In this document: piece after piece, positions 1 through 64,000 of the stretch
How the letters are laid out: the number at the start of each line of letters is the position of its first letter
Numbering within the stretch: position 1 is the first letter of the stretch
Source: Christensenella sp. UBA7703
Lineage (GTDB): Bacteria > Bacillota > Clostridia > Christensenellales > CAG-138
NCBI GenBank assembly: GCA_002482505.1
Contig: DLGD01000037.1
Span: 2,888-66,887, forward strand
Reading direction: 5' to 3'
DNA length: 64,000 nucleotides
Position numbers and translations under genes: made by a program
The notes under the pieces: model-generated
Seen by the model: only the letters and a program-made list of their open reading frames with translations
Told to the model about the DNA's origin: nothing
Databases searched by the model: none

Positions 1-1
1 A

Positions 2-634
2 TTATATGCAGCCGACGGTGTTTTGCTCGATTTCGAGCGGGATGTATTGCCGCTTTCGCAATACGCAAACGGCGGCAGCGTGACCGAGCGGCACCTGATG
101 CTCGCGCTTGCGCGGCAGTTGCTCGCGCTTGGCAAAGCGAAGCTGCCGGAGCACGCCAGCGCGCTGGAAGTCATGCTTGCGGAATATGACCTCGTCGGCA
201 CGCTGAAGAAGGATTGCATCCCGAAGGTGTTCGTTCCGGCGACGGACGAATGCCCAAGCTTAAGCGAGATCGTCCGTTTCGCAAGCGAAGTCGGTGGCAT
301 CCTCGCGTATGCCTATCTCGGCGACGTGACGGCAAGCGTGACGGGCGACAAGAAAGCGCAGAAGTTTGAGGACGACTATCTCGACGAATTATTCGAAGTA
401 ATTTATAACGCGGGCATCCGCGCGGTGACGTATATGCCGACGCGGAACACGCAAACCCAGATTGAGCGGCTGAAAAAGCTCTGCGAACGATACGATATGC
501 TGCAGATTAGCGGCGAGGACATCAACTCCCCGCGGCAGACGTTCACGATCGACAAGATGAAGGAAGAGCAGTTTTCGAACCTGATCGAGAATACGTGGAA
601 GTTGATCCGTCATGAGCACGGAGAAAAGGAGTAA
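2..634 (+). CDS. PHP-domain-like protein, C-terminal part (5' end lies outside the window)
   Basis: The frame is open from the window edge (no stop upstream of the TTG at 23). The ORF is 203 aa with coherent G/C-ending codon usage. It overlaps the next gene, suggesting an operon. The PHP assignment is only from general resemblance (…AVTYMPTRNT…ISGEDINSPRQ). Confidence 0.45.
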   Translation, partial: LYAADGVLLDFERDVLPLSQYANGGSVTERHLMLALARQLLALGKAKLPEHASALEVMLAEYDLVGTLKKDCIPKVFVPATDECPSLSEIVRFASEVGGILAYAYLGDVTASVTGDKKAQKFEDDYLDELFEVIYNAGIRAVTYMPTRNTQTQIERLKKLCERYDMLQISGEDINSPRQTFTIDKMKEEQFSNLIENTWKLIRHEHGEKE

Positions 635-638
635 TCAG

Positions 639-1895
639 ATGAAGACAAGAGCGGTTCGCCTGTATGGCGCGCACGATATTCGGCTCGAAGAGTTTGAACT
701 CAGCCCCGTTGGCGACGACGGCGTGCGCTGCAAGGTCATCTCGGACAGCCTCTGCATGAGCAGTTTCAAAGCCCTCGAGCAGGGCGCGGCGCACAAGCGC
801 GTGCCGGACGACGTCGCGACGAACCCGACGATCATCGGGCACGAGTTCTGCGGAATCATCGACGAGGTCGGCAAAAACTGGGCGCACAAATTCAAGAAGG
901 GCGACGGCTTCGTCATCCAGCCCGCGCACTCCTACAAAGGTGCGCTGACCGCGCCGGGCTATTCCTTCCGCGAATGCGGCGGCGACGCGACGTATGTCAA
1001 CATCCCGTGGGAAACGCTGCACATGGACTGCCTGCTGCCGTACAATAGCGATGTCTATTTCTACGGCTCGCTCGCCGAACCCATGAGCTGCATTATCGGG
1101 ACGTTCCACGCGATGTACCACACGCGCGACGGCGAATATGTCCACGATATGGGCATTGTGGAAGGCGGCAAGATGGCGCTGCTGGCGGGCGTAGGTCCGA
1201 TGGGTCTTGGCGCGATCGACTACGCGCTGCACTGCGACCGTAAGCCGGGCCTGCTGGTCGTGACCGACATCGACGACGCGAGACTGAACAGAGCCGCGAG
1301 CATCTACACCGTCGAGCACGCAAAAGAGTGCGGCGTGGAGCTGCACTATGTCAACACGGGCAAGCTGGAAAACCCGGCGGCAACCCTGCGCGAACTCTCC
1401 GGCGGAGAGGGTTACAACGACGTGATCTGCTTTGCGCCGGTGAAACCCGTTGTGGAGCAGAGCGACGCGATTCTCGCAGTCGACGGCTGCCTGAATTTCT
1501 TCGCGGGCCCGGCGGATACGAACTTCTCCGCGTTGATGAACTTCTACCACGTGCACTACAGCCGCACGCACGTCGCCGCGACATCGCACGGCAACACGGA
1601 CGACATGCGCGAGGCGATCTCCATGATGAACGCAGGGCTTCTCAACCCCGCCGCGATGATCACGCACATCGGGGGCTTAGACTGCGTCGTCGAAACCACC
1701 AAGAACCTGCCGAAGATCCCCGGCGGCAAGAAGCTGATCTATACGCAGATCGACCTGCCTTTAACCGCGATCTCCGACTTTGCCGAACAGGGCAAGATGA
1801 ACCCGATGTTTGCCAAACTCGACGAGCTCGTCCAGTCCCACAACGGCCTCTGGAACGCCGACGCCGAACAGTATTTGCTTAAGATGATGAAGTAG
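639..1895 (+). CDS. Zinc-dependent medium-chain dehydrogenase/reductase (sorbitol/sorbose-phosphate reductase-like)
   Basis: The N-terminus MKTRAVRLYG…GHEFCGIIDEVG carries a GHE zinc-ligand motif, followed by a Rossmann segment LLAGVGPMGLGAID. The ATG at 639 is preceded by GGAGAAAAGGAG. The ORF-track start at 612 lacks an RBS. Confidence 0.85.
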   Translation: MKTRAVRLYGAHDIRLEEFELSPVGDDGVRCKVISDSLCMSSFKALEQGAAHKRVPDDVATNPTIIGHEFCGIIDEVGKNWAHKFKKGDGFVIQPAHSYKGALTAPGYSFRECGGDATYVNIPWETLHMDCLLPYNSDVYFYGSLAEPMSCIIGTFHAMYHTRDGEYVHDMGIVEGGKMALLAGVGPMGLGAIDYALHCDRKPGLLVVTDIDDARLNRAASIYTVEHAKECGVELHYVNTGKLENPAATLRELSGGEGYNDVICFAPVKPVVEQSDAILAVDGCLNFFAGPADTNFSALMNFYHVHYSRTHVAATSHGNTDDMREAISMMNAGLLNPAAMITHIGGLDCVVETTKNLPKIPGGKKLIYTQIDLPLTAISDFAEQGKMNPMFAKLDELVQSHNGLWNADAEQYLLKMMK

Positions 1896-1912
1896 AGGCA
1901 TAAGAATTCACA

Positions 1913-1943
1913 CCGGCGGGCAGAGATGTCCGCCGGATTTCTT
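1913..1943 (+). terminator. Rho-independent terminator after the dehydrogenase gene
   Basis: CCGGCGG-10 nt-CCGCCGG stem followed by ATTTCTT. Confidence 0.6.
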
Positions 1944-2117
1944 ACTGTCATGCAACGCGAGAAAAACAATATGAATGAATTTGCCTTTTCCTGAGATCTA
2001 TGGTACGATAACGCCGTTGGGAATTGCCCCATCATTGACAACTCAATAGTCAGTAAAAGAACCGTCGTTGCAACCGCAAAGAAGGGCTTTTCAATATGAT
2101 ACCGAGAGGTAAGCGTT

Positions 2118-2657
2118 ATGAAGAAAGCCGCTTCTATTTTTTTGCGGTCAGAGGTTACAAAACAGGATATTGCGCAGTTGTCCCGCTGGATGGATCATCC
2201 GGCGGTGACGCGTTATCTCAACGAGCACGCGGCAATTTCCCGCTCGCTTGACACGTTGATTACCGAAGTGCCGGAGCCGCTGCTGAAGCAGAGGCTTTCC
2301 GCGGGCGGACGGTTTTATTTCGTCTCCCTGCGCTGCGGGCGCTCCATCGGGTTTATCTCGCTCAAGCGGATGCCGGCGGCTGGGGATTATGAAATCGTCA
2401 CCGCGATAGGCGAGCCCGCGCTCTGGGGCTCGGGCTTCGGTGCGCGTGCGCTGCGCCTTGCGTTGCAGGAGGCGTTTTACCCGCGGGATTCCACCGTGCA
2501 GCGGTTGTTTGCGACCATCCACCACGATAACGCCCGCTCACTCCGGTTGTTTTTGCACGCGGGGTTTACGCCCGTTGGCGAGGCGGGGGCCTGCCAGCGG
2601 TTACTGCTCACGCGGGATGCTTTCTTTCGCCCGAAATCTGGAAGCGTACAAGCCTAA
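2118..2657 (+). CDS. GNAT family N-acetyltransferase
   Basis: 179 aa with an acetyl-CoA pocket-like segment (…WGSGFGARALRLALQEAF…) and a C-terminal HHDNARSLRLFLHAGF motif typical of GNAT/RimJ-like enzymes. Confidence 0.8.
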   Translation: MKKAASIFLRSEVTKQDIAQLSRWMDHPAVTRYLNEHAAISRSLDTLITEVPEPLLKQRLSAGGRFYFVSLRCGRSIGFISLKRMPAAGDYEIVTAIGEPALWGSGFGARALRLALQEAFYPRDSTVQRLFATIHHDNARSLRLFLHAGFTPVGEAGACQRLLLTRDAFFRPKSGSVQA

Positions 2658-2751
2658 AAACCACACAAACCGCGCGAAATCCTTGTAATGTCCGGCGCAA
2701 AGGCGTATACTAGCGGGCGTATCTGAATTTTGTGGGGTATAAAAAGCAGGC

Positions 2752-4401
2752 ATGATCAAGAGTTTTCTTTCGGGGTTAAAACAGGAGTTTTCCGGCTATA
2801 ACGCAAAGTCACTTTCCAAGGATCTCATGGCGGGTATTACGGTTGCGGCAGTTGCTCTCCCGCTTGCGCTCGCGTTTGGCGTCAGCAGCGGTGCGGATGC
2901 CGCGGCGGGGTTGATCACCGCGATCATTGCGGGTATCGTCATCGGCTCGCTCTCCGGCGCGTTTTACCAAATCTCCGGGCCAACGGGCGCGATGGCGGCG
3001 ATCCTGATCTCCATCGTGGCAAAATATCAAATGCAGGGCGTGTTTTTAGCGACCTTGATGGCGGGCGTTTTCATGTTGCTTGCGGGCGTGTTCCGCCTCG
3101 GCAAACTCACCAGCTATATTCCGGCCCCGGTCATCACGGGCTTTACCTCCGGCATTTCGATTCTCATCGCGGCAGGCCAGCTTGATAATTTCTTTGGCGT
3201 CAAGTCGGTGGGCGAGGATGTCATTGAGCGCATCGGGAGCTATTTTTCACTCGGTTTTCATCCAAACCTCTATGCGCTCTGCGTCGGGCTGTTTGTGATT
3301 CTGTTCATGATCGCGTATCCGAAAAAATGGAACGCGGTCGTGCCGGGTTCACTGGTTGCGATCATCCTCGCAACCGGCGTGGCTTCGTTGTTAAGTTTTG
3401 ACATCGCGCGCGTAGGAGAAATCCCCAAGACACTCCTGCCCGCCGAACGGTTGAATCTTGCAAAGATTGAGATTCACACCCTCATTCGTCTGGCTTCGCC
3501 CGCGTTCAGCATCGCTATGCTGGGTATGATCGAGAGCTTGCTTTGCGGCTCCAGCGCATCCCGCATGACGGGCAAACCCTTCAATAGCGATCAGGAGTTG
3601 GTTGCGCAGGGCATCGGCAATATCGTGCTCCCGTTCTTTGGCGGCATTCCGGCTACGGCTGCCATCGCGCGTACCAGCGTTGCGGTGAAAAGCGGCGCCG
3701 TGACACGGGTGACAGGGCTTGTCCATGCGCTCGTGCTCGTGGTGTCCATGTTCCTGCTGGCTCCTGTGATGTCGTCCATCCCGCTTGCGGCGCTTGCGGG
3801 CGTGTTGATGGTTACCGCGTTTCGCATGAACGAATGGAGTGCCATTCGTTATATGTTCTCGCGGAAATTCAAAGGCGCCATCCTCAAATATCTCGTCACC
3901 ATGGCGGCAACGGGCATCTTCGATCTGACCACGGCAATCGCGCTGGGCGTGCTCGTGGCTCTTCTTCTGCTCGTGCGCAGGCTTTCCAAGCTGGAGATCA
4001 ACATCGATGCCGTGGACGCAAACCGTCTTTCGGCGGATGGCGAGGCGATCTGCCGGCGCTATGGCAGCGCGCGCGTGGTCTACATTGCGGGCGCGATGAT
4101 CTTTGCAAACACTTCCGCGGTGGAGGGCATCCTCGCGAATATCCCCATCGATTGCGACACCGTGTTTTTCTCCATGCGCGGGGTGTCCTATCTGGATGTC
4201 TCCTGTGCGCAATCGTTTGAAGGGCTGGTGCTCTCGCTGCAAAAACGCGGCGTGCGCGTCGGCTGCTGCGGGCTCTCCTCGGAGACGCGCAGAACGATGG
4301 AGCGCAGCGGAATTCTTGCGCTCATCGGCGAGGAAAACGTGTTTTGGAGCATCGACCGCGCGCTGACGCAGGACTGCGGTTGTCTGGAGACCCAAGCGTA
4401 A
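2752..4401 (+). CDS. SulP family inorganic anion (sulfate/bicarbonate) transporter with C-terminal STAS domain
   Basis: 549 aa polytopic protein. The N-terminus DLMAGITVAAVALPLALAFGVSSG is the SulP signature region. The C-terminal ~120 aa soluble domain (…VVYIAGAMIFANT…MRGVSYLDVS) is STAS-like. Confidence 0.9.
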   Translation: MIKSFLSGLKQEFSGYNAKSLSKDLMAGITVAAVALPLALAFGVSSGADAAAGLITAIIAGIVIGSLSGAFYQISGPTGAMAAILISIVAKYQMQGVFLATLMAGVFMLLAGVFRLGKLTSYIPAPVITGFTSGISILIAAGQLDNFFGVKSVGEDVIERIGSYFSLGFHPNLYALCVGLFVILFMIAYPKKWNAVVPGSLVAIILATGVASLLSFDIARVGEIPKTLLPAERLNLAKIEIHTLIRLASPAFSIAMLGMIESLLCGSSASRMTGKPFNSDQELVAQGIGNIVLPFFGGIPATAAIARTSVAVKSGAVTRVTGLVHALVLVVSMFLLAPVMSSIPLAALAGVLMVTAFRMNEWSAIRYMFSRKFKGAILKYLVTMAATGIFDLTTAIALGVLVALLLLVRRLSKLEINIDAVDANRLSADGEAICRRYGSARVVYIAGAMIFANTSAVEGILANIPIDCDTVFFSMRGVSYLDVSCAQSFEGLVLSLQKRGVRVGCCGLSSETRRTMERSGILALIGEENVFWSIDRALTQDCGCLETQA

Positions 4402-4415
4402 CATAATAGAAACCA

Positions 4416-4450
4416 AGAGCGAGTGCGGCAAAACGCCTCGCTCTTTTTTG
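4416..4450 (+). terminator. Rho-independent terminator after the SulP gene
   Basis: AGAGCGAG-13 nt-CTCGCTCT stem followed by TTTTTT. Confidence 0.75.
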
Positions 4451-4686
4451 ATCTTCTCGATTTTTTCACAGGTTTTTTCTGGATCGCGAGACCTGCGCCG
4501 TGTTAGGATAGAGCAAGAGATATCAAAAAACTGAACACCGGAACAATCCATGACGAAAGAGCGGGTCAAACTCAACGACGAATCATTCGCGAACCGAGGC
4601 GTTCCCCCCAGTCCGCCGGTTCCGCCGCTGAATTGGACTGTTGCAACCCGTGCCGATATCCCGTCATACCGATTAGGAGGGATACC

Positions 4687-6081
4687 ATGACCAGGCTGAC
4701 ACTCTTAAGCCAAGCTGCTCCGAAGCAAACATCGGACCAGACGCATCCCCGCGCGGGTGGGCACAACACAGAAAAACCGTTACGACTGATACGGATGAGC
4801 GAAAACGCGAGCGGATTTATCGTACTTTTGTGCATTTCGCTTTTGTTTGTCGCATTCGGGCTGACGCAGGGGACGATGAAGTCGATCCTCGCCGGATTTT
4901 TACAGATCATACCATCCACCAATATTTTGATTACAGACTATGTCGCCCTTGGCGGAATCGGGACGGCTTTTGTCAACGCAGGGCTTTTGATGCTCGCCTC
5001 CGTGGCGCTGCTTGCCCTCTTGCGTGCGCCGTTTCGGGGAATCACCGTTGCCGCGGTGTTCCTCATGGGCAGCTTTGGCCTCTTTGGGAAAAACATCTAT
5101 AACATCTGGCCGATCCTGATTGGCACCTGGCTCTATGCGCGCCTGAAGAAGGAACCGTTCACCGAGCACGTTTATACCGCGCTGTTTGCAACCAGCCTTG
5201 CGCCGATTGTAACGGAGTTTGCGTTTGTGTTGCAGCTGCCGCAGCTCACGGGCGCACTGCTTGGCATTCTGGTCGGGATTTGTGTTGGGCTGGTTGCGCC
5301 GCCGCTGGCCGCGCACCTCAAGAACGTTCATAAGGGGTTCAGCCTCTACAACGTCGGCTTCACGGCGGGCATCATCGGCACGGTGTTTGTCTCGCTCCTG
5401 AAGTCCTACGGCTACCAGACGGGGTTCAATCTAATTTGGAGTAATGGAAACAACGCGCTTTTTGGCGCGTTTTTGTGTCTGTTGTTTGCGTTTTTTCTCG
5501 TGCTGGGGTTTTGGATGAACCCGCGCCCGCTTGCGGGTCTGCGGGCGATCTTTCGAGAAAGAGGGCAGTCCTCGGCGGACTTTGTCGCGCTGGGCGGCCT
5601 TGGCGCGGCGCTGATCAATATGGGGCTTAACGGCCTCGTCGCAACGGGCTATGTGCTGCTTGTGGGCGGCCCGCTCAACGGGCCAACCATCGGCGGAATT
5701 CTGACGATTGCGGGGTTCGGCGCGTGCGGCAAGCACATCAAAAACGTGATTCCCGTGCTGCTTGGCGTGGTGCTCGGCAGCATGACAAAGGTTTGGCATA
5801 TCGATGACCCGGCTGTGCTGCTGGCCGCGCTTTTTGGCACAAGCCTTGCACCGATTGCGGGGCACTATGGCTGGGCCTGGGGAATCGTTGCGGGATTTCT
5901 CAATTCCTCCGTTGCGCTCTGTTCCGGCGTGCTGCACGGGGGCATGAATCTCTACAACACCGGGTTCTCTGCGGGAATCGTCGCGGCGTTCCTCGTGCCG
6001 CTGCTGGAGGCGCTGCCAAAGCGGGCAAGTCGTGTGCTGCCGGAAACGGCAGAGGATCCGCTTCCGTTGGAACCGGTGTGA
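4687..6081 (+). CDS. Polytopic membrane protein, DUF1576-like
   Basis: About 12 predicted TM segments. The segment LITDYVALGGIGTAFVNAGLLML resembles the DUF1576 family as I remember it. The ATG at 4687 follows TAGGAGGGATACC, so the ORF-track start at 4633 is rejected. Confidence 0.6.
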   Translation: MTRLTLLSQAAPKQTSDQTHPRAGGHNTEKPLRLIRMSENASGFIVLLCISLLFVAFGLTQGTMKSILAGFLQIIPSTNILITDYVALGGIGTAFVNAGLLMLASVALLALLRAPFRGITVAAVFLMGSFGLFGKNIYNIWPILIGTWLYARLKKEPFTEHVYTALFATSLAPIVTEFAFVLQLPQLTGALLGILVGICVGLVAPPLAAHLKNVHKGFSLYNVGFTAGIIGTVFVSLLKSYGYQTGFNLIWSNGNNALFGAFLCLLFAFFLVLGFWMNPRPLAGLRAIFRERGQSSADFVALGGLGAALINMGLNGLVATGYVLLVGGPLNGPTIGGILTIAGFGACGKHIKNVIPVLLGVVLGSMTKVWHIDDPAVLLAALFGTSLAPIAGHYGWAWGIVAGFLNSSVALCSGVLHGGMNLYNTGFSAGIVAAFLVPLLEALPKRASRVLPETAEDPLPLEPV

Positions 6082-6085
6082 GTTT

Positions 6086-6610
6086 CTATGCTTCCAGCGC
6101 GGCAAACGCAGCGTGGTAGAGCAGGCGGCAGGCGAACACGTTTCGCCACCAGCCGAAGTTTGTGATCGAATAGCGGTAATACTTCTCCGTCTCCATAATC
6201 AACGAGAGATACCCTTGCCCGATTGCAAAGCGAATCTCTTCCTCGCGCGTGGGTGCGACTCGCGTGCCTGCAACGGCGTTGTAGGCCGCGAGAACATCTG
6301 CTTTCGCGGTGAGTGGCTGATGAAACGCGAAGCAGACGAAGTCCAGCATGCGATCTCCCCGGAAGCTCCGCTCCGGGTCGATCCAGCAAAGCCGGATTGC
6401 GCCATCTTCCCGCTGGACGATGCTATTGGCCGGCCAAATGTCGAAATTCACCATGCTCGATTCGACGGCAGAAAGCAACGCCCGATGCCGCTCAATCTGC
6501 AAAAGCAGCCGTTCCCATCTGCGGGAGCGGCTTTTTTCATCGGGAGGGGCGCTGCAGACAATACAGCGGAGATGCTGCCTGCGCAAACGGGCGCAATATG
6601 GCAGTTTCAT
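6086..6610 (-). pseudogene. Truncated aminoglycoside/choline-kinase-type phosphotransferase (C-terminal lobe only)
   Basis: 174 aa. It contains a catalytic-loop-like NFDIWPANSIV (compare HGDLHPGN) and a WIDPE (DxD-type) segment. Only about 50 aa precede the loop, so the ATP-binding N-lobe is absent. No RBS is visible. Confidence 0.4.
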
Positions 6611-6796
6611 CTATTTGAAACTTTGTGCGGCTGATCATTTTTGCGCCTCTCGCGGTTCATCGAGTTTGCACATTCAACGTAAGTAGAAAATTAACTTTTG
6701 TCAACGGTAGCCTGTCTGCATATAATGATATTCAGAATTATTCTGTCAAAAGGAATACAGCAAAGCGCAATACAGCGCATGGAATCAGGAGACAGC

Positions 6797-8932
6797 ATGC
6801 AAAAATGGAACACAACCGCGGTGAATCATCGCGCAAACGAAATTCTCGCCCGAATGACGCTTCCCGAAAAAGTGGCGCAGATGGTGCAGGTGCCGTTTGC
6901 CTATGTTTCGCGCGAGGAAGCGTTGGACTGGGCGAAACGAGGAGCAGGCTCGTTTCTGCATGTGCTGGGGGAGGACGCGCGCGAGATTCAGCGGCTTGCG
7001 CTGGGTACCCGCCTTGGAATTCCCGTGTTGTTCGGTATCGACGCGATCCACGGGCACGGACTCAATCAATCGGCTGCGATCTTTCCGTCCCAGCTTGCTG
7101 CGGCATGCAGCTGGAACCCGGCCGTGTTGGAAGAGATGGGTCGCGTGACCGCGCGGGAAGTCGCGGCGGACGGGCTGCATTGGACGTTTTCGCCCGTGCT
7201 CTGTTTGGGAAGAGACGCCCGCTGGGGCAGAATCAACGAGACGTTCGGCGAGGACCCGTATCTGGCGGGAGAGCTGGGCGCTGCGATCATCCACGGCTAT
7301 CAGGGAGAGGACCTTGCCGACGGCGAGCATATCTTAGCCTGTGCAAAGCACTATATCGGCTATGGCGACGCAATCGGCGGGCGGGATTCCTGCGACACCG
7401 AGATGACGTTTCGTAAACTCAAGGAGACGTTTCTGCCGCCGTTTCGGCGCGCTGTGGAGGCGGGTGCGGCGACGGTTATGACCGCCTATGGCTCCATCGA
7501 CGGCACGCCGTTTACCGCGAGTGAGCGGGCGATGCGGGAGATTTTGCGCGGCGAACTCGGCTTTACGGGCTTCGTTGTGACGGATTGGGACAACGTTGCG
7601 AGCCTCGTGCAGAAGCAGTTTGTCGCAAAAGACATCGATGAAGCCGCTTTGCTTGCAGCTCGCGCGGGAAACGATATGATGATGACCACGACCGCATTTT
7701 ACGAGAGTGCGATTCGCCTCGTGGAGAGCGGCGCGCTGGACGAGAGCGTGCTGGATGAGGCGGTCGGGAATATCCTGCGCGTCAAGATTGCGATGGGGCT
7801 GTTTAAGCGGCCGCAGGATCGCGGCACGCCGGACTGCCTCGGCTGCGCGGAGCACAGGCTCAGCGCGCTTTTTGCCGCGCGGGAAAGCGTCACGCTGCTG
7901 AAAAACGACGGTGTGCTGCCGTTGAACGAAACTATTCGAAAAATCGCGGTCGTCGGCGCAAATGCAGACGACATCCGCGCGCAATATGGCGACTGGACAT
8001 ATTTCACCCACCCGCACCCAAGCCCGAAATCAACCCCGGCGCGACCGTATGTGACGCTGCTGGAAGGCGTGCGCATGCTGGCTCAGCCGCACGGGATCGC
8101 GGTTTCGTTTGCGCGCGGCTGCGGGCCGCTGCCGGATGAAGTGGACGACCTTGAGGCGGCGGTTGCGGCGGCAAAAGAGGCGGATGTGATCGTGCTTGCG
8201 GTGGGCGACGTGGTCGAGCAGGCGGGGGAATATCGCGATCGCGCGGATCTTTCACTCTCCGGCGCACAGGAGGCGCTCTTTGAGCGGCTGCTTCAGCTGG
8301 GTAAACCCATCGTCACCGTGTTGATCTCCACCAAACCACTTTGCGTGACCCGCGTGGCGGAAGGTTCTGCCGCGCTGATTGCCGCGTTCAACGGCGGTAT
8401 GTATGGCGGGCAGGCAGTTGCGGAGGCGATCTTTGGCGCAGTCAATCCATCCGGAAAGTTGCCGATCTCGTTTCCGCGGCACAGCGGACAAATTCCCGTC
8501 TACTACAACAGCCTGCCCGGCTGGCATGGCGGACGGTATGTCGATCTGCCGGAGACGCCGCTGTTCACCTTTGGCGAGGGGCTTTCCTATACCTCGTTTG
8601 CGTATTCCGCTCTGCATGTAGAGCGGGAAACCCTCCGCGTCTCGGTCACGCTCACCAACACCGGGGCGCGCGCGGGCAGCGAAACGGCGCAGGTGTATGT
8701 GCGCGATCTGGTCAGCAGTATTTTAACCCCGCTCAAGCGGCTGATCGCGTTTCAGAAGATCCATCTGGAGGCGGGTGAATCAAAGCAACTCGTGTTCCAA
8801 CTTCAGCGGGATGATTTTTCACTGATTCGCGCGGACGAAGTGCGCGTGGTGGAACCCGGGGAATTCATGCTCTTTGTCGGCGGAAGTTCGAAGGATGTGG
8901 ATTTGCTTACGCAGGTCATTGCGCTGGAATAG
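6797..8932 (+). CDS. bglX: Glycoside hydrolase family 3 beta-glucosidase (BglX-like)
   Basis: GH3 N-domain motifs are present: MTLPEKVAQM, GIDAIHGH, FSPVLCLGRDARWGRINETFGEDP. The nucleophile region GFVVTDW and a C-terminal fibronectin-like domain are also present. The ATG at 6797 follows AGGAGACAGC. Confidence 0.9.
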   Translation: MQKWNTTAVNHRANEILARMTLPEKVAQMVQVPFAYVSREEALDWAKRGAGSFLHVLGEDAREIQRLALGTRLGIPVLFGIDAIHGHGLNQSAAIFPSQLAAACSWNPAVLEEMGRVTAREVAADGLHWTFSPVLCLGRDARWGRINETFGEDPYLAGELGAAIIHGYQGEDLADGEHILACAKHYIGYGDAIGGRDSCDTEMTFRKLKETFLPPFRRAVEAGAATVMTAYGSIDGTPFTASERAMREILRGELGFTGFVVTDWDNVASLVQKQFVAKDIDEAALLAARAGNDMMMTTTAFYESAIRLVESGALDESVLDEAVGNILRVKIAMGLFKRPQDRGTPDCLGCAEHRLSALFAARESVTLLKNDGVLPLNETIRKIAVVGANADDIRAQYGDWTYFTHPHPSPKSTPARPYVTLLEGVRMLAQPHGIAVSFARGCGPLPDEVDDLEAAVAAAKEADVIVLAVGDVVEQAGEYRDRADLSLSGAQEALFERLLQLGKPIVTVLISTKPLCVTRVAEGSAALIAAFNGGMYGGQAVAEAIFGAVNPSGKLPISFPRHSGQIPVYYNSLPGWHGGRYVDLPETPLFTFGEGLSYTSFAYSALHVERETLRVSVTLTNTGARAGSETAQVYVRDLVSSILTPLKRLIAFQKIHLEAGESKQLVFQLQRDDFSLIRADEVRVVEPGEFMLFVGGSSKDVDLLTQVIALE

Positions 8933-9302
8933 CCGGACAGATCATGAACCGCATTTGAGATTTCGCAAGCAATGGGAAGCAGGCCGGATTGTTTTTAAAA
9001 CGGCGGGGAATCTGTGTTAACGGCGAAGGGCACTGCGAACGCAGGCAGGTCTTGTCAGCAAAAAAGCATTCGTGGTTCGGATGAGCGGCCTCTGTTGGAA
9101 ACACACGTAAGCGAAATAGATGCAGCGCGAATCCTGTAAAAGACCGTTGCGGATTGGACAAGGGTTGTTTTTTCTTTGCAATTCTTCGCTATCATTTTGG
9201 CCCAGTTGACGGCGCGGGGAAGGAGAATTACAATCATGATAACGAGATGTGTTACATATTTCATTTTATACTTACCCGGAGCGGATCACATAACGACACA
9301 CC

Positions 9303-10514
9303 TTGAGGAGGTTCTTTCATATTACACAGATGAAGCATAGGAAAGTACTTCTGAGCCATTCGCGCGCTGCAACTTCATCCGAAAGCGGGTTACAACAAAT
9401 GAAGGTATCTGAACGGATTGGCGTATATCTTACTACCTTTCAGGAAAAACACGCGCAGAGCGAGGCCAGGAGCGCCGTCAACCTGCTTGTGTTTCAGTTG
9501 ATCTATCTTGTGCTGATTTCGGCGACCATCATTCTCACCGCAATCGTCAATCGCGGAGAACGGCTGCTGTTCTACATGCTGCTGCTCGGCGGGTTGTTTA
9601 TCGTGATCTTTTTTTCGCTCCTGTTGAACCTGCTTGGAAAATATCGTGCGGCATCTTGGCTCACCGCGCCATGCATGGTCATTGGGCCCTGGCTGTCGAT
9701 CTTGCTCGATCCAACGGTGCTCGCGGGGGATTTCGTGCCGCTGATCTATGTGGCGATGTCGATTCAGCTCTGTTCGATTCTCCTGCGCGAACGGGTGACC
9801 ATCATCATCGCGGTTCTCCAACTGTCCGCAATCATTGCGCTCATCGCCGTTTCACCGGCGTTGCGGGCGATCAATTGGCCGAGTCTGGTGACGTTTATTG
9901 TCTTCACCTCTTTTATTGGCGTACTTTACGGTTTCTCCAGCAAACGGCAGATGCGGCAGATTGAAGAACAGCGAAACCAGCTGATTCTCGACGAGGCAAA
10001 GCTCCGCGCGCTCTCCGTGCGAGACCCGCTCACGGGGCTGTACAATCGACGCTACATGGAGGAAACATTTGACCGTGAAATCCAGCGTGCTATCCGCAAG
10101 CAGCAACCGCTTTCCGTCATCATGGCGGATATCGACGGGTTTAAGACTATCAATGACACCGTCGGGCATGTTTTGGGCGACAAGACGCTTATGACGGTGT
10201 CCGCGTTTTTGATGAAGAGTATCCGCGCATCGGATGTTGCCTGCCGTTTTGGCGGAGACGAGTTTTGCCTGATCCTGCCGGACTGTACGCTCGAGGAGGG
10301 GATCAAGCGCGCAAACACGCTCCGCTGCGCATTGGAAGGACTTGGCGATTCAAGCGGGGACGGTCTGGAGCAATTCACGCTTTCGTTCGGCGTTGCGGCG
10401 ATGCCGGAGGATGGCATGACGCGCGAGGCACTCATTGGCGCTGCGGACAGCGCGCTCTATTCCTCCAAGCGCGCGGGCAGAAACCGCGTCAACGGTATAC
10501 GAACGCATTCCTAA
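9303..10514 (+). CDS. Membrane-anchored diguanylate cyclase (GGDEF domain)
   Basis: About 6 N-terminal TM helices precede RDPLTGLYNRRY…ADIDGFKTINDTVGH…RASDVACRFGGDEFCLILP. The GGDEF active site is intact, and an RxxD I-site lies 5 residues upstream. The start is uncertain (TTG 9303, ATG 9330 or ATG 9399). Confidence 0.9.
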   Translation: MRRFFHITQMKHRKVLLSHSRAATSSESGLQQMKVSERIGVYLTTFQEKHAQSEARSAVNLLVFQLIYLVLISATIILTAIVNRGERLLFYMLLLGGLFIVIFFSLLLNLLGKYRAASWLTAPCMVIGPWLSILLDPTVLAGDFVPLIYVAMSIQLCSILLRERVTIIIAVLQLSAIIALIAVSPALRAINWPSLVTFIVFTSFIGVLYGFSSKRQMRQIEEQRNQLILDEAKLRALSVRDPLTGLYNRRYMEETFDREIQRAIRKQQPLSVIMADIDGFKTINDTVGHVLGDKTLMTVSAFLMKSIRASDVACRFGGDEFCLILPDCTLEEGIKRANTLRCALEGLGDSSGDGLEQFTLSFGVAAMPEDGMTREALIGAADSALYSSKRAGRNRVNGIRTHS

Positions 10515-10590
10515 CGTTGCCAATGCCGCTTGAGAGCCTGATGCACTATCTTGAAACAAAGGCGTGCCGGTAAATTTTGGATGGAATTGT

Positions 10591-10631
10591 AAGAGCGGGG
10601 AATCGTCCACACGGCCGCGCTCTTATTTTTT
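10591..10631 (+). terminator. Rho-independent terminator after the GGDEF gene
   Basis: AAGAGCG…CGCTCTT stem followed by ATTTTTTG. Confidence 0.7.
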
Positions 10632-10744
10632 GTTTCTCGCGCGGTGGGTTTATGGTAAAATAGCCCTACGCCGGAAAGAAAACGTACGGTGTGGAAAACG
10701 CATGGCAATGCGGTAAGTTCAGCCGCTGCCGGGCAAGGAGCAAC

Positions 10745-12901
10745 ATGGAAACAGAAATTCAACTTCTCGCAAAAGAGTTTAGCAAAAACGAATCCCACGT
10801 GAAAAATGTTGTCGATCTGATCGACGAAGGATACACGATTCCGTTTATTGCGCGCTATCGCAAGGAAATGCACGGCACGATGGACGACACCACCCTGCGC
10901 GACCTTGCGGACAGGCTCACGTATCTTCGCAATCTGGCCGAACGGCGTGACGAGATCAAAAAAGCCATTGCAGGGCAGGAGAAACTCACGGACGAACTCA
11001 GCCTCCAGATCGACGAGGCGAAAACGCTCGCCGTGCTGGAAGACCTTTATCGACCCTATAAGCAAAAACGCCGTACGCGCGCCACCATCGCAAAGGAAAA
11101 AGGGCTGGAGCCGCTCGCGACGCAGCTCTTTGCGCAGGGGAAAGACCTGCCTGCGCCGGATGTGCTCGCGCAATCGTTCCTGAGCCCGGAAAAGGGCGTG
11201 AATACGATTGAGGAAGCGCTCGCCGGCGCTTCAGACATCATCGCGGAGGCTGTCTCGGACGACGCGGGCATCCGCCAGAAGCTGCGCGATGTCATCGCGA
11301 AAAACGCGAAGGTTGGTTCGGTTGCGGCAAAGGAAGAGGACTCTGTCTATCGCCTCTACTATCAGTTTGACCAGCCGATGAGCCGCCTGCAAAGCCACCA
11401 GATCCTCGCGATCAACCGCGGAGAGAAGGAAGGCTTTCTCAAGGTCAATCTCGACCTGGACCGGGAACTCGCGCTCGGCACCGTCAAGCGCGCGGTCGTC
11501 AAGACAAATACACCTGCGGGGAAATTTGTGGAGAACGCGGCGGAGGATGCGTATGATCGGCTGATCTTCCCCTCGGTTGAGCGCGAAACAAGAAACACGC
11601 TGACCGATCTTGCAAACGAGGGCGCAATCCATAACTTTGCAATCAATCTCAAACCGCTTCTGATGCAGCCGCCCGTGAAGGGGCATGTCACGATGGGGCT
11701 TGACCCCGGTTTTCGCAACGGCTGCAAGGTCGCGGTGGTCAGCGACACGGGCAAGGTGCTTGATACCACCGTGGTCTATCCGACGTTTGGCGAGCGGCAA
11801 AAGGAAGAGGCGATTGAAAAACTCGAATCCCTCGTGAAAAAACATACGGTGGAGCATATCGCAATCGGCAACGGCACCGCCTCCCGCGAGACGGAGCAGA
11901 TGACCGTAGAGCTGATCGCCAGAAATCATGGCGTGAGTTATATGATCGTCAACGAGGCGGGCGCTTCCGTTTACTCCGCGAGTAAACTTGCCGCGGAGGA
12001 GTTCCCGCAATATGACGTGAACCTGCGCTCTGCTGTCTCGATTGCAAGAAGGCTGCAAGACCCGCTGGCGGAGCTGGTCAAGATTGACCCCAAGGCCATC
12101 GGCGTGGGACAATATCAGCACGACATGCCGCAAAAGCGCCTCAGCGAAACACTCGATGGTGTGGTGGAGGACTGCGTCAACGCGGTCGGGGTCGATGTCA
12201 ACACCGCCTCACCTTCTCTGCTGAAGCAGGTTGCGGGCTTAAACGAAACACTTGCGAAAAACATCGTGGCGTATCGCGAGGCAAACGGCGCGTTCACCAG
12301 CAGAAAGCTGCTCATGAAGGTGCCGAAGATGGGCCCGAAGGCGTTTGAGCAGTGCGCGGGCTTCCTGCGCGTGCCGGAGAGCAAGCTGGTGTTTGACAAC
12401 ACCGGCGTGCACCCGGAAAGCTACGCCGCCGCGGAAAAGCTGCTCACGCTCACCGGATACACCCTCAAAGACGTTGCCGCGGGCAAGATTGCGGAGCTGC
12501 CGGAGCGCGTGAAGCAGACGGGCGAGAGCAAGCTCGCTGCCGAATGCGGTGTTGGGTTGCCGACGCTCAAGGACGTGGTCAAGGAACTGGTCAAACCGGG
12601 ACGTGACCCGCGCGACGAGCTGCCCAAGCCGGTATTGCGCACGGACGTGCTGGACATCAAGGACATCGTGCCGGGCATGATCCTCACCGGAACGGTGCGA
12701 AACGTGATCGATTTCGGTGTGTTTGTCGACATCGGCGTGCATCAGGACGGGCTTGTGCACATCTCGGAGTTGGTCAACCGCTTCATCAAACATCCCAGCG
12801 AGGTGGTGTCGATCGGTGACGTGGTGCAGGTGTTGGTGCTTGGCGTGGATGTCGCGAAAAAGCGAATTTCGCTTTCGATGAAGCAGGTCGAGAAGCAATA
12901 G
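10745..12901 (+). CDS. tex: Tex-like transcription accessory protein (YqgF/HHH/S1 domains)
   Basis: The N-terminus VVDLIDEGYTIPFIARYRKE is the Tex signature, and there is a C-terminal S1 domain (GMILTGTVRNVIDFGVFVDIGVHQDGLVHISE). The ATG at 10745 follows AAGGAGCAAC. Confidence 0.9.
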   Translation: METEIQLLAKEFSKNESHVKNVVDLIDEGYTIPFIARYRKEMHGTMDDTTLRDLADRLTYLRNLAERRDEIKKAIAGQEKLTDELSLQIDEAKTLAVLEDLYRPYKQKRRTRATIAKEKGLEPLATQLFAQGKDLPAPDVLAQSFLSPEKGVNTIEEALAGASDIIAEAVSDDAGIRQKLRDVIAKNAKVGSVAAKEEDSVYRLYYQFDQPMSRLQSHQILAINRGEKEGFLKVNLDLDRELALGTVKRAVVKTNTPAGKFVENAAEDAYDRLIFPSVERETRNTLTDLANEGAIHNFAINLKPLLMQPPVKGHVTMGLDPGFRNGCKVAVVSDTGKVLDTTVVYPTFGERQKEEAIEKLESLVKKHTVEHIAIGNGTASRETEQMTVELIARNHGVSYMIVNEAGASVYSASKLAAEEFPQYDVNLRSAVSIARRLQDPLAELVKIDPKAIGVGQYQHDMPQKRLSETLDGVVEDCVNAVGVDVNTASPSLLKQVAGLNETLAKNIVAYREANGAFTSRKLLMKVPKMGPKAFEQCAGFLRVPESKLVFDNTGVHPESYAAAEKLLTLTGYTLKDVAAGKIAELPERVKQTGESKLAAECGVGLPTLKDVVKELVKPGRDPRDELPKPVLRTDVLDIKDIVPGMILTGTVRNVIDFGVFVDIGVHQDGLVHISELVNRFIKHPSEVVSIGDVVQVLVLGVDVAKKRISLSMKQVEKQ

Positions 12902-12930
12902 ATAAGACAAAGATCGGCAGAGGGGGGACC

Positions 12931-13851
12931 ATGCAAGTTGTCAATCTTGCCATGCAGGGCGGCGCTCCTGCGGAGCTGATTTTACAAACCGAGAATGAAA
13001 CCGGTATAAAAAAGACCTATACCCGTGTCTTTTTGCCGCCGCGGCGGCTGATCCTCCTCGGCGGCGGGCATGTGTCCCAGCCGCTGAGCCGCTATGCCGC
13101 CGATCTGGAGTTTGACGTGGTGGTGGTGGACGACCGACCGGGGTTTGCAAACGCCGTGCGTTTCCCAGAAGCAGGTCGCGTGATCTGCGATTCGTTTTCT
13201 CATGCGCTGGAGCAGCTATCGGTTACGAAATATGATTTTGTCTGCGTGATTACGCGCGGGCATCGGCACGACGCGCTGTGTCTTCGGACACTGCTTGCCG
13301 GTACGCAACCGCGCTATCTGGGCTTGATCGGCTCGCGCAGGCGCACGATTGAGCTCTTCAAGATGCTCGAAGAGGAAGGCTTTGACCGCGCGAAGATCGA
13401 CCAGATCCATACGCCGATCGGTCTTGCCATCGGCGCGGAAACGCCCAAGGAAATCGCGATTTCGATTCTTGCGGAGTTGATTTTGCATCGCAGCAGCAAG
13501 AGCAGTGCTTGTGAGGCGGAGCGACTGGCGCTGACCTCACACGAGCCGGAACTGCTTTCCTACCTGCTCTCCGGCAAAGAGCCCTGCGCGCTTGCCGTCG
13601 TGGTGGAAAAAAGCGGATCAACGCCCGTGCCGACCGGGGCAATCATGGCGGTCAACGTCCTCGGCGGCATCGTTGGCACCGTTGGCGGCGGCTGCGGGGA
13701 ATATGAGATCGTCAAGCATGCGCTGGACGTGCTGCGTACAGGGCAGGCAAAACGCATCGACCTCGACATGAGCAACGACGTCGCCGAGGAAGAGGGCATG
13801 GTCTGCGGCGGACGCATGAAGGTTTGGATTGAGCCGGTTTCGGCACAATAG
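12931..13851 (+). CDS. XdhC/CoxI family molybdoenzyme maturation-like protein with apparently permuted domain order
   Basis: A Rossmann-type XdhC_C segment (LILLGGGHVSQPL…ITRGHRHD…LGLIGSRRR…TPIGLAIGAETPKEIAISILAE) comes first. It is followed by an XdhC_CoxI-like segment (ALAVVVEKSGSTPVPTGAIMAV…GTVGGGCGE…GMVCGGRMKVWIEP). Confidence 0.8.
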   Translation: MQVVNLAMQGGAPAELILQTENETGIKKTYTRVFLPPRRLILLGGGHVSQPLSRYAADLEFDVVVVDDRPGFANAVRFPEAGRVICDSFSHALEQLSVTKYDFVCVITRGHRHDALCLRTLLAGTQPRYLGLIGSRRRTIELFKMLEEEGFDRAKIDQIHTPIGLAIGAETPKEIAISILAELILHRSSKSSACEAERLALTSHEPELLSYLLSGKEPCALAVVVEKSGSTPVPTGAIMAVNVLGGIVGTVGGGCGEYEIVKHALDVLRTGQAKRIDLDMSNDVAEEEGMVCGGRMKVWIEPVSAQ

Positions 13852-13865
13852 CGTGTAAGAGCACG

Positions 13866-13895
13866 AGCAGCAGGAATCGTTTCTGCTGCTTTTTT
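13866..13895 (+). terminator. Rho-independent terminator after xdhC-like gene
   Basis: Perfect 8-bp stem AGCAGCAG/CTGCTGCT with a 9-nt loop, then TTTTTT. Confidence 0.8.
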
Positions 13896-13958
13896 AGAAA
13901 CAGAAGTGCTTTTCAAGACGATTTTGATCGGGTTCAGCACGGCATTTTCAAAAAACGC

Positions 13959-13987
13959 TTGACAAAGCATTTCTCCGCGTGTACATT
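13959..13987 (+). promoter_or_regulatory. Sigma-A-type promoter of cysK
   Basis: TTGACA (13959-13964), 17-nt spacer, TACATT (13982-13987), about 40 nt upstream of the cysK RBS AAGGAGAG. Confidence 0.6.
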
Positions 13988-14029
13988 AAACATATAAAAC
14001 ATATATGCGAAATATAAGGAGAGAATCAT

Positions 14030-14968
14030 ATGGCTAAGATTTCGAAAAGCCTGACGGAACTGATTGGAAAGACCCCGCTGTTGGAGCTCTCCAATTTTGA
14101 GAAGAAAAACGGATTACAAGCGAAGATCGTCGCTAAATTGGAGTATTTCAACCCCGGCGGCAGCGTGAAAGATCGCATCGCGCTTGCGATGATTGACGAC
14201 GCGGAAAAGCGCGGCGTGCTGAAAGCTGACAGCGTGATCATCGAGCCCACCAGCGGGAACACAGGCATCGGGCTTGCCTCCGTCGCGGCAGCGCGCGGAT
14301 ATCGCATCATCCTGACCATGCCGGAGACGATGAGCGTGGAGCGCCGCGTGCTCATGAGAGCCTACGGCGCGGAGATCGTGCTCACAGAAGGCGCAAAGGG
14401 CATGAAGGGCGCTATCGCCAGAGCAAACGAGCTTGCGGCGGAGATTCCGCATTCGTTCATTCCCGGGCAATTTGACAACCCCGCAAACCCCGCGATTCAC
14501 AAGGCGACCACCGGCCCCGAAATTTGGGACGATACCGACGGCAAAGTGGACATCTTTGTTGCGGGTGCTGGCACGGGCGGCACGGTCACGGGTGTTGGCG
14601 AATACCTCAAGAGCAAGAACCCCAATGTGAAGATCGTCGTGGTGGAGCCCGCCGATTCTCCGGTGCTTTCGGAAGGACGACCCGGCCCGCATAAGATTCA
14701 GGGCATCGGCGCGGGATTTGTGCCCGCCGTGTTGAACACGAGCGTGTATGACGAGATCATCCCCGTCAAGAACGAGGACGCATTTGCCGTCGCCCGCGAA
14801 ATCGGCAGAGAAGAAGGGCTTCTTGTCGGCATCTCCAGCGGAGCCGCCGCTTGGGCCGCGACTGAGCTTGCAAAGCGCCCCGAAAACGCGGGCAAGACCA
14901 TCGTGGTCATCCTGCCGGATACGGGCGAGCGGTATCTCTCCACCGCCCTGTTTGCAGACCTGCAATAA
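14030..14968 (+). CDS. cysK: Cysteine synthase A (O-acetylserine sulfhydrylase)
   Basis: [10 protein letters not shown]…[19 protein letters not shown] (PLP lysine motif), [24 protein letters not shown]. 312 aa with a strong RBS. Confidence 0.95.
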
Positions 14969-15156
14969 AGCAATCTCAGTAAAATTATCACAAGCGTATT
15001 CCTGCTGAACATGGAACAAGCGCACGTGAACGAGCCAAAGAGCCGCCTTGTCGCGGCTTTTTTGCTGCCAACTGCGCGATTGTTGACGTGTTCCATATTT
15101 CAGGTTATGATTCTAAGGTGCTTTTTAGCGGCACAAAAAGAAAGGCGAATACAACC

Positions 15157-15984
15157 ATGCTCAACGAATTTTCCCGCGCGCAGCTCCTGCTTGGCAAAGA
15201 GGCCATGGAGACGCTTGCCGATTCTCGCGTTGCCGTCTTCGGCATCGGCGGGGTGGGCAGCTTTGCGGCGGAGGCCCTCGCGCGCGCGGGGGTAGGCAGT
15301 CTCGACGTGTTTGACGACGATAAGGTTTGCCTGACCAACATCAACCGCCAGCTCATCGCGCTGCATTCCACCATCGGCAAACAAAAGGTCGAGGTGATGC
15401 GCGCTCGCATTCTGGATATCAACCCGCGCTGCGTGGTCACCGCGCACGCGTGCTTTTATAGTGCGGAGACGGCGGATTCAGTCGATCTCTCGGTCTATGA
15501 CTACATCATCGACGCAATCGATACCGTCTCCTGCAAGCTGCTGCTCATCGAGCGCGCAAATGCCGCAGGGGTGCGTATCATCAGCTGCATGGGCGCGGGC
15601 AACAAGCTCGACCCTACGCGACTGGAAGTTTCGGATATCTATAAAACCTCCGTCTGCCCCTTGGCACGTGTGATGCGAAAGGAACTCAAATCCCGCGGAA
15701 TTCGTAAGCTCAAGGTCGTCTACTCGCGGGAGGAGGCGATCAAGCCGGAGGATGATCTGTCCATCAGCTGTAAGACCGGCTGTGTGTGCCCGCCGGGAAC
15801 CAAGCGCAAATGCACCGCCCGCCGTCAGGTGCCGGGCAGCGTTTCGTTTGTGCCGCCGGTTGCGGGCTATATTTTGGCCGGAGAAGTGGTCAAGGATATC
15901 ATTGCGCTTGGCGCTGACAAAACACCCGCCAAAGCGAATGTTGCAGAGACCCCCGAGGATATGGTACACTCAAAACAACAGTAG
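15157..15984 (+). CDS. tcdA: tRNA threonylcarbamoyladenosine dehydratase (ThiF/MoeB-family E1-like, TcdA/CsdL)
   Basis: VAVFGIGGVGSFAAEALARAGVGSLDVFDDDKVCLTNINRQ…KVEVM…INP matches the TcdA pattern. The start is chosen at MLNEFSR (ATG 15157). Confidence 0.85.
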   Translation: MLNEFSRAQLLLGKEAMETLADSRVAVFGIGGVGSFAAEALARAGVGSLDVFDDDKVCLTNINRQLIALHSTIGKQKVEVMRARILDINPRCVVTAHACFYSAETADSVDLSVYDYIIDAIDTVSCKLLLIERANAAGVRIISCMGAGNKLDPTRLEVSDIYKTSVCPLARVMRKELKSRGIRKLKVVYSREEAIKPEDDLSISCKTGCVCPPGTKRKCTARRQVPGSVSFVPPVAGYILAGEVVKDIIALGADKTPAKANVAETPEDMVHSKQQ

Positions 15985-16145
15985 AAAGAGAACAAGGATA
16001 CATGCATTATTACATCCGTATTCGCTAAACAGGATCAAATAGCAGGAGACGCCAGAAGACGGCGCTGTTTGCTTTGCCGGACGAAACGGATGCATCGCAC
16101 GCGAAACACGTGCGGGTGGGGTTCTTTTATTCCGCTCACGGCAGA

Positions 16146-16171
16146 CAGGCAACGCGCTTGCCTGCTTTTTT
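16146..16171 (+). terminator. Rho-independent terminator after tcdA
   Basis: CAGGCAA-5 nt-TTGCCTG stem followed by CTTTTTT. Confidence 0.7.
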
Positions 16172-16252
16172 ATACGGTGACCATATCACGCGGTGAATAT
16201 CGGTCATTGTGGTAAAATAAACTATTGATTTGAATAACGAAGGGATTATGAT

Positions 16253-17518
16253 ATGCCACAATTAAACAATTGGAGAAAGAAATATTTTACAATCCTGACC
16301 GGACAGGCGATTTCGATGGTCACGAGCGGAATCCTGCAGATGGCGCTGATCTTTTACCTCACGGAGAAGACCGGTTCCGCGCTCGTGCTCTCGTTGGCGA
16401 CGTTCTTCGGCTTCCTGCCGCAGGCGGTGCTGGGTCCGTTCATCGGCGTTTGGGTCGACCGCTGGAGCAGAAAAGCTGTCATGATCGGCGCGGATTTATT
16501 TATCGCGCTGGCAGGCGTCGCGCTGGCGGTCATCGCGCTCAACGCCCAGCCGCCGATCTGGGTTGTGCTCGGCATTCTGTTTTTGCGCAGCGTCGGTTCG
16601 GCATTCCATTCGCCCGCGATGTCCGCCGTCACACCGCTCATCGTGCCGGAGGATCAGCTCGTTAAGTGTGCGGGCTATAGCTCGTCGATCCAGTCGATCA
16701 GCTTCCTCGTGAGTCCGGCGCTCGGCGCGGTGTTGTACGCACGCTGGTCGATTTCCGCTATCGTGGGGTTGGATGTGGTTGGTGCAATCATAGCGGTTGC
16801 GTTTGTGGCGTTTATCGCGATTCCAAAGCCGCCAAAGTCGGATCTGGTGGGGCAAGAGAGCTTTTTTGCCGATCTCAAGAACGGCTATTTCGCGATTCGC
16901 GAGGATAAGGGGCTGTTTCAGATGTTGATGATCGGCACGCTGTATATGCTCGTGTTTATGCCGATCAATGCGCTCTTTCCGCTGATGAGCATGGGCTATT
17001 TCGGCGGAACGACTACGCACGCTGCCATTGCGGAAACCGCGTTTTCGGCGGGGATGCTCGTCGGCGGGCTTGTGCTTGGCGCATGGGGCGGTTTCAAGCG
17101 GCGAATTGTCACGCTCGGTCTTTCCGTGATCCTGATGGGCGTGGGTTTTGCCGCCTCCGGGCTGCTGCCAACATGGGGATTTGTCGGCTTTGCCGTGCTC
17201 TGCGTGGTGATGGGCTTTGCCGCTCCGTTTCACGGCGTACAGAGCGCAATCTTTCAAGAGCGCATTGCGCCGGAGTGCCTCGGGCGCGTATTCTCGCTGA
17301 GTATGAGCATGATGTCACTCGCGATGCCGATTGGGCTGATGCTGGCGGGCGCGTTTGCGGAGGTCATCGGCGTGCACACATGGTTCCTTATTTCCGGCAT
17401 TCTGGTGATCCTTATCGCGCTGTTGATGATGTCGATGCCTGCCATCCGCGCGCTGGACAACAAACCCGTGCCGGAAGCGGCGGAGGCAGTCTCGGCTGTT
17501 CCGGGCGCCGCAGAGTAA
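16253..17518 (+). CDS. MFS transporter (EntS/macrolide-efflux-like subfamily)
   Basis: 421 aa with 12 TM segments. It carries the N-terminal YFTILTGQAISMVTSGILQMALIFYL and the loop motif GVWVDRWSRK typical of this MFS subfamily. Confidence 0.85.
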   Translation: MPQLNNWRKKYFTILTGQAISMVTSGILQMALIFYLTEKTGSALVLSLATFFGFLPQAVLGPFIGVWVDRWSRKAVMIGADLFIALAGVALAVIALNAQPPIWVVLGILFLRSVGSAFHSPAMSAVTPLIVPEDQLVKCAGYSSSIQSISFLVSPALGAVLYARWSISAIVGLDVVGAIIAVAFVAFIAIPKPPKSDLVGQESFFADLKNGYFAIREDKGLFQMLMIGTLYMLVFMPINALFPLMSMGYFGGTTTHAAIAETAFSAGMLVGGLVLGAWGGFKRRIVTLGLSVILMGVGFAASGLLPTWGFVGFAVLCVVMGFAAPFHGVQSAIFQERIAPECLGRVFSLSMSMMSLAMPIGLMLAGAFAEVIGVHTWFLISGILVILIALLMMSMPAIRALDNKPVPEAAEAVSAVPGAAE

Positions 17519-17531
17519 GAAGAAGCAAAAT

Positions 17532-17720
17532 TCACGCGTAAACAAAAATCCCCGTGCTGTCGTCGTTGTACCAGCGCGGGGATTTTTTTCTGTTGTACGT
17601 TCTCTTGTTCTCGGTTGTGCGGGTAATCGGGTTGATGCCCTCCCAGGTAGTGCGTTTTGTCGTGTCCAGCGCGCGCTTTTCGCGCTTGCTCATCTTCTCG
17701 CGCGGGAGAAAGGGTTTCAT
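17532..17720 (-). CDS. Small highly basic hypothetical protein (62 aa)
   Basis: The ATG is preceded by AAGGAAG with 9-nt spacing. The K/R-rich sequence SKREKRALDTTKRTTWEGINPITR…YNRKK resembles small conserved Firmicute proteins, from memory only. The 3' end overlaps the terminator hairpin, which lowers confidence. Confidence 0.3.
   Translation of the reverse strand: MKPFLPREKMSKREKRALDTTKRTTWEGINPITRTTENKRTYNRKKSPRWYNDDSTGIFVYA
17548..17590. terminator. Bidirectional hairpin terminator after the MFS gene
   Basis: AAAAATCCCCG…CGGGGATTTTTTT: a GC stem flanked by an A-run and a T-run. Confidence 0.7.
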
Positions 17721-17872
17721 GGTTATTCACTTCCTTTTGTTGATTGTTAAAACCCAAACGATGGATTCCGCCGAACAGTATACGGGTTTCGGGCAAAAAA
17801 TGCAATTGTGAAATGCTTTGTTTGCGATATAATACAGTTGCCGACTAAAAAATGCCCGATCGGGAGGGGAAT

Positions 17873-18154
17873 ATGAAGGATAAAACACGTTTGTTCATCG
17901 CGGGGGGAATCCTGCTGCTTGCCGTCGCGCTGTTTGTGCTCGGGATGATCGTTTTACCGGAGGCGCTTGTCATGCAGGTGCAGATGGATGGTTCCGCGGG
18001 CACCACTCTGCCAAAGTTGATCGGCTTACTCATACCGCTGGCGCTGAGTACGGTTTTCGCGGTGTTCTACTACAAAGGCGGACAGGGAAAGAACCTGCTG
18101 GTTGCGATCATCGGGCTTGTGGCCTTCGGATTGACGTTCTTCTTCAACCGCTGA
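17873..18154 (+). CDS. Small membrane protein (3 TM), hypothetical
   Basis: The ATG at 17873 follows GGGAGGGGAAT. There are three hydrophobic helices and a terminator immediately downstream. Confidence 0.5.
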   Translation: MKDKTRLFIAGGILLLAVALFVLGMIVLPEALVMQVQMDGSAGTTLPKLIGLLIPLALSTVFAVFYYKGGQGKNLLVAIIGLVAFGLTFFFNR

Positions 18155-18168
18155 TCAAAAGCGCAATC

Positions 18169-18199
18169 AAAAAGTCCGGCTGTGAGGCCGGACTTTTTT
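18169..18199. terminator. Bidirectional terminator between convergent genes
   Basis: AAAAAGTCCGGC-TGTGAG-GCCGGACTTTTTT. Confidence 0.8.
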
Positions 18200-18217
18200 G
18201 TTGTTTGCGTTGGGTCA

Positions 18218-19207
18218 TTATTTACCGAAGGTACCATCCTGAAGCTGCTTGATATAGTCGGCAACCTTGGCCTGGGTGGCGGTATCCATCAACGTGTCGT
18301 TGAACTTGCCGAGGTAGACCGCGCCGTTTTCGAGCGAACCGAAGACCACTTCTTTGCCGAAGGTGCCGGATTCGACCTTTTCGAGGCAGATGGCGATCAT
18401 GGCGGCGTTGTCGGTGACGACGCTGCTCACGACGCAGGGGTTCTGGCCGAGGAGGTCGGCGGGCTGGCCGATGTCGAAGATCTTCACTGTGTCGCCGTTG
18501 GCCTGGTCGATTGCCTGACGCGCGCCGGAGTCGACGGCGGAAGCATCGCCAAAGAACACGTCCGCGCCTTCATTGATCATGGAAGCGGCAAGCTCCATAC
18601 CCTTGGCGGTGTCGTTGAAGGAACCGGCATAAGCGGAGACAACCTTGATGGAGGGGTTGATGACCTGCGCGGCAGCGGTGAACTGCGCGAGCTTGGACTT
18701 CGTTGTGTCGAGTTCCATGCCGCCGATGAAGCCGATGACGTTGGTCTTGCTCATGAGGCCGGCGATGATGCCCGCGATGGAGCCAATCTGGTCGGCGTTG
18801 GGCAGGATGCTCATGATGTTGGCAGTGGGCAGCTCGGTGGAGCCGTTGAGCACCGCGAACGCAACGTTCGGGTAATCCGCGGCAACCTGCTTGACGGCAT
18901 CGCTGTACTGGTTGCCCGGCGCAAAGATCATGTCATAGCCGAGGTCGCAGTAGCTGATCATCGTGTCGGCATAGGCGGACTGATCGATGGCATCGGTGTA
19001 GGCGGTTTCCCAGCCGCGGGTTGCGGCGGCGGCGGTCATGCCGTTGTAGCAGGCCGCACCCCAGCCACCATCGGAGATGCTGGAATCGCAGATCATGGCG
19101 ACCTTGAAGGTCTTCGCTTCCGCTGCGGGGGCGGCTTCTTTGGCGCAACCGGCGAGCATGCCGAGGGCCAGGCACAGAACGAGTGCGATAGCAAGAATCT
19201 TCTTCAT
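18218..19207 (-). CDS. BMP-family ABC transporter substrate-binding lipoprotein (nucleoside/purine-binding type)
   Basis: Signal peptide MKKILAIALVLCLALGMLAGC (lipobox). Bmp/PnrA-like motifs are present: DSSISDGGWG, VIGFIGGME, SAYAGSFND. Confidence 0.9.
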   Translation of the reverse strand: MKKILAIALVLCLALGMLAGCAKEAAPAAEAKTFKVAMICDSSISDGGWGAACYNGMTAAAATRGWETAYTDAIDQSAYADTMISYCDLGYDMIFAPGNQYSDAVKQVAADYPNVAFAVLNGSTELPTANIMSILPNADQIGSIAGIIAGLMSKTNVIGFIGGMELDTTKSKLAQFTAAAQVINPSIKVVSAYAGSFNDTAKGMELAASMINEGADVFFGDASAVDSGARQAIDQANGDTVKIFDIGQPADLLGQNPCVVSSVVTDNAAMIAICLEKVESGTFGKEVVFGSLENGAVYLGKFNDTLMDTATQAKVADYIKQLQDGTFGK

Positions 19208-19294
19208 AAGTGTTCTTTTCCTCCATAAAATTTTATGTAACACGGAGTCATCCGTAATTACCAAGTGTTTGCGGCGTAAGCCGCAAGAGAAATA

Positions 19295-20224
19295 TTATCT
19301 CTCTTCGCGATAATACGGCTTGCCCTTGCTCTTGGGGCCTGCAATTTTGCTGCCGAAGATGGTCAGCGCGATGAGCGTCATCACATACGGAATCATCTGG
19401 AAGAGCTGATACGGCAGCAGGTTGGTGCCAACCTGAAGCCTGAGCTGCATCGCGTCAAAGAAGCCGAACAGCAGGCAGGCAAGCAACACACCGGAGCCCG
19501 ACCAGCGGCCAAAGATAACAGCGGCCAGCGCGATGAACCCGCGCCCCGCGACGATGCCGTCGGAATATGTGTTGACATAGCAGGTGGTAAGATACGCTCC
19601 GCCCATGCCGGCGAGGAAGCCGCAGATGATGCACGCGATGTACTTCGTGCGGATGACGTTGATGCCCATGGTCTCGGCGGCTTTGGGATATTCGCCGACT
19701 GCTTTGAAGTTGAGCCCCGATTTGGTGCGGTTGAAGTAGATCATCGTGATGATGACGATCAGATACACCGCATAGACCATCGGGGTTTGGTCAAAGAGCA
19801 GCTTGCCGAGGAAGGGGATGTCCTTGAGCACGGGGATGGAGATGGTCTTCATCAGCGTGGCCTGCGCGAGCGTGGAGCTCACGCCGAACACGACGCGATA
19901 GATAAACGAAGCCAGCGCCGGCGCAAAGATATTCAGCGCCATGCCGTAGACAATCTGCTGTCCTGCCAGTGTAATCGTGCAAAACGCATAGACCATGTTG
20001 ACCAGCACGCCGCCCAGCGCGCCGCAGAGCACGCCGAGGAAGGGGTTGCCCGTCCAGTAGCAGACGAGGAAGCCAACGAGAGAACCGAACGCCATGATGC
20101 CGTCGAGGCCAATGTTGACGAGGCCCGCCCGCTCGGAATAGAGTTCCGCAAGCGCCACGAACAGCAGCGGCGTTGCCATGCGGACGGCGGAGATGAGCAA
20201 ATCGGAAACCATAGACCAGCTCAT
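19295..20224 (-). CDS. ABC transporter permease (BMP/nucleoside system, second permease)
   Basis: 309 aa polytopic protein. Its start overlaps the stop of the upstream permease by 4 nt, and it sits in an operon with the BMP lipoprotein. Confidence 0.85.
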   Translation of the reverse strand: MSWSMVSDLLISAVRMATPLLFVALAELYSERAGLVNIGLDGIMAFGSLVGFLVCYWTGNPFLGVLCGALGGVLVNMVYAFCTITLAGQQIVYGMALNIFAPALASFIYRVVFGVSSTLAQATLMKTISIPVLKDIPFLGKLLFDQTPMVYAVYLIVIITMIYFNRTKSGLNFKAVGEYPKAAETMGINVIRTKYIACIICGFLAGMGGAYLTTCYVNTYSDGIVAGRGFIALAAVIFGRWSGSGVLLACLLFGFFDAMQLRLQVGTNLLPYQLFQMIPYVMTLIALTIFGSKIAGPKSKGKPYYREER

Positions 20225-21282
20225 ACGGATTTAACCCCCTTTTTCTCGAAGAGGTTCATGACAAAATTACGAACCTTCGGCAGATACATCATCGAAGAAC
20301 CCGCGACGGCGAAGATGATCACCAGCGCCTGAATGATATCGATCACGCTGGTGGGCACGCCGGTGCCGACCTGCATCGTCGTGCTGCCGACGCGCAGAAC
20401 CGCAAAGAAGTAGGCAACCACGACCGTCGCCAGCGGGTGCAGCTGCGCAATCAACGCCAGCGCCACGCCGTCGAACCCATAGCCGCCACCGTAGCCGCTG
20501 ATGAGGCGGAACTGCGTACCGAGGATATCCGCGGCGCCGCCAAGTCCCGCAATTGCGCCGGAGACGATAAACGCCGTGAGCATGTATTTTTTGACCGAAA
20601 GACCGTTATAACTGCTCGCAACCGGGTTGAAGCCAACCGCGCGGAGCTGAAAACCCTTGGATGTGTAGAAGAGGAAATACCAGATTGCAATGCCGAGCAG
20701 GACAGCGATCACGATGCCCCATGTGATGCGAAGATCGGGAATGATGCGTCCAAGCTTCGTTGCGTCCGGCACGGGCGCGGTCTGCGGCACGCTGCCTTCG
20801 CGAAGGGCGGTTGTGTAAAGATAACCCATAAAGAGCGTCGCGACATAGTTGAACATGATCGTGGTGATCATCTCGTTGAGCCCGCGCCAGGTCTTCAGAA
20901 GCCCCGGCAGCAAGCCCCAGATGCCGCCTGCAACGGTGCCCGCGAGCACGGCGAGGATGGTTACCCACCAGCCCTCGTGCCCGATGAGCAGGCTGACCGT
21001 GATGGCAGCCATTGCCCCCGCGAGAAACTGTCCTTCGCCGCCGAGGTTGAACACCCCGCAACGATAGGCAAAGCAGGTGCAAAGCCCCGTGAAGATCAGC
21101 GGCATGGCGCGCACGACGGTGTTTGCAAGGTTTGTCTTGCTGCCGAATGCGCCTTTCATCAGAAAGCCGATTGCCTCGACCGGGTTTTTGCCGAGCGCCA
21201 GGATAATCAGCATACCGATGACAAACGCCAGCAGGATGGAGAGAATCGGAATCAGGATATTGAGCGTCTTTGTTTTTTGCAC
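20221..21282 (-). CDS. ABC transporter permease (BMP/nucleoside system, first permease)
   Basis: 353 aa polytopic protein. It contains the FNLGGEGQ motif typical of the branched-chain/ribose-type permease fold. Confidence 0.85.
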   Translation of the reverse strand: MQKTKTLNILIPILSILLAFVIGMLIILALGKNPVEAIGFLMKGAFGSKTNLANTVVRAMPLIFTGLCTCFAYRCGVFNLGGEGQFLAGAMAAITVSLLIGHEGWWVTILAVLAGTVAGGIWGLLPGLLKTWRGLNEMITTIMFNYVATLFMGYLYTTALREGSVPQTAPVPDATKLGRIIPDLRITWGIVIAVLLGIAIWYFLFYTSKGFQLRAVGFNPVASSYNGLSVKKYMLTAFIVSGAIAGLGGAADILGTQFRLISGYGGGYGFDGVALALIAQLHPLATVVVAYFFAVLRVGSTTMQVGTGVPTSVIDIIQALVIIFAVAGSSMMYLPKVRNFVMNLFEKKGVKSV

Positions 21283-21297
21283 TTCGTTTCCCCTCCT

Positions 21298-22806
21298 TTA
21301 CTTGCCCGCCATCGCGAGGCTGATGGTTGAAATCGGCGGATTCTTGCCGGAATACTCGCCCATGACCTTGCCTTCGAACATGACGATGATCCGATCGGAC
21401 AGTTGCAGCACCTCGTCAAAGTCCGCGCTGATGAGCAGCACCGCGCAGCCCGCGTCTCTTGCCGCAATCATGTTGTCGCGGACATAGCGCGTCGCGCCGA
21501 TGTCGAGGCCGCGCGTGGGATGGACGGCGACGAGCAGATCCGGCTTGGCTTCGAGCTCGCGCGCGAGGATGACTTTTTGCTGGTTGCCGCCGGAGAGGGA
21601 GCGGATCTCCTGATCCATACCCTGACAGCGGATATCATATTTGGCGCGCATCGTCTCCGAATAGGCGCGCATGGCTTTTTTCTTGAGGTGCCAGCCGTTG
21701 AGGTCACAAAACGCACAGTCCTGCGTGCTCTTAAGCAACAGGTTTTCTTCCACCGTCATGTTGCCGACGAGGCCCATGCGGTTGCGGTCTTCCGGAATGT
21801 GGCTGACGTTCTTTTCAATGAAGTCCGCCGCGGTCACATGAGACACCTTGCAGCCTTTGAGGATGACCTCGCCCGCTTCTGCCATCGAAACGCCGGTGAC
21901 GATCTGGCTTAGCTGGCTCTGCCCGTTTCCGTCCACGCCCGCGATGCCGAGGATTTCGCCCTTACGCACCATCATCGAAACGTCATTGAGACCGTTATGC
22001 TTGCTGGTCTTGTTGAAATCCACGTTTCTGAGCTCGATGACCGGCTCGTCGGTGGATTCCTTCTTTTCATATTCGCATTCGACAAGGTCGCGCCCGATCA
22101 TCAGGTTTGCGAGCTCTTTTCCGTCTGTTTCGCCGGCGGCAAGGGTTTGGATCGTCTTGCCCGCGCGCAGGATGGTCACGCGGTCGCTGACATGCAGCAC
22201 CTCGCGCATCTTGTGGCTGATGAAGACGATGCTCTTGCCCTCTGCCTTGAGCTTGTCGATGACGGCATAGAGACCTTCGACCTCGATGTCGGTGAGCGCT
22301 GCGGTCGGTTCGTCGAGAATGAGCAGTTCCGCGCCGCGATAGAGCGCCTTGAGAATCTCCACGCGCTGCTGTGCGCCAACGGAGATATCGGTGATCTTTG
22401 CTTCGAGGTCGATGTTTAAACCATAGCGCCACGAAAGCTCCAGAATTTCTTTTCTGCGCGCGGCGTGGTCGATGAAGATGCCCTTGTAGCGCTTATCGCC
22501 GAGGATGATGTTCTGCATCACCGTCATGGCTTCCACGAGCATGAAGTGCTGGTGCACCATGCCGATGCCGAGGCGAACCGCTTCGGCAGGAGAGTCGATT
22601 TCAACCTTTTTGCCGCGGAGGTAAATGGAACCCTCCGTCGGTTGATACAGGCCGATGAGCACGTTCATCAACGTGCTTTTTCCTGCGCCATTTTCGCCAA
22701 GCAGGGTGTGTACTTCGCCTTCGCGCACATCAAAATTGATGTCCTTGTTGGCATAGAAGTCCCCAAACTGCTTGCTGATATGCTCCATACGGAGAATCTC
22801 GCCCAT
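21298..22806 (-). CDS. ABC transporter ATP-binding protein with duplicated NBDs
   Basis: Walker A GENGAGKST, signature ISVGAQQRVEI, and a second NBD with LSGGNQQK. The start is moved to MGEILRMEHISKQF (ATG 22806, RBS GGGAAGGGGA) because the 79-aa N-terminal extension in the ORF track covers promoter-like DNA. Confidence 0.9.
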   Translation of the reverse strand: MGEILRMEHISKQFGDFYANKDINFDVREGEVHTLLGENGAGKSTLMNVLIGLYQPTEGSIYLRGKKVEIDSPAEAVRLGIGMVHQHFMLVEAMTVMQNIILGDKRYKGIFIDHAARRKEILELSWRYGLNIDLEAKITDISVGAQQRVEILKALYRGAELLILDEPTAALTDIEVEGLYAVIDKLKAEGKSIVFISHKMREVLHVSDRVTILRAGKTIQTLAAGETDGKELANLMIGRDLVECEYEKKESTDEPVIELRNVDFNKTSKHNGLNDVSMMVRKGEILGIAGVDGNGQSQLSQIVTGVSMAEAGEVILKGCKVSHVTAADFIEKNVSHIPEDRNRMGLVGNMTVEENLLLKSTQDCAFCDLNGWHLKKKAMRAYSETMRAKYDIRCQGMDQEIRSLSGGNQQKVILARELEAKPDLLVAVHPTRGLDIGATRYVRDNMIAARDAGCAVLLISADFDEVLQLSDRIIVMFEGKVMGEYSGKNPPISTISLAMAGK

Positions 22807-22969
22807 AGACCACGTCCCCTTCCCGAATTCCGGCGGATGGCAAAGCGCTTGCCCGGTACTATCGTATGTGTTTTTTGTTTTACGTTTTGTGAGTATGAAA
22901 GATTGTTGCGTGATGATGACTGTTTTTGGCTTGCTTATGAATCGGTAATGAAAAATCGAATCTACAAGC

Positions 22970-23003
22970 AATATAACAAACGTTCCGTACGGAAACCGTA
23001 CGA
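22970..23003 (-). promoter_or_regulatory. Promoter module B: extended -10 (TGTTATATT) preceded by two CGTACGG repeats
   Basis: The minus strand reads TCGTACGG-TTT-CCGTACGG-AACGTTTGT-TATATT. The repeat starts are 11 bp apart, and 9 nt separate the second repeat from the -10 hexamer. Confidence 0.5.
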
Positions 23004-23107
23004 AACGTCCTTGTTTCGCCGCGCTCAGGCGTTCATCTTCCATTTTTTTCTTTCATTTTCACGAGGGCAAAATGTTGGTTTTGCTTCCGGAAAACTGATT
23101 TCCAAAT

Positions 23108-23141
23108 AATATATCATATCAACCGTACGAGAACCGTACGG
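23108..23141 (-). promoter_or_regulatory. Promoter module A: extended -10 (TGATATATT) preceded by two CGTACGG repeats
   Basis: The minus strand reads CCGTACGG-TTC-TCGTACGG-TTGATATGA-TATATT, with identical architecture to module B located 138 bp downstream in the transcription direction. Confidence 0.5.
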
Positions 23142-23255
23142 ATTTGGGGAAAGATATATTATTTCTTTTTGGGCTTCGCCCAAACTCAAATAAACAAATA
23201 ATATGTGCTGATTCATTAATGATTTAGAAAACAATTAACTAAAAGATAAGAAAAG

Positions 23256-23317
23256 AAAAAAACCACCCCCTGCGAAAGCAAGAGGTGGAAGTCATACCGC
23301 GGAAGGAGCGAATTCCC
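23256..23317 (-). repeat. Hairpin/terminator module copy 1 (34-nt core identical to copy 2)
   Basis: The core GGTGGAAGTCATACCGCGGAAGGAGCGAATTCCC (23284-23317, plus strand) is identical to 23385-23418. On the minus strand an 11-bp stem (23263-23288) is followed by TTTTTTT. Confidence 0.7.
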
Positions 23318-23354
23318 GTGCGGGATTCGTTGCTTTCCTAAAAAGCAGCAATCT

Positions 23355-23418
23355 AAAAATAAATCCACCCCTTGCTAAACAAAGGGTGGAAGTCATACCG
23401 CGGAAGGAGCGAATTCCC
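23355..23418 (-). repeat. Hairpin/terminator module copy 2; probable terminator of the glnN-asnB operon
   Basis: Same 34-nt core. The minus-strand stem CCACCCTTTG/CAAGGGGTGG (23365-23389) is followed by ATTTATTTTT. It begins about 30 nt after the asnB stop. Confidence 0.7.
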
Positions 23419-23447
23419 ACGGTATTCGAGGGTGCCAGGGTCAAGAT

Positions 23448-25025
23448 TTATACCGCGCTAGCGCCGTAATTCGCGAGAACGCGAGCCGACGGGTCGTTGA
23501 CATTGCAGCCTTCCCAACTACGGTTCGGCATCCAGAAGTCCTTGACCATATGCGCTTGGCCGGGGTATTCGGCCTCAAACAGTTCGCGGTACAGCAGCGA
23601 TTCCTTCGTGAAGGGCGTCGCGAAGGTGTATTTCTTGCTGCGCTCGGCAAACTCCTCGTCCGTATAGAGCTTCTCGGCATATGCCTTGATCTGGTCGACC
23701 ATGGAATGCCCGACCGCGTCCGAGAACGCGGCTTTTTCGCGATAGAGAATATCCTGTGGCAGATAGTCCCCCTCAAATGCGCGGCGAAGCAGGTATTTGC
23801 CTTTGCCAAAGCGGTTCATCTTGAGGGCGGGGTTGATGCTCATGACATACTTGACGAAGTCCAGATCGCCAAACGGCACGCGCGCCTCGAGAGAGTTTGC
23901 GGAGATGCAGCGATCCGCGCGAAGCACGTCGTACATATAAATTTCGTCGATGCGCTTCTTGGCTTCCTTCTGGAATTCCTCTTCGTTCGGCGCAAAGTCC
24001 GTATACTTGTAGCCAAACAATTCGTCTGAGATTTCGCCCGTGAGCAGCACCCGAAGGTTCGTGTTTTCGTGGATGTACTTGCAAACAAGATACATGCCGA
24101 CGCTTGCGCGAATCGTCGTGATGTCATACGTCTCGAGAATCCGCACGATGGTGCGCAGGGAGGCGATGACCTCCTGCGGCGTCATGATGACCTCCGTGTG
24201 GTCGGAACCCAGATAGTCCGCAACCTGTTTGGCGTATTTCAGGTCGATTGCGTCGCCCACCATGCCGATGGCATAGGTGCGGATCGGGTGCGGCAGATAC
24301 TTGTTGGCTACCGCACAGACTAGCGAGCTGTCTAGGCCGCCGCTGAGCAGGAAGCCGAGCGGCACGTCCGCGTCCAGGCGCTTGACGATGCCGAGGGTGA
24401 GTTTTTCGCGGATGTTGTCGCAGACCGCGTCCAACTCGTCCTTGGAATACTCCTTAACATCGGTCAGGTTTGCATACTGGACAAACTCGCCGTCTTTCCA
24501 ATAATGTCCCGGCGGGAAGGGCTTGATCGTCTCCGCCAGCCCGGCGATGTTTTTCGCCTCGCTGGAGAAGAGAATTTTGCCGTCTTCGTCGTAGCCATAG
24601 AACAGCGGGCGGATGCCGATCGGGTCTCTTGCCGCAATCAGCGAGTCGCTTTTGTGATCATAAAGGATCAGCGCATACTCCGCGTCGAGCATCTGGAACA
24701 TGTCTGTCCCGTACCGTTGATATAAGGGTAAGAGCAGCTCGCAATCCGAGCCGCTCTTGAAGTCGTATCCTGAGAATAATTCGTCACGCATCTTGCGAAA
24801 GCCGTAGAGTTCGCCGTTGCAAACGACCGCGTCCCCGCCTCGCTCAAATGGCTGCATGCCGCTCTTTTCCAGACCCATGATCGTCAGACGATGGAACATC
24901 AGGTATCCATCCCCAACGCTCAACATACGCGACAGATCAGGTCCTCGTGAGATCGTCTTGTAAAATCCATCGACAAGCAGGTCCAGCGGGATGCGCTTGC
25001 CGAGGTATCCCATGATTGAACACAT
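23448..25025 (-). CDS. asnB: Asparagine synthase (glutamine-hydrolysing)
   Basis: The N-terminal MCSIMGY supplies the Cys2 nucleophile of class II amidotransferases. The PP-loop LLSGGLDSS is present. 525 aa, starting 27 bp downstream of glnN, which suggests an operon. Confidence 0.9.
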   Translation of the reverse strand: MCSIMGYLGKRIPLDLLVDGFYKTISRGPDLSRMLSVGDGYLMFHRLTIMGLEKSGMQPFERGGDAVVCNGELYGFRKMRDELFSGYDFKSGSDCELLLPLYQRYGTDMFQMLDAEYALILYDHKSDSLIAARDPIGIRPLFYGYDEDGKILFSSEAKNIAGLAETIKPFPPGHYWKDGEFVQYANLTDVKEYSKDELDAVCDNIREKLTLGIVKRLDADVPLGFLLSGGLDSSLVCAVANKYLPHPIRTYAIGMVGDAIDLKYAKQVADYLGSDHTEVIMTPQEVIASLRTIVRILETYDITTIRASVGMYLVCKYIHENTNLRVLLTGEISDELFGYKYTDFAPNEEEFQKEAKKRIDEIYMYDVLRADRCISANSLEARVPFGDLDFVKYVMSINPALKMNRFGKGKYLLRRAFEGDYLPQDILYREKAAFSDAVGHSMVDQIKAYAEKLYTDEEFAERSKKYTFATPFTKESLLYRELFEAEYPGQAHMVKDFWMPNRSWEGCNVNDPSARVLANYGASAV

Positions 25026-25052
25026 GATCTTCGTTCTCCCGTACAGTATTTT

Positions 25053-27152
<2,100 letters not shown>

Positions 27153-27288
27153 TTCTCCTCCTATACCCTTTCCTAAACACCCTTGCTTCTCTGCTGTGTG
27201 ATTCCTTCATAATATAACTGCCATCGGCGCATTGTTTCGGAATACCGTCTCGCAACCCCGCTTCAGCTCATTTTGTGTATTTACCTTA

Positions 27289-27334
27289 TAAAAAGCGGCA
27301 ACGACACAGCGGTACTTCCGCGGCGCCTTTGCCG
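27289..27334 (-). terminator. Intrinsic-terminator-like hairpin in the glnN leader (candidate attenuator)
   Basis: The minus strand reads ACGGCAA-(27 nt with inner GCGG/CCGC stem)-TTGCCG-CTTTTTA. It starts about 18 nt after the predicted -10 element and lies about 140 nt before the glnN RBS. Confidence 0.5.
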
Positions 27335-27352
27335 TTAAAATAATATGCGGAT

Positions 27353-27381
27353 AGTATACAGCGCGAGGGTACGCTTGTCAA
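27353..27381 (-). promoter_or_regulatory. Sigma-A-type promoter of glnN-asnB
   Basis: The minus strand has TTGACA (27381-27376), a 17-nt spacer and TATACT (27358-27353). Confidence 0.65.
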
Positions 27382-27508
27382 CCGAAAATTTGTGCAGGAT
27401 TTCCTGCGGAAAAACGCAAAAACCGTTGTTGTTTTGACTGGAAAGATGCTAAAAATAAATTATGTACCCTTTTTTGCAGTTTGAAATCATATATCATTCA
27501 CAATATTC

Positions 27509-27537
27509 TTGACAGAAAATCCTATATTATGTATACT
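27509..27537 (+). promoter_or_regulatory. Sigma-A-type promoter of glnA
   Basis: TTGACA (27509-27514), a 17-nt spacer and TATACT (27532-27537). These are the same hexamers as the divergent glnN promoter. Confidence 0.65.
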
Positions 27538-27547
27538 CGCAGAAACA

Positions 27548-27594
27548 AAGACGTTCCTTCCGGGGGTACTCCTGCCCGGTTTGGGCGTCTTTTG
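27548..27594 (+). terminator. Intrinsic-terminator-like hairpin at the 5' end of the glnA leader (candidate attenuator)
   Basis: AAGACG…(inner CCGGG/CCCGG stem)…CGTCTTTTG. Two further hairpins followed by U-rich runs lie at 27627-27657 and 27743-27797, within the ~265-nt leader. Confidence 0.5.
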
Positions 27595-27806
27595 CAGTAA
27601 AAAAAGCGTATAAAAACGGCGGAAAAAACGTATGAATGGATGAGATTCATTCGTTTTGGCCATTTTCAAACGATTCTGTGCTAAACTAAACCATAAGAAG
27701 TGTGTTTTGCCGCTGGAAAACCGCGGCTCAAGACACAAAAACCGTCCGCGCCGCGAAAAGCAGCAGGTGCTGCCCGAGCGGGCGACGCTATTTATTATAG
27801 GAGAGG

Positions 27807-29036
27807 ATGTGCGCGGAAATGATGTACACCGCACAGGAAATTGCCGATTATTGCGCAGCGGAGGATGTGAAGTTCATCCGCCTCGCGTTTTGCGATGTAT
27901 TCGGCGTGCCGAAAAATATCTCCATTATGCCGGAGGAGCTGCCGCGCGCGTTTTCGGACGGCATCTCGATCGATGCCTCCGCCATTCGCGGCTTTGGCGA
28001 CGAGGCACACTCGGATCTTTTGCTGTTTCCGGACAGCGAGACGCTCACCGTGCTGCCCTGGCGGCCGAGCCACGGGCGTGTTGTGCGCCTGTTTGCGGAT
28101 ATCCGCCGCCCGGATGGGTCGCTCTTTCCGCAGGACACGCGCAATATCTTAAAGAAGACGATCGCCGAAGTCGCGCGCGAGGGCGTTACCGTCAACTTCG
28201 GCACGGAGTTTGAGTTTTATCTCTTCCGGCTGGATGAGGACGGAAACGCGACAACGATTCCATACGACAACGCGAAATATATGGACATCGCCCCGCTGGA
28301 CCGCGGGGAAAATGTCCGCCGCGAAATCTGCCTGACGCTGTGTGAGATGGGCATCCGCGCGGAGAGTTCGCATCATGAAGACGGCCCGGGGCAAAACGAG
28401 ATCGATTTTCGCTATGGCGACGCGATGCGCGCGGCGGACAATGCGATCACGTTCCCTTCCGTTGTGCGCACGGTCGCGATGCGAAACGGCCTTTGGGCAG
28501 ATTTTTCGCCTAAGCCACTGCCAAACGAAAGCGGAAACGGCATGCACATCAACCTTTCCTTGGCAAAACCGCATAGCGAAGGCGCGCGGGATGCGTTCAT
28601 GGCAGGGTTGATGGAGCATATCTGCGAAATCACCGCGTTTCTCAATCCCATGGACGCGAGCTATGCGCGCCTTGGAGAATGCAAAGCGCCGCGCTACGTC
28701 ACATGGTCGCCGGAAAATCGCAGCCAACTCATCCGCATCCCCGCCGCAAAGGGTGAATATGAACGGATCGAACTGCGTTCGCCGGACCCGGCGGGAAACC
28801 CGTATCTCGCGTTTGCGCTGATCCTTGCCGCGGGTGCGGACGGAATCCGGCGAAATCTGGTTGCGCCGCCGCCAACAAATGTGAATCTCTTCACGGCGGA
28901 TGCTTCGATTACCGGCAAACTCGCCCAGCTCCCGCGCACGCGCGCGGAGGCGGCAAACATCGCGAAAAACAGCGCGTTTGTGCGCATGGTTTTACCCGAA
29001 GCCATCATCGAGGCATATACCGCCGAGGCAGAGTGA
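27807..29036 (+). CDS. glnA: Glutamine synthetase (type I-like, short form)
   Basis: NFGTEFEFYLF, SSHHEDGPGQNEIDF, SGNGMHINLSL, ENRSQLIRIP and RIELRSPDPAGNPY are GS catalytic motifs. The start is ambiguous (ATG 27807, 27819 or 27822). The RBS AGGAGAGG sits at 27799-27806. Confidence 0.9.
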   Translation: MCAEMMYTAQEIADYCAAEDVKFIRLAFCDVFGVPKNISIMPEELPRAFSDGISIDASAIRGFGDEAHSDLLLFPDSETLTVLPWRPSHGRVVRLFADIRRPDGSLFPQDTRNILKKTIAEVAREGVTVNFGTEFEFYLFRLDEDGNATTIPYDNAKYMDIAPLDRGENVRREICLTLCEMGIRAESSHHEDGPGQNEIDFRYGDAMRAADNAITFPSVVRTVAMRNGLWADFSPKPLPNESGNGMHINLSLAKPHSEGARDAFMAGLMEHICEITAFLNPMDASYARLGECKAPRYVTWSPENRSQLIRIPAAKGEYERIELRSPDPAGNPYLAFALILAAGADGIRRNLVAPPPTNVNLFTADASITGKLAQLPRTRAEAANIAKNSAFVRMVLPEAIIEAYTAEAE

Positions 29037-29114
29037 ACACGGAGCAATGATTTCGTATGCGTTGATTCAACCGTATGACGCACACAAAGAGAAACAGCAG
29101 AGGGAGACTTTCGC

Positions 29115-29708
29115 TTGCCATATACAGGCGCAAAGCAGAATAGCGTATTGGTCGTATCCGGATCGGAACGCTCCCGCGAGACACTCGTGGAGGTGTTTGC
29201 TTCCTCGCGTTATGCGCCCGTGGCCGCGCGCGGCTCTGCGGCGGAAGCGAGGCGGCTGGTGCTGGATACGCCATTTTCGCTGGTCTTTATCAACACCCCA
29301 TTGCCGGACGAGACGGGGTCCCAGCTTGCGCTCGATCTTTCCAATAGCCGCAATTGCTGTGTTGCGATACTGGTGCCGGGGGATAATTTTGATTCCGTGA
29401 ATGAGCAGATGGAGGACGCAGGGGTACTGACGCTGAGCAAACCCTGCACCGCGCAGCAACTGCGGCAGGCTGCGGCAATGATGAGCGCAACGCGCTTTAA
29501 GCTCGCCGATCTGGAGCAAAGAACCGCAACGCTGGAGGAAAAGATGGAGGAGATTCGTCTGGTCAACCGCGCGAAGTGGATGCTGATTGAGCGGCGCGGC
29601 ATGGACGAAGCCACCGCACACCGGTATATCGAGAAGTTGGCAATGGACGCACGGCAGACGAGAAGGCTCGTCGCGCAGACGCTGATTCGCTCGCTGGACA
29701 ACGACTGA
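29115..29708 (+). CDS. ANTAR-domain RNA-binding antiterminator with atypical (pseudo-)receiver domain
   Basis: The C-terminus EEIRLVNRAKWMLIERRGMDEATAHRYIEKLAMDARQTRRLVAQTLI is an ANTAR domain preceded by a coiled coil. The N-terminal receiver fold has SG instead of DD after beta1 and N instead of the phospho-acceptor D (LVFINTPLPD). TTG start with RBS GAGGGAG. Confidence 0.85.
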   Translation: MPYTGAKQNSVLVVSGSERSRETLVEVFASSRYAPVAARGSAAEARRLVLDTPFSLVFINTPLPDETGSQLALDLSNSRNCCVAILVPGDNFDSVNEQMEDAGVLTLSKPCTAQQLRQAAAMMSATRFKLADLEQRTATLEEKMEEIRLVNRAKWMLIERRGMDEATAHRYIEKLAMDARQTRRLVAQTLIRSLDND

Positions 29709-29770
29709 TTTTTTTTAAAAACAAGGACCGGCACAAACACTACAATATTAAGCAAATTAAGATGATACCG

Positions 29771-29793
29771 GCGGGAGCAATCCCGCTTTTTTT
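29771..29793 (+). terminator. Rho-independent terminator after the ANTAR gene
   Basis: GCGGGA-GCAA-TCCCGC followed by TTTTTTT. Confidence 0.8.
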
Positions 29794-29884
29794 GTGCTAC
29801 ACTAATGTTGTCACCAAACTAAAAATGTATACGTGAGCGCAACGATGCGCCATCCATGGCTTTCCATGCTTGCCGGAGGAGTTT

Positions 29885-31240
29885 ATGGAGCAATTTGACG
29901 TTCTCATCGTCGGCGCGGCAACCGCCGGTAGTTTCCTTGCGCGCAGGCTCGCGGAAAGCGGGCACCGCGTGCTCGTGCTGGAGCAGCACCCGAAAGAAAA
30001 GCTGGGAAGAAAGCCGGAGGTGCTCCGCATCGCAAGGGCGGATATTGCGCGCTATGCGCTGCCCATGCCGGAGGAGGCGGATGATCTTGCCTATACCTGT
30101 TCCGGCGGCAGCGTTTTTTCTGCGCAGAACCATTACCCAAAGGAGATTTCGTGTGAATCGGTTGGGGTCTATCGGTTCCGTTATGTCGCGCGGATGAATG
30201 CCTGGGCGCGGGCAGCGGGGGCGGAGATTCGATACCAGGCATCGTTTGTCGATTTTCTATATGAAGGCGGGAAAATTGCGGGCGTGGTGTATGAGCAGGA
30301 TGGAGCACGACACGAGGTGCGGGCAAAACTGGTCGCCGATTGCTCCGGTGCTGCCGCCGTTGCCAGAACCAAACTGCCGGATGGCTATGGCGTGGAGAAT
30401 GCGCCGACTGCACCGGATGATTTACTGTATGTGACCTTGCGGCATGTCGTCTATCATGAGCCGGAGCATTCTGTCTCCCGCATGCGCGGCTGGCCGTATT
30501 ATCCGGCTTGGGTAGCGCCGGAGGGGCGGGTGGACTGCGCGATTCTCGGCACTTGGGCAAGCGGTTCTTTTGACGAAGGGGAGCGGGTGTTTGCCGCGTT
30601 TCAGCGCGCGGTCAGGCTCCCTCGGTACACTACTTTATGTACGGAGCGCGGCACGCTACTGAATCGGCACCCGCTGCATTCGTTTGTTGCGGATGGGTTT
30701 CTTGCCTCCAGCGACGCGGCATACGTAGCCGTGTCTAGCTCGCTAGCCGGGTTTTCGGTGTGCATGCCGCAGCTTGCCATTGCAGCGGAGGAGATCGGCC
30801 GTCTGCTGAACGAAGGCGGATATTTGTCGCGCGCGCGGCTTTGGAACATCAACACGCGTTTTTTTTCGGAACAGGGGCTTGTGCTTGTGGCGCGAAATGC
30901 AATGCAGCCCGCGCTTTTGTATACAACGGCCTCGGAGGACGATTTTTTCTTCCGCCATAATCTGTTTTATTCCGAACAAACACTCACCGCACTTTCGCAG
31001 GGCGCGGTGCCGGTGTTCTCCGCAAAAGAAACGTTACGCAATGCGTTGGCGCTCCTCGGCGGTGTGCTGACCGGAAAAGTGCGCGTTGCCGCGGCTGGAT
31101 GGTTCCTTCGAAACGTTCAAAACGGCATGCGGGCGGTCAGGTTTTATGCGGACTATCCCGCCGGTGAAGCGGATCTGGATGCCTGGGGTTCCCGCGCAGA
31201 GGCGTTTTGGAAGAAATGCAGGAAAACAGCGCGCGGTTGA
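29885..31240 (+). CDS. FAD-dependent oxidoreductase (geranylgeranyl-reductase/halogenase-like fold)
   Basis: The N-terminal dinucleotide-binding motif is DVLIVGAATAGSFLARRLAESGHRVLVLE. The ATG at 29885 follows GGAGGAGTTT. The specific function is unknown. Confidence 0.6.
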   Translation: MEQFDVLIVGAATAGSFLARRLAESGHRVLVLEQHPKEKLGRKPEVLRIARADIARYALPMPEEADDLAYTCSGGSVFSAQNHYPKEISCESVGVYRFRYVARMNAWARAAGAEIRYQASFVDFLYEGGKIAGVVYEQDGARHEVRAKLVADCSGAAAVARTKLPDGYGVENAPTAPDDLLYVTLRHVVYHEPEHSVSRMRGWPYYPAWVAPEGRVDCAILGTWASGSFDEGERVFAAFQRAVRLPRYTTLCTERGTLLNRHPLHSFVADGFLASSDAAYVAVSSSLAGFSVCMPQLAIAAEEIGRLLNEGGYLSRARLWNINTRFFSEQGLVLVARNAMQPALLYTTASEDDFFFRHNLFYSEQTLTALSQGAVPVFSAKETLRNALALLGGVLTGKVRVAAAGWFLRNVQNGMRAVRFYADYPAGEADLDAWGSRAEAFWKKCRKTARG

Positions 31241-31289
31241 GAAAGCCAATCGCAATCATTTTGAGACTCGATGGTGAGGATCCATGCTT

Positions 31290-31318
31290 TCCCCCTGTAT
31301 TTACGGGGGGATTTTTTT
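31290..31318 (+). terminator. Rho-independent terminator
   Basis: TCCCCCTG-6 nt-CGGGGGGA stem followed by TTTTTTT. Confidence 0.8.
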
Positions 31319-31332
31319 GCGTGAAATTCCTC

Positions 31333-31360
31333 TTGCATTGGCTATTCTTCCTGTTATAAT
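31333..31360 (+). promoter_or_regulatory. Strong sigma-A-type promoter of the tetR-SCP2-M24 unit
   Basis: TTGCAT (31333-31338), a 16-nt spacer and TGTTATAAT (extended -10, hexamer 31355-31360). Confidence 0.65.
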
Positions 31361-31411
31361 TGAATTAATCAACAAATCATTTATTTATAATTTAAACAAA
31401 GGAACCCGAAT

Positions 31412-31993
31412 ATGCGAAACAAACTCGATGAACAGATCATCCTTGACGCGGCGCTGAAGGTGTTTTCCCGTTTTGGCTACAAAAAATCCACGTTGGAGGA
31501 TATCGCGAGCGAATTAGGCATGACCAACACCGCGATGTATGCCTACGCCGCAAGCAAGCGCGATCTTTACGAGCGCACGGTGTCCTATGTGATGAAGCGC
31601 TGGCAGTCCGGTGTGGAGCAGGCGGTGAACGCGAAAACTACCGCGCAGGAGAAGATGACCGCGCTTTGCGAAAACGCGCTGTATTATCTTGCGCAGGATC
31701 AGGAGTTTTGTGCCCTGCTCAGGAACGATCCGCAGATTTTTCCGATGTTTCCGACGGTCGATCCATATGAAGAGATCAACCGCGATTCCGTGCGGATGAT
31801 CGAGCGGATTCTGTTGTTTGGGCAGCAGACAGGGGAGTTTTGCGCGGTGGATGCCCCGGCGGTCAGCGAGGTGCTGTTTTCGATCTATAAGAATTTCATC
31901 ATCCACACGTATATCAACAGCGAGGAAGATTACACCAGCCGTTATCTGCCGATCACGATGGAGCTGATTTTAAACGGGATTAAGAAGGGTTGA
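31412..31993 (+). CDS. TetR/AcrR family transcriptional regulator
   Basis: The N-terminal HTH reads ILDAALKVFSRFGYKKSTLEDIASELGMTNTAMYAY. 193 aa. Confidence 0.85.
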   Translation: MRNKLDEQIILDAALKVFSRFGYKKSTLEDIASELGMTNTAMYAYAASKRDLYERTVSYVMKRWQSGVEQAVNAKTTAQEKMTALCENALYYLAQDQEFCALLRNDPQIFPMFPTVDPYEEINRDSVRMIERILLFGQQTGEFCAVDAPAVSEVLFSIYKNFIIHTYINSEEDYTSRYLPITMELILNGIKKG

Positions 31994-32110
31994 TGTGCGC
32001 TGATGCGCACGGTTCGCGTTAAGAAGACGCAAAACATTTCAACAAAGCACATCAGGAGAATGGATTCTCCCCAAATAAAAACTGCATATCGGAAAGGAGC
32101 ACATCAAATC

Positions 32111-32503
32111 ATGGTCAAGTATCTTTCCCAAGACTGGCGCAAAGAGGTGGAGGCGCGGCTTTCCGCCCAACTCACACCGGACAAGATGAACAACCTTACC
32201 TCCTCGATGAACAATCTCTATCTCAACTGCTCGGACGGCAAGAGTCACTATTTCTTTGTCGGCTTTGTCGATGGCAAGGTGGACAGCGTGCTGGTTGGCG
32301 AGGGCGAAGGCCCGAAGGCAGAGTTTGTGATCTCCGGCGAATATGAAACCTTCGCGAAGATCTCCCGCGCGGAACTTGGCGCGCAAAAGGCGCTCATGGG
32401 CGGCCTGCTCAAGCTCAAGGGCAACATGGTCAAGGCGCTAAAGCTCGCGTCTCTGGTCGATCGCCTGAACAAGATCATCGCCACCATTGAGACCGAGTAT
32501 TGA
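32111..32503 (+). CDS. SCP2 sterol-carrier-like domain protein
   Basis: …GEGPKAEFVISGEYETFAKISRAELGAQKALMGGLLKLKGNMVKALKL matches the SCP-2 C-terminal pattern. The ATG at 32111 follows AAGGAGCAC. Confidence 0.7.
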   Translation: MVKYLSQDWRKEVEARLSAQLTPDKMNNLTSSMNNLYLNCSDGKSHYFFVGFVDGKVDSVLVGEGEGPKAEFVISGEYETFAKISRAELGAQKALMGGLLKLKGNMVKALKLASLVDRLNKIIATIETEY

Positions 32504-32511
32504 GGAGGGAA

Positions 32512-33732
32512 ATGGATATGTTTGACAAAACCAGCCCGTTTTATATCGATTTTCCCGGACGCATCAAGGCTATCCAAGCCGAGATGGCGAAAGAAAAGAT
32601 TGATCTGTATTTGGGGTCCCGTCTGCGTACGATGAGTTGGACGACGGACGCGTTCTTTCCCTGGCGCAGTTTTATTGTAATCCCTGCGGAAGGGCTGCCG
32701 ACAGCGTTTACGTTCGTGATTGACGCGGCGCGCGCGGCGGACGAGAGCTGGCTGGACGAGGATCACGTGATGGGCTTTGCGCCGATGGGCGGACAGGATC
32801 AGATCACGCAGATCTCCGATTTCATCAAGGATTATCTGCCACACGGCGGAAGAGTCGGCGTGGAAGCGGGTATGAGTAACTATCTGCCGGAAGGGTACCT
32901 CACCTATTACGAATACAAGTCGTTTGAGGCAGCACTGCCGGACTGCACGCTCGTCAACGCGCATCCGATTGTGGATCGTTTGCAGATGATCAAGGACATC
33001 GGCACCATCAACCGATTCCGCGAAGCATCCCGTATCGTGGATATCGGGCACGAAGCGGTGCTTGCCGCGATCAAAAACGGCGGATGGAAAGGCATGACAG
33101 AGACGGAGATTGCCGGGCTTGCGGGCTATGCCATGCGCAAGGCGGGCAGTACGTTTGAGTGGTCATTCACCGGCGGAAACGAGATCGCCGCGGGTTATCG
33201 AACCGGGCTTGCGGGCGGCGCCTGCACACCCGCAACCACGAAGAAGGTTGCATCGGGCGAACCGCTGATGGTGGATATCCACGCGCTCTTTGGCCTATGC
33301 TGCGGCGACCACAGCCACAACTATCTGATTGCTCCCGCGAGCGAGCGGCAGCTTTGGCACGCGAAAAACTTTGTGGATATGGTTGCGCTCACGCTCAAGA
33401 CATACCGCGCGGGCATCTCGCCTTCCTCGCTGGCGGCGGAGATGATGGACTTTGCGGAGTCTCGCGGGTTTGCGGACTTCATGGTGCCGGGGTTTGAACA
33501 CGGCATCGGCATGCTCGGCGACGAGTGGAGAATCGGCAAACACGACGGCCCGTTCCCGTATTGGACGGACCCGGATCACGGATATCTGGAGAACGAAGTG
33601 CTCATCTGCGCGATGCAGTATGCCTGCCCGGACGAGAACATCGGCTTCCGTTATGAAAACCCGATTCTCCTCACCAAAGACGGCTGCGAATACATGAGCA
33701 AATTCCCGCTGGCGATTGAAGTGATTGAGTAA
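32512..33732 (+). CDS. M24-family (creatinase/prolidase fold) peptidase-like protein
   Basis: It has a creatinase-type N-domain followed by a pita-bread fold (…GEPLMVDIHALFGLCCGDHSHNY…FEHGIGM…YENPILLTKDG). The start is ATG 32512 or 32518, with GAGGAGGG immediately upstream. Confidence 0.8.
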   Translation: MDMFDKTSPFYIDFPGRIKAIQAEMAKEKIDLYLGSRLRTMSWTTDAFFPWRSFIVIPAEGLPTAFTFVIDAARAADESWLDEDHVMGFAPMGGQDQITQISDFIKDYLPHGGRVGVEAGMSNYLPEGYLTYYEYKSFEAALPDCTLVNAHPIVDRLQMIKDIGTINRFREASRIVDIGHEAVLAAIKNGGWKGMTETEIAGLAGYAMRKAGSTFEWSFTGGNEIAAGYRTGLAGGACTPATTKKVASGEPLMVDIHALFGLCCGDHSHNYLIAPASERQLWHAKNFVDMVALTLKTYRAGISPSSLAAEMMDFAESRGFADFMVPGFEHGIGMLGDEWRIGKHDGPFPYWTDPDHGYLENEVLICAMQYACPDENIGFRYENPILLTKDGCEYMSKFPLAIEVIE

Positions 33733-33769
33733 GATTCTTACAAAGGGTAGCTTCCAAACACCAAAAACA

Positions 33770-33800
33770 CAAAAGCACGGTTTTTGCGCCGTGCTTTTCT
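33770..33800. terminator. Bidirectional terminator between convergent genes
   Basis: AAAAGCACGG-TTTTTGCG-CCGTGCTTTTC. Confidence 0.75.
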
Positions 33801-33808
33801 GTTTCGCC

Positions 33809-35596
33809 TTAGTTATCCCACAGATCACCTTGGACGATGTCCGCTTTATGGACGGTCGCCGTGATGTCAAACGTTCCGACAAACACTCGGTTGTATTCTA
33901 TATCCCGGTCGTAGACGTCCCACACGAGCCGAATCTCGAATATATCGGGCAAGTACTTTGGCACAATCTGCATGAAGTGCCCGCGTGTGCCGCTGTCCCA
34001 GTCGTCAAATGTGGTAAACGTTCCGTAGCTTTCCACCCACAGCTTAGCCGCCGCTTCAGTATACTGTCCTCCCTTATACCAACATTCCAGCTCTACTCCG
34101 TCCATATAAATATGCTGGACAGTATAGGATGCCTCAGGAGGACAGTAAAGACCGTCGATCGTATACCGTATAAATAGATAGTGCTGCGTGGGGTCAAATC
34201 CAAGCCGCTCCAGCGTGAGCGAAACGCCCTCCACTGTTTGACTACCTTCAAGCGGGCAGTACGACCTCTCGTTTCTGCCATCTGCCGCCAGTCGTCGCGT
34301 TTCTTCGCACCAGGCTTCCCGCTCCGCGTCGTCCGCTGGCAACGTGACTTCACCCGTGTGCGGATTGATATAAAACGCAATCTGTATCCGCTCTTTTGCG
34401 ACGGTATAATCGACTCCGTCTCCTGTTTGGAATGGATCGATCCCTCCTTCACCAAGCACTGCCACGAGCACGTTTTCCGGCTGATTCGCCGCGTCTGCAT
34501 ACCAAGGAAGCAGCGTTAGCGCGGTCAGTGTGGATGGGTAATCGCCACCATAATTCTTTCCTTCTTCCGTGTGTGGCTCGTATACCGCGCTGAGCTGTGT
34601 TCCGACAGTATGATAGCCATCAAGGTACATGTCACGAAATGTATTCACACCCTTGTTCTGCCAATTGCACTCGCCAATCGTCCCCAATAGCACGCCTTCC
34701 TTGGAAGCCGCCGCGTCCTTGAGCGTAAACACTCCTTGTACAATGTTGAGCGGGAACGCTTCATTGGGCATGTCGGAGATGGCTTCCGCCTGTTCAGTCG
34801 CATTCGACTCCAAACTGGACAGCGATTCTTTAACCAATTCATCGCGTTTCGCCTCGATTTCCTCCGTCGGTATTTCGTAAACAAAATCAAACGAGAAACT
34901 TCCAAGATTTTCCCCGCGTTGCCCGTTTTCGTCCCATTGGTAGAGTGTTCCGCTCAATTTCATAGGCATGCCGGAGACGATGGTTTGGTCGTCGATGCGG
35001 AACCACATTTCGTGATCTGCGCCAAGCCCCGAAGGATCCGCCATAGCGATTGCGGGTAGCGCGCGCACCGTATCGTCTGCTTTTGCGTAGGCGGGGTAAT
35101 CATTTCCGCCGACGGTCAACACAAAATCAAAGTTGTACAAGCGGCTGTTATCGCCGGTCTTGGAATCTTCGCTATTGAAGGTAACATGCACTTCCGGCGG
35201 GTTTTCGTTCGGATAATAACAGACGCCGACAGGTTCGAAGGTGATACCGTCAACCTCTGCCGTACCGCTTAGCGGGCTAAAGAACGTCATGCCGGCAATG
35301 GCTGCGTCGGCATACTGCTGCGCCTTTGCCAGACGATCATTCACCGCCTGCTCGCTCTGTGCATACTCCTTTGCCTGCTGCGTGCTGCTCCAGTAGACGG
35401 CATAAGCTGCGCAGGCGGAGAGCAGGAGAAGAACAGCTGCGATCAGAATCAGAAGCGCTTTTCGCTGCCGCGTCATGACTGGAACCGGCTTAACAGGCGC
35501 GGGGGAAAGGCGCTCATCGTTCAATCGATTCAGCAAGCGTTTCTGAAACTCCGGCGTTGCGTGAACGCGGGCAAATCCGGCTTCATAGCGATTCAT
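33809..35596 (-). CDS. Putative anti-sigma factor: single-pass membrane protein with a large extracytoplasmic domain
   Basis: It overlaps the 3' end of the ECF sigma gene by 14 nt. A short cytoplasmic N-terminus is followed by one TM helix (ALLILIAAVLLLLSACAAYAV) and a ~520-aa external domain with no motif I recognise. Confidence 0.5.
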   Translation of the reverse strand: MNRYEAGFARVHATPEFQKRLLNRLNDERLSPAPVKPVPVMTRQRKALLILIAAVLLLLSACAAYAVYWSSTQQAKEYAQSEQAVNDRLAKAQQYADAAIAGMTFFSPLSGTAEVDGITFEPVGVCYYPNENPPEVHVTFNSEDSKTGDNSRLYNFDFVLTVGGNDYPAYAKADDTVRALPAIAMADPSGLGADHEMWFRIDDQTIVSGMPMKLSGTLYQWDENGQRGENLGSFSFDFVYEIPTEEIEAKRDELVKESLSSLESNATEQAEAISDMPNEAFPLNIVQGVFTLKDAAASKEGVLLGTIGECNWQNKGVNTFRDMYLDGYHTVGTQLSAVYEPHTEEGKNYGGDYPSTLTALTLLPWYADAANQPENVLVAVLGEGGIDPFQTGDGVDYTVAKERIQIAFYINPHTGEVTLPADDAEREAWCEETRRLAADGRNERSYCPLEGSQTVEGVSLTLERLGFDPTQHYLFIRYTIDGLYCPPEASYTVQHIYMDGVELECWYKGGQYTEAAAKLWVESYGTFTTFDDWDSGTRGHFMQIVPKYLPDIFEIRLVWDVYDRDIEYNRVFVGTFDITATVHKADIVQGDLWDN

Positions 35597-36080
35597 AGCC
35601 TTCTCCTTTCAGCAATGCCTTGAGCTTTTTGCGCGCGCGACTGAGGCGGGAGCTCACGGTTCCTTCTTTTTCGCCTAAAATGCGTGCGATTTCACCGATT
35701 GGCATCCGCTCAAAATAAAAAAGATACACGGCGTAGCGATCGGATTCCGGAAGCTGGTTGACGGCGTCGAGAACCTCCGCTGTCTCAGGCGGAAGGGTGG
35801 TAAGCGACGCCTCGTCCAGCGGCACGCTTGTGCGCCGAACGGCAGATTTTCGATAGTCCTTGCAGAGGTTGATCGTCGTGCGAAGCAACCATGATTTCTC
35901 GTGTTCCGCGCTGCGAAATTCGGGATTTGCGCGCAGCAATCGCAGGTATACCGTCTGCACGATATCCTCCGCTTCAGGGATGCTTTGCGTTCTGTTGAGC
36001 GCGAGGCGCAGGAGCATATCGGAATATGCCTCGACCATTCTCGCGATCTCCCGTTGGTTTGGCAAGCCTGTTTTTCCCAT
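35583..36080 (-). CDS. ECF-type RNA polymerase sigma-70 factor
   Basis: Region 2 (AEDIVQTVYLRLL…EKSWLLRTTINLCKDYRK) and region 4 (YAVYLFYFERMPIGEIARILGEKEGTVSSRLSRARKKL) are present. Confidence 0.9.
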   Translation of the reverse strand: MGKTGLPNQREIARMVEAYSDMLLRLALNRTQSIPEAEDIVQTVYLRLLRANPEFRSAEHEKSWLLRTTINLCKDYRKSAVRRTSVPLDEASLTTLPPETAEVLDAVNQLPESDRYAVYLFYFERMPIGEIARILGEKEGTVSSRLSRARKKLKALLKGEGYESL

Positions 36081-36196
36081 TACAACACCTATCTTGCGTG
36101 ATTTACTCTGATCATATCAAACTTACGTGCGCTTTCTACCAATAACACGATTATTCTGGCGAAATCCCTGCATCTTTGTGGGAAAAACTTCTAATT

Positions 36197-36230
36197 AAAA
36201 ACACACAACCTTGCGGCCGTGTGTTTTGTG
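36197..36230 (-). terminator. Probable terminator downstream of the flavodiiron gene
   Basis: The minus strand has an ACACACGGCCGCAAGGTTGTGTG hairpin followed by TTTTT. Confidence 0.5.
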
Positions 36231-36244
36231 TTGCTTGTGTCACT

Positions 36245-38308
36245 TCATTCGATTGGCTTAAATGCGCTCGCCGGATTGCTGCAGATCGGGCAGATGTAGT
36301 CGTCCGGCAGGGTATCGCTCTCCAGCACGTATCCGCAAATTCCGCAGACAAACCCCTTCTTCTTCTCCGATTCAGGGGCTTTCTCCGGCTCAGCGGATTT
36401 CGCGGGTTCGGCTTTCTGTTCCGGTTCGGTCTTCTTTTCCGGCTCCGGCTTCTTCTGCTCCGTTACGGAGGAGAGGGGCACGAATACCTCCGCGCCGTGT
36501 TTGCACACGGGGCAGATGAAGTCCGCAGGCAGCGTGTCGCTCTCGTGGATGTAGCCGCAGACGGTGCAAAGCCAGCCCTTCTTCTGCGCGGCATTCGCGC
36601 CGGGCGCGGGCTTGATGTTCTTATGATAGTAGTCGTACGTCACCGAAGCTTCGCCGGAGAGCTTGCGCGCCTCGGTTAGGTCGGCGAGGAAGAGCGTATG
36701 CGTGCCGCAGTCCAGCGTGCTGATCACCTTGCCGCTGAGCAGGGCATTCACGCCCTCGGTGACATAGGTGAGTCCGTTGACGCTGCGCGCATAGGCACGG
36801 TAGTCGGCAAATTTATCGCCATCCTTGCCGCTCTTGAGGCCAAAGCGCTGGTAGACGTCAAATTTCGACTGTTCGGTGAGGATGGAGAGGTTGAAAATGC
36901 CTGTTTTGAGCACCATATCGTGCGTCATGTTGGCTTTGTTAACCGTAAATGTGACGCGCAGCGGCGTGCTCGTGGCCTGAATAACCGTGTTGATGATGCA
37001 GCCGTTGTCGCGTTCGCCATCTTTCGCGGTGAGCACAAACAGGCCGTAGCTGATGGCAAACAGCGCGGTTTTATCCAGTTCGCCGGTGGGCACATCCTCG
37101 TTTTTCGGCAGCACCATGGTGCTGGCAATCGCGTTTGCAAGTGCGTCGATTTCAACGAGCTGCTCCTCTTTGAGCGAGGAGCGGAGGCTGACGGTCTCCT
37201 CCAGCACGGTCATATCCTTCAGCGAGGCGAGGGAATCGCGCATGAGTTTGCCGCTCACCGGCGCCCAGGAACCGTTTTCGATGAACGCAAGCGTGCGGTT
37301 TTGGATGTTGTGCAGCACGAGGTCGTGGATGAGCTCTTCCATCGTGATGAACACACCCGCGTTATACGTCGTCGCCGCAAAGACGAGGTGGCTGTAGCGG
37401 AAGCAGGCCGCGACGATTTCCGACATCGGCACGACCGAAACATCGAACACCTCGACCTTGACGCCGAGCTCGCGCAGGCGGCTCGCGAGAATCTCCGCCG
37501 CGTTCTCCGTGTTTCCGTAGATGGAGGCATAGGCGAGCATCACGCCCGTCTCTTCGGGTTCATACGTGCTCCAGCGCTGATATTTCTCCATATAGGCGGA
37601 GAAATCCTTGCGGTGGACGGGCCCGTGCAGCGGGCAGATGATCTTCACGTCCAGATTGGCAACTTTTTTGAGCGCGGACTGCACCTGCGGGCCGTATTTG
37701 CCGATGATGTTGGCGTAATACCGGCGCGCTTCGCCGACAAAGGTGTTGTAGAAATCCAGCTCGTCGGCAAACAGCGCGCCGTTGAGTGCGTTGAAGGTGC
37801 CGAACGCATCCGCCGAAAAGAGTACCTTGTCCGTGCGGTCATAGGTGAACATGACCTCCGGCCAGTGCACCATCGGCGCCATAACAAACTGAAACTCGTG
37901 TTTTCCGGTGGAGAGCGTGTCGTTTTCTTTGACGATGATGGCGCGATCCAGCACATCCTGATCGAAGAACTGGCAGATCATCTCGCTGGTCTTTTTTGTG
38001 CAGACGATCTTGGTGTCCGTATAGCGGCACAGCAGATCCATCAGCGTTGCGGAGTGATCCGGCTCCATGTGCTGCACGACGACATAGTCGAGCTTGCGTC
38101 CGTCCAGAATATGAGCGACATTTTCAAAAAACACCTTTGCGACGGCTTTGTCCACCGTATCAAAAAGGATCGTCTGTTCATCCAGAATCAGATAAGAATT
38201 ATAGGATACGCCGTCGGGAATGGAATAAACGCCTTCAAACATGGCAAGCCTGCGGTCGTTTCCACCAACCCAGGTGATGTCTTCGTTCACTTTTCGCGTG
38301 CAATACAT
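36245..38308 (-). CDS. Multidomain flavodiiron protein: diiron MBL + flavodoxin core, flavin-reductase-like domain and two C-terminal rubredoxin domains
   Basis: The diiron motif VVQHMEPDH (HxExDH) and flavodoxin segment MLAYASIYGNTE are present. A flavin-reductase-like segment is LFVLTAKDGERDNGCIINTV. Rubredoxin 1 is CTVC…CPVC, followed by a PEK-rich linker and rubredoxin 2 CGIC…CPIC. Confidence 0.9.
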   Translation of the reverse strand: MYCTRKVNEDITWVGGNDRRLAMFEGVYSIPDGVSYNSYLILDEQTILFDTVDKAVAKVFFENVAHILDGRKLDYVVVQHMEPDHSATLMDLLCRYTDTKIVCTKKTSEMICQFFDQDVLDRAIIVKENDTLSTGKHEFQFVMAPMVHWPEVMFTYDRTDKVLFSADAFGTFNALNGALFADELDFYNTFVGEARRYYANIIGKYGPQVQSALKKVANLDVKIICPLHGPVHRKDFSAYMEKYQRWSTYEPEETGVMLAYASIYGNTENAAEILASRLRELGVKVEVFDVSVVPMSEIVAACFRYSHLVFAATTYNAGVFITMEELIHDLVLHNIQNRTLAFIENGSWAPVSGKLMRDSLASLKDMTVLEETVSLRSSLKEEQLVEIDALANAIASTMVLPKNEDVPTGELDKTALFAISYGLFVLTAKDGERDNGCIINTVIQATSTPLRVTFTVNKANMTHDMVLKTGIFNLSILTEQSKFDVYQRFGLKSGKDGDKFADYRAYARSVNGLTYVTEGVNALLSGKVISTLDCGTHTLFLADLTEARKLSGEASVTYDYYHKNIKPAPGANAAQKKGWLCTVCGYIHESDTLPADFICPVCKHGAEVFVPLSSVTEQKKPEPEKKTEPEQKAEPAKSAEPEKAPESEKKKGFVCGICGYVLESDTLPDDYICPICSNPASAFKPIE

Positions 38309-38789
38309 GCGATTTATTGCCCCTTTCGTGTGCCTGTCTATCTCAAAATGGTACGATTCTTCGTTAGAAATGCGGGAAGCTGCCGATTTGGTTCTTTGTC
38401 TATCCGTGCGAAGCCTGATCTTGCGAGGATTTTTGCAGCTTGCGCACGCATGATATCGATTGTGCCTGTCAGCATTATTCCATGTTTTGACTTGTTAATC
38501 AAGACTTGCGATGGTTTTACGTGTTGTTTTTCTCGCGGGACACTGCGAAAAAACGAAGTTTGCCTACGGAATGATCCTGCGCGAACAAGAATTTTACCCA
38601 AAGCAGTACGTTTGCGTGATTACGTTGCGGAAAACGTGATTCAACCTGATATACTATAGATTAGTGTATTAGGAAATGTGTTGATTCTTCCTAATTATTA
38701 CAAGAAAAAGCACAAGTGAAGAAACTGGTTTTTCCTGAATTGCTTTATTATGAAAAAACAGGAAACAAATATCATTGGAGGTGTGTGAA

Positions 38790-39803
38790 ATGAAAATACT
38801 CATGATCGGCGGAACAGGGCTATTGGGCAGCCAGGCCGCGCGAGAACTCATCTCCCGCGGGCACAGTGTGCATTCCATCGCGCTGCCGCCGCTGCCCGAA
38901 GGCGCGCTGCTGCCAACGGAGATGACGCTAACGCTGAAAAACAGCAACGAAATGACAGACGACGAGCTCCGCGCGGCATTTGCGGGCATGGACGGGTTCC
39001 TCTTTGCCGCGGGGGTGGATGAGCGGGTGGAGGGGCCTTCGCCCATCTATGACTTCTTCAAAAAATACAACATCACGCCGCTGGAGCGGATGCTCCGCCT
39101 CGCAAAAGAGAGCGGGGTAAAGCACGTGGTCATCGCGGGCTCCTATTTCTCCTATTTTGCCAAGAAATGGCCCGAGATGGAGATGACGAAATGGCATCCC
39201 TATATCCGCAGCAGGATCGATCAGGAGAACATGGCGTTTTCGTTTGCGGACGAAAACTTTGCGGTCTCCGTGCTGGAGCTACCGTATATCTTTGGCGCAC
39301 AGAAGGGCAGAAAGCCCGTCTGGGTGTTCCTTGTGGAGATGCTGCTCAAGATGAAAGGCGCGGTTCTGTATCCGCGCGGCGGCACCACGATGGTCACCGT
39401 GCGTCAGGTTGGACAGGCATTTGCCGGCGCGCTGGAGCGCAGCGTGGGTGCAAACGCCTATCCCATTGGCTGGTTTAACCTGACGTGGAGAGAGATGATC
39501 ACCATCATGAACAAATACATGGGCGTTCCGCAGAAGAAGATCATCACGATTCCGAAGTTCCTCTTTGCCATGAGCGCAAAGCAGATTGAGCAGGCGCACC
39601 GCTCCAAGGGCACCGAGGGCGGGCTGGACATGACCAAGTTTGTCGATATGCAGACGAGCAACCTCTTCATCGATAAAACGGAAGCCTGCCTCCCGCTTGG
39701 GGTTACGGACGATGACATCGACGCGGCAATCGGCGAATCCGTGCTCTTGAGCATGGATGTGCTGGACCAAAAGGCGAAGGTCATCGACATGAAGGGCGAA
39801 TAA
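38790..39803 (+). CDS. NAD(P)-dependent epimerase/dehydratase-family (extended/atypical SDR) protein
   Basis: The N-terminal Rossmann motif is MKILMIGGTGLLGS. The ATG at 38790 follows GGAGGTGTGTGAA. Confidence 0.75.
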   Translation: MKILMIGGTGLLGSQAARELISRGHSVHSIALPPLPEGALLPTEMTLTLKNSNEMTDDELRAAFAGMDGFLFAAGVDERVEGPSPIYDFFKKYNITPLERMLRLAKESGVKHVVIAGSYFSYFAKKWPEMEMTKWHPYIRSRIDQENMAFSFADENFAVSVLELPYIFGAQKGRKPVWVFLVEMLLKMKGAVLYPRGGTTMVTVRQVGQAFAGALERSVGANAYPIGWFNLTWREMITIMNKYMGVPQKKIITIPKFLFAMSAKQIEQAHRSKGTEGGLDMTKFVDMQTSNLFIDKTEACLPLGVTDDDIDAAIGESVLLSMDVLDQKAKVIDMKGE

Positions 39804-39904
39804 TCCTTTTACCTCGAAGTGAATCAAACCTACAAAAAAGCCGGGAGTAAAATTCCCGGCTTTGCTTTTGCGTGGTTTCGGTTGTTAAGAACGTTGAGTT
39901 TGTC

Positions 39905-41149
39905 TCAATCCTTCTTCGGACCTTGATTTTGCGCGCGAAGGCCAAAGAGCGCCTGCATCTCCAGATACCCCGGGTTATCCTTGCGCCAATAGCTCATCGC
40001 ATATTCCCGATTTTTGTTGGAAGCTTTGATCGTGATATTCGGGAGCTTTGCAATCAACGCTGCGCTCATATCCTCAAGCTGCCGGTCGGTTAACCCGCTG
40101 CAACTGATCCAGAGCCGCTCCAGCAAAGGCAGATCAAGGAGCGCATCGTAGGACGAGATATTGTTGTTGTTCAGGTTGAGGTACTTCAGCTTTTTGAGGT
40201 TTGCAATCGGCGAAATGTCCGTGACGTAGTTGTAGTTCAGCTCAAGGAACTCTAGCTGGGTCAGCGAGGCAAGCGCAGAGATATCCGTAAGGTCGCAAAG
40301 CGAAATATCAAGAATCCGAAGCTGCGGCAGATTAGTCAGGAAGTTGACATCGCCAATATTGGTGCAGTGGCCAACATCCAGCGCAACCAGATCGGTGCAG
40401 TATTTCAAATTTTCAAAATCCGAGCTGCGAACGCGCTTATAGGAGAACGAATCGCCTGCATACCAACCTGCTCCGTCGGGAAACTTCCGCTTTTGACCGG
40501 TGCTGAAGCCCTTGATATCCGTGCGAAGAATCCATTTGTATACGTTTGTATACCAGATGAACTTTGTCTGCGGGTAACGCTCCCGCATGGCAGCCATCTC
40601 CTCGTCGCTAGGCCCCGTGCCGCACATATCCAGTCGCGTGAGCTTCGGCAGCAGCACCAGAGAATCAGAGAAAATGGTGGCATCCGGCACCTTATACTCC
40701 CTTAGATCCAGCTCGGCTACGTCCGAGCGAACGCTGAGATCCTCCAACAATTGCACCTTCCAAACAAAGGAAACATTCGGATATGCTTGCGCCAGCGCGA
40801 TCTGGTCGGCGAGCGCAAAAATCTCGTCATCAAACGTTACCTGTGCCAGCGCGGGCAGGCGGGCGAGGTCGGTCTTTAGGGGGACGAGGTCGACGGTCTT
40901 CCCGCTGAGGTCGAGCGCTGTCGTGTTTGCCGGATATGTTTCCCCGCCAATTGTCACATCTGCAACGGGTGTGACCTCGGGGGATTGCTTCGCGAGCGCT
41001 TCCGCCTCTTTGCTGTCCGGCATCGGCGTGTCCGCGCCGGGGGTAGCTTTGCCGGATGGCGCGCAGGCGTAGACAAGCAGCAATGCGCAAAGGCAAAGCG
41101 CAAGAGAAGCGCGTTGAAAGACTCTTTGACCAAACAGTTTATGAATCAA
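39905..41149 (-). CDS. Leucine-rich-repeat (internalin-like) surface lipoprotein
   Basis: Multiple ~22-aa LRRs are present (LDISLCDLTDISALASLTQLEFLELNYNYVTDISPIANLKKLKYLNLNNNNIS). I favour the TTG start at 41149 (RBS AGGTGA, 5-nt spacing), which gives signal peptide MIHKLFGQRVFQRASLALCLCALLLVYAC. The ORF-track start at 41341 adds an implausible 64 aa. Confidence 0.7.
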   Translation of the reverse strand: MIHKLFGQRVFQRASLALCLCALLLVYACAPSGKATPGADTPMPDSKEAEALAKQSPEVTPVADVTIGGETYPANTTALDLSGKTVDLVPLKTDLARLPALAQVTFDDEIFALADQIALAQAYPNVSFVWKVQLLEDLSVRSDVAELDLREYKVPDATIFSDSLVLLPKLTRLDMCGTGPSDEEMAAMRERYPQTKFIWYTNVYKWILRTDIKGFSTGQKRKFPDGAGWYAGDSFSYKRVRSSDFENLKYCTDLVALDVGHCTNIGDVNFLTNLPQLRILDISLCDLTDISALASLTQLEFLELNYNYVTDISPIANLKKLKYLNLNNNNISSYDALLDLPLLERLWISCSGLTDRQLEDMSAALIAKLPNITIKASNKNREYAMSYWRKDNPGYLEMQALFGLRAQNQGPKKD

Positions 41150-41432
41150 ATGTATCACCTGCTTTTCGGGGAAATTGCAAATTTCGTTGCCGTCTTGCGT
41201 TCGATTCCAAACAATAACAGACCAGTTGTGATCTGTGAAACACAAACCCGTGCAGAGAACAACGAGAAGCATAGAATCTATCTGATTATACCAACCCCAA
41301 AAGGGAAAGTAAACTTGAGCGGGATTGAAAGACTGGAACACTTTGCCTACCGTTTAAAAAATACACCGGTACTTGCAGCACGGTGTATTTTGGTTTTGAA
41401 GCAGATACGGATGCATGCCCGCGTTGAGAACG

Positions 41433-42827
41433 CTATTTTGCGACCTTCTCTTTGTTGATGATTCCGCCAAAGACGGTGCGGAGGCAAATCCGCAGATCGA
41501 GCCAAAGCGACCAGTGGTCGATATACCAAATATCGTGTTTGACGCGTTCTTCAATCGAGGTGTCCCCGCGATAACCGTTTACCTGTGCCCAGCCGGTGAT
41601 GCCGGGGCGCACAAGATGCTTGAGCATATACAGCGGCACGGTCTCCTGAAATTGCTCCACATAGTGCGGTACTTCAGGACGCGGGCCGACGAGGCTCATG
41701 TCGCCTTTGAGCACGTTGAAAAACTGCGGCAGTTCGTCGATGCTGGTCTTGCGCATCAGGCTGCCGAAGCGTGTCTTGCGCGGGTCGTCATTCTTGGTCC
41801 AGCCGGTTTTTTCGTCTGCGTTGACGCGCATGGAGCGAAATTTATACATTTGAAACAGGTGCTTGTTTTTGCCGACGCGCGTCTGCTTGAAGATGATTGG
41901 CCCCGGGCTGGAAAGCTTTGTCCCGATGGCGGCAAAGAGCATCACAGGGCTGGTGAGCACGATGAACACCAGCGCGGAAACGATGTCAAACAGGCGCTTG
42001 ACTACCGCGTTTCCGGGGAGGTCCAGCGGCGTGGTGCGCAGGCTTAAGAGCTTGCATTCCCCTAGGTTTTGGATCGTGGTGCTTGCGGGAATATAGTCGT
42101 TGTAATGGGGAATGATGGAGACCTTTGTGCCGTATTTTTCCGTTGCGGCAATGATCTGCGGCAAAAGCGTCGCCTGTTCCAACTCCAGCGCCACAACGAC
42201 CTCGTCGATGCCGGAGGAGGCAATCAGTTCGCTCCCGTTGTTCGACCAGTCACCAAGACAGGTTAAGCCATCGATTGCGCAGCTGGTTCCGATGTAGCCA
42301 TCGATGGTATAGCCGAACTGCGGCGCATTTTGGATGGTCTTAACGTATTTCTGCGCGAGCGCGCCGCTGCCGATAAGCACCACGTGTTTGAGGTTGTAGC
42401 CGCGGCTTCGATAGCGCCAAAGCACCGTGCGAACAAGCAGCCTTTTCACCAGCACCAGCACACTGGAGAGCGCGAAAAAGAGCGCGAACGCCGCGCGTGA
42501 AAAATTGCTCAAGCGGAAGAGGTAAAACAGCATGCCGCCGCCAAGAACGGTGACCGCGTTGACGATCAGAACCCACTTGATGTCAAAATTGAATGATTTT
42601 CCGCGCACGGAGTCGTAGAGCTTGGCAAGCTGATAGCCAAACACGCTGACCAGAGCAAACGTAAGCGCAAACCAGAAGAGATTTGCGGGGTAGAGTGCAG
42701 GGTTTTGCGGGTCCTGTCGCACGACGAGCAGCCAAAAACAAGTGGCGGCATAATAGGAAACGCCCACGATAAAAAAGTCGATCAAGCGATTGATCTGCGT
42801 GAATACGCGCTGCCATTTTTTAATCAT
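41433..42827 (-). CDS. Polyprenyl-phosphate glycosyl-1-phosphate transferase (WbaP/EpsL-type priming sugar transferase)
   Basis: TM helices and a central Rossmann-like domain precede the C-terminal bacterial sugar transferase motifs: KRLFDIVSAL, PIIFKQTRVGKN, FQMYKFRSM, DELPQFFNVLKGDMSLVGPRP. Confidence 0.9.
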   Translation of the reverse strand: MIKKWQRVFTQINRLIDFFIVGVSYYAATCFWLLVVRQDPQNPALYPANLFWFALTFALVSVFGYQLAKLYDSVRGKSFNFDIKWVLIVNAVTVLGGGMLFYLFRLSNFSRAAFALFFALSSVLVLVKRLLVRTVLWRYRSRGYNLKHVVLIGSGALAQKYVKTIQNAPQFGYTIDGYIGTSCAIDGLTCLGDWSNNGSELIASSGIDEVVVALELEQATLLPQIIAATEKYGTKVSIIPHYNDYIPASTTIQNLGECKLLSLRTTPLDLPGNAVVKRLFDIVSALVFIVLTSPVMLFAAIGTKLSSPGPIIFKQTRVGKNKHLFQMYKFRSMRVNADEKTGWTKNDDPRKTRFGSLMRKTSIDELPQFFNVLKGDMSLVGPRPEVPHYVEQFQETVPLYMLKHLVRPGITGWAQVNGYRGDTSIEERVKHDIWYIDHWSLWLDLRICLRTVFGGIINKEKVAK

Positions 42828-43254
42828 GACACACCCTGATTTCATGAAAATTTTTGTATACCCGCTCTTGTTGAACGCGAGGTAATACTGTGGCGTACTG
42901 TTCTCAGACTTTTATCTTACGCAATCTTCGGCATCCCGTCAACCAAATCAGGAAAATCATAATTCGCCTATCGTTCCTGCGAATCAAACGCTCTCTGCTT
43001 GGGCCGAAGAAGACAGCCCTTTATGTGTACGAAAAACGGAACGATATGCGGGAGCTGTTTGCAAAACAAAACCGAACCAAAAGAACGGAATCACCTGAAA
43101 AAAGTTGAACATTTTTTCTGGCCGATATATGGAAAAAACACTCGCGGAGGAACTCGGGATAGAGTATGATAGTCTGGATATTGTGATACAAGCGCGCCGA
43201 AAGAGAAAGAACATTTTTGCAGGAAACGGCGCAGCGTAAGAGGAGGTACTATTT

Positions 43255-44085
43255 TTGGATGCAACGTTAAAAAAGCGGTTGGAGCGTTTCGCGCTTGAAA
43301 TCCGCGTCGGCGTGCTGGAGCAGATGAAAGCGCGCGGCTTTGGCCATGTTGGCGGCTCGCTGAGCATTGCGGACGCATTGGCGGTACTCTACGGCAGCCA
43401 GATGCGCTTTGACCCCAAGAACCCGGATTGGGCGGAGCGTGACAAGCTGGTCTGCTCCAAGGGTCACGCAGGCCCCGCGGTCTATTCCGCGCTCGCGATT
43501 TCGGGATTCTTTCCTTATGAAATGCTCAAAACGCTCAACCAGCCCGGCACATGCCTGCCGAGCCATTGCGACCGGAACAAGACCCCGGGCGTGGACATGA
43601 CCACGGGCTCTCTGGGACAGGGCACGAGCCTTGCCTGCGGGATGGCGCTTGGCGAAAAGCTCCGCGGACGCGACGCGCGGGTGTTCCTCATCGTTGGCGA
43701 CGGCGAAGCAAACGAGGGTCAGGTTTGGGAAGCGTGCATGTTTGCCTCCGCAAAAAAGCTTGGCAACCTCGTGCTGCTGCTGGATGTCAACGGCAAACAG
43801 CTCGACGGCTGCACCAAGGATATTCTGGACACGCTGGATCTTTCCGCAAAGGTTCAGGCGTTCGGGTTTGATACCGTCAGCATCGACGGAAACGACATTG
43901 AGGCGGTCTACAATGCACTGGAGCGCACGAGAAACGGCGGGGACAAACCCTATGCCATCGTGCTCAACACCATCAAGGGCAAAGGCATTGCCGCGGTAGA
44001 GCAGGCAAAGAGCAACCACAGCATGGCGGTTTCGACCGAGCAGTGGAACGAATGGCTGCTTTCGCTGACCGCGCAGCTGGACTAA
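43255..44085 (+). CDS. Transketolase, N-terminal (TPP-binding) subunit
   Basis: GHVGGSLSIADALAVLY, SKGHAGPAVY and GDGEANEGQVWEA are present. TTG start 8 nt after GAGGAGG. Confidence 0.9.
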   Translation: MDATLKKRLERFALEIRVGVLEQMKARGFGHVGGSLSIADALAVLYGSQMRFDPKNPDWAERDKLVCSKGHAGPAVYSALAISGFFPYEMLKTLNQPGTCLPSHCDRNKTPGVDMTTGSLGQGTSLACGMALGEKLRGRDARVFLIVGDGEANEGQVWEACMFASAKKLGNLVLLLDVNGKQLDGCTKDILDTLDLSAKVQAFGFDTVSIDGNDIEAVYNALERTRNGGDKPYAIVLNTIKGKGIAAVEQAKSNHSMAVSTEQWNEWLLSLTAQLD

Positions 44086-44098
44086 GGAGGGAATGAAC

Positions 44099-45055
44099 AT
44101 GATGGATTTAATTTACGATGGAAGCATGGATTCCCGCCTGTTTAAGGACATTCTGGGCAAGACCATCAAGGAACTCAGCGAACAGGACAGCGACTTCATC
44201 TATCTCGACGCGGATCTGATGAGTTGCATCGGCACCTGCGGCTGGTCGGCGGAGCACCCCGAGCGCGGCATCAACTGCGGCATTTCGGAATCAAACATGA
44301 TCGGCGTTGCGTGCGGCCTTGCGGCAACAGGCTTCAAGCCCGTTGTGCATACGTTTGGCCCGTTTGCCTCCCGCCGCGTGTTTGACCAGGTGTTTCTCTC
44401 GGCGGGCTACGCCAAGAACGACATCACGATCATCGGCACCGACCCAGGTGTGACGGCCGCGTTCAACGGCGGCACGCATATGCCGTTTGAAGATGTTGCG
44501 CTCTATCGCACGATTCCGACCGCGACGATCATCGACATCACCGATGTTCCGATGCTCATCAGCGTGCTCAAGCAGTGCAAAGACCTGCCGGGCGTGAAAT
44601 ACATCCGCGTTGGCAGAAAGAATGCGGCAAAGGTGTTTGCGGACGGCACGGAGACGCCGATTGGCTCCGCGATCACGCTCCGCGAAGGCAAGGATGTCGC
44701 AATCTTTGCCTGCGGCATTATGGTGCACGAAGCGATGCAGGCGGCAAACAAACTCGCCGAAAGCGGCATTGAAGCTGCGGTGGTCAATTTCTTCACCATC
44801 AAGCCGCTGGATACCGAGGCGGTGAAGCAATACGCCAAGCAGTGCGGCAACATCGTGGTCGCTGAAAACCACAACAAAATCGGCGGACTTTACAGCGCGG
44901 TTTGTGAAACACTCGCGCGCGAGAACACCGCGAGGATTGACGTGGTTGCGGTCAACGACGAATATGGCGAGGTTGGCCCGCAGGATTATCTGCAAAAGCG
45001 CTTCGGCCTGACGGCGGATCACATCGTTGAGACCGTCAAGGCGCTGGTGAAATAG
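44099..45055 (+). CDS. Transketolase, C-terminal (pyrimidine-binding) subunit
   Basis: CGISESNMIGVACGLAATGFKPVVHTFGPF, followed by the C-terminal domain. The ATG at 44099 is 7 nt after AAGGAGGG; the alternative ATG at 44093 is too close. Confidence 0.9.
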   Translation: MMDLIYDGSMDSRLFKDILGKTIKELSEQDSDFIYLDADLMSCIGTCGWSAEHPERGINCGISESNMIGVACGLAATGFKPVVHTFGPFASRRVFDQVFLSAGYAKNDITIIGTDPGVTAAFNGGTHMPFEDVALYRTIPTATIIDITDVPMLISVLKQCKDLPGVKYIRVGRKNAAKVFADGTETPIGSAITLREGKDVAIFACGIMVHEAMQAANKLAESGIEAAVVNFFTIKPLDTEAVKQYAKQCGNIVVAENHNKIGGLYSAVCETLARENTARIDVVAVNDEYGEVGPQDYLQKRFGLTADHIVETVKALVK

Positions 45056-45082
45056 TCCCGCCACAACACAACAAATGAAGAA

Positions 45083-45119
45083 AGAGGGGATGCAAGTGTG
45101 ATGCGTTCCCTCTTTTTTG
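45083..45119 (+). terminator. Rho-independent terminator after the transketolase genes
   Basis: AGAGGGGA-15 nt-TTCCCTCT stem followed by TTTTTT. Confidence 0.75.
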
Positions 45120-45208
45120 TCGCTTGACAGCTGTTTTTGATTAGTTGGTTGGATGTCTCTCCGTGGTTGGAAGACGGCTATTCGAGTGAGAAGAACGTAC
45201 AGAGTGAC

Positions 45209-45889
45209 TCAACCGCTAAACCCTTCCTTGCCATTCACGTTATAGAGCCCGTAGAAGGAAAGCACTCCTCCACTTTCTGCGCTGGAATCTCTTGGTACAT
45301 CGACCCACTCTGTGAACCCTTCGGGTAACGTATAGATCGTCATTCCTGGCAGGAAAAGCCGGAATTCACCCGCATCATCAAATCCGTATGGTTTTGAAGT
45401 AATGTATCGTATGCCATCATCGCCAATCTTTTCCTCGTTGACAGTCCCTTCTTGCGAGAGGGACTCACATTCCATGGAGTATTCAAAATCACTGATCTTG
45501 TTCAACGATGAGAATTTTCCACTGAAGGCGCAGACGTATTGCGTTCCATTGGGGTAATCTGAACCATTATCGCCCATATCCGAGTCGGAGTAGTATCCTC
45601 TGAACGATCCGTCTGAAGAGATGGTTACCTCCGTTTGCCAAGCACCTGCGCCGCCTAGAAAGACAAATACGATGTCGGCAAGATCGGCATAAGTAAAATC
45701 AAGCGAGGGAGACTGCGGAGTTGGTGTACTGACGGGCAAGAGCAGCTCGACGGTATCGATCGGTGCAGCAGAGACGATTGATATTTGCACTGGAGTTGGA
45801 ATCTCGGCTGAAGGGTTGGGGCTACTGCAAGAAATGCAGCAAGCTCCAATGAGTAGGATAATCGATAGAACTTTTATGCAACGAATCAT
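45209..45889 (-). CDS. Hypothetical lipoprotein
   Basis: The signal peptide with lipobox-like LLIGAC(C) is followed by a P/S/T-rich linker and a ~150-aa domain with no motif I recognise. The surrounding DNA is visibly AT-richer than neighbouring genes. Confidence 0.5.
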   Translation of the reverse strand: MIRCIKVLSIILLIGACCISCSSPNPSAEIPTPVQISIVSAAPIDTVELLLPVSTPTPQSPSLDFTYADLADIVFVFLGGAGAWQTEVTISSDGSFRGYYSDSDMGDNGSDYPNGTQYVCAFSGKFSSLNKISDFEYSMECESLSQEGTVNEEKIGDDGIRYITSKPYGFDDAGEFRLFLPGMTIYTLPEGFTEWVDVPRDSSAESGGVLSFYGLYNVNGKEGFSG

Positions 45890-46223
45890 GTTGTGTTACA
45901 CTCCGAATAGACAGACTGAATATCATGCAGTATACCATGGCGCAGGCACTCCGCAAAGTTACTGTTGTTGAATTCCAGATCGATCATAACATCGTCGCAG
46001 TGATACATATTGGAGCATTCCAAAGCGGCTGAATTGTATTTTTATGTCTATCGCTGACAACGTAGCTCCAGATGAGGTAAAATGTGATTTGGAAAGATAT
46101 CTTGAAGTATATGTTTTATTGTTAGCGCGAAGAAATTGAATGACACGCCATGATACAGATCAGGAGCTATGAGTGAGAATCGTAAAACAATGAAACTTTG
46201 GATGAATACAGGAGGGCAAAACC

Positions 46224-46499
46224 ATGGAGTTTCAGATTACCGACGGGCGCGTTTATTATCAGGACGAGAAGAACGAGGTGCTCGCACAGGCGACGTATTC
46301 CTATGTGAGTGGGGGGGTTGTCGACATTGACCACACCTATGTCAGCCCCGTTTTGCGCGGGCAGGGCATTGCGGGGAAATTGATGGAAGCGCTTGCATCC
46401 GATCTTCGCGCAAAGGGGCTGAAGGCCGCCGCCTCCTGTTCCTATGCGGAGGCATGGCTGGAAAAGAACCGCGAGAACTATGGGGATATCATCGCCTGA
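46224..46499 (+). CDS. Small GNAT-like N-acetyltransferase (YjdJ/Acetyltransf_CG type)
   Basis: 91 aa. DIDHTYVSPVLRGQGIAGKLMEAL…CSYAEAWLEKN matches the short GNAT family pattern. Confidence 0.7.
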   Translation: MEFQITDGRVYYQDEKNEVLAQATYSYVSGGVVDIDHTYVSPVLRGQGIAGKLMEALASDLRAKGLKAAASCSYAEAWLEKNRENYGDIIA

Positions 46500-46695
46500 T
46501 CGAGCGCGCGGATACAATGGTATGCGCCGCGTGCATATTATATGCGATATGCACGCTGCATCATAGGATTCTGCCTGAACCGCAACGCATATGCAGGCGG
46601 CGTGACCTGCGGCATATAATATGAACGAATTTGAAATTCCTGTTGTTTCATGCATGAAAACGGCTGTTTTGGGGCGTGTGTATGCACCCGGTGTG

Positions 46696-46725
46696 TTGAC
46701 AGCGTAATGCGAACAATACTACAAT
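46696..46725 (+). promoter_or_regulatory. Sigma-A-type promoter upstream of lepB
   Basis: TTGACA (46696-46701), an 18-nt spacer and TACAAT (46720-46725). Confidence 0.55.
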
Positions 46726-46856
46726 CAAGTCAAGTTGCCAGGGGGTCTTTCCTTGGGGGGAATCCTGCAACTCTCTATGCCATTTGTTTCGGCCTTTGAA
46801 TTTGGTTTTCATCCATTTTTCACCCAGAGAAGGCCGGGGAAATCAGAGGTCTTTGC

Positions 46857-47432
46857 ATGCGGCAATCAGGAATCTACGTGCCACAAGACGATCCGGCGGA
46901 TGACTGGGCATATCTTCCGGTTGCGCGCGCGCGGCGGCGTTCGGGCGCGGGTAAGGTTCTGCTTGGTGTCTTTGCCGCGATACTGCTCCTTTCGGCGCTT
47001 GCGCTGCTCTATATCCGTCAATACACCGTGACGGGTGTTTCGATGGAACCCACGCTGATGGCGGGAGATCGCGTTTTTTACGTCGGATTTACCGAGGCAA
47101 ACTATGGTGATCTGGTCATCTTTGACGCGGGCGACCTCTACGGCTTGGTCATCAAACGCGTTGCCGGACTTCCCGGAGACCGCGTTGAGGTCACAGCGGA
47201 CGGACACCTGCTGCGCAACGGAATAACGGTTGACGAAGGTTATATCATTCCAGATTCGCTCGGCAACAGCGCGATGGCGGAGACGAGGGTTGAGAACGGG
47301 AAGCTCTTCTTGTTGGGAGACAATCGCGCGGCCTCCATCGACAGCCGCGATATCCGCGTCGGCCAGATCGCGATTTCGTCTGTGCGCGGCGTGGTCACGC
47401 AGATGCTGCGCAGCACGGGGTCAACTTCATAA
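46857..47432 (+). CDS. lepB: Signal peptidase I (S26 family)
   Basis: GVSMEPTL (catalytic Ser), VIKRVAGLPGD (catalytic Lys) and LLGDNRAASIDSR are present, with one N-terminal TM helix. Confidence 0.9.
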   Translation: MRQSGIYVPQDDPADDWAYLPVARARRRSGAGKVLLGVFAAILLLSALALLYIRQYTVTGVSMEPTLMAGDRVFYVGFTEANYGDLVIFDAGDLYGLVIKRVAGLPGDRVEVTADGHLLRNGITVDEGYIIPDSLGNSAMAETRVENGKLFLLGDNRAASIDSRDIRVGQIAISSVRGVVTQMLRSTGSTS

Positions 47433-47458
47433 GATCAATACGTTCGTCAAGCGCCTGC

Positions 47459-49567
47459 GTGATGCAGGGGAATCGGCCTTATAGAAGACGAAAGGCAACG
47501 ATTGCGACACAAACGCAGATGAATCGGCTATACAAAGGATCAAAACAACGGATGCAACAAACACACAGAATAGGGAAAGGTGCATTGTCTCTCCTGCTCA
47601 TCACACTCATGTTGCTGCAATTCGGCTGCGTGGGTGAGACGGTGCATGCGCTGGACTATTCTTTGGAGAGCGAATTATACACCGATCAGCCGGTAGCAAC
47701 GCCGCAACCTGCGGAGCAAACTCCTGCGCAGCCGGGTACAGCAAGCGAGACGCCAACCCCGGCGCCAACCCCAACCCCCATAAATACTATAAGCCCAACC
47801 CCAACGCAAACAAGCGCAACCATGACGCCAACAAACACAACCCCAACACCGACGCCGCAGGGAACAAGTGCCGGAACAGAAACCCCGCTGCCGTCTCAAA
47901 CGCCGGAGTTGCACCGCCTGACGATTTTGGTGCAGGATGCCTCAGCCGCTCCGCTGATTGGCGCGCGGGTCATGTTGTTTCAGGATGGCTCCGTGCTCTT
48001 TTCCGGTATGACGGGGAGCGACGGCAACGTCTCCTGGACACTTGCGCTCGGGCACAGCTATCGGGTGAAGGCGGCGCTTTCCGGCTACGTGCCGAGTGAT
48101 GGCGACGATAAAACCTATGATATGGCGCAGGATGTGGCAGTCAAAATCACGCTTGTGCAGGGCACATCCGGCGAAACGGGCACCACAACGCCAACACCGC
48201 TGCCCGTGCCGGAAGGCGCGCCGGGCAAGGTTTTGATCACGGCCGACGATGTTTCGATTCAGCCAAAACAGGCAGGCTTTGGCTTGCTGGACGGCGTGCG
48301 CGCGCAGACGGAACTTGGCCAGCCCGTTGCAGTTTGGGTTGTAGACAAAGGCGGTTTTTCTGCGGAGACGCCGGGCTCTTATACCGTGACCTATGGTGCG
48401 TTTGAAGAAGGAAAGCTCATCACCGCAACGCGAACGGTTACGGTTGAAGGCGCAACGGAAGAAACCGCGCCCCAGGATCAGCCGCATGCGCCATTCGGCA
48501 GCAGCAAGGAACGCTATGAAATCTTGATGGCATACCGTGCGGAAATTGGAGATCAGCTCAGCGAGCGCATTGCCGCGCTGACCGAGGAATATAAGCAAAA
48601 GGTTGCCGAGGCGCAGGCCGCCAACGGGGAATCACGTATCCTCGCGCCGAGCGCCGCGGAGAACGACACGGACGATATGACCACGGCGGCAAAGGATGTT
48701 CAGCAGACGCAAGAGGTCCGCGTGACCAACTGGCCGGATGTACTGGCGACGTTCCTCGCGCAAAACGTGGCAAATGAAGACCGGCCGCTGAATCAGTATG
48801 AACTCATGGATATCCCGCTGGATCGACTCGACAGCGTGTTTTGGGATATGAACCCGATTGAAGTCTTCCGCATGGACGGAACGGCAAACGTTTTGCTCAA
48901 CGCAAAGTCTTATGAGGACATGGCGGATGTGTACGGCATGAGCGCAAACCGCAGGACCTTCCTCTATGAGCTCATGCAGCCGGAGTTTCAGCGTACGTTT
49001 GCTTCCATGACGGGCAATACCGCGTTTTTTGAAACTTCCAAAGAAGGCCTGGGCGAACTGCTCGACACGCTGCCCGGAGACACGAACGTAGAGCGCAAGC
49101 AGGTTGTGGAGACCGCCTTCTCACTCGTTGGCAAGATTTCCTATGTGTTTGGCGGCAAATACAACCGCCTCGGCTGGAACAACGCCTGGGGCAACGCAAA
49201 CGAAGCGGAGGAAGGCGACAAGGTTCGAATCTCGCGTGACGACGGGCTTGATTGCAGCGGGTTCGTGAGCTGGGTGTTTATCAACGCACTTGGCGATCCT
49301 GCGGCGTTGCGCGTCATCGGCAACGGTTCGAGCAATCAATGGGCGCATTCCGAGGCAATTGGCTGGGACGAGGGAAAGCCGGGCGACCTTGCGTTCTATT
49401 GCGCGCCGGGGGAGCGGCAGTATAACCACGTCGGCGTGATCGTCGCGGTTGACGACGACGGCAGCTATCTGATTGCGCACTGCTCCTCGGTGCAGGATGG
49501 CGTTGTCGTGACCGATGGCTGGAGCACGGGGTTCCGTTACCTGCGAAGGCCCGCATTTTTCCAATAA
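47459..49567 (+). CDS. Secreted NlpC/P60 (C40) cell-wall hydrolase with T/P-rich linker and carboxypeptidase-regulatory-like domain
   Basis: The signal-like segment ALSLLLITLMLLQFGC is followed by a TPTP-rich low-complexity run. The C-terminal catalytic region has GLDCSGFVSWVF (Cys) and YNHVGVIV (His). The start is uncertain (GTG 47459, ATG 47462, 47519 or 47552). Confidence 0.8.
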   Translation: MMQGNRPYRRRKATIATQTQMNRLYKGSKQRMQQTHRIGKGALSLLLITLMLLQFGCVGETVHALDYSLESELYTDQPVATPQPAEQTPAQPGTASETPTPAPTPTPINTISPTPTQTSATMTPTNTTPTPTPQGTSAGTETPLPSQTPELHRLTILVQDASAAPLIGARVMLFQDGSVLFSGMTGSDGNVSWTLALGHSYRVKAALSGYVPSDGDDKTYDMAQDVAVKITLVQGTSGETGTTTPTPLPVPEGAPGKVLITADDVSIQPKQAGFGLLDGVRAQTELGQPVAVWVVDKGGFSAETPGSYTVTYGAFEEGKLITATRTVTVEGATEETAPQDQPHAPFGSSKERYEILMAYRAEIGDQLSERIAALTEEYKQKVAEAQAANGESRILAPSAAENDTDDMTTAAKDVQQTQEVRVTNWPDVLATFLAQNVANEDRPLNQYELMDIPLDRLDSVFWDMNPIEVFRMDGTANVLLNAKSYEDMADVYGMSANRRTFLYELMQPEFQRTFASMTGNTAFFETSKEGLGELLDTLPGDTNVERKQVVETAFSLVGKISYVFGGKYNRLGWNNAWGNANEAEEGDKVRISRDDGLDCSGFVSWVFINALGDPAALRVIGNGSSNQWAHSEAIGWDEGKPGDLAFYCAPGERQYNHVGVIVAVDDDGSYLIAHCSSVQDGVVVTDGWSTGFRYLRRPAFFQ

Positions 49568-49646
49568 TCAATGCCTCAGCAAAACATTGTTTCGATGAAA
49601 CCCGCGCAGGAAAGCGGATTCCTTGAAAAATAACGTGGAATATGCA

Positions 49647-49675
49647 TTGTAAAACAAGAAGGATTACATTATAAT
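49647..49675 (+). promoter_or_regulatory. Near-consensus sigma-A-type promoter inside the ORF-free region
   Basis: TTGTAA (49647-49652), a 17-nt spacer and TATAAT (49670-49675). No convincing ORF follows for about 1 kb. Confidence 0.4.
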
Positions 49676-50452
49676 CGGAGATGTAACGAATTCATGTATG
49701 AATTTTCGATGCATAAGTAGCACGCTGCATCATTACATCTATCGTTTTTGATAGAAAAATTACGATGCAACAGGCAAATACACCGTGTTTGCGTGCATAA
49801 TCACTTGACAACTGTTGCGCTATTTGTTATTTTTATGACAATGCAGTTTTGTACTTGTGTACACAACCGCAAGAGCAGCATGGTGTGCAACCCCGCGCAA
49901 GACTGTTAATTATTCATGAACATTCACGGTTTTTTATGCAATTAGGCCGCAGTTCGGTTAATATGGTGAAAAGGGCTGAATATAGCGGTTTTTTGCAGAA
50001 TAGAAAGTCAAACCACCAGCAAGAGAAATTGGAGATTAATGAATATTAAGCAATGGTCATACGGATTGTCACGACCCAACTGTGTCACTTGAACAGACAG
50101 TAAACCGGATGCTCGGACGCCAGATATCAAACGGGCGAAAGAAGCGTATGCAATCGAACAGAATGAATATTCGTTTACTACCGGTGGTAGACATCGTCGA
50201 AGACGACACTAAATCATGATTTTTCCAAACGGTTTTCTGCAGACGGAGCTCAGTACCACGCGAGAATCATAGCAATAGTAATGTTCAACAGAAAACAGTT
50301 TCAGCGTGAACCGGTAGCCATTGATCGGATCATCAGCAAGCCTTCATCCTGTTTTCGCGCTATAGCGGCAAGGCGGGAAAGCAATGATCGAAATAGCCGT
50401 ACGGATCCTAGGAAAATACTCGTTGTACCTTGATAGCTGTATATAAGTGCGA

Positions 50453-50552
50453 TTCTTCCCACGCAAATGGCACACCCCGCGAAAGCGGGCGTCGCAAAGC
50501 TATAGGGCCTAACGGCAGAAGTGCCCACGGCAGCCAGTTTCCGAATGAAGAA
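50453..50552 (+). promoter_or_regulatory. c-di-GMP-I (GEMM-I) riboswitch aptamer candidate
   Basis: P1 is TTCTTC (50453-58) paired with GAAGAA (50547-52). The core ACGCAAATGGCACACC-CCGC-GAAA-GCGG-GCGTCGCAAAGC-TATAGGGCCTAA…GCCC…AGC parallels the conserved GEMM-I core (ACGCACAGGGCAAACC…GNRA…GGGACGCAAAGCC…GGCCUAA) as I remember it from Vc2. Confidence 0.75.
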
Positions 50553-50607
50553 CTCACGTTTCGCACAACCGTCCGAAAGACGGCTTGGTTGTGTTTCAAA
50601 AAAACGT

Positions 50608-50652
50608 AACGGTTCAAATTCATGAGGGATTTGAGCCGTTTTTCATTTTTTT
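50608..50652 (+). terminator. Intrinsic terminator of the riboswitch expression platform
   Basis: A 12-bp stem AACGGTTCAAAT/ATTTGAGCCGTT (one G-U pair) with a 9-nt loop is followed by TTTCATTTTTTT. A further hairpin CACAACC…GGTTGTG lies at 50564-50593. Confidence 0.8.
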
Positions 50653-50716
50653 GCTATGGCTATCATATAGATCCAATACCTTTGTGATGATTGGTGAAGA
50701 TTGAGGAGAAACAAGA

Positions 50717-51343
50717 ATGCAGGTTTTACTGCCGATTTTCTACGGCGCTGCACTGGGCGCCGCATTGGCGGTTCCCGCGCGGCTCCTCTCGGGATTATTG
50801 CTCAAGCGCCGCGGGTTTGAGGCGCAGATGGAACGCAGGCATTTCCTGATCATGCTTGCTGCTATGACGCTGACCGGCGGAGTGATCGGTTGGCGGGCGG
50901 GGGTAACCTTCCGCGGGCTATATCTGCTGCTTTTGCTGCTGGTTTCGGCCTGCGCGTTTTACATCGATGCAAAACATCGCGTCATTCCAAACGAGCTGTG
51001 GCTCGCCGTGCTGGCTTTTGCCCTGGCGTTTGGGATACCGGGCGCGATCAAGTTTCAGATTTGGCAATCTCTGTTGGGGTTTGCCGTCTGTTTCGTCATC
51101 TTCTTTATTCCGAGCTTGTTCGGGCAGAAGATTGGCGCAGGAGATGTAAAGCTGGCGGCGGCAATGGGCTTTGCGCTCGGGCTGACAGGCAGCCTTTATG
51201 CGATTGCTTGCATGGGCGCGCTGGTGCTGCTGTATGCTGTGCTCGATCAGAGCATGCCGCTGCCGCAACGACTCAAGACCATGATCCCGATGGGGCCGTT
51301 TCTCGCACTGGCGCTGGTCGCAATGTCGATCATACTCGTTTAG
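50717..51343 (+). CDS. tadV: A24-family prepilin peptidase (CpaA/TadV-type)
   Basis: A polytopic protein with the two aspartyl motifs FYIDAKHRVIPN and GAGDVKLAAAMG. RBS GAGGAGAAACAAGA. Confidence 0.85.
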   Translation: MQVLLPIFYGAALGAALAVPARLLSGLLLKRRGFEAQMERRHFLIMLAAMTLTGGVIGWRAGVTFRGLYLLLLLLVSACAFYIDAKHRVIPNELWLAVLAFALAFGIPGAIKFQIWQSLLGFAVCFVIFFIPSLFGQKIGAGDVKLAAAMGFALGLTGSLYAIACMGALVLLYAVLDQSMPLPQRLKTMIPMGPFLALALVAMSIILV

Positions 51344-51469
51344 CCACGGTATTCGTGCGCAAGCTTGCTATGTCAATGGCCACGAGCGCAGAAAACAAGT
51401 AGTCCGGAACGTACAAGCGTTCTCAAAATAGGGCAAAAGCCCGAAAAATAATAAGGGAGGTAATAGGAC

Positions 51470-51622
51470 ATGATGAAACTTTGGAAGAACGAAGAAGGCC
51501 AGGGCATGGTGGAATATGGTCTGATCATCGCACTGGTCGCGATCATCGTTATTGCCGGCATCTCGCTGCTGGGCAAGAACATCGGCAACCTGTTCAACAC
51601 GGTTGCAGCAAACATTAAGTAA
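51470..51622 (+). CDS. flp: Flp-family type IVb/c pilin 1 (50 aa; absent from the ORF track)
   Basis: MMKLWKNEEGQG|MVEYGLIIALVAIIVIAGISLLGKNIGNLFNTVAANIK. It has the classic Flp G/xxEY processing motif and a hydrophobic helix. RBS GGGAGG lies 9 nt upstream. Confidence 0.85.
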   Translation: MMKLWKNEEGQGMVEYGLIIALVAIIVIAGISLLGKNIGNLFNTVAANIK

Positions 51623-51664
51623 AATAACTACTTGGTAAGACACGCTAGAAGGAGGAATAAGAGT

Positions 51665-51817
51665 ATGAAGAAGTTTTTCATGAATGAAGAAGGCCAGGGC
51701 ATGGTGGAATATGGTCTGATCATCGCGCTGGTTGCAATCATCGTCATCGCCGGCATTTCGCTGCTGGGCAAGAACATTGGCAATCTGTTCAACACGGTTG
51801 CTGACAACGTCAAGTAA
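51665..51817 (+). CDS. flp: Flp-family pilin 2 (50 aa)
   Basis: MKKFFMNEEGQG|MVEYGLIIALVAIIVIAGISLLGKNIGNLFNTVADNVK. The predicted mature part differs from pilin 1 at only 2 residues. RBS GAAGGAGG. Confidence 0.85.
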   Translation: MKKFFMNEEGQGMVEYGLIIALVAIIVIAGISLLGKNIGNLFNTVADNVK

Positions 51818-51854
51818 CAAAATCCGGAAACATCAAATGGGAAGAGGGCGCGAA

Positions 51855-52010
51855 ATGATGAAAAGCTTCGTTCTCAACGAGCGGGGACAAGGTCTGGTGG
51901 AATACGGCCTGATCCTAATGCTTGTTGCTCTTGTCGTCATCGGCGGTCTTACACTGCTTGGCGGAAACGTAGCCGCGTTTTTTTCAAACGCCAGCAACCT
52001 TTTTCAATGA
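51855..52010 (+). CDS. flp: Flp-family pilin 3 (51 aa, divergent)
   Basis: MMKSFVLNERGQG|LVEYGLILMLVALVVIGGLTLLGGNVAAFFSNASNLFQ, with RBS GAGGG 6 nt upstream. Confidence 0.8.
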   Translation: MMKSFVLNERGQGLVEYGLILMLVALVVIGGLTLLGGNVAAFFSNASNLFQ

Positions 52011-52229
52011 TTGCTGACGCGGTATGCCGGACGGCATGTCGTGAAGCGACGGTTACCATACGGAAGCGGAGCGCCTGCCCGGTTTGCGTAAAACGCGGAT
52101 CGGGTTGGTTGTTGTTAGTGTCCTCAAAGGTATGTGGAGGGGAAAACGCCCTGACACAAATCGACACACAAACGAACCGAACAGACAAAAGCGGCCGGTT
52201 TGTTTTGCGGGTCATGGTTTCGGCATGAC

Positions 52230-52271
52230 GGGATGAGAGCAGCGCATGAACGCAAGGGCTACTCTCATCCC
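52230..52271 (+). promoter_or_regulatory. Strong hairpin in the flp3-tadE intergenic region (possible attenuator or RNA-stability element)
   Basis: Perfect 10-bp stem GGGATGAGAG/CTCTCATCCC with a 22-nt loop. The downstream sequence GGCATCCTATTTCAAATTTT gives only an interrupted U-tract. Confidence 0.4.
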
Positions 52272-52404
52272 GGCATCCTATTTCAAATTTTATATCGTAT
52301 GATGCAATATCCTCGGTATCTCTGGCGCTGCAATGAAACCGGATTGCGGCGCGAGAGATGCTGATGATTTCGTATCCTACCCTGCAAAAAGGAGGGGGAA
52401 AGTC

Positions 52405-52866
52405 ATGAGCCTGCTTGACCCGAGAACGGCAGCCAAACAACGGCGCAATCAAACCATCACAGAAAAAAAGCGGCTCCGCGAGAGCGGGCAGTCCGCCGTG
52501 GAAACGGCGCTCATGCTGCCGCTTCTTCTTCTGCTGATCTTCGGCATGCTGGAGATGGGTTGGCTTGCCACTACGCGGCAGACGATGGATACCATCACGC
52601 GGGAAGCAACGCGCGCCGGTGTGGTCGCTGCGAGTACAACCGCGAGCACGACCGCCGTGAACAATGCGGTAACGAGCAAAAAACCCGCATATATGAAAAA
52701 GACGATCACGGTCACCGTCACGTTCTCCAAGCCTTCGAGCTTTAAGGATGGGGACATCACCGTGACAACCGCCTACGACCTGCCACCACTCACGCCGCTG
52801 ACGGCGTTTTTGGTGCCTTCGGGGGTTTATCATATCGTATCGACCTACACGATGAAAGTTGGTTAG
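52405..52866 (+). CDS. tadE: TadE-like minor pilin/pseudopilin
   Basis: …ESGQSAVETALMLPLLLLLIFGMLEMG is the TadE N-terminal motif with a G/xxxxE processing site. The ATG at 52405 follows AGGAGGGGGAAAGTC. Confidence 0.75.
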   Translation: MSLLDPRTAAKQRRNQTITEKKRLRESGQSAVETALMLPLLLLLIFGMLEMGWLATTRQTMDTITREATRAGVVAASTTASTTAVNNAVTSKKPAYMKKTITVTVTFSKPSSFKDGDITVTTAYDLPPLTPLTAFLVPSGVYHIVSTYTMKVG

Positions 52867-52987
52867 CACGGCTGGTTTCAACGTATGGTTCAACCCGTGC
52901 CGTAATCAATATGGGTGCTGGAGACAGCGGAAGCGTTTGATGATGCATATGCTCCGTCAACCCGCCTGATCCGACAGGAGGATTCTC

Positions 52988-53764
52988 ATGAAAAAAGTTG
53001 TCTTGTTCGCCCTGATCGCCGCGCTCTGCGCGGGCGCTCTGCTCTACTTTTATCTGGGCAATCTCGAAGCGCAGAAGCAGGTGAAGGTGGAGTATGACAA
53101 CGTGGTTGTTGCAGCGGTCGATATTCCCGCTTACACACCGATCACGAGCGAGATGGTCACATTCAAGCAGATACCGGCGGGCTATGCGCATCCGCTTGCG
53201 ACGCGTTCGGTCGAGGACGTGATTGGCTACGTGACCGAAAGCGCGATCCTTGCAGGGGAAGAGCTGCTTCCGTCAAAGCTCAAGCAGTTTGGCGAGACGG
53301 ACAGCGGGCTTTCCTATGTTGTGCCGGAGGGTATGCGTGCTGTGACGGTTGCGGTGGACGAAGTATCCGGTGTTGCGGGATTCCTACAGCGCGGAGATTA
53401 TGTGGACGTGATTTCCTATACCACAACCACCTATGTGCCGGCCAAAGCGCCCGTGGTTGCGGAGGGAGGAGAACCGACGGCGGATCAATTGCCGCAGACG
53501 CTGAGTACAACATTGGTTGCGGCGCAAAATGTCCGCGTTGCCGCGGTCGGCAAGTCGCTCTCAGGTGCTGCAGCCGCAACGGAAGACCAGGCGGCGGAGG
53601 GCTATAACAGCGTGACGCTGCTGCTCTCGCCGGAGGATACCATGCGTGTCGTGCAGGGCGCAAAGAGCGGCTCGATCGTTTTAATCTTGCGCGCATCCGG
53701 CGATCACACACCAAACACGCAGGAACCGGTCATCAACGACATGCTTTTGATTCGCGCGGAGTAA
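52988..53764 (+). CDS. cpaB: Flp pilus assembly protein CpaB/RcpC
   Basis: An N-terminal TM anchor is followed by a SAF-like segment (VVVAAVDIPAYTPITSEMV) and an RcpC-like segment (GMRAVTVAVDEVSGVAGFLQRGDYVDV). Confidence 0.85.
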   Translation: MKKVVLFALIAALCAGALLYFYLGNLEAQKQVKVEYDNVVVAAVDIPAYTPITSEMVTFKQIPAGYAHPLATRSVEDVIGYVTESAILAGEELLPSKLKQFGETDSGLSYVVPEGMRAVTVAVDEVSGVAGFLQRGDYVDVISYTTTTYVPAKAPVVAEGGEPTADQLPQTLSTTLVAAQNVRVAAVGKSLSGAAAATEDQAAEGYNSVTLLLSPEDTMRVVQGAKSGSIVLILRASGDHTPNTQEPVINDMLLIRAE

Positions 53765-53772
53765 GGGGAAAG

Positions 53773-54900
53773 ATGAACAGCATTCGCATCATGTTGGCAG
53801 CGAATTCTGCCGATGACAGAAAACTGATTTCAGGGCTATTGACGGATGAGGCGCTTCGCGTTGTCAGTTCGTTTCGCCCGGATGCCGACGGGCTAAAGAA
53901 AGCCTCTTCGCAACCAGCGGATGTGCTTTTGATCGGAACCCGCGCGATGCCAAGCCAGGAGCTGGATTTTGCAGAGCGGATGTTTACGACGCGAAGCGAC
54001 ATCACCATTCTTCTGCTTGCGCCGACGCTGGACAGCCGGACGCTTACCCGTGCGATGGAGTGCGGAATCGCACGTGTGATCGACATCGACAGCAGCGAGC
54101 ACGATATTTGCACACACATCATGACGGCGGCAAACCGGGACCAGAACCGCCGCAACAGCACACAGAAAATTGCAAGTTACGATTCCAAAATCGTCGCGTG
54201 TTACTCGCCCAAGGGCGGTGTAGGGAAAACCACGCTGGCGGTGAATTTGGCATATGCCCTCGCGACCATGAACAAAAAAATTGCGCTGATTGACCTGAGC
54301 TTACAGTTCGGGGAAGTTGGCGTTTTTTTGGATATCGCCAAAGGCGATACGATCGCGGACATGGTCGAGGAGCACTCGTTTGAACTCTCCACGATCAAGA
54401 GCTATCTCATCCGGCACCAAAGCGGCATTCAGGTCATGCTCTCCAGCAGTTCGCCGGAGTATGCGGAGCTGATTCAGCCGGTGCATGTCAACGCGATTCT
54501 TTCCTCGTTGCGGACGGAATTTGACTATGTCATCATCGATATGGGGGTGGCCTTTGGGGACTGCGCCATTGCCGCGATGGAGACCGCAGATACGATCCTG
54601 CTGGTGGTCAATGAGGACATCGCTTCCCTGCACGACGCAAAGCGCAGCATCAAGGTGCTAGAGGCGCTGAACCAACAGGACAAGCTCAAGATCGTCGTCA
54701 ACAAAGAGGGGATTTCGACCATCACGGTCAAGAACGTGGCAAATCTTTTGGAAGCCACGCCTGTGCTTGTGATCCCATATGATCTCAAGGCGGCTATGCT
54801 CGCGGTCAACCGCGGAATTCCGATGCTGAGCTGCGCGCCAAATTCGAAGGCGAGCAAAGAGATTCGCAACTATGCACACGCCCTGATTCGGAGGGTATAA
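53773..54900 (+). CDS. tadZ: TadZ/CpaE: atypical receiver domain + MinD/ParA-type ATPase
   Basis: The N-terminal receiver-like fold lacks the acceptor Asp (ADVLLIGTRAMP). The deviant Walker A is SPKGGVGKTTLAVNLA. TadZ with this architecture is known from Eubacterium rectale (established knowledge, from memory). Confidence 0.85.
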   Translation: MNSIRIMLAANSADDRKLISGLLTDEALRVVSSFRPDADGLKKASSQPADVLLIGTRAMPSQELDFAERMFTTRSDITILLLAPTLDSRTLTRAMECGIARVIDIDSSEHDICTHIMTAANRDQNRRNSTQKIASYDSKIVACYSPKGGVGKTTLAVNLAYALATMNKKIALIDLSLQFGEVGVFLDIAKGDTIADMVEEHSFELSTIKSYLIRHQSGIQVMLSSSSPEYAELIQPVHVNAILSSLRTEFDYVIIDMGVAFGDCAIAAMETADTILLVVNEDIASLHDAKRSIKVLEALNQQDKLKIVVNKEGISTITVKNVANLLEATPVLVIPYDLKAAMLAVNRGIPMLSCAPNSKASKEIRNYAHALIRRV

Positions 54901-54902
54901 TC

Positions 54903-56213
54903 ATGGGACTCTTGGAGCGCCTGGACAAAAAGACACCAACTCCGCAGGCAGGTGCCGCGGCGCAGGCGGAGGCGGACGAAGCCGCAGCCCTGCGTGAGCG
55001 GGTTCACTATCAGGTTGTAGAATCGCTCAACAAACGCGATGAAAAACACAGCGGTGGAACGAACGAGGCGGAAACGCGCGCCATCATCGAGTCCGCGTTG
55101 GAGCAAAATGCGTCCGCCATGGCTCGGCCGGAGCGCAACCGCATCGCAATAGAGATATACGATTCCATTCGCGGCCTCGGCCCGCTGGAAAAACTCCTGG
55201 CCGATGAAACCGTCAGTGAAATCATGGTCAATGGCGCGAAGCAAGTGTTTGTGGAGCGCAACGGCAAGCTGGCGCAGAGCGACGTCACATTTTATGACAA
55301 CGAGCAATTGCTCAATGTCATCGATCGTATCGTCTCCCCGTTGGGCCGTCATATCGACGAAGCAAACCCGATGGTAGACGCGCGCCTGCCCGATGGCTCC
55401 CGTGTCAACGCGGTCATCGCGCCACTTTCGCTGAAAGGCCCGTTGCTGACGATCCGAAAGTTTTCCAAAACGCCGCTGACGGTGGAAAACCTGGTCAACT
55501 TTGGAAGCCTTACGATGAAGATGGCGGCGTTTCTCGAAGCCTGCGTCAAAGGCCGGCTCAATGTCGTCGTCTCCGGCGGTACCGGCAGCGGAAAAACCAC
55601 GCTGCTCAACGTTCTCTCCGCCTATATCCCATATGACGAGCGTATCGTCACCATCGAAGACGCGGCGGAGATTCAGCTGCAACAGCAGCATGTGCTGACG
55701 CTGGAAGCAAGACCCGCAAACCTGGAAGGAACCGGACAGATCACCATTCGCGATTTGGTTCGAAACGCGCTGCGTATGCGACCGGATCGCATCATCGTTG
55801 GCGAGGTGCGCGGCGGCGAAGCGCTGGATATGTTGCAGGCGATGAACACGGGCCACGACGGCTCGCTGACCACCGGCCACGCGAACTCCACGCGCGATAT
55901 GCTCGCAAGGCTTGAAACAATGGTGCTCATGGCGGGTATGAACTTGCCCGTTTCCGCAATTCGCCAGCAGATTGCCTCTGCAATCGACATCATCGTGCAG
56001 CAATCGCGTATGCGAGACGGCAGCCGTAAGATCATCGGCATCAGCGAGGTGATCGGAATGGAAGGCGACGTGATTGTGACGCAGGAGATCTTCACCTACG
56101 ATTATGGCGATGGGCGCACACCGGGTCGCTTCCGCGCAACAGGAATCAAGCCGCGCTGTGCCGATAAGCTTTTGGCGGCTGGTGCGGGGCTCAAGGACGA
56201 GTGGTTCCATTGA
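54903..56213 (+). CDS. tadA: TadA/CpaF secretion ATPase (VirB11/GspE superfamily)
   Basis: Walker A VSGGTGSGKTTLLN, an Asp box/Walker B IVTIEDAAEI…RMRPDRIIVGEVRG and a His box GHDGSLTTGHAN are present. Confidence 0.95.
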   Translation: MGLLERLDKKTPTPQAGAAAQAEADEAAALRERVHYQVVESLNKRDEKHSGGTNEAETRAIIESALEQNASAMARPERNRIAIEIYDSIRGLGPLEKLLADETVSEIMVNGAKQVFVERNGKLAQSDVTFYDNEQLLNVIDRIVSPLGRHIDEANPMVDARLPDGSRVNAVIAPLSLKGPLLTIRKFSKTPLTVENLVNFGSLTMKMAAFLEACVKGRLNVVVSGGTGSGKTTLLNVLSAYIPYDERIVTIEDAAEIQLQQQHVLTLEARPANLEGTGQITIRDLVRNALRMRPDRIIVGEVRGGEALDMLQAMNTGHDGSLTTGHANSTRDMLARLETMVLMAGMNLPVSAIRQQIASAIDIIVQQSRMRDGSRKIIGISEVIGMEGDVIVTQEIFTYDYGDGRTPGRFRATGIKPRCADKLLAAGAGLKDEWFH

Positions 56214-56283
56214 TATTGACGCTCGTATAACGAACGATAGATACTCTGCGATCTTCCGGATCAAGAAGCTGTTTAGAGAGGGG

Positions 56284-57222
56284 ATGAAACACATGATTCG
56301 TGCTTTGGTCGTTCTGGCGTTTGTCATCGCGTGTTATTTCATCTTCTATCTGATTGCGGCTGCGCGCACGAAAGACAAGCGCAAGATGGATGACCGCGTG
56401 CGCGAGCTTTTTGAGCTCAACGCAAACGAGAGCGCGGACAGGCGCATCAGTAAAAATACAAAGCGCAAAAATCCGCTCCGTCTGGAGCAGATTGCAGACG
56501 AGCTGTATGTTGCCGGCGTCGCGCTGCGCGCGGAAGAGTTTATCACGATCTGGATTCTCATGGGCGCGGTGATTCCCGCAATTGCGCTGTTTCTTGGCGC
56601 GCCGACGACGGTCTGCATCGGGCTCGTCATCGTTGGCGCCGCAGCGCCGATTTCGTGGGTAACCATCAAGCGAAACAAGCGCCTTGCGATTCTGGGGTCT
56701 CAGCTTTCGGATGCGCTCGCAATTATCTGCAATGCGCTTCGCGTCGGGCAGTCGTTTCAGTCTGCAATGAAAAACGTTGCGGACGAGATGGAGGAGCCGA
56801 TCTCGCGTGAGTTTATGCGCGTTTACCGGGAAACACAGTATGGCATGCCGCTTGAAACCAGCCTTGCCAGGCTTGTGAACAGGACGAAGAACCCCGATCT
56901 GGAGTTGATGTCCTCCGCGGTCATCATTCAGCGGCAGATCGGCGGCAATCTTGCCGTCATCCTGCAAAATATTTCCGACACGATCAACCAGCGCATTCGC
57001 CTGCGCGGAGAAATTCGAACCATGACCTCCGCCGGACGCATGAGCGGCTATATCATCGGCGGTTTGCCGGTCGTGATTATACTGCTGCTGATGTTCATCA
57101 ATCCGGGTTATATCGATATGTTTTTTACGACGTCGTCCGGCAGAATCATGCTGCTTATCAGCGCGGTTTTGGAAGCAATCGGCTTTGCGGTCGTCAACAA
57201 AATTGTCAATATTAAGCTCTAA
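56284..57222 (+). CDS. tadB: TadB-like type II secretion system F-family platform protein
   Basis: A TM helix is followed by a T2SSF domain (LSDALAIICNALRVGQSFQSAM…) and two C-terminal TM helices. The start is ATG 56284 or 56293; the ORF-track start at 56104 overlaps tadA and is rejected. Confidence 0.8.
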   Translation: MKHMIRALVVLAFVIACYFIFYLIAAARTKDKRKMDDRVRELFELNANESADRRISKNTKRKNPLRLEQIADELYVAGVALRAEEFITIWILMGAVIPAIALFLGAPTTVCIGLVIVGAAAPISWVTIKRNKRLAILGSQLSDALAIICNALRVGQSFQSAMKNVADEMEEPISREFMRVYRETQYGMPLETSLARLVNRTKNPDLELMSSAVIIQRQIGGNLAVILQNISDTINQRIRLRGEIRTMTSAGRMSGYIIGGLPVVIILLLMFINPGYIDMFFTTSSGRIMLLISAVLEAIGFAVVNKIVNIKL

Positions 57223-57237
57223 AGGAGGAGATGCCGC

Positions 57238-58161
57238 ATGAGACTTGTGGTTTTGTCGTTTACGATTGCGGTGTTCCTTGGATTTGTGGCGCTGTTACAG
57301 AGCTATGGGCAGAAGAGCGACCAGATGAGGAAGCGCTTCAATCAAGTAGCGGAGGCGGAGCGCTCGTATAGCGATGAAGAACTCAAGAAATCGTTTACCG
57401 AGCGTGTGCTCAAGCCACTGATACGGCGAATCACAGAGGGAATCCGCCGCTCGGCCGGAAACCGCCCCGTAGGGCAAAGCAAAGCGACGATGAAACTTGA
57501 TAAGCAACTCAAAGCATCCGGCCTCGCGTTGTCGCTGCAGGAGTTCACCTTTATCAAGAGCATGCTGATCCTCGTGTTTTTCGTGGTTGGCATCGCGCTG
57601 TTTCTGCTCCTGCCGATCAATTTCCTTCTGCGGCTGGTTGTCCTTATGGTGATGCTGAATATTCCGCTCTATGGAACCAGCTATTTTCTCACCTCGCAAG
57701 TGAAAAACCGCAAAGAGAGCATTTTGCGTGAGCTGCCGGAGACGATGGATGTGTTGATGGTCAGCGTGGAGGCAGGGCTTGGACTGGACGCAGCAATTGT
57801 GCGCCAATATGCGAAGAACAAATCCGTCGTGCTGACGGAGCTGAACAACGCGATTCGCGAAGTGCAGATGGGTGTTCCGCGCAGGACCGCGCTCAAAGAG
57901 ATGGCGGATCGCTGCGATGTCAAGGAACTTACCGCGTTTGTCACCGCGCTGCTGCAGGCGGATCAACTTGGCGTGCCGATCAAAAACGTGTTGGACGTGC
58001 AGGCGGAGCGGCTTCGTGTAGAGCGCAAGCAGATGATTCAGGCAAAGGCCGCAAAAGCACCGATCAAGATCATGCTGCCCACGGTCGCGTTTATTTTCCC
58101 TGTGATTTTCATTATTCTGCTTGGTCCCGCCGTGGTAGAGCTCATCTCTACGCTGAGCTAA
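57238..58161 (+). CDS. tadC: TadC-like type II secretion system F-family platform protein
   Basis: T2SSF domain (LRELPETMDVLMVSVEAGLGLDAAI…) with flanking TM helices. RBS AAAGGAGGAG. Confidence 0.8.
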   Translation: MRLVVLSFTIAVFLGFVALLQSYGQKSDQMRKRFNQVAEAERSYSDEELKKSFTERVLKPLIRRITEGIRRSAGNRPVGQSKATMKLDKQLKASGLALSLQEFTFIKSMLILVFFVVGIALFLLLPINFLLRLVVLMVMLNIPLYGTSYFLTSQVKNRKESILRELPETMDVLMVSVEAGLGLDAAIVRQYAKNKSVVLTELNNAIREVQMGVPRRTALKEMADRCDVKELTAFVTALLQADQLGVPIKNVLDVQAERLRVERKQMIQAKAAKAPIKIMLPTVAFIFPVIFIILLGPAVVELISTLS

Positions 58162-58246
58162 CGCAAGACAAACGAAGAAAAGTTGTGCCGCAGGAAGAAA
58201 TTGACTAACCTTGCGGAAGAAAAAAGCATCCGACAATGAGGCAAGA

Positions 58247-58588
58247 ATGAAGACGGTTCAGATCGCAAAAAATGGCGAAACCATCGCGACAGTTTGGCAT
58301 GCAACAGGATATTTTGCACGATTGCGCGGCCTGCTGGGGCGGAAACTGGAAGCGGACGGTGGCATGTTGCTCACGCCTTGCAGCGAGATTCACACCATCG
58401 GTATGGGCTATGCAATCGACGCACTGTATCTGGATAAAAACGGGCGGGTGCTGCGGATAGACGAAGCGCTTGCGCCCGGCAGAGTATTGCCGCGGCAGCG
58501 CGGCGCAAGGCACGTTCTGGAGTTGCCGGAAGAAAGTGCAAAACGGCGCGGACTGACGGCGGGAGACATACTGGAGGTAATCCGATGA
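58247..58588 (+). CDS. DUF192-like small protein
   Basis: …ARLRGLLGR…GMLLTPCSEIHTIGMGYAIDALYLDKNGRVL…HVLELP matches the DUF192 pattern as I remember it. It lies 86 nt after tadC, and its stop overlaps the next start (ATGA). Confidence 0.7.
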   Translation: MKTVQIAKNGETIATVWHATGYFARLRGLLGRKLEADGGMLLTPCSEIHTIGMGYAIDALYLDKNGRVLRIDEALAPGRVLPRQRGARHVLELPEESAKRRGLTAGDILEVIR

Positions 58589-59547
58589 ACGAACCAACTG
58601 AGCGTAGCGTAGAGGGAATCGATTCCCTGCGCAGCCGCATGGACTCCGATGCGCGGTTTCGCAGAGCGCTATCCGGCTACGACCCGCAGGATGTGCGCGC
58701 TTATGTGGAAAACGTAAAGCGTATCTTTGCGCAGCAGGCAAAGGCAGCCAAACTGGAACAGGAAAACCTGATTGCCCAGCTGGATTGCGCAAAGAGCGAG
58801 ATTCAGGCGCGCAACTACGGCATAAAAAAGTTTAAAGAACTGCTGGTGGAACGCGAAGCGCAGCTGAACAACGCAAACACGCGCATCAACGCGCTGCTGC
58901 AAACCGTGAAATCCCACGGCGCAGAACGCGAGGAGCTTGAGCGCCTGCGGCAGGAGGCGGCAAGCAGCGGAAACGCGGAGCGCATCGCTTCGCTGGAAAA
59001 AGAAACCCAGCAGTTGCGGTCTGCGGTTGCCCAGGCTTCCAACCTCGTCAACACATGGAAAGCGGAGCGCGAACGATTGATGGAGGAAAACGACCGTCTG
59101 CGTGAGGAGATCTATTACCTTCGCGCGGTGACGTCAAGACAGATGGAAGTGGAGCCGGTCCACGCCTATACTCAGCAGGGCGCTTACGAAGGCAATTTTG
59201 ATCAGCCGATGAGGCCGATGAGGCCGGACGTCATCACGGCGGAGAACCGCTTTGTTCAGCAGAGCGCACAGCAGGTGATGCAGCAACCCGCTCAGCAACC
59301 CGTTCAACAGCCTGTTCAGCAGCCCGTGCAACAACCGATGCAGGCGCAGGCTGCCAACCAACAAAGAGAGTTTTCACAGGTTGCCGATAAACTCGCGACA
59401 ATGTTTGCCGAGGCATACCAGTTGATCAGCCAGTTTAAGTCCAACCTGGATGCGCAACCGGAACCCCAGTCGCGGCCGGCCCAGCCCGCGATGCAGATTT
59501 TGCGTCCGGAAGCTGTAAATGCGGATGCGTTCTATCCAAGAAGATAG
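58585..59547 (+). CDS. DivIVA-domain coiled-coil protein with Q/P-rich repeat
   Basis: FRRALSGYDPQDVRAYVENV is a DivIVA-type N-terminal motif. It is followed by a long heptad-like coiled coil and the repeat QQPAQQPVQQPVQQPVQQPMQ. Confidence 0.7.
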   Translation: MNEPTERSVEGIDSLRSRMDSDARFRRALSGYDPQDVRAYVENVKRIFAQQAKAAKLEQENLIAQLDCAKSEIQARNYGIKKFKELLVEREAQLNNANTRINALLQTVKSHGAEREELERLRQEAASSGNAERIASLEKETQQLRSAVAQASNLVNTWKAERERLMEENDRLREEIYYLRAVTSRQMEVEPVHAYTQQGAYEGNFDQPMRPMRPDVITAENRFVQQSAQQVMQQPAQQPVQQPVQQPVQQPMQAQAANQQREFSQVADKLATMFAEAYQLISQFKSNLDAQPEPQSRPAQPAMQILRPEAVNADAFYPRR

Positions 59548-59596
59548 GCGGATTCTGTTGAGTCTTTGAAAGCTACATCATTTTTTAAACAAAAAG

Positions 59597-59643
59597 AAAG
59601 CGCAGAAGCTCTGGCTGACAGCAGCCTCGCGTTTGCGCTTTTT
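59597..59643. terminator. Bidirectional terminator between the Tad operon and the convergent gtrA gene
   Basis: AAAGCGCA…(inner GGCTG-ACAG-CAGCC)…TGCGCTTTTT, with an A-run upstream. Confidence 0.7.
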
Positions 59644-59702
59644 GATCAAATAGCTTACGTTGTTGTGCATGTGCTCGTGCAAAAGGCATGTATAGAACGA
59701 GG

Positions 59703-60140
59703 TTATTCCGGTTTTGCGCGTTGATACAGAAGGATCTTTCTAGCAAAGAAATTCCAAAAGAGCACAACGGCGGAAGCGATCACCTTGGAAATCATATAGT
59801 GCAGCAGCACGATCTCTGTGAAGCAATACAGCAGCACCTCCGTGAGACCGAGCCCGATGAGGCCGATGAGCGCATAACCCGCAAACTCCAGCACGCGGCC
59901 AACCCGCGCATCCTGCGCGCGAAACACGAGCGCACGGGAGAGTAGAAAATTGCAAACAAGCCCCGCGACGAAGCCGAAACATGCCCCGAGGAGATAATGC
60001 ATCCCCAAGTGCACACAGAGCCAGAGCACGCCCGCGTCGACAAGAAACGAACACCCGCCAACGAATACATAGCGAAAGAACTGGATGAGTGGTTGTGTGG
60101 TCGGCTCCATAAACAGCCGCTTGAGCAAGGGTTTCTCCAT
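59703..60140 (-). CDS. GtrA-family membrane protein (polyprenyl-phosphate-sugar handling)
   Basis: 145 aa with 4 TM helices. The motifs QFFRYVFVGGCSFLVDAGVLWL…FLLSRALVF…FWNFFARK are typical of the GtrA family. Confidence 0.8.
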   Translation of the reverse strand: MEKPLLKRLFMEPTTQPLIQFFRYVFVGGCSFLVDAGVLWLCVHLGMHYLLGACFGFVAGLVCNFLLSRALVFRAQDARVGRVLEFAGYALIGLIGLGLTEVLLYCFTEIVLLHYMISKVIASAVVLFWNFFARKILLYQRAKPE

Positions 60141-60160
60141 CGAATCCTCCGTCTGTGTTG

Positions 60161-61705
60161 TTATGATTTTTTCTCGTGATAGCTTTGCTCGGTGTTAACG
60201 CTCCAGATGTTTTCGCGTCCGGGTTGACCTGTGCGGATGCTTTCCACCGCCTCAAACGCCGTTGCCATCGAGTGATCCATGTTGTTGTAGCGGTGTTGCC
60301 CGTTGCGCCCAATGCAATAAAGGTTTTCGATGCTGTCGAGATACGTTTTTAGGGTATCGATCTCGTCATAGGTGTCAAAATAGGCGGGATATGCCTTCTG
60401 TACCCGCTCCCGGCAACTGCTGAGAATAGGAGTATCGGCAGAGATGATCCCGATATGAACCAGCTCCTCCACCGCAAGAGAGATGCAAGCTTCTTCGCTC
60501 ATCGACCAGAAGTCATCGCCTTCGGCGCAAAAATACTCAAGCCCGATCCAGACCGTGTTGAGCGGGTCTTTCACCATATAGGGAGACCAATTGTTGAAAA
60601 TCTGCACGCGGCCGAGCTTCACACCCTGATCCTGCACATAGATCCAGCAATCGGGCACGATGTTTCCGAGGGTTTTCATGCCGGTCGAGTTGGTGATTTT
60701 TAGCCGCTCGACCAGCAGCCCGACGGTGACAAAATCCCGATAAGGAAGGCCGGTTGTGATCCTTCGAATCTCCGCCGGAACTTCCGGCAGCCCTTCCACA
60801 AGGGCGCAAAGCGGCATGGACGAGAGTACAAGGTCGCAGGGGAACGATTCGTCCCCGCAGTTGACCGCTGTGATTCGGTTTTGTTCAACGGAAAAGCCGG
60901 TCACTTTTTTGCTAGACAGCACCTCGCCGCCGCGCGCAAAAACCTCTTGGCAAACCGTTTCCCAAAGCTGGCCGGGGCCAAACTTCGGATAAGCAAACTC
61001 TTCGATGAGGGACGTTTCCACGGTGCGCTTGCTGGCGGGCAGAAGCCGCTGGAGAATGTTTTTGAGGAGCGCGAGGATCGAAAGTCCCTTGACCCGCTGC
61101 GCACCCCAGTCGGCGGAGATGGCGCGCGGATGCCTGCCCCAGACCTTTTCGGTGTAGCTTTCAAAGAACATGCTGTAGAGCACTTTACCGAAACGGTTGA
61201 TGTAAAAGTTTTCCAGCGATGTCTCCGGCAGCTTGCGCACACAGGCGTAAAGATAAGAAAACCCAGCGCGCAGCGTGGTAAAAAAGCCCATGTTGCGGAT
61301 GGTGGACCATTTCAGGCTGATCGGATACTCATAAAAGCTGCCGCCGAAATAAATGCGCGAGACGCGCCGACGGTTGAGCATGACGCGGTCTTCCGTTTCC
61401 GGGTCGGGGCCGCCGGGGGAAAGACGAGCCGGGCGGGAGAGCACACGCTCATCTAGCGCGGGCTGCCCCTGCATCGGCAGCATCTGCTCCCACCAGGCGG
61501 TTACGCGCGCATCTTTGGAGAAAAAGCGGTGCCCGCCGATGTCGATCCGGTTTCCGGCGTGCGCAACGGTCTTGGAAATGCCGCCGATGCGCGTGTCTTC
61601 TTCCAGAATGGTGACGCGGTACGATTCCGGCTCAGAAAGCAGCTCATATGCCGCGGTAAGCCCGGCCGGGCCCGCGCCGATGATGACCACATGCGTTTGC
61701 TTCAT
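60161..61705 (-). CDS. NAD(P)/FAD-dependent oxidoreductase (amine-oxidase / UDP-galactopyranose-mutase-like fold)
   Basis: N-terminal [17 protein letters not shown]…[12 protein letters not shown]…GGHRFF. The start is chosen at MKQTHVV (ATG 61705) so the GxGxxG motif is N-terminal. It lies 20 nt upstream of gtrA, suggesting an operon. Confidence 0.7.
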
Positions 61706-61911
61706 ATACGATGACAGGTCTCCTTGTATTCGATGACGCAAGAGCGTGAAATGATGAAAGAACGTGTTCCAATTCGTTCCATTCTACCATTCTTTCCCCG
61801 CAAAAAAAAGGCGTATGGGAATATACATAACGGTTTACACTGGATGGTTTGGGATTCAATTTATAAAATAGGCGCGCATTTTGCGCGGTAGAGCAAAGAG
61901 GACGCAGACAA

Positions 61912-63420
61912 ATGAAGCAAGCGAAGGAAACAAAGCAAATCGAACCGACGCAACAGGAGGCGGGCGCGCTTGTGCTGCCACAACAAAAGAAGAGTGTTAA
62001 TGCGATCTTGATTCTGCTGGTTTTTCTGCCGTGCCTCGTTCTAACGCTTCGTTTGGACAACGACATCTGGTTTTTGCTCAACAGCGGGCGGTATGTGCTC
62101 CAACATGGAATCCCGACCATGGAGCCGTTTACGATGCATCAGGATTTCCATTTTGTCATGCAGCAGTGGCTGTCTGCCACGATTTTTTGGAGTATCTATG
62201 CAAAATTCGGTGCGGCTGGCATCCTGGCGCTCGTGTTCGTGGTCTTCTGCGCAACGGTGTTTGTGCTCTATCGGCTGATTTCGCTGCTCTCCGGCGGCAA
62301 CGAAATTGCAACGTTCATCACGGCGATGATCGCATCCTCGGCGCTGAAACCCGCGATGATCTCTAGGCCGATGATCTTCACGATGCTGATTCTGATCTGC
62401 GAGCTGTATTGCGTGGAGCAGTTCATCCGTACGAAAAAGCCGCTGTGGCTGCTGCCGCTGCCTGCTTTCTCCGCGCTGATGATCAATCTTCATGCGGCGA
62501 TGTGGCCGATACAGTTCGTCATCCTCTTGCCGTATTGCATCGATGCATTCCGGTTCAAGTTCCTCTTTCTTGAAGGAGAAGGCTACCCCAAACGCTTTTT
62601 CTTTCCCGCGCTCGTGCTGATGTTCCTTGCGGGATTTTGTAATCCATACGGTTGGAGCGCGATGAGCTATGTCTTCCGATCCTATGGATTCCAGGAGATC
62701 GGCATCGTTTTAGAGATGCAGCCGGTCGACATCAACAATGCCTCCGGCATACTGGTCTTCGGCTTGTTTTTCCTTCTGCTTGCGTTCTACTTGCTGAAAA
62801 AAGAACGCAGTACGCGGCTGCGGTTTGCGCTGCTCTCGCTGGGCACGGCGGTGCTGACGCTCTCTTCGCTCAGGAGCTATTCGCTATTCGCCGCCTGCGG
62901 AATCTTTCCGCTTGCGTATTTCTTGCGGGATGTAACGCTGCCGCAGAGCAGGATCCAATCGCAAAAGGGGGTGCTTTGCCTTCGCGCCGTGCTGCTTGTG
63001 CTGGTTGCCGTCGTGGTGGGCGTGCTCGTTATCAGCCGGGTGAGCGAGTTTGATGAAGCAAAGGAAACATCAAAGGCAGCAAACGCGGTGAACTACTTGC
63101 TGGAGCAGGAGAACACGGATGACATGATTCTCTATACGGGGTATAACGACGGCGGATATGTGGAATACCGGGGGCTAAAACCCTACATCGACCCCAGGGC
63201 CGAGGTGTTTGTAAAGAAGAACAATCAGGTCAAGGATGTCATGAAGGAGTATTACGAACTCGAATCCGGCAAGCTGTATTACAAAGATTTTCTGAATACA
63301 TACGGCTTTACCCATCTTCTTTTAACCCGCGATGAAATGCTGTATGTGATGCTCCCGCACGATGCAGACTATGAGTTGGTTTACGAGGATGACGCGTTTT
63401 TAGTCTATCGGTTAAAGTGA
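61912..63420 (+). CDS. Polytopic membrane protein, GT-C-fold glycosyltransferase-like (hypothetical)
   Basis: 502 aa with about 11-12 TM helices. A DND motif (LRLDNDIWFLL) follows directly after TM1, as in the first external loop of GT-C enzymes. There is a soluble ~120-aa C-terminal domain, and the gene is divergent from the gtrA unit. The assignment is inferential. Confidence 0.5.
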   Translation: MKQAKETKQIEPTQQEAGALVLPQQKKSVNAILILLVFLPCLVLTLRLDNDIWFLLNSGRYVLQHGIPTMEPFTMHQDFHFVMQQWLSATIFWSIYAKFGAAGILALVFVVFCATVFVLYRLISLLSGGNEIATFITAMIASSALKPAMISRPMIFTMLILICELYCVEQFIRTKKPLWLLPLPAFSALMINLHAAMWPIQFVILLPYCIDAFRFKFLFLEGEGYPKRFFFPALVLMFLAGFCNPYGWSAMSYVFRSYGFQEIGIVLEMQPVDINNASGILVFGLFFLLLAFYLLKKERSTRLRFALLSLGTAVLTLSSLRSYSLFAACGIFPLAYFLRDVTLPQSRIQSQKGVLCLRAVLLVLVAVVVGVLVISRVSEFDEAKETSKAANAVNYLLEQENTDDMILYTGYNDGGYVEYRGLKPYIDPRAEVFVKKNNQVKDVMKEYYELESGKLYYKDFLNTYGFTHLLLTRDEMLYVMLPHDADYELVYEDDAFLVYRLK

Positions 63421-63526
63421 CAAAATGCGGCGGGCTTAATCGTTTACCCGGTTTGCCAATCGAGCGCAACTCATTGAAAAAACCGCAGAGATCCGCGGAA
63501 TATTGGACTTTTTGCAGCGGAATGTG

Positions 63527-63554
63527 TTGACTTTTCGAAATGATTGAATATACT
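63527..63554 (+). promoter_or_regulatory. Sigma-A-type promoter upstream of the TadG-like gene
   Basis: TTGACT (63527-63532), a 16-nt spacer and TATACT (63549-63554). It is followed by a ~125-nt leader. Confidence 0.55.
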
Positions 63555-63681
63555 GACATTAACTTGGGTTATGATAGGCTATCCGCGTAACGAGCGGAGC
63601 ACGATAAACAAACGTCGACCAATCTGCGCAGGCGCGCGTCCGGGTTGCCGGAGGGCAGCCCAACAATTTGGAGGGAATTTT

Positions 63682-64000
63682 ATGCGATCCATCAAACAAT
63701 GGCTGAAACGCGAAGTTGGGCAATCCGTCATTCTGGTTGCGCTTTCCATTGCGATGCTTTGCGGTGTTGCGGCGCTTGTCGTAGACCTTGGCATGGTATC
63801 CGTCAAAGAAGGGCAACTGCAAAACGCGGCGGATGCCGCGGCGCTTGCCGCCGCACGCGACCTGCCTTCCGCTGCCACTGCGAAGAATACAGCGGTGACA
63901 TATGCTGGCTATAACGGGGTTTCTGCTGCAAATACCGTTGCGACGACGCCCTATAACGGCAACGCAAGCAGAATCGAGGTTGTCTGCAAACAGACGGTGC
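63682..64000 (+). CDS. TadG/TadE-like pilus-associated protein, N-terminal part (runs off the window; not in the ORF track)
   Basis: The ATG at 63682 lies 7 nt after TGGAGGG. MRSIKQWLKREVGQSVILVALSIAMLCGVAALVVDLGMV… matches the Tad N-terminal (TadG-like) motif. The frame is open to the window end. Confidence 0.7.
   Translation, partial: MRSIKQWLKREVGQSVILVALSIAMLCGVAALVVDLGMVSVKEGQLQNAADAAALAAARDLPSAATAKNTAVTYAGYNGVSAANTVATTPYNGNASRIEVVCKQTV

Follow-up and report, generated by a model that had tools for sequence, protein, structure and literature searches.

The 64-kb window, which is the whole stretch of DNA analysed here, contains two divergent operons around an intergenic region with two promoters (Table 1). 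Pfam gene calls agreed with the original prediction of a glnN-asnB unit on the minus strand and a glnA-ANTAR unit on the plus strand. In the first operon, asnB is the second gene, 27 nt after glnN. In the other, glnA and the ANTAR gene are separated by 78 nt with no terminator in the gap, and this gene pair was kept in all 79 informative loci. Alignment with relatives suggested that glnA starts at the ATG at 27822 rather than at 27807.

Table 1. Features of the locus and its surroundings (window coordinates)
Feature	Position	Strand	Evidence or details
Candidate third unit, GCGAAAC-AAGGAC-GUUUCGU + terminator	22968..23021	-	Covariance model R1, 19.6 bits, E = 0.04; terminator scan
asnB, glutamine-hydrolysing asparagine synthase	23448..25025	-	Pfam Asn_synthase 1.2e-71, GATase_7
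glnN, type III glutamine synthetase	25053..27152	-	Pfam GSIII_N 8.5e-83, Gln-synt_C-ter, Gln-synt_C
glnN leader terminator hairpin	27296..27334	-	MFE -23.9 kcal/mol, z = -3.7; followed by CUUUUUAU (27295-27288)
Predicted glnN antiterminator hairpin P, CGGC-AAAGGC-GCCG	27321..27334 (loop 27330-27325)	-	Hexaloop scan
glnN promoter, TTGACA-17-TATACT	27353..27381	-	Sequence match; kept in relatives
Conserved inter-promoter DNA blocks	27393..27502		Palindrome TGCAGGATTTCCTGC (27393-27407) and TTTTTTGCAGTTTGAAATCATATATCATTCAC (27470-27502)
glnA promoter, TTGACA-17-TATACT	27509..27537	+	Sequence match; kept in relatives
Predicted glnA antiterminator hairpin P, AAC-AAAGAC-GUU	27544..27555 (loop 27547-27552)	+	Hexaloop scan
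glnA leader terminator hairpin	27547..27592	+	MFE -22.9 kcal/mol, z = -2.4
glnA, GSI-alpha-like, altered ammonium site	27807..29036	+	Pfam; matches to solved GS structures; motif counts, 78 orthologues
Pseudo-receiver + ANTAR regulator (NitR-like) gene	29115..29708	+	Pfam ANTAR 3.9e-16; aligns with Rv1626, AmiR, EutV and NasR
Terminator closing the glnA-ANTAR operon	29770..29787	+	7-bp stem, then TTTTTTT

The gene downstream of glnA had been read as an ANTAR regulator, and its product scored 59 bits against the ANTAR profile (PF03861), well above the Pfam cut-off of 27.3. The Response_reg profile gave 29.3 bits, under its cut-off of 30.2. The phospho-acceptor Asp of Rv1626 aligned with N60 of the regulator, and the receiver acidic pair was replaced by S-G-S. 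Among 120 homologues, the acceptor position was Asn in 105, Ser in 10 and Asp in 2. With Asn at the acceptor position and the acidic pocket replaced, a phosphorylatable two-component receiver such as those of EutV and PdtaR was rejected; judging from these alignments, the regulator is a pseudo-receiver protein. Since Asn takes the place of the phospho-acceptor Asp, the switching signal presumably comes from a ligand or from a partner protein and not from a kinase. The RNA-contact residues R148 (kept in 120 of the 120 homologues), R152 (117), H169 (118) and M177 (116) align with K143, K147, Y164 and M172 of EutV, and EutV R168 and R177 correspond to E173 and T182 in the window's regulator.

The glnA product scored 322 bits against TIGR00653, for which the cut-off is 429. 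Of the residues that make up a canonical ammonium site (D50, S53 and the flap Glu of GYEAP), the flap Glu was Lys in 74 and S53 was Ala in 71 of the 78 orthologues; the metal-binding and ATP motifs were retained. A canonical type I glutamine synthetase was rejected for GlnA on the basis of the sub-cut-off score and the altered ammonium site.

The two promoters proposed to share hexamers and spacing were both found, matching the consensus at 11 of 12 positions, and both were conserved in seven close relatives. With the starts taken from the promoter consensus, transcription would begin near 27346 for glnN and near 27544 for glnA. Between the promoters, the blocks TGCAGGATTTCCTGC and TTTTTTGCAGTTTGAAATCATATATCATTCAC lie at a fixed 80-bp spacing, are conserved only in the window and in loci L001-L007, and may provide extra control of transcription initiation. 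The GlnR/TnrA box TGTNAN7TNACA was absent from 27153-27806 even when one mismatch was allowed, and its count across the whole window was at chance level. Membership of the GlnR/TnrA regulon was rejected because this operator is missing from the glnN/glnA intergenic region.

Folding bore out a terminator-like first hairpin at the opening of each transcript, at about -23 kcal/mol in both cases. The glnN hairpin is followed by CUUUUU and is nearly invariant among relatives. In the glnA leader, the U tract (UCUUUU) is short and lies partly inside the stem, and pairing in the apical stem is preserved despite sequence changes in relatives.

The original prediction had found no canonical dual hexaloop. 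A strict dual-hexaloop scan likewise found no site in either leader (the whole window gave 13 matches on the plus strand and 4 on the minus strand, with a shuffle level of about 13), yet a hexaloop scan placed a single canonical ANNGNN hairpin, P, at the 5' base of each first terminator. In the glnN leader, P has 4 bp, lies wholly inside the terminator 5' arm, folds alone at -6.3 kcal/mol and carries the loop AAAGGC, which is identical to the nasF and eutA P2 loops. In the glnA leader, P has 3 bp, and its loop and 3' arm form the terminator 5' arm; alone it folds at 0 kcal/mol and is predicted to be unstable, and its counterpart in relatives is GAAC-AAAGGC-GUUC. The folds of P and terminator were mutually exclusive in both leaders. 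AAAGGC and AAAGAC with a closing C-G are found in the nasF, eutG, eutA and L. monocytogenes eutV seed hairpins (Ramesh 2012, Fig. S1). An alternative glnN-leader hexaloop, UUUU-AACGGC-AAAG (loop start 27336), shares positions with P and is disrupted in relatives by insertions; it was rejected.

Rfam models run over 20000-34000 with an E limit of 10 returned nothing in the leaders, and neither the glutamine riboswitch, the T-box nor other Rfam cis-regulatory families matched them at that threshold. At gathering scores, the sole Rfam match in the whole window was a c-di-GMP-I riboswitch, which lies outside the leaders. Two further hairpins had been proposed in the glnA leader; this region varies in sequence and length among relatives, lacks an ANTAR-type loop and folds no better than shuffled sequence. 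The apical motif GTAC(C/T)(G/C)CTG said to be shared by the first hairpins does occur in the window, but relatives have not kept it, and it is therefore probably a coincidence. Both elements were rejected as parts of the switch for these reasons.

The single-hairpin unit was compared across 80 loci selected by the ANTAR protein and 33 loci picked by the RNA motif alone. The pattern RRC-A(A/U/C)NG(G/A)C-GYY fused to a terminator had 59 occurrences in the 847 kb that the related loci cover, compared with 1 in reversed and 0 in shuffled sequence. The P stem was paired in 85.9% of cells, as against 33-53% when the 3' partners were slid. Compensatory changes were seen at 4 of the 6 P-stem pairs, two of which are unconstrained by the selection pattern, and terminator pairs, including those that use hexaloop position 3, covary across genomes. 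In 32 diverse units, loop positions A1, G4 and C6 and the closing C-G were invariant, while stems and apical regions varied, the terminator apical loops in both size and sequence.

Upstream of 65 of 74 units lies a promoter that agrees with the consensus at 9 or more of 12 positions, and the distance from the end of its -10 box to hairpin P was 5-13 nt in 55 units and 18-20 nt in 10. As the unit usually begins within 5-13 nt of the -10 box, there is no space for a canonical upstream P1. A second ANNGNN hairpin within 45 nt upstream was absent in 71 of the 74 units and present in 3. Second units in tandem were seen at positions distant from any promoter. At least 13 loci have a separate upstream region for glnA that carries no unit, so that control of glnA by the unit is not universal.

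The unit occurs upstream of nitrogen genes in many uncultured Clostridia. In the ANTAR-selected loci it was followed by glnN (39) and glnA (16), and also by asnB, the glt operon, pyrG, gdhA, ilvE, guaA and nadE. The RNA-only selection was a search of metagenomes with a 16-nt word, which matched 120 stretches; among the 80 loci searched, 33 contained a unit, and the other 47 were chance matches without one and served as an internal negative set. The genes after the unit were here glnN (19), glt (14), glnA (9), pyrG (5) and gdhA (2), together with AmtB-like products, one with a fused PII-like tail, and nitrite-reductase-like products, which were named by eye. An ANTAR homologue was present in 9 of the 33 loci with a unit and in none of the 47 without, a comparison that removes only partly the bias from having chosen most loci via the ANTAR protein. 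The regulon predicted from these loci is wider than glutamine synthetase (GS) and asnB.

We also searched the window with a covariance model, R1, trained on 32 units from L008-L080 with the window's clade excluded. R1 gave only four matches in the 64 kb, with the two leaders at ranks 1 and 3: the glnN leader at 27339-27290 (23.5 bits, E = 0.005) and the glnA leader at 27538-27602 (19.5 bits, E = 0.046). The E-values for the leaders and the candidate third unit are modest (0.005-0.05), and the calibration of the model is rough.

The idea that one ANTAR protein relieves the leader terminators of both glnN-asnB and glnA thus gains support from comparative evidence: hexaloops identical to the seed, covariation, recovery by R1, and association with nitrogen genes and ANTAR genes. 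We consider it probable, at roughly three in four, that both operons are controlled after initiation by protein-dependent, ANTAR-type antitermination in a reduced, single-hairpin form. The amended target, as predicted from the comparison of units, is one hexaloop placed right at the 5' end of the transcript and not a dual hairpin.

In the proposed mechanism, transcription would begin at the two matched sigma-70 promoters, and within the first ~50 nt a strong intrinsic terminator would form by default and abort the transcript. Alternatively, the first nucleotides of the RNA would fold into P, a C-G-closed hairpin of 3-4 bp with the hexaloop AAAG(A/G)C. The loop and 3' arm of P would double as the 5' arm of the terminator, so that the two could not coexist. 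The ANTAR protein would bind and stabilise P while polymerase is still transcribing the apical part of the terminator, which is variable (family median 23.5 nt). With P stabilised, the terminator would be blocked and polymerase would read into glnN-asnB and glnA-ANTAR, the latter amounting to positive autoregulation. We infer both that the ANTAR protein binds hairpin P and that this binding causes read-through.

The same hairpins could be constitutive terminators or attenuators, 5' stabilising stem-loops or elements read by another factor, with an incidental resemblance to ANTAR loops. In Firmicutes, 5'-terminal stem-loops do stabilise mRNA; moreover, P in the glnA leader has very little stability, the unit is missing from some glnA-ANTAR operons, and binding of the ANTAR protein to P is a prediction. 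However, a plain stabiliser would need neither a U tract nor a mutually exclusive small hairpin, the loops are exactly those of mutationally validated ANTAR sites, and the invariant loop positions and closing pair in units with varying stems and apices, together with the restriction of ANTAR genes to unit-bearing loci in the RNA-selected set, make this explanation unlikely. A DNA reading, in which the inverted repeat (e.g. ATGAGC-N6-GTTCAT) would be a repressor's operator overlapping the transcription start, would account for an imperfect palindrome immediately 3' of the -10 box, but we regard it as extremely improbable: G-U pairs, which the opposite strand would show as A-C mismatches, are frequent (15 of 32 at one pair), the conserved, asymmetric loop lies in the sense strand every time, a terminator whose 3' arm covaries with the element is attached to it in every case, and second tandem units lie far from promoters.

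It is also very unlikely that the leaders are canonical dual-hairpin substrates with a P1 that was missed, either because transcription starts further upstream or because the P1 loop is non-standard. The scarcity of upstream ANNGNN hairpins and the near-consensus -35/-10 elements at a fixed short distance upstream of P, both noted above, argue against it, as do terminator apical loops that differ in size and sequence and an intergenic region in the window that holds only P and one overlapping, non-conserved alternative. On the other side, all characterised ANTAR antiterminators have two hairpins, and the transcription starts at the locus were placed from promoter consensus.

Both hairpins are required for antitermination by EutV in vivo and in vitro (PMC3369931; PMC8934654); as EutV represents the only tested systems, antitermination by a single hairpin would be unprecedented. 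On the other hand, the ANTAR dimer contacts one hexaloop, and a single hexaloop is thus the minimal binding motif (Walshe 2022, PMC8934654). Compared with the dual-hexaloop family (Ramesh 2012), the units have the A1/G4 hexaloop, a covarying stem of at least 3 bp and the terminator overlap, and lack the upstream P1, which in eut leaders is joined to P2 by a linker of 5-12 nt (PMC3369931). Like the EutV/EutW-eut leaders of Enterococcus faecalis, the units contain an A1/G4 hexaloop hairpin with a conserved closing pair that excludes the terminator from its 5' base, and like EutV, the regulator has an ANTAR domain joined via a coiled-coil linker to a receiver fold. Unlike them, the window units have no P1 recruitment hairpin and sit at the very start of the transcript, the regulator has no phospho-acceptor Asp and no adjacent kinase gene, and the targets are ammonium-assimilation genes instead of eut.

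AmiR (Pseudomonas aeruginosa), which has a pseudo-receiver, and NasT (Paracoccus and others) are not controlled by phosphorylation, and are held in check by the adjacently encoded partner sensors AmiC and NasS. The window's regulator is presumably also free of phosphorylation control, but the one gene that always lies beside it is the GS-like glnA and not a periplasmic-binding-protein-like sensor. In Bacillus subtilis, the glnRA operon carries a regulator together with GS, and nitrogen genes are controlled by GlnR/TnrA on DNA. The window shares the regulator-GS operon and the nitrogen-assimilation targets, whereas its control is proposed at RNA termination and the intergenic GlnR/TnrA box is absent.

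Gene order and proposed role are shared with NitR, which is encoded after glnA in C. saccharobutylicum and C. acetobutylicum (Stutz 2007; Fierro-Monti 1992, cited in PMC6316151, PMC4676874). PMC6316151 presents NitR of C. saccharobutylicum as an antiterminator of GS/GOGAT genes, a role proposed to respond to nitrogen. An antisense RNA directed against the 5' region of glnA has also been described in Clostridium, along with induction that depends on nitrogen. The window differs from the NitR system in its divergent type III GS-asnB operon and its GS-like GlnA of ~400 aa with an altered ammonium site. Ramesh 2012 (Table S2, PMC3369931) had predicted ANTAR substrates in front of GS-ANTAR operons from other Firmicutes. 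As in the window, an ANTAR gene lies beside GS in the predicted regulons of Alkaliphilus metalliredigens (Amet_3386, GS; Amet_3385, ANTAR), Carboxydothermus hydrogenoformans and Desulfotomaculum acetoxidans, and Table S2 sites precede GS, glutamate synthase, asparagine synthase and ammonium transporter genes. Those sites, 44-60 nt in length, came from a dual-hairpin model, which would not be expected to find window-type units with one hairpin.

Overall, the locus appears to encode an ANTAR nitrogen regulon of a known kind, in which the new element, on computational grounds, would be a single-hexaloop antiterminator. ANTAR antitermination has so far been defined by a two-hairpin RNA, and the 2022 EutV-RNA structure, in which a dimer touches only one hexaloop, raised the questions of why both hairpins are required and whether natural single-hexaloop sites exist. 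The locus and its relatives look like a natural family of such sites, which overlap terminators at transcript 5' ends and would offer a direct test bed for the model of recruitment versus antitermination hairpins. They would also provide a searchable regulatory code for ammonium assimilation (glnN, glnA, glutamate synthase, gdhA, amtB and several glutamine amidotransferases) in the largely uncultured Clostridia of gut, rumen and digester, where nitrogen control is poorly understood. Searches based on the dual hairpin overlook this whole class of predicted ANTAR targets.

A further reading, possible though doubtful, combines a single-hexaloop ANTAR system lacking a recruitment hairpin with the GS-like GlnA as sensor and the type III GS as the real assimilatory enzyme. 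GlnA would signal the status of glutamine, glutamate or ATP and govern the ANTAR regulator through protein-protein contact. If true, this would be an RNA-level counterpart of feedback-inhibited GS acting on GlnR/TnrA, or of AmiC-AmiR.

Of the two R1 matches outside the leaders, the one at 10549-10634 (E = 0.15) falls between a GGDEF gene and tex. Its P stem is poor, and a promoter-like -10 comes after the match; it was rejected and is most likely an ordinary terminator. The other is tentatively assigned as a third unit of the switch and precedes a Bmp/PnrA-type ABC transporter operon (22806 to 18218) by ~160 nt. Its 5' half is missing from the relative L004. The stem of this candidate is built of repeated CGTACGG words and could be a DNA site.

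The original prediction held that each of the divergent glnN and glnA transcripts opens with an intrinsic-terminator-like hairpin and a U-run. Folding of both leaders confirmed this and showed both hairpins to be strong: the glnA leader hairpin (27547-27592, plus strand) has a free energy of -22.9 kcal/mol (z = -2.4) with U residues on its 3' side, and the glnN leader hairpin (27334-27296, minus strand) has one of -23.9 kcal/mol (z = -3.7) and is followed by CUUUUU. The two further hairpins proposed for the glnA leader were no better than shuffled sequence in folding and had no ANTAR-type loop, and the rest of that leader (27595-27806) differed in length and sequence among relatives. Nor was the apical GTAC..CTG common to the two first hairpins conserved in relatives. 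Both divergent promoters were kept in the alignment with seven close relatives, and alignment with relatives also suggests that the true glnA start is the ATG at 27822.

Features of the divergent glnN-asnB and glnA-ANTAR operons
Feature	Position	Strand	Remark
asnB	23448-25025	-	glutamine-hydrolysing asparagine synthase; 27-nt gap after glnN
glnN	25053-27152	-	type III glutamine synthetase (GS)
glnN hairpin P, CGGC-AAAGGC-GCCG	27334-27321	-	exactly at 5' base of terminator
glnN promoter, TTGACA-17-TATACT	27381-27353	-	consensus scan, 11/12 positions
glnA promoter, TTGACA-17-TATACT	27509-27537	+	consensus scan, 11/12 positions
glnA hairpin P, AAC-AAAGAC-GUU	27544-27555	+	exactly at 5' base of terminator
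glnA	27807-29036	+	type I GS-like gene
Receiver-like and ANTAR domain gene	29115-29708	+	78-nt gap after glnA
Operon terminator (good)	29770-29787	+	end of glnA-ANTAR operon

A probable ANTAR target of reduced form lies in both leaders. A strict search for the canonical dual site (two ANNGNN hexaloop hairpins, each stem 3 bp or longer, joined by a linker no longer than 15 nt) found none in either leader, and its whole-window count equaled the shuffle expectation; but each leader does contain a single hexaloop hairpin, which we call P. The P loops and their closing C-G pair are identical to those of the ANTAR-defining seed hairpins, which include nasF P2 (GGAU-AAAGGC-GUCC), eutG P2 (GAAGC-AAAGAC-GCUUC), eutA P2 (UUAAGC-AAAGGC-GCUUAA) and eutP P1 (ACAC-AAUGGC-GUGU), where P1 and P2 are the upstream and the terminator-overlapping hairpins of the canonical RNA (Ramesh 2012, Fig. 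S1). Since the loop and 3' arm of P form the 5' arm of the terminator, the two structures are mutually exclusive. In folding, P alone was weak (0 kcal/mol for glnA and -6.3 kcal/mol for glnN, versus about -23 kcal/mol for the terminators), so termination would be the default and read-through would need a stabilising factor.

P and its overlapping terminator (together, the unit) were then followed in 80 loci drawn from GTDB genomes via an alignment of ANTAR homologues; these loci belong to Oscillospiraceae, Ruminococcaceae, Christensenellaceae and other uncultured Clostridia. In all 79 informative loci, glnA was the gene directly 5' of the ANTAR gene. An opposite-strand glnN homologue was upstream of glnA in about half of the 80, and in roughly a dozen of this half glnN and glnA were separated by other genes (glt operon). 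A search for RRC-A(A/U/C)NG(G/A)C-GYY, followed by a stretch able to pair with its loop and 3' arm and then by a U run, gave 59 matches in 847 kb of these loci, 1 in the reversed control and 0 in the shuffled control. When 32 units from loci outside the clade of the window (L008-L080) were aligned, the P stem was paired in 85.9% of cells, versus 33-53% with a slid 3' partner, and four of its six pairs had compensatory changes, including two pairs unconstrained by the selection pattern. The terminator stem also covaried, including the pairs of the variable third loop base (ATCGAC/GUCGAU, AUUGGC/GCCAGU and AACGGC/GCCGUU), and the same terminator was independently predicted by RNAalifold. The inverted repeat in P could alternatively be read as a DNA operator. 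Against that reading, G-U pairs are frequent in the stem, the strand orientation of the element is strict, and second tandem units occur far from promoters.

A covariance model of the unit (R1), trained on those 32 units only, a set that excludes the window and close relatives, gave four matches on both strands of the 64-kb window, with E-values that are modest and rough: the glnN leader (23.5 bits, E = 0.005), 23021-22968 on the minus strand (19.6 bits, E = 0.04), the glnA leader (19.5 bits, E = 0.046) and 10549-10634 on the plus strand (17.4 bits, E = 0.15). The two leader matches fell exactly at the places predicted from the promoters. The match at 23021-22968 precedes a Bmp/PnrA-type ABC transporter operon and has a P stem of 7 bp; no consensus promoter was found nearby, its 5' half is absent in the relative L004, and we regard it as a candidate third unit only. 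Upstream of the same operon the word pair CGTACGG-N4-CGTACGG occurs twice on the minus strand (23140-23123 and 23002-22985), about 115 nt apart. The second pair makes up the apical stem of this candidate, and L004 has a deletion that falls exactly between the copies; the word pairs may serve as a DNA operator or be a repeat prone to recombination. The match at 10549-10634, which begins AAAC-AAAGGC-GU and lies after a GGDEF gene and before tex, is probably an ordinary terminator that resembles the unit by chance.

Characterised ANTAR antiterminators have all been described as dual-hairpin systems, and for EutV both hairpins are required, in vivo as well as in vitro (PMC3369931, PMC8934654). In the EutV-RNA structure, however, one dimer touches only one hexaloop. 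The authors of that structure took a single hexaloop as the new minimal motif, suggested that P1 serves for recruitment and asked for single-hexaloop sites to be sought (PMC8934654). Just upstream of 65 among 74 units lies a promoter that agrees with the consensus at 9 or more of 12 positions, mostly at 11-12. The distance from the end of the -10 box to the first paired base of P was 5-13 nt in 55 units and 18-20 nt in the other 10, which are glnN leaders of the clade of the window. Another ANNGNN hairpin within 45 nt upstream was found for only 3 of the 74, two of these being second units of tandem pairs. The apical loops of the terminators ranged from 3 to more than 10 nt, without the A1/G4 pattern. 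P therefore corresponds to the canonical P2 (antitermination) hairpin without P1. The spacer between P and the 3' arm of the terminator is variable (9-49 nt, median 23.5). With transcription starts as inferred here, P would be the first part of the transcript to be made, and a long spacer before the terminator 3' arm might allow time for protein binding without a recruitment hairpin.

The genes downstream of units in the 80 ANTAR-selected loci were glnN (39), glnA (16), the first gene, for a class-II amidotransferase, of a glutamate-synthase-like operon (about 10), pyrG (about 8, in most cases right behind the ANTAR gene) and asnB (1); gdhA, ilvE, guaA and nadE were also preceded by units. For less ANTAR-selection bias, a second set was taken from metagenome contigs matching a 16-nt word of hairpin P. 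R1 found a full unit in 33 of the 80 such loci that were searched, the other 47 being chance word matches. The genes downstream in the 33 were glnN (19), glt (14), glnA (9), pyrG (5) and gdhA (2), together with AmtB-like genes (one with a PII-like tail fused) and a nitrite-reductase-like flavoprotein gene, named by eye. Within the DNA examined, 9 of the 33 unit-bearing loci had an ANTAR homologue, as against 0 of the 47 that lack a unit. A separate upstream region of glnA was free of units in at least 13 loci in which glnN or pyrG carried one; autoregulation alone therefore fails to explain the glnA-ANTAR adjacency.

Some leaders contained a tandem pair of complete units about 60-70 nt apart, each with its own hexaloop hairpin and terminator (glnN or ilvE leaders of L017, L020, L037, L038, L042, L050, L052 and L062; L110, L118, L123 and L128 in the metagenome set). 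The pyrG gene (CTP synthase) was preceded in many genomes by a unit that has a promoter of its own. This unit was just 3' of the ANTAR gene in L015, L026, L043, L044, L045 and L078-L080 (about 6550-6715, plus strand); in the metagenome loci L082, L124, L136, L143 and L155, pyrG was divergent from glnN, with the unit before pyrG.

The ANTAR domain was clear in the 29115-29708 product, and its residues R148, R152, H169 and M177, which align with the RNA contacts of EutV, the last at the position of the "plug" fitting a hexaloop, were conserved across 120 homologues. The receiver-like domain has no phospho-acceptor: opposite the acceptor Asp of Rv1626/PdtaR it has N60 (among the 120, 105 have N there, 10 have S and only 2 have D), the acidic pair is replaced by S-G-S, and no kinase gene adjoins the ANTAR gene. 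AmiR likewise has a pseudo-receiver, and control of the regulator by a partner protein or ligand is therefore likely. Its only invariably adjacent gene is glnA. The ANTAR-linked GlnA is GSI-alpha-like (398-409 aa), with metal and nucleotide motifs kept and a score below the TIGR00653 cut-off. The ammonium site of GS includes D50, S53 and the flap Glu, as known from the GS enzymology of Eisenberg and colleagues. Among 78 orthologues from the ANTAR-selected loci, the flap Glu was changed to Lys (GYEAP to xxKAP) in 74 and S53 to Ala in 71. This GlnA may act as enzyme or sensor, or in both roles, and a sensor role for the regulator is offered only as the most novel idea.

The kind of system is already known, since NitR of solventogenic Clostridium, whose glnA-nitR pair corresponds to the glnA-ANTAR pair of the window, is a proposed antiterminator of GS/GOGAT genes (PMC6316151), and dual-hairpin ANTAR substrates were predicted in Firmicutes ahead of GS-ANTAR operons, such as those of Alkaliphilus and Carboxydothermus, and of many further nitrogen genes (Ramesh 2012). 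What appears new from our sequence analysis, the basis of all results here, is an architecture with a single hexaloop at the transcript 5' end, the fact that a large clostridial lineage uses it widely and consistently, for a type III GS and several glutamine amidotransferases among others, and the pairing of a pseudo-receiver regulator with an atypical GS. No description of these features was found in the literature searched, a search whose reach excluded many subscription papers and the primary NitR study. In R. albus, GS-GOGAT genes were induced in non-limiting ammonium, according to one cited study.

The stretch that separates the divergent promoters contains a 15-nt palindrome, TGCAGGATTTCCTGC (27393-27407), and an AT-rich block, TTTTTTGCAGTTTGAAATCATATATCATTCAC (27470-27502). 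Both are conserved, at a spacing of exactly 80 bp, in the window and in L001-L007, and both are missing from more distant loci. The two may represent a site for a DNA-binding regulator and an UP element, and may add control of initiation in this clade. Within the glnA leader, 3' of the first terminator, an extended -10-like sequence, TGCTAAACT (27679-27687, plus strand), is kept as TGCTACACT in L001, L002 and L004 and may be a second promoter bypassing the attenuator.

In an Rfam search of the whole window, no family was above threshold except the c-di-GMP-I riboswitch, with an aptamer at 50459-50545 on the plus strand (73 bits versus a gathering score of 35). Just 3' of asnB, two direct repeats of about 62 nt (about 23418-23355 and 23317-23256, minus strand) each open with GGGAATTCGCTCCTTCCGCGGTATGACTTCCACC and close with their own terminator hairpin and U run. 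The second had a weak PyrR-like Rfam match (E = 8), and two copies are also present in the relatives L001 and L004.

Follow-up and report, generated by a model that had tools for sequence, protein, structure and literature searches.

Does the leader of the Tad/Flp pilus operon of Christensenella sp. UBA7703 contain a genuine c-di-GMP riboswitch and, if so, would the second messenger raise or lower expression of the pilus genes? Analysis of the window, by which is meant the whole 64 kb stretch of DNA under study, confirms that a c-di-GMP-I riboswitch precedes the operon, and this class I element, which the monoderm Tad/Flp (type IVc) operon carries in its leader, most likely operates as a transcription-termination OFF switch. 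The coordinates of the features discussed below are collected in Table 1.

The initial annotation, whose description of 50453-50652 agrees with the letters found there, had placed a GEMM-I aptamer core at 50459-50545 and had named the family covariance model as a means of checking it. When the window was compared with Rfam 15 using cmscan, the c-di-GMP-I family (RF01051) produced a strong match on the plus strand at the same coordinates, with a score of 73.2 bits (E 1.9e-12) that is twice the gathering score of 35 bits, and the match is untruncated, spanning model positions 1-87 of 87. This is the sole Rfam match at the gathering threshold in the whole 64 kb window, and no match to the c-di-GMP-II family (RF01786) was observed at that threshold anywhere within it.

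Table 1. Positions of the riboswitch, its expression platform and the downstream pilus genes in the window.
Feature	Position	Strand	Basis or remark
Block ACCTTGATAGCTGTATAT, directly 5' of P1	50427-50444	+	conservation
P1 5' strand, UUCUUC	50453-50458	+	pairs with 50547-52 in minimum-energy folds
c-di-GMP-I (GEMM-I) aptamer core	50459-50545	+	RF01051, full model
Aptamer first hairpin, GAAA cap at 50481-84	50470-50495	+	
Aptamer receptor-bearing hairpin, CCUAAC 50508-13 / CACGG 50526-30	50498-50539	+	
P1 3' strand, GAAGAA, common to antiterminator; switching sequence	50547-50552	+	overlaps 50545-50561
Antiterminator 5' strand: AUGAA (50545-49), GAACU (50550-54), ACGUUU (50556-61)	50545-50561	+	folds
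Platform hairpin within antiterminator, formed in both states	50563-50594	+	folds
Antiterminator 3' strand: AAACGU (50602-07), GGUUC (50611-15), UUCAU (50619-23)	50602-50623	+	folds
Intrinsic terminator	50608-50652	+	terminator scan; 14-pair stem, U tract
Shine-Dalgarno GAGGAG (50703-08) and ATG (50717) of first gene	50703-50719	+	sequence
Prepilin (type IV leader) peptidase, CpaA/TadV-like	50717-51343	+	PF01478, E 4.9e-15
Flp pilin genes, three tandem: 51470-51622, about 51665-51817, 51837-52010	51470-52010	+	PF04964 Flp_Fap
TadE-like	52333-52866	+	Pfam PF07811
CpaB/RcpC	52988-53764	+	Pfam PF16976
TadZ-like ParA ATPase	53773-54900	+	Pfam PF13614/ParA
CpaF/TadA ATPase	54903-56213	+	Pfam PF00437
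TadB	to 57222	+	Pfam PF00482; ORF opens at 56104, the actual start being probably further on
TadC	57238-58161	+	Pfam PF00482
DUF192	58211-58588	+	Pfam
320-aa protein of unknown function	58585-59547	+	ORF

The element displays the features of a type 1 GEMM RNA, namely two hairpins set upon P1, the first capped by a GNRA tetraloop and the second bearing a receptor motif, and it aligns element by element with the RF01051 family consensus. The tetraloop receptor of the window departs at three positions from the canonical CCUAAG/UAUGG, and homologues carry CAUGG or UAUGG. Both strands proposed to close the aptamer, TTCTTC (50453-58) and GAAGAA (50547-52), are there and are paired in the minimum-energy fold; an extension of P1 by pairing of GUG (50447-49) with CAC (50555-57) is possible. 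The P1 pairs are retained in 98.5-100% of cells across 11 leaders, yet they are invariant. Alignment to the family model identifies G50469, A50496 and C50541 as the equivalents of G20, A47 and C92, respectively, the last of these correspondences resting in part on Vc2 numbering. Roles of G20, A47 and C92 as ligand contacts have been described previously (PMC5888326).

Homologous leaders provide a second line of evidence. Model R1 identified 24 aptamers in 20 sources, every one on the operon strand, such that 23 additional aptamers are placed likewise in 19 related loci of Bacillota. Rfam matches lie upstream of the Tad loci in L003-L006; in the peptidase-anchored loci, which comprise L003-L006 and 14 metagenome loci, the final aptamer is separated from the peptidase gene by ~90-260 nt, and in L017 the aptamers sit before the Flp genes. 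Among CpaF-anchored loci the aptamer occurs in only five, all of Bacillota; those of Chloroflexota, Actinomycetota, Planctomycetota and other groups (within L009-L082) are without it, as are peptidase homologues at ≤40% identity. In an alignment of the 24 related aptamers fitted to the model, a procedure which favors structure, 97.3% of cells are paired and compensatory changes are found in 11 of the 17 pairs, values reached by none of 500 shuffles, and controls in which the partner strand was slid are only 23-42% paired. An independent MAFFT/RNAalifold run with seven sequences returned compensatory changes in 8 of the 17 pairs. Covariation in P2 and P3 of orthologous leaders had been set beforehand as a test of the aptamer assignment, and both helices do covary. 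Because the E-value of the covariance model is accompanied by conservation with covariation in homologues, a chance match is ruled out. The peptidases of the species in which aptamer, platform hairpin and terminator are all conserved share only 58-89% identity.

Several homologous Tad leaders (L004, L005 and L017) contain two or three aptamers in series, and in this respect resemble the tandem c-di-GMP-I riboswitches catalogued elsewhere, of which 347 doublets and 12 triplets are reported (PMC9481103), and differ from the window, where the aptamer is present as a single copy. Because of these tandems a second copy was sought in the window: a degenerate candidate at 23243-23314 scored 19 bits with R1 and was judged to be a chance match, a permissive Rfam scan of the interval yielding no c-di-GMP match and only sub-threshold, terminator-like ones on the minus strand.

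The operon downstream is as the initial annotation described it, a Gram-positive Tad/Flp locus recognizable from its set of Pfam domains and headed by the prepilin peptidase, with three Flp pilins matching PF04964 at E-values of 1.7e-11, 2.4e-10 and 2e-07. No secretin domain was found with Pfam among the operon ORFs tested and, judged by its domain content, the locus is a monoderm-type, secretin-less Tad/Flp (type IVc) pilus operon. Gene order is identical in L001, L003-L006 and L017, the nearest genomes being MAGs of Bacillota. The start codon (ATG) of the Peptidase_A24 ORF does lie 65 nt past the end of the U tract (50652), and the GAGGAGA ahead of it is kept in close homologues, distant leaders having a different purine-rich site. 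The GGDEF protein noted previously at 9303-10514 was likewise read with an RFGGDEF active site and a RASD I-site; its gene lies 40 kb from the operon, and indicates only a probable capacity for c-di-GMP synthesis, which does not in itself point to a specific link.

Conservation also extends upstream of the aptamer. The block immediately 5' of P1 recurs in 11 close homologues and, in part, in four that are more distant, and may constitute an operator, or a -10 promoter of non-canonical or extended form; a sigma-70 scan identified no canonical promoter directly upstream of P1 in the window, and a canonical promoter (TTGACA-17-TATATT/TAGTCT) can be read from the sequences of L006 and L004 at the same relative position. 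Additional conserved promoter-like sites are found 620-780 nt upstream, and transcription may begin near 50452 or at upstream promoters at 49675 and 49833. The region 49570-50460 gave no match to known RNA families at E-values up to 1, and RNAalifold analysis of its conserved part returned 0 compensatory pairs, -2 kcal/mol and no supported structure; with neither a family match nor a supported fold, the proposal that the upstream intergenic region is a structured RNA was dropped, and conservation at the level of DNA, in promoters or operators, is the more likely explanation. Small upstream ORFs (e.g., one starting MNIHGFLCN) were likewise rejected, as no Shine-Dalgarno sequence precedes them, the window has a break in the frame and the pattern of conservation does not resemble that of codons.

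How might ligand binding be conveyed to the operon? Two hairpins follow the aptamer, as originally noted, at 50563-50594 and 50608-50640. The second of these, together with its U tract, was correctly recognized, but its stem comprises 14 pairs including G-U (50608-21/50627-40, loop 50622-26), not 12, according to the terminator scan; it is followed by the U tract UUUUUCAUUUUUUU, the tract after hairpin 50608-50640 reading TTTTCATTTTTTT. This terminator is part of the minimum-energy fold of the complete leader, and the 221-nt leader folds better than 200 of 200 shuffles (z = -3.4). Within the 11 close leaders, 96% of terminator cells are paired, with variation on one side in six pairs and on both sides in one, and the platform hairpin shows compensatory changes in 5 of its 12 pairs. 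A terminator occurs in 16/16 orthologous leaders; terminators also follow the aptamers of L004, L005, L006 and L017a/b, and none follows the aptamer of L017c.

The 3' strand of a predicted antiterminator overlaps the terminator 5' arm. When the transcript ends at 50622-50630, the minimum-energy fold joins 50545-50561 to 50602-50623 through 16 pairs, and from 50640 onward P1 and the terminator form the minimum-energy fold. The antiterminator state is 3.0 kcal/mol more stable than a state in which the terminator 5' arm is unpaired, and its duplex energy of -11.2 kcal/mol is reached by 0/500 shuffles. At full length the terminator state (-68.9 kcal/mol) is far more stable than the antiterminator state (about -59 kcal/mol), and read-through therefore depends on kinetics. 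Because the antiterminator is built from the P1 3' strand and linker together with the terminator 5' arm, we infer OFF polarity, that is, that c-di-GMP would repress the Tad pilus genes. According to this model, at low c-di-GMP the P1 3' strand (GAAGAAC) and linker would pair with the terminator 5' arm and the sequence just upstream of it, the antiterminator would form around the 50563-50594 hairpin, and RNA polymerase would continue into the operon, transcribing the genes for prepilin peptidase, Flp pilins and assembly proteins. Binding of c-di-GMP would lock P1 (UUCUUC/GAAGAA) and free the terminator 5' arm, the 14-bp terminator would form, and transcription would end near 50645-50652. High c-di-GMP is predicted by this scheme to result in less Tad pilus expression in Christensenella sp. 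UBA7703.

Comparison of orthologous leaders suggests that the antiterminator design is kept in homologues whose sequences differ. The three antiterminator helices are 87-96% paired and invariant within the 11 closest leaders, and such covariation as may support them is drawn from some five groups of less similar sequences, representing few independent lineages, to which the energy calculations are added. The sequence of the linker helix varies by group with complementarity kept (ACGUUU/AAACGU, GCUUUGAAA/UUUCAAGC, GCUC/GAGC and GCCUUGA/UCAAGC), and non-cognate pairings are weaker. Across 16 orthologous leaders the state with a paired 5' arm is favored by 0.2-7.2 kcal/mol, and duplex energies beat shuffles in 16/16, the observed value being reached in 0-57 of 500 shuffles. 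In 10 of the 16 truncated minimum-energy folds the partner of the GGUUC segment is the P1 3' strand or the linker; in that of L003 the terminator arm pairs with another aptamer strand rather than with the P1 3' strand, and in those of L089-L092 and L097 GGUUC is not paired with the P1 3' strand or linker. In L004b, L005a, L005b and L006 the partner of the terminator 5' arm is the conserved 3' strand of the aptamer (GUUGCC/CCGAAU region), and in L017b it is the aptamer 3' end and flanking sequence.

As a rule c-di-GMP favors attachment, and repression of an adhesive pilus would be contrary to that rule. An ON switch, with the terminator blocked by the ligand and Tad pili induced by c-di-GMP, is what would be expected of an adhesion organelle given that c-di-GMP generally promotes attachment; C. 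difficile type IV pili are induced in this manner via a class II ON switch (PMC11477304), and among 322 GEMM instances there are 78 whose terminator overlaps the last aptamer hairpin on its 3' side, an arrangement which predicts ON (Weinberg et al., PMC1950547). That overlapping design was sought and is absent in the window, where the terminator forms a hairpin of its own, clear of the aptamer and 55 nt beyond P1. Apart from the terminator itself, the 5' arm has one strong partner only, the P1 3' strand with its linker, which ligand binding would sequester, the predicted fold containing aptamer and P1 also contains the complete terminator, and no anti-antiterminator arrangement was found in any leader. 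With these features set against it, ON polarity appears unlikely. It could also be argued that the element is a decayed, non-regulatory relic, its terminator serving as a constitutive attenuator of transcripts from upstream promoters. The much greater stability of the terminator at full length accords with such a view, as does a single non-canonical C-C pair at the base of the first aptamer hairpin, but this pair is kept in all 11 close relatives and so points to a tolerated mismatch and not to decay. A score of twice the gathering threshold, the intactness of every ligand-contact base, and the conservation with compensatory changes of aptamer, platform hairpin and terminator across species all make the relic explanation very improbable. 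Of the readings considered, the OFF switch remains the one we favor.

A further question concerns the identity of the ligand. Responsiveness to c-AMP-GMP (GEMM-Ib) would be signaled by an A at the G20 position, and G20 to A is a change commonly seen in variants that respond to this molecule (PMC9481103). The aptamer of the window (G50469) and its 10 closest relatives carry G at this position, as do c-di-GMP-selective representatives, and the window also codes for a GGDEF cyclase whose active site is intact. It is highly unlikely that the aptamer senses another cyclic dinucleotide (3',3'-cGAMP) or is promiscuous, leaving the operon not specifically under c-di-GMP control, even though several orthologous Tad leaders do carry A at G20 (L094-L097, L100, L004b, L005b and L017a/b). 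A broader and rather doubtful proposal is that c-di-GMP turns the Tad/Flp pilus OFF in a lineage of uncultured Clostridia-like Bacillota, and that orthologous leaders in sister lineages have changed G20 to A or gained G20/A20 tandems; if this were true, a single pilus operon would respond to c-di-GMP in certain species and, elsewhere, to cGAMP or to the two molecules together.

Vc2, the aptamer of the V. cholerae VC1722 leader and the reference structure for GEMM-I, comes from a proteobacterium, is not known to have an intrinsic terminator and acts on translation. The window, unlike Vc2, couples its aptamer to a Gram-positive-style terminator/antiterminator platform, the likeness residing in the three-helix junction, the GNRA tetraloop and receptor, and the G20, A47 and C92 contacts (PMC5888326). 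With Cd1 (Cdi-1-3), the class I riboswitch ahead of the C. difficile flgB flagellar operon, the window element shares membership in RF01051, a Clostridial host, placement in the leader of a long surface-appendage operon, and an intrinsic terminator; the class I riboswitches of C. difficile are transcriptional OFF switches (PMC11477304), the same polarity as predicted here. Cd1, however, controls flagella, repression of which fits the motile-to-sessile rule, whereas the target in the window is an adhesive Tad/Flp pilus and the polarity is a predicted one. The analogy drawn in the initial annotation with C. difficile pilA1 holds in that a riboswitch precedes pilus genes, Cdi2_4 likewise placing Clostridial type IV-family pilus genes under a second-messenger riboswitch acting via transcription termination. 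It does not extend to polarity, for which the initial annotation proposed no direction: Cdi2_4 is an ON switch with a GEMM-II fold (RF01786) at a type IVa locus, whereas the window carries a GEMM-I element, predicted to be OFF, at a Tad/type IVc locus. Finally, Table 2 of Weinberg et al. (2007) lists more than one GEMM element upstream of cpaA (PMC1950547), the same position 5' of the Tad prepilin peptidase gene family. That list is without organisms, platforms or polarity, whereas the present set comes from uncultured Bacillota and has a conserved antiterminator/terminator platform. The association of riboswitch and cpaA has been known since 2007, and is less novel than the initial annotation implied.

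What, then, does this leader contribute? Beyond the points that follow, the assignment is routine annotation obtainable by a standard Rfam scan. To our knowledge, Tad pili have scarcely been studied in Gram-positive anaerobes, and the searchable literature yielded no experiments on a Tad locus controlled by a riboswitch; the leader offers a concrete link, open to test, from c-di-GMP to the Tad (type IVc) pili of these organisms. The 24 orthologous leaders, which include single, tandem and A20-variant forms ahead of one conserved operon, constitute a natural series in which to follow the evolution of riboswitch specificity and dose response. Should the OFF polarity prove true, the Tad pilus would be part of a low-c-di-GMP program, like the flagella of C. 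difficile, which would suggest a role for the pilus in exploration or early transient contact and not in the settled biofilm.

When the entire 64-kb window was compared with all 4227 families of Rfam at their curated thresholds, a single match resulted, to the c-di-GMP-I (GEMM-I) riboswitch aptamer (RF01051), at 50459-50545 on the + strand. The match scores 73.2 bits (gathering score 35; E-value 1.9e-12), covers 87/87 model positions with a posterior probability of ~1.0 throughout, and coincides exactly with the by-eye alignment of the initial annotation, which had proposed the Rfam model as a check and had read the sequence of 50453-50652 correctly. P1, the closing stem of the aptamer, forms as predicted in the minimum-energy fold, and the leader folds better than 200/200 dinucleotide shuffles (z = -3.4). 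The two hairpins described 3' of the aptamer are present, the second having 14 pairs rather than the 12 bp originally given, and the 65-nt gap between U tract and prepilin peptidase start codon was accurately placed (Table). Elsewhere in the window, a sub-threshold match to the Rfam suhB/mmgR family (23249-23332, - strand; 28.3 bits, gathering score 41), mainly a GC-rich hairpin and U tract, is probably just a terminator, and a 19-bit riboswitch-model match opposite it on the other strand was taken as chance.

Comparison drew upon 80 genome loci retrieved via CpaF and 29 metagenome loci retrieved via the prepilin peptidase. Rfam c-di-GMP-I aptamers were located 5' of Tad genes in L003 (one), L004 (two), L005 (two) and L006 (one), and a covariance model built from this set, when run on the fetched loci, identified three further aptamers, all of them in L017; the remaining 75 CpaF loci, from Chloroflexota, Actinomycetota, Planctomycetota and additional phyla, yielded none. 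With the same model, one aptamer each was found in 14 metagenome loci with enough upstream DNA and peptidases 58-89% identical, and none where peptidase identity was <=40%. In the combined set of 24 aptamers, standard pairs make up 97.3% of pair cells and compensatory changes occur in 11/17 modelled pairs, bearing out the P2/P3 (two-hairpin) covariation anticipated for orthologous leaders; observed pairing values were reached by 0/500 shuffles, and sliding the partner strand left 23-42% paired. Similarly, an independent MAFFT/RNAalifold analysis of seven sequences revealed compensatory pairs at 8/17. Because both the RF01051 match and P2/P3 covariation were obtained, assignment of 50453-50652 to the c-di-GMP-I class, defined since 2007-2008, appears secure and, judged from sequence, very nearly certain.

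Alignment to the family model places G50469 directly 5' of the G-C pair opening the first hairpin, A50496 directly 3' of the first-hairpin helix, and C50541 just past the second hairpin; these are the equivalents of G20, A47 and, probably, C92 of Vc2, the V. cholerae class I reference aptamer. In Vc2, these residues contact both guanines of c-di-GMP (PMC5888326). Since the window aptamer has G at the G20 position, it is expected to be c-di-GMP-selective. An A at this position (A20) is observed in orthologous leaders L094-L097 and L100, in both L017a and L017b, and in L004 and L005, where a G20 aptamer comes first and an A20 aptamer second, each with its own terminator. While the G20-to-A change is common among c-AMP-GMP-responsive GEMM-I variants (PMC9481103), it is by itself insufficient for predicting ligand specificity. 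With regard to arrangement, L004:2271-2720 and L005:1244-1645 each comprise two complete riboswitches in series, and L017:1714-2469 contains two aptamers with one common terminator, followed by a small Flp-like ORF; the third L017 aptamer, with no obvious terminator, lies just 5' of the following Flp gene. Such series are common for c-di-GMP-I aptamers, 347 doublets having been recorded (PMC9481103).

Progressive folding suggests a mechanism by which the leader may switch. Specifically, transcripts ending up to 50615 adopt, as the minimum-energy fold, the aptamer with P1 plus the platform hairpin; when the 3' end lies at 50622-50630, three antiterminator helices enclose that hairpin; and from 50640 on, the fold returns to P1 plus terminator. 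Before the terminator 3' arm emerges, the antiterminator is favoured by 3.0 kcal/mol over the state with the 5' arm unpaired, and its duplex energy of -11.2 kcal/mol was reached by 0/500 shuffles. Because it would be built from the P1 3' strand and the terminator 5' arm, the antiterminator could coexist neither with the terminator nor with an aptamer locked by ligand. This layout is that of an OFF switch, in which c-di-GMP would lower transcription past the terminator. In the full-length leader the terminator state is favoured over the antiterminator by ~10 kcal/mol, and read-through must therefore be kinetic. The opposite, ON design was noted in many GEMM instances in 2007 (PMC1950547), but is inapplicable here, there being no overlap between terminator and aptamer. 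OFF polarity is thus the probable outcome under these folding models, and the same polarity characterizes the class I c-di-GMP riboswitches of C. difficile, which are transcriptional OFF switches (PMC11477304). Class II elements of that species are ON switches, including one before a type IVa pilin gene (PMC11477304), whereas the window element belongs to class I and precedes Tad/Flp genes.

In 16/16 orthologous leaders, the antiterminator duplex energy beats most shuffles (0-57/500 reaching the observed value), and in minimum-energy folds of truncated transcripts GGUUC is paired with the P1 3' strand or the linker 3' of P1 in 10/16. Truncated folds of L089-L092 and L097 lack this GGUUC pairing, and in L003 the terminator arm instead pairs another aptamer strand, an alternative that, as modelled, implies the same switching logic. 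The linker helix is group-specific in sequence yet complementary (ACGUUU/AAACGU, GCUUUGAAA/UUUCAAGC, GCUC/GAGC, GCCUUGA/UCAAGC), and non-cognate combinations are weaker than cognate ones. In the distant leaders L004b, L005a, L005b and L006, the terminator 5' arm has as its partner the aptamer's conserved 3' strand (GUUGCC/CCGAAU region), and in L017b the aptamer 3' end plus flanking sequence. The antiterminator helices are invariant among the 11 closest leaders and so yield no covariation there; in the platform hairpin 5/12 pairs are compensatory, and the terminator also varies yet stays paired.

Features of the leader, its upstream region and operon, and A20 aptamers in related loci
Feature	Position	Strand	Detail
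Promoter, sigma-70-like, conserved	49647-75	+	TTGTAA-17-TATAAT
Inverted repeat	49663-69 / 49681-87		ATTACAT / ATGTAAC
Inverted repeat	near 49756-68		GTTAC-N3-GYAAC
Promoter, sigma-70-like, conserved	49805-33	+	TTGACA-17-TATTTT
Invariant 20-nt stretch	~49902-21		ACTGTTAATNATTCATGAAC
P1	50453-58 / 50547-52	+	UUCUUC / GAAGAA
Antiterminator helix	50545-49 / 50619-23		AUGAA / UUCAU
Antiterminator helix	50550-54 / 50611-15		GAACU / GGUUC
Antiterminator helix	50556-61 / 50602-07		ACGUUU / AAACGU
Platform hairpin	50563-50594	+	first hairpin 3' of aptamer
Terminator-like stem	50608-50640	+	14 pairs, then UUUUUCAUUUUUUU
First-gene start	50717	+	ATG, GAGGAG 5' of it; U tract ends 65 nt before
Type IV leader peptidase	50717-51343	as leader
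Three tandem Flp pilin genes	51470-51622, ~51665-51817, 51837-52010	as leader
ORF without assigned family	58585-59547	as leader	320 aa, last of operon
A20 aptamers, orthologous leaders	L094:2184-2294, L095:428-538, L096:583-690, L097:71-178, L100:2181-2289
A20 aptamers, tandem leaders	L004:2509-2614, L005:1443-1546, L017:1714-1818 and 1825-1929

The Gram-positive Tad/Flp operon of the initial annotation was recovered: the peptidase and Flp genes are followed on the same strand by those for TadE-like, CpaB/RcpC, TadZ-like ParA ATPase, CpaF/TadA ATPase, TadB, TadC and DUF192 proteins, an order conserved from riboswitch and peptidase through to DUF192. No operon ORF matched a secretin family, an absence that fits a monoderm host. 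The middle Flp gene, listed as a 61-aa ORF (51632-51817) from an upstream TTG, likely begins at the ATG near 51665, and L003 also has three Flp genes. Neither the 320-aa ORF ending the operon nor a 502-aa ORF just past it (61912-63420) has a significant Pfam family; both are kept beside the Tad locus in L003 (64% identity each), and in L001 a PF13400 (Tad-domain) protein follows the latter. Among genomes, the nearest is a groundwater MAG, 'Firmicutes bacterium HGW-Firmicutes-9' (unclassified Bacillota), whose CpaF is 91% identical. In an unrelated Firmicutes MAG, a cobalamin riboswitch (L012:10861-11039, 128 bits) ~2.7 kb downstream of the CpaF gene end is irrelevant to the Tad riboswitch. At 9303-10514, the window encodes a membrane GGDEF protein whose N-terminal half is hydrophobic and multi-pass and whose active site is, as had been claimed, intact (RFGGDEF, with a RASD I-site five residues upstream). 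Its sequence makes c-di-GMP synthesis in this organism likely and implies no more; at 40 kb from the riboswitch, no specific link follows.

The genes preceding the leader encode an S26 signal peptidase and a CHAP/NlpC-P60 surface protein of 702 aa; after them comes an 890-nt AT-rich intergenic region, ~360 nt of which (49640-50000) are ~70% conserved in five homologues (L083-L087). This block, with its promoter-like sequences and inverted repeats, matches no known RNA family in Rfam and has no supported conserved fold. With no terminator separating this block from the riboswitch, the promoter that actually drives the operon may be located 620-780 nt 5' of the aptamer, and the block may constitute the operon's regulated promoter region. 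Directly 5' of P1, an 18-nt block, ACCTTGATAGCTGTATAT (50427-44), recurs in every close homologue and, in part, in more distant ones, and matches no canonical promoter or -35/-10 spacing; it may act as a promoter or an operator, or belong to the RNA.

Within the literature searched, no paper was found that analyses a c-di-GMP riboswitch at a clostridial Tad/Flp locus. The class is already known and the element is directly detected by Rfam, so that what is new is another instance; the data support a well-conserved c-di-GMP-I riboswitch of ordinary type that controls a monoderm Tad/Flp operon through a terminator/antiterminator platform, most likely by switching it OFF. That c-di-GMP repression of Tad pili is combined with lineage-specific rewiring to cGAMP seems unlikely. 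Somewhat unexpected is the predicted direction of control, whereby c-di-GMP would lower expression of an adhesive pilus.

Follow-up and report, generated by a model that had tools for sequence, protein, structure and literature searches.

A secretin-less Tad/Flp pilus locus with a c-di-GMP-I riboswitch leader in a Firmicutes-type organism

Results

Gene content and conservation

The stretch of DNA analysed (64 kb, hereafter the window) comes from a Firmicutes-type organism and carries a Tad/Flp (type IVc) pilus locus that lacks a secretin (Table 1). Its ten Tad genes, at positions 50717-58161, are all on the forward strand, and each is an uninterrupted ORF with a Shine-Dalgarno sequence. An earlier note had assigned these genes to Tad families, and HMM searches supported each assignment, with flp3 alone falling marginally, by 0.6 bit, under the Pfam cut-off of 32.2. 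No frameshifts or stops were found; all ten genes are intact, and decay can be dismissed because the gene lengths equal those of the orthologues in relatives. In more than 100 protein clusters, drawn from many samples, identity to these genes is 71-100%; this conservation and the intactness of the genes point to purifying selection. The gene order recurs in 15 or more relatives, with TadA identities of 57-91%.

The same note had described the set as complete in one operon with short gaps. This is correct for the core genes but not for the boundaries, as the riboswitch and terminator lie 5', the DUF192 and coiled-coil genes 3' and a TadG-like gene elsewhere; nor is it correct between flp3 and tadE, where the gap measures 394 nt and the RNA is strongly structured. 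The conserved unit runs from the c-di-GMP-I riboswitch past tadC to the DUF192 and coiled-coil genes (58247-59547). The absence of the secretin RcpA/CpaC and of TadD was borne out: neither family turned up when the other ORFs of the window (the 34 largest of them) were scanned, nor within 10 kb in syntenic relatives. No TadF-like second pseudopilin was found in the 50-64 kb region with Pfam or by BLAST with the locus proteins. The missing secretin and TadD are a defining trait of the monoderm subtype and are not counter-evidence for membership in the Tad family.

Table 1 Features of the Tad locus and its surroundings (positions in the window)
Feature	Position	Strand	Evidence or remark
Candidate promoter	49805-49833	+	TTGACA, 17 nt, TATTTT with upstream TG; consensus scan
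c-di-GMP-I (GEMM) riboswitch aptamer incl. P1	50452-50556	+	Rfam RF01051
Proposed antiterminator helix	50550-50615	+	GAACU 50550-50554:GGUUC 50611-50615; ACGUUU 50556-50561:AAACGU 50602-50607
Leader hairpin 1, between aptamer and terminator	50564-50593	+	Folds; compensatory differences vs L001 and other relatives
Intrinsic terminator, 64 nt before tadV	50608-50653	+	Stem 50608-50640, U-tract 50641-50653
tadV/cpaA, prepilin peptidase	50717-51343	+	Peptidase_A24 E 4.9e-15, 56.3 bits, full profile covered
flp1, pilin, 50 aa	51470-51622	+	Flp_Fap 44.2 bits; predicted cleavage ...NEEG/QGMVEYGL
flp2, pilin, 50 aa, near-duplicate of flp1	51665-51817	+	Flp_Fap 41.3 bits
flp3, divergent Flp pilin, 51 aa	51855-52010	+	Flp_Fap 31.6 bits, E 1.4e-7; NERG/QGLVEYGL
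Structured flp3-tadE spacer, 394 nt	52011-52404	+	Folding z -7.05; L001 counterpart z -7.41
tadE, pseudopilin, 153 aa	52405-52866	+	TadE PF07811 51.2 bits; ESG/QSAVETAL
cpaB/rcpC, 258 aa	52988-53764	+	N-terminal transmembrane helix, SAF, RcpC; Pfam
tadZ/cpaE, 375 aa, atypical receiver and MinD/FleN-like ATPase	53773-54900	+	AAA_31/ParA; KGGVGKT
tadA/cpaF, ATPase, 436 aa	54903-56213	+	T2SSE E 1e-67
tadB, platform protein, 312 aa	56284-57222	+	One T2SSF domain
tadC, platform protein, 307 aa	57238-58161	+	One T2SSF domain
DUF192 protein, 113 aa, directly after tadC	58247-58588	+	PF02643 57 bits
Coiled-coil protein, 320 aa, DivIVA-like N-terminal motif (FRRALSGYDPQDVRAYV)	58585-59547	+	TIGR03544 16.5 bits
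TadG-like gene, type B, 5' part (106 codons; window ends within gene)	63682-64000	+	PF13400 Tad 44.3 bits

Pilins, assembly machinery and spacer

The prepilin peptidase TadV has 208 aa and no methyltransferase domain. Motifs read from the sequence place its predicted catalytic pair at Asp84 (YIDAKHRVIP) and Asp143 (GAGDVKL), give the Flp motif G/xxxxEY as EEG/QGMVEYGL and ERG/QGLVEYGL, and identify GGTGSGKTT as the Walker A of TadA. TadA matched the CpaF structures 8rkd (E 7e-124) and 9e24 at E about 1e-123 over residues 58-423, and CpaB matched both the TIGR03177 equivalog (151.7 bits vs a cut-off of 71) and the RcpC structure 9gzr (E 9e-5). The start of tadB was picked by RBS and orthologue length.

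TadZ had been described as carrying an atypical receiver without the acceptor Asp. The receiver fold was upheld by an AlphaFold model, in which residues 1-128 form a (beta-alpha)5 domain (block-mean pLDDT 74-92 over residues 1-120), and by comparison with PDB folds, where the top match was 3FKQ (E 6.6e-9, 336 aligned columns). This structure is TadZ of Eubacterium rectale, which likewise joins an atypical receiver to a MinD/ParA-type ATPase, at only 19% identity. The loss of the acceptor is less certain, as it depends on a weak alignment with the CpaE N-domain in which Asp stands against Gly55; the Response_reg score, 19.9 bits, is under the cut-off. The ATPase domain of the model is of low confidence (pLDDT mostly 40-65) and is closer to FleN and MinD by sequence. 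Relatives already bear the name CpaE in public databases.

Within the flp3-tadE spacer, hairpins H6 (52229-52272) and H8 (52314-52363) are conserved, with compensatory changes, in L001, L161, L162, L164 and L165 (L numbers denote the loci of relatives), and an Rfam search of the spacer matched no family.

Downstream genes

In most Firmicutes loci, and in several from Chloroflexi, the gene after tadC is a DUF192 gene. In the window its stop overlaps the start of the co-oriented coiled-coil gene (ATGA, 4 nt), the two being translationally coupled, and the pair is conserved in relatives. The coiled-coil gene had been called DivIVA-like. An N-terminal motif match does exist and is kept at the same position in seven loci, but it is sub-threshold (TIGR03544 cut-off 22 bits); in a profile comparison with a canonical DivIVA, hhalign gave a probability of 43% and E 2.5e-4 over 32 columns, GpsB matched at E 0.015, and there was no Pfam DivIVA match at E 0.01. 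Otherwise the protein has weak SMC/PspA-type matches only, and we do not class it as DivIVA.

The TadG-like gene lies outside the operon, 5.5 kb downstream, separated from the other genes of the locus by an insertion of three glycan-type genes. It is 66-74% identical to the full-length genes (378-383 aa) of L161, L162, L164 and L165, which sit 3' of the coiled-coil gene. In most relatives a type A TadG-like gene of 339 aa lies between tadE and cpaB; this gene is absent from the window, and the loci without it (the window, L161, L162, L164 and L165) all carry a type B gene downstream. A wall hydrolase of the CHAP/NlpC-P60 type, which has a Pro/Thr-rich linker, is also encoded nearby.

The riboswitch leader

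The candidate promoter, of which the Tad operon is the candidate target, lies between the two halves of a conserved inverted repeat, TGCATAA (about 49797) and TTATGCA (49934); the promoter block is conserved in L161, L162, L164 and L165, and the sequence between blocks varies. The aptamer matches the full-length RF01051 model at 50459-50545 with 73.2 bits (gathering score 35), scores 110 bits with a custom covariance model, and is closed by the P1 strands UUCUUC (50453-50458) and GAAGAA (50547-50552). Its stems covary across seven relatives. Among 161 loci it occurs only in L001-L004, L015, L083 and L161-L166, always immediately 5' of tadV or flp. The 161 nt from the aptamer end to tadV hold an intrinsic terminator that covaries across nine leaders: 93.5% of cells are paired, six of its 12 pairs have compensatory changes, and none of 500 shuffles reached its covariation score. 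A GGDEF cyclase gene is also encoded in the window, at 9303-10514.

The proposed antiterminator helix is mutually exclusive with P1 and with the terminator. In the window its duplex has an energy of -10.1 kcal/mol (p=0.02 vs shuffles) and, in a transcript ending before the terminator 3' arm, an ensemble probability of 0.72; in transcripts ending likewise, the probabilities are 0.36-0.99 in eight of nine leaders. In the model it is 0 for L001, from the closest genome. The complementarity is significant in the window (at the p of 0.02 given above) and in L164 and L165 (p<0.002), borderline in L163b and L166b and not significant in four of the nine leaders, and these p-values overstate the support, because the leader sequences are related and not independent. 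In the more distant leaders the terminator 5' arm pairs with the aptamer 3' tail (p<=0.02 in L002a, L003a and L004). RNAalifold recovers just the invariant GAAC:GUUC pairs, without covariation. The equilibrium fold of the full window leader contains both P1 and the terminator even in the ligand-free state, and the switch would therefore have to be kinetic.

Discussion

The directly observed gene identities, intactness, aptamer, covarying terminator and conserved synteny are, as a whole, best explained by a functional Tad (type IVc) pilus machine of the monoderm type, gated by a riboswitch. We consider this likely, function as a pilus being predicted from the genes. From what is known of the families, cleavage by TadV at G/xxxxE would mature the pseudopilin TadE and all three Flp prepilins, the CpaF-type ATPase TadA would power assembly on the TadB/TadC membrane platform, and TadZ, with its atypical receiver fused to a MinD-like ATPase, would recruit or position the machine. 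In diderms, CpaB forms a periplasmic ring beneath the secretin. RcpC is known as a ring that docks onto the secretin (PMC12307814); kept here without a secretin, CpaB probably forms a conduit through the cell wall. The structured spacer may attenuate or process the transcript, by which pilin transcripts are probably kept in excess over machinery transcripts. The TadG-like, DUF192 and coiled-coil proteins would be conserved accessories.

Transcription would enter the operon through the c-di-GMP-I riboswitch and then meet the intrinsic terminator. The ability of the P1 3' strand to pair with the terminator 5' arm leads us to think, with moderate confidence, that the leader acts as an OFF switch responding to c-di-GMP. 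In the absence of ligand, this strand, together with its flank, would pair with that arm and polymerase would read through; with c-di-GMP bound, P1 would be locked, the terminator would form and the operon would be shut. c-di-GMP usually promotes adhesins, and the type IV pili of C. difficile are turned on by it. In line with this general paradigm, the same locus and riboswitch could work through an ON switch, c-di-GMP causing read-through and pilus production coinciding with the sessile, high-c-di-GMP state, as it does for the type IVa pili of C. difficile. Both the preference of the ligand-free full window leader for the terminator at equilibrium and the lack of a modelled antiterminator in L001 would fit such a switch, and ON logic was proposed for GEMM riboswitches with overlapping aptamer and terminator (Weinberg 2007). 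Here, however, there is no such overlap, the terminator lying 55 nt past P1, and no strand was found in the leader that pairs with the terminator solely when P1 is closed; the 5' arm of hairpin 1 offers just six complementary bases, held in a stable hairpin, and the P1 3' strand is the only conserved partner of the terminator 5' arm. The class I c-di-GMP riboswitches of C. difficile are, moreover, uniformly OFF switches (PMC6200980). We regard an ON switch as rather unlikely. Under the OFF switch, the Tad pilus of this Clostridia lineage would be a low-c-di-GMP (planktonic-phase) organelle in which a wall-spanning CpaB ring, the DUF192 protein and the coiled-coil protein replace the outer-membrane parts, and the DivIVA-like membrane-targeting motif of the coiled-coil protein could set the site at which the pilus is built. 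We put this combined proposal forward tentatively, as possible; if true, pilus expression at low c-di-GMP would run counter to the general pattern of adhesins being switched on by c-di-GMP.

The pilus may serve DNA uptake (competence) or motility instead of adhesion, a role shown for Tad pili in Micrococcus luteus. Among monoderms, Tad pili are able to mediate transformation (review PMC6916266), and a planktonic function would agree with expression at low c-di-GMP, provided that the OFF model holds. Against this, neither in the window nor in relatives was a competence gene (comEA, comEC, dprA) seen beside the locus, and the sequence carries nothing that discriminates DNA uptake or motility from adhesion; we consider this role improbable. 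That the locus is a crippled, non-functional remnant is suggested by the loss of the TadG-like gene from the tadE-cpaB interval and the interruption by three glycan-type genes, but a type B gene is present downstream in every locus without type A, and intact genes conserved over so many protein clusters speak against it, which makes decay very improbable. Hardly to be expected at all is a diderm host with its secretin and TadD genes at other places in the genome. The data cover 64 kb of that genome, and Firmicutes diderms with Tad secretins exist (PMC6668835). However, the relatives are labelled Clostridia, Eubacteriales or Clostridiaceae, about 15 syntenic loci have no secretin within 10 kb, and the wall hydrolase with its Pro/Thr-rich linker lies nearby. 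Judging from the Clostridia/Eubacteriales labels of the relatives, with the secretin search confined to the 64-kb window, the host appears to be monoderm.

The locus is a clean new example of an already described system and not a new kind. The earlier view that such a system is largely open and incompletely described was overstated: PMC12786226 already describes the same 13-gene Firmicutes architecture. That architecture, from Bulleidia extructa and published in 2025, begins with tadV, followed by pilins, TadE-type pseudopilins, a TadG-like protein and assembly genes, has no secretin, and ends 3' with DUF192 (~112 aa) and a coiled-coil protein, features that the window shares. Unlike that operon, the window has three flp genes, a single TadE-type pseudopilin, no TadF, a TadG-like gene displaced behind the three inserted glycan-type genes, and a 394-nt structured spacer after the pilins; no riboswitch leader is mentioned for B. 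extructa in the section of PMC12786226 consulted. Monoderm Tad systems have also been reviewed (PMC6916266, PMC6668835). The locus itself thus adds little, as monoderm Tad systems are catalogued, the architecture is published and public databases already carry annotations of the genes. What the locus does offer is a well-resolved set of about 15 syntenic loci for comparison, which bears on how, and in which direction, a class I c-di-GMP riboswitch gates a Tad operon, on the role of RcpC/CpaB with no secretin to dock to, and on the contribution of the conserved DUF192 and coiled-coil pair.

The Tad (Tfpc) systems of Bifidobacterium breve UCC2003 and M. luteus are likewise secretin-less, with Flp, TadE/F, TadA, TadB and TadC (PMC6916266). 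TadZ occurs in B. breve and TadG in M. luteus, and the window combines TadZ with a TadG-like protein; it adds CpaB/RcpC, DUF192 and the coiled-coil protein, three components outside the B. breve inventory, and the M. luteus comparison in that review adds TadG only (PMC6916266). Unlike in these two systems, tadV lies inside the locus and riboswitch control is predicted. With the diderm Cpa, Tad and Rcp/Tad systems of Caulobacter, Aggregatibacter and Pseudomonas, the window shares CpaF, CpaB/RcpC, CpaE/TadZ, CpaA/TadV, Flp and two platform proteins. In contrast to them it has no secretin (CpaC/RcpA), TadD or RcpB, and RcpC is kept nonetheless.

As for the leader, cpaA was among the GEMM-associated gene families listed in 2007 (PMC1950547), and we did not find functional data in the literature for any Tad-linked c-di-GMP-I riboswitch. 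Cd1, upstream of flgB in C. difficile, resembles the window riboswitch in its RF01051 aptamer, its terminator-based expression platform and its proposed OFF logic with the P1 3' strand as antiterminator. Unlike Cd1, the window riboswitch precedes a Tad pilus operon rather than flagellar genes and has a long platform with an extra hairpin.

Results

The Tad locus of the window is an ordinary, already described kind of system, to which the only non-trivial addition would be the logic that we infer for its riboswitch, namely that c-di-GMP shuts the operon via a terminator. The earlier note had claimed a complete secretin-less Tad/Flp pilus set in one operon at 50717-58161; its gene identifications were correct, and the boundaries were misjudged. 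Ten uninterrupted ORFs in the same orientation occupy this interval on the plus strand, and a Pfam HMM check supported each assignment; the cpaB product also matches the RcpC structure 9gzr. No frameshifts or stops were found and the gene lengths are those of the orthologues in relatives, thus the locus is not decayed. A Shine-Dalgarno sequence precedes every Tad gene, and the short gaps described before hold (2-126 nt) except for 394 nt between flp3 and tadE. The reported absence of secretin and TadD was borne out within the 64-kb window, and neither family was found within 10 kb in the syntenic loci.

Features of the Tad locus and related loci (window coordinates unless a related locus, L, is named)
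Feature	Coordinates	Strand	Evidence or description
Signal peptidase I gene and 702-aa CHAP/NlpC-P60 wall hydrolase	46857-49567
Promoter-like block	49805-49833		TTGACA, 17 nt, TATTTT
P1, basal aptamer stem	50453-50458, 50547-50552
c-di-GMP-I aptamer	50459-50545		Rfam, 73.2 bits (gathering score 35)
Hairpin 1	50564-50593
Intrinsic terminator	50608-50640		followed by U-tract
tadV		+	Peptidase_A24
flp1, flp2		+	Flp_Fap
flp3	51855-52010	+	Flp_Fap, 31.6 bits vs cut-off 32.2, E 1.4e-7; motif ERG/QGLVEYGL
flp3-tadE spacer	52011-52404
Spacer hairpins H6, H8	52229-52272, 52314-52363
tadE		+	TadE
cpaB	52988-53764	+	SAF+RcpC; NCBIfam equivalog TIGR03177, 151.7 bits vs 71
tadZ		+	AAA_31/ParA, weak Response_reg
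tadA		+	T2SSE; solved Caulobacter CpaF, E 7e-124
tadB, tadC		+	T2SSF, one each
GtrA-like; 526-aa FAD/amine-oxidase-type oxidoreductase; 502-aa polytopic membrane protein	59703-63420	-; -; +
Type B TadG-like ORF	63682 to window end		strong PF13400 match
Multiple-aptamer leaders	L002 5280-5604; L003 4253-4536; L015 4716-5470; L163 5598-5938

The Tad unit really starts upstream of tadV, with the c-di-GMP-I aptamer, the sole Rfam family in the whole window, and with the terminator that separates this aptamer from tadV. When 49560-52420 was scanned against Rfam by E-value, the only matches were the riboswitch and, by chance, two miRNA-like entries at a hairpin. When our own covariance model, built from seven aptamers, was run across 161 related loci, aptamers were found in the Clostridia-type loci L001-L004, L015, L083 and L161-L166 and in no others. 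They lie directly upstream of tadV or flp, with a single exception in each of L083 and L166: there a second aptamer stands ahead of a small gene just upstream of the Tad locus, which encodes a small secreted protein or a nucleotidyltransferase. Nine leaders like that of the window were compared: their terminator stem is 93.5% paired, 6 of its 12 pairs show compensatory changes, and none of 500 shuffles attains the covariation score. Some relatives carry two or three aptamers ahead of their Tad genes, and in L002 and L003, the two such platforms examined, each aptamer has its own terminator.

At the other end, the unit really extends beyond tadC, past a 113-aa DUF192 gene (57 bits) and a 320-aa coiled-coil gene whose start codon overlaps the DUF192 stop. 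This pair lies 3' of tadC in most Firmicutes relatives, and DUF192 follows tadC in Chloroflexi loci too. The coiled-coil protein, previously called DivIVA-like, carries an N-terminal motif, F..x..GY[DKN]xx[ED]V, that is common to seven loci and does resemble the DivIVA domain (hhalign E 2.5e-4), but below the family threshold (TIGR03544 16.5 bits vs 22). In Bulleidia extructa, the tad operon ends, like that of the window, with the same two genes, whose role that report leaves open (PMC12786226).

A 339-aa TadG-like gene (type A) lies between tadE and cpaB in most relatives but is missing in the window, where no remnants of it were found between these two genes. The ORF that runs off the window end is 66-74% identical to the full-length type B genes (378-383 aa) of L161, L162, L164 and L165, and the two types are mutually exclusive among the loci compared. 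In L161 the type B gene comes immediately after the coiled-coil gene. Two genes, for an FAD oxidoreductase and a 500-aa membrane protein, stand between them in L162, L164 and the window, joined in the window by a GtrA-like gene. Because the oxidoreductase and membrane-protein genes occupy the same position in L162 and L164 but are absent from L161, the set was inserted into the Tad locus. Neither Pfam nor PDB gave a sequence match for the 502-aa membrane protein, and tying the inserted genes to glycosylation of pilin or wall is speculation; a role of the glycan trio in glycosylating the pilin was considered but set aside, since L161, L163 and L166 lack the trio.

TadZ has a FleN/MinD-like ATPase half with KGGVGKT present, modelled at low confidence because the alignment is shallow. 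Its N-terminal 130 residues gave weak sequence matches only, the best to the Burkholderia CpaE N-domains 4DAD and 4DN6 (E ~0.05). The AlphaFold model (17-sequence alignment) has a (beta-alpha)5 receiver fold at residues 1-128, with block-mean pLDDT of 74-92 over residues 1-120, and its top PDB fold match is E. rectale TadZ, 3FKQ, over both domains (E 6.6e-9). The atypical receiver proposed earlier is therefore supported in its fold; as to its missing acceptor Asp, Gly55 of 'LIGT' faces the Asp of 'MIDG' in the weak CpaE alignment, which tentatively hints at such a loss.

The flp3-tadE spacer folds far better than shuffled sequences (z -7.05; L001 counterpart z -7.41), and two hairpins in it, H6 and H8, recur in L001, L161, L162, L164 and L165, conserved through compensatory changes. 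The spacer matches no Rfam family. The simplest reading would be that attenuation or processing leaves pilin mRNA in excess. H8 is not a REP or MITE element, since no further copy of its motif turned up in the rest of the window or in other loci.

Discussion

Because terminator and aptamer do not overlap, the ligand can act on the terminator only through a competing strand that it sets free or holds back. Two pairing tests were made, a broad one of the aptamer 3' tail (GUUGCCGA in distant leaders) against the terminator 5' arm, and a narrower one of the P1 3' strand and flank against the same arm and its upstream flank. Both use related sequences, so their p-values are not independent: the broad test found complementarity in L002a, L003a and L004 (a and b denote leaders within a locus; p<=0.02) and nothing for the window or L001 (p ~0.41), and the narrower one gave -10.1 kcal/mol and p 0.02 for the window, p<0.002 for L164 and L165, 0.046 for L163b and 0.054 for L166b, and was non-significant in L001, L161, L162 and L083b. 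In the window's group, the terminator arm (GGUUC plus upstream flank) would pair with the P1 3' strand GAAGAAC and the next dozen bases, and this partner is conserved. In transcripts cut before the terminator 3' arm, the resulting putative antiterminator helix has an ensemble probability of 0.72 in the window, 0.36-0.99 in seven others and 0 in L001. The helix excludes P1 and the terminator alike, which is the classic OFF design.

On these folding predictions, the Tad leader is probably an OFF switch, as were all C. difficile class I c-di-GMP riboswitches tested (PMC6200980). An ON switch, in which the ligand promotes read-through, is rather unlikely: it calls for a strand able to pair with the terminator solely while P1 is closed, but inspection by eye and folding turned up no more than a 6-bp match hidden within hairpin 1, which was rejected as weak. 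The small remaining probability falls to a c-di-GMP leader without transcriptional effect. The OFF reading has its caveats: the window leader at equilibrium prefers P1 and the terminator even without ligand, and RNAalifold returned no more than four invariant pairs in the antiterminator region, with no covariation. A fold in which the P1 3' strand pairs instead with the U-tract, seen in an MFE structure, was rejected because L001 does not conserve it.

In diderms, CpaB/RcpC forms a periplasmic ring docked on the secretin, whereas the window and all Clostridia-type relatives keep CpaB/RcpC with no secretin found in the window or nearby. This docking of the RcpC ring was shown recently (PMC12307814). 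The claim of an incompletely described system goes too far, since Tad systems of monoderms that lack a secretin have been thoroughly catalogued (PMC6916266, PMC6668835) and the same Firmicutes architecture was published in 2025 (PMC12786226). cpaA was among the GEMM-associated genes listed in 2007 (PMC1950547), and our literature search found no functional study linking a c-di-GMP riboswitch to Tad or Flp. The nearest genome is 'Firmicutes bacterium HGW-Firmicutes-9' (TadA 91%), the window TadZ is identical to a protein of an NCBI 'Clostridia bacterium' MAG, and TadZ relatives form >100 clusters at 71-100% identity, some named CpaE by JGI.

The window also holds a GGDEF diguanylate cyclase gene (9303-10514), and in L162 (1-25) and L163 (254-4848) the riboswitch-Tad locus has PAS-GGDEF(-HD) genes no more than a few kb upstream. 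In L166, phage terminase, portal and capsid genes (17650-21128) follow the Tad locus at about 1 kb, with nothing comparable in the window. Upstream of the riboswitch, the 880-nt intergenic region is unconserved except at 49797-49965. This stretch holds the promoter-like block, with the inverted repeat TGCATAA / TTATGCA to either side of it, some 135 nt apart; L161, L162, L164 and L165 share the block and L001 does not, and it could serve as an operator pair or as a distal promoter. Directly upstream of the Tad leader stand the signal peptidase I gene and that of the wall hydrolase, which has a Pro/Thr-rich linker, and the pair also precedes the locus in L001, L161, L162, L164 and L165; the hydrolase could be a dedicated wall-remodelling enzyme, or the arrangement could simply be inherited synteny.
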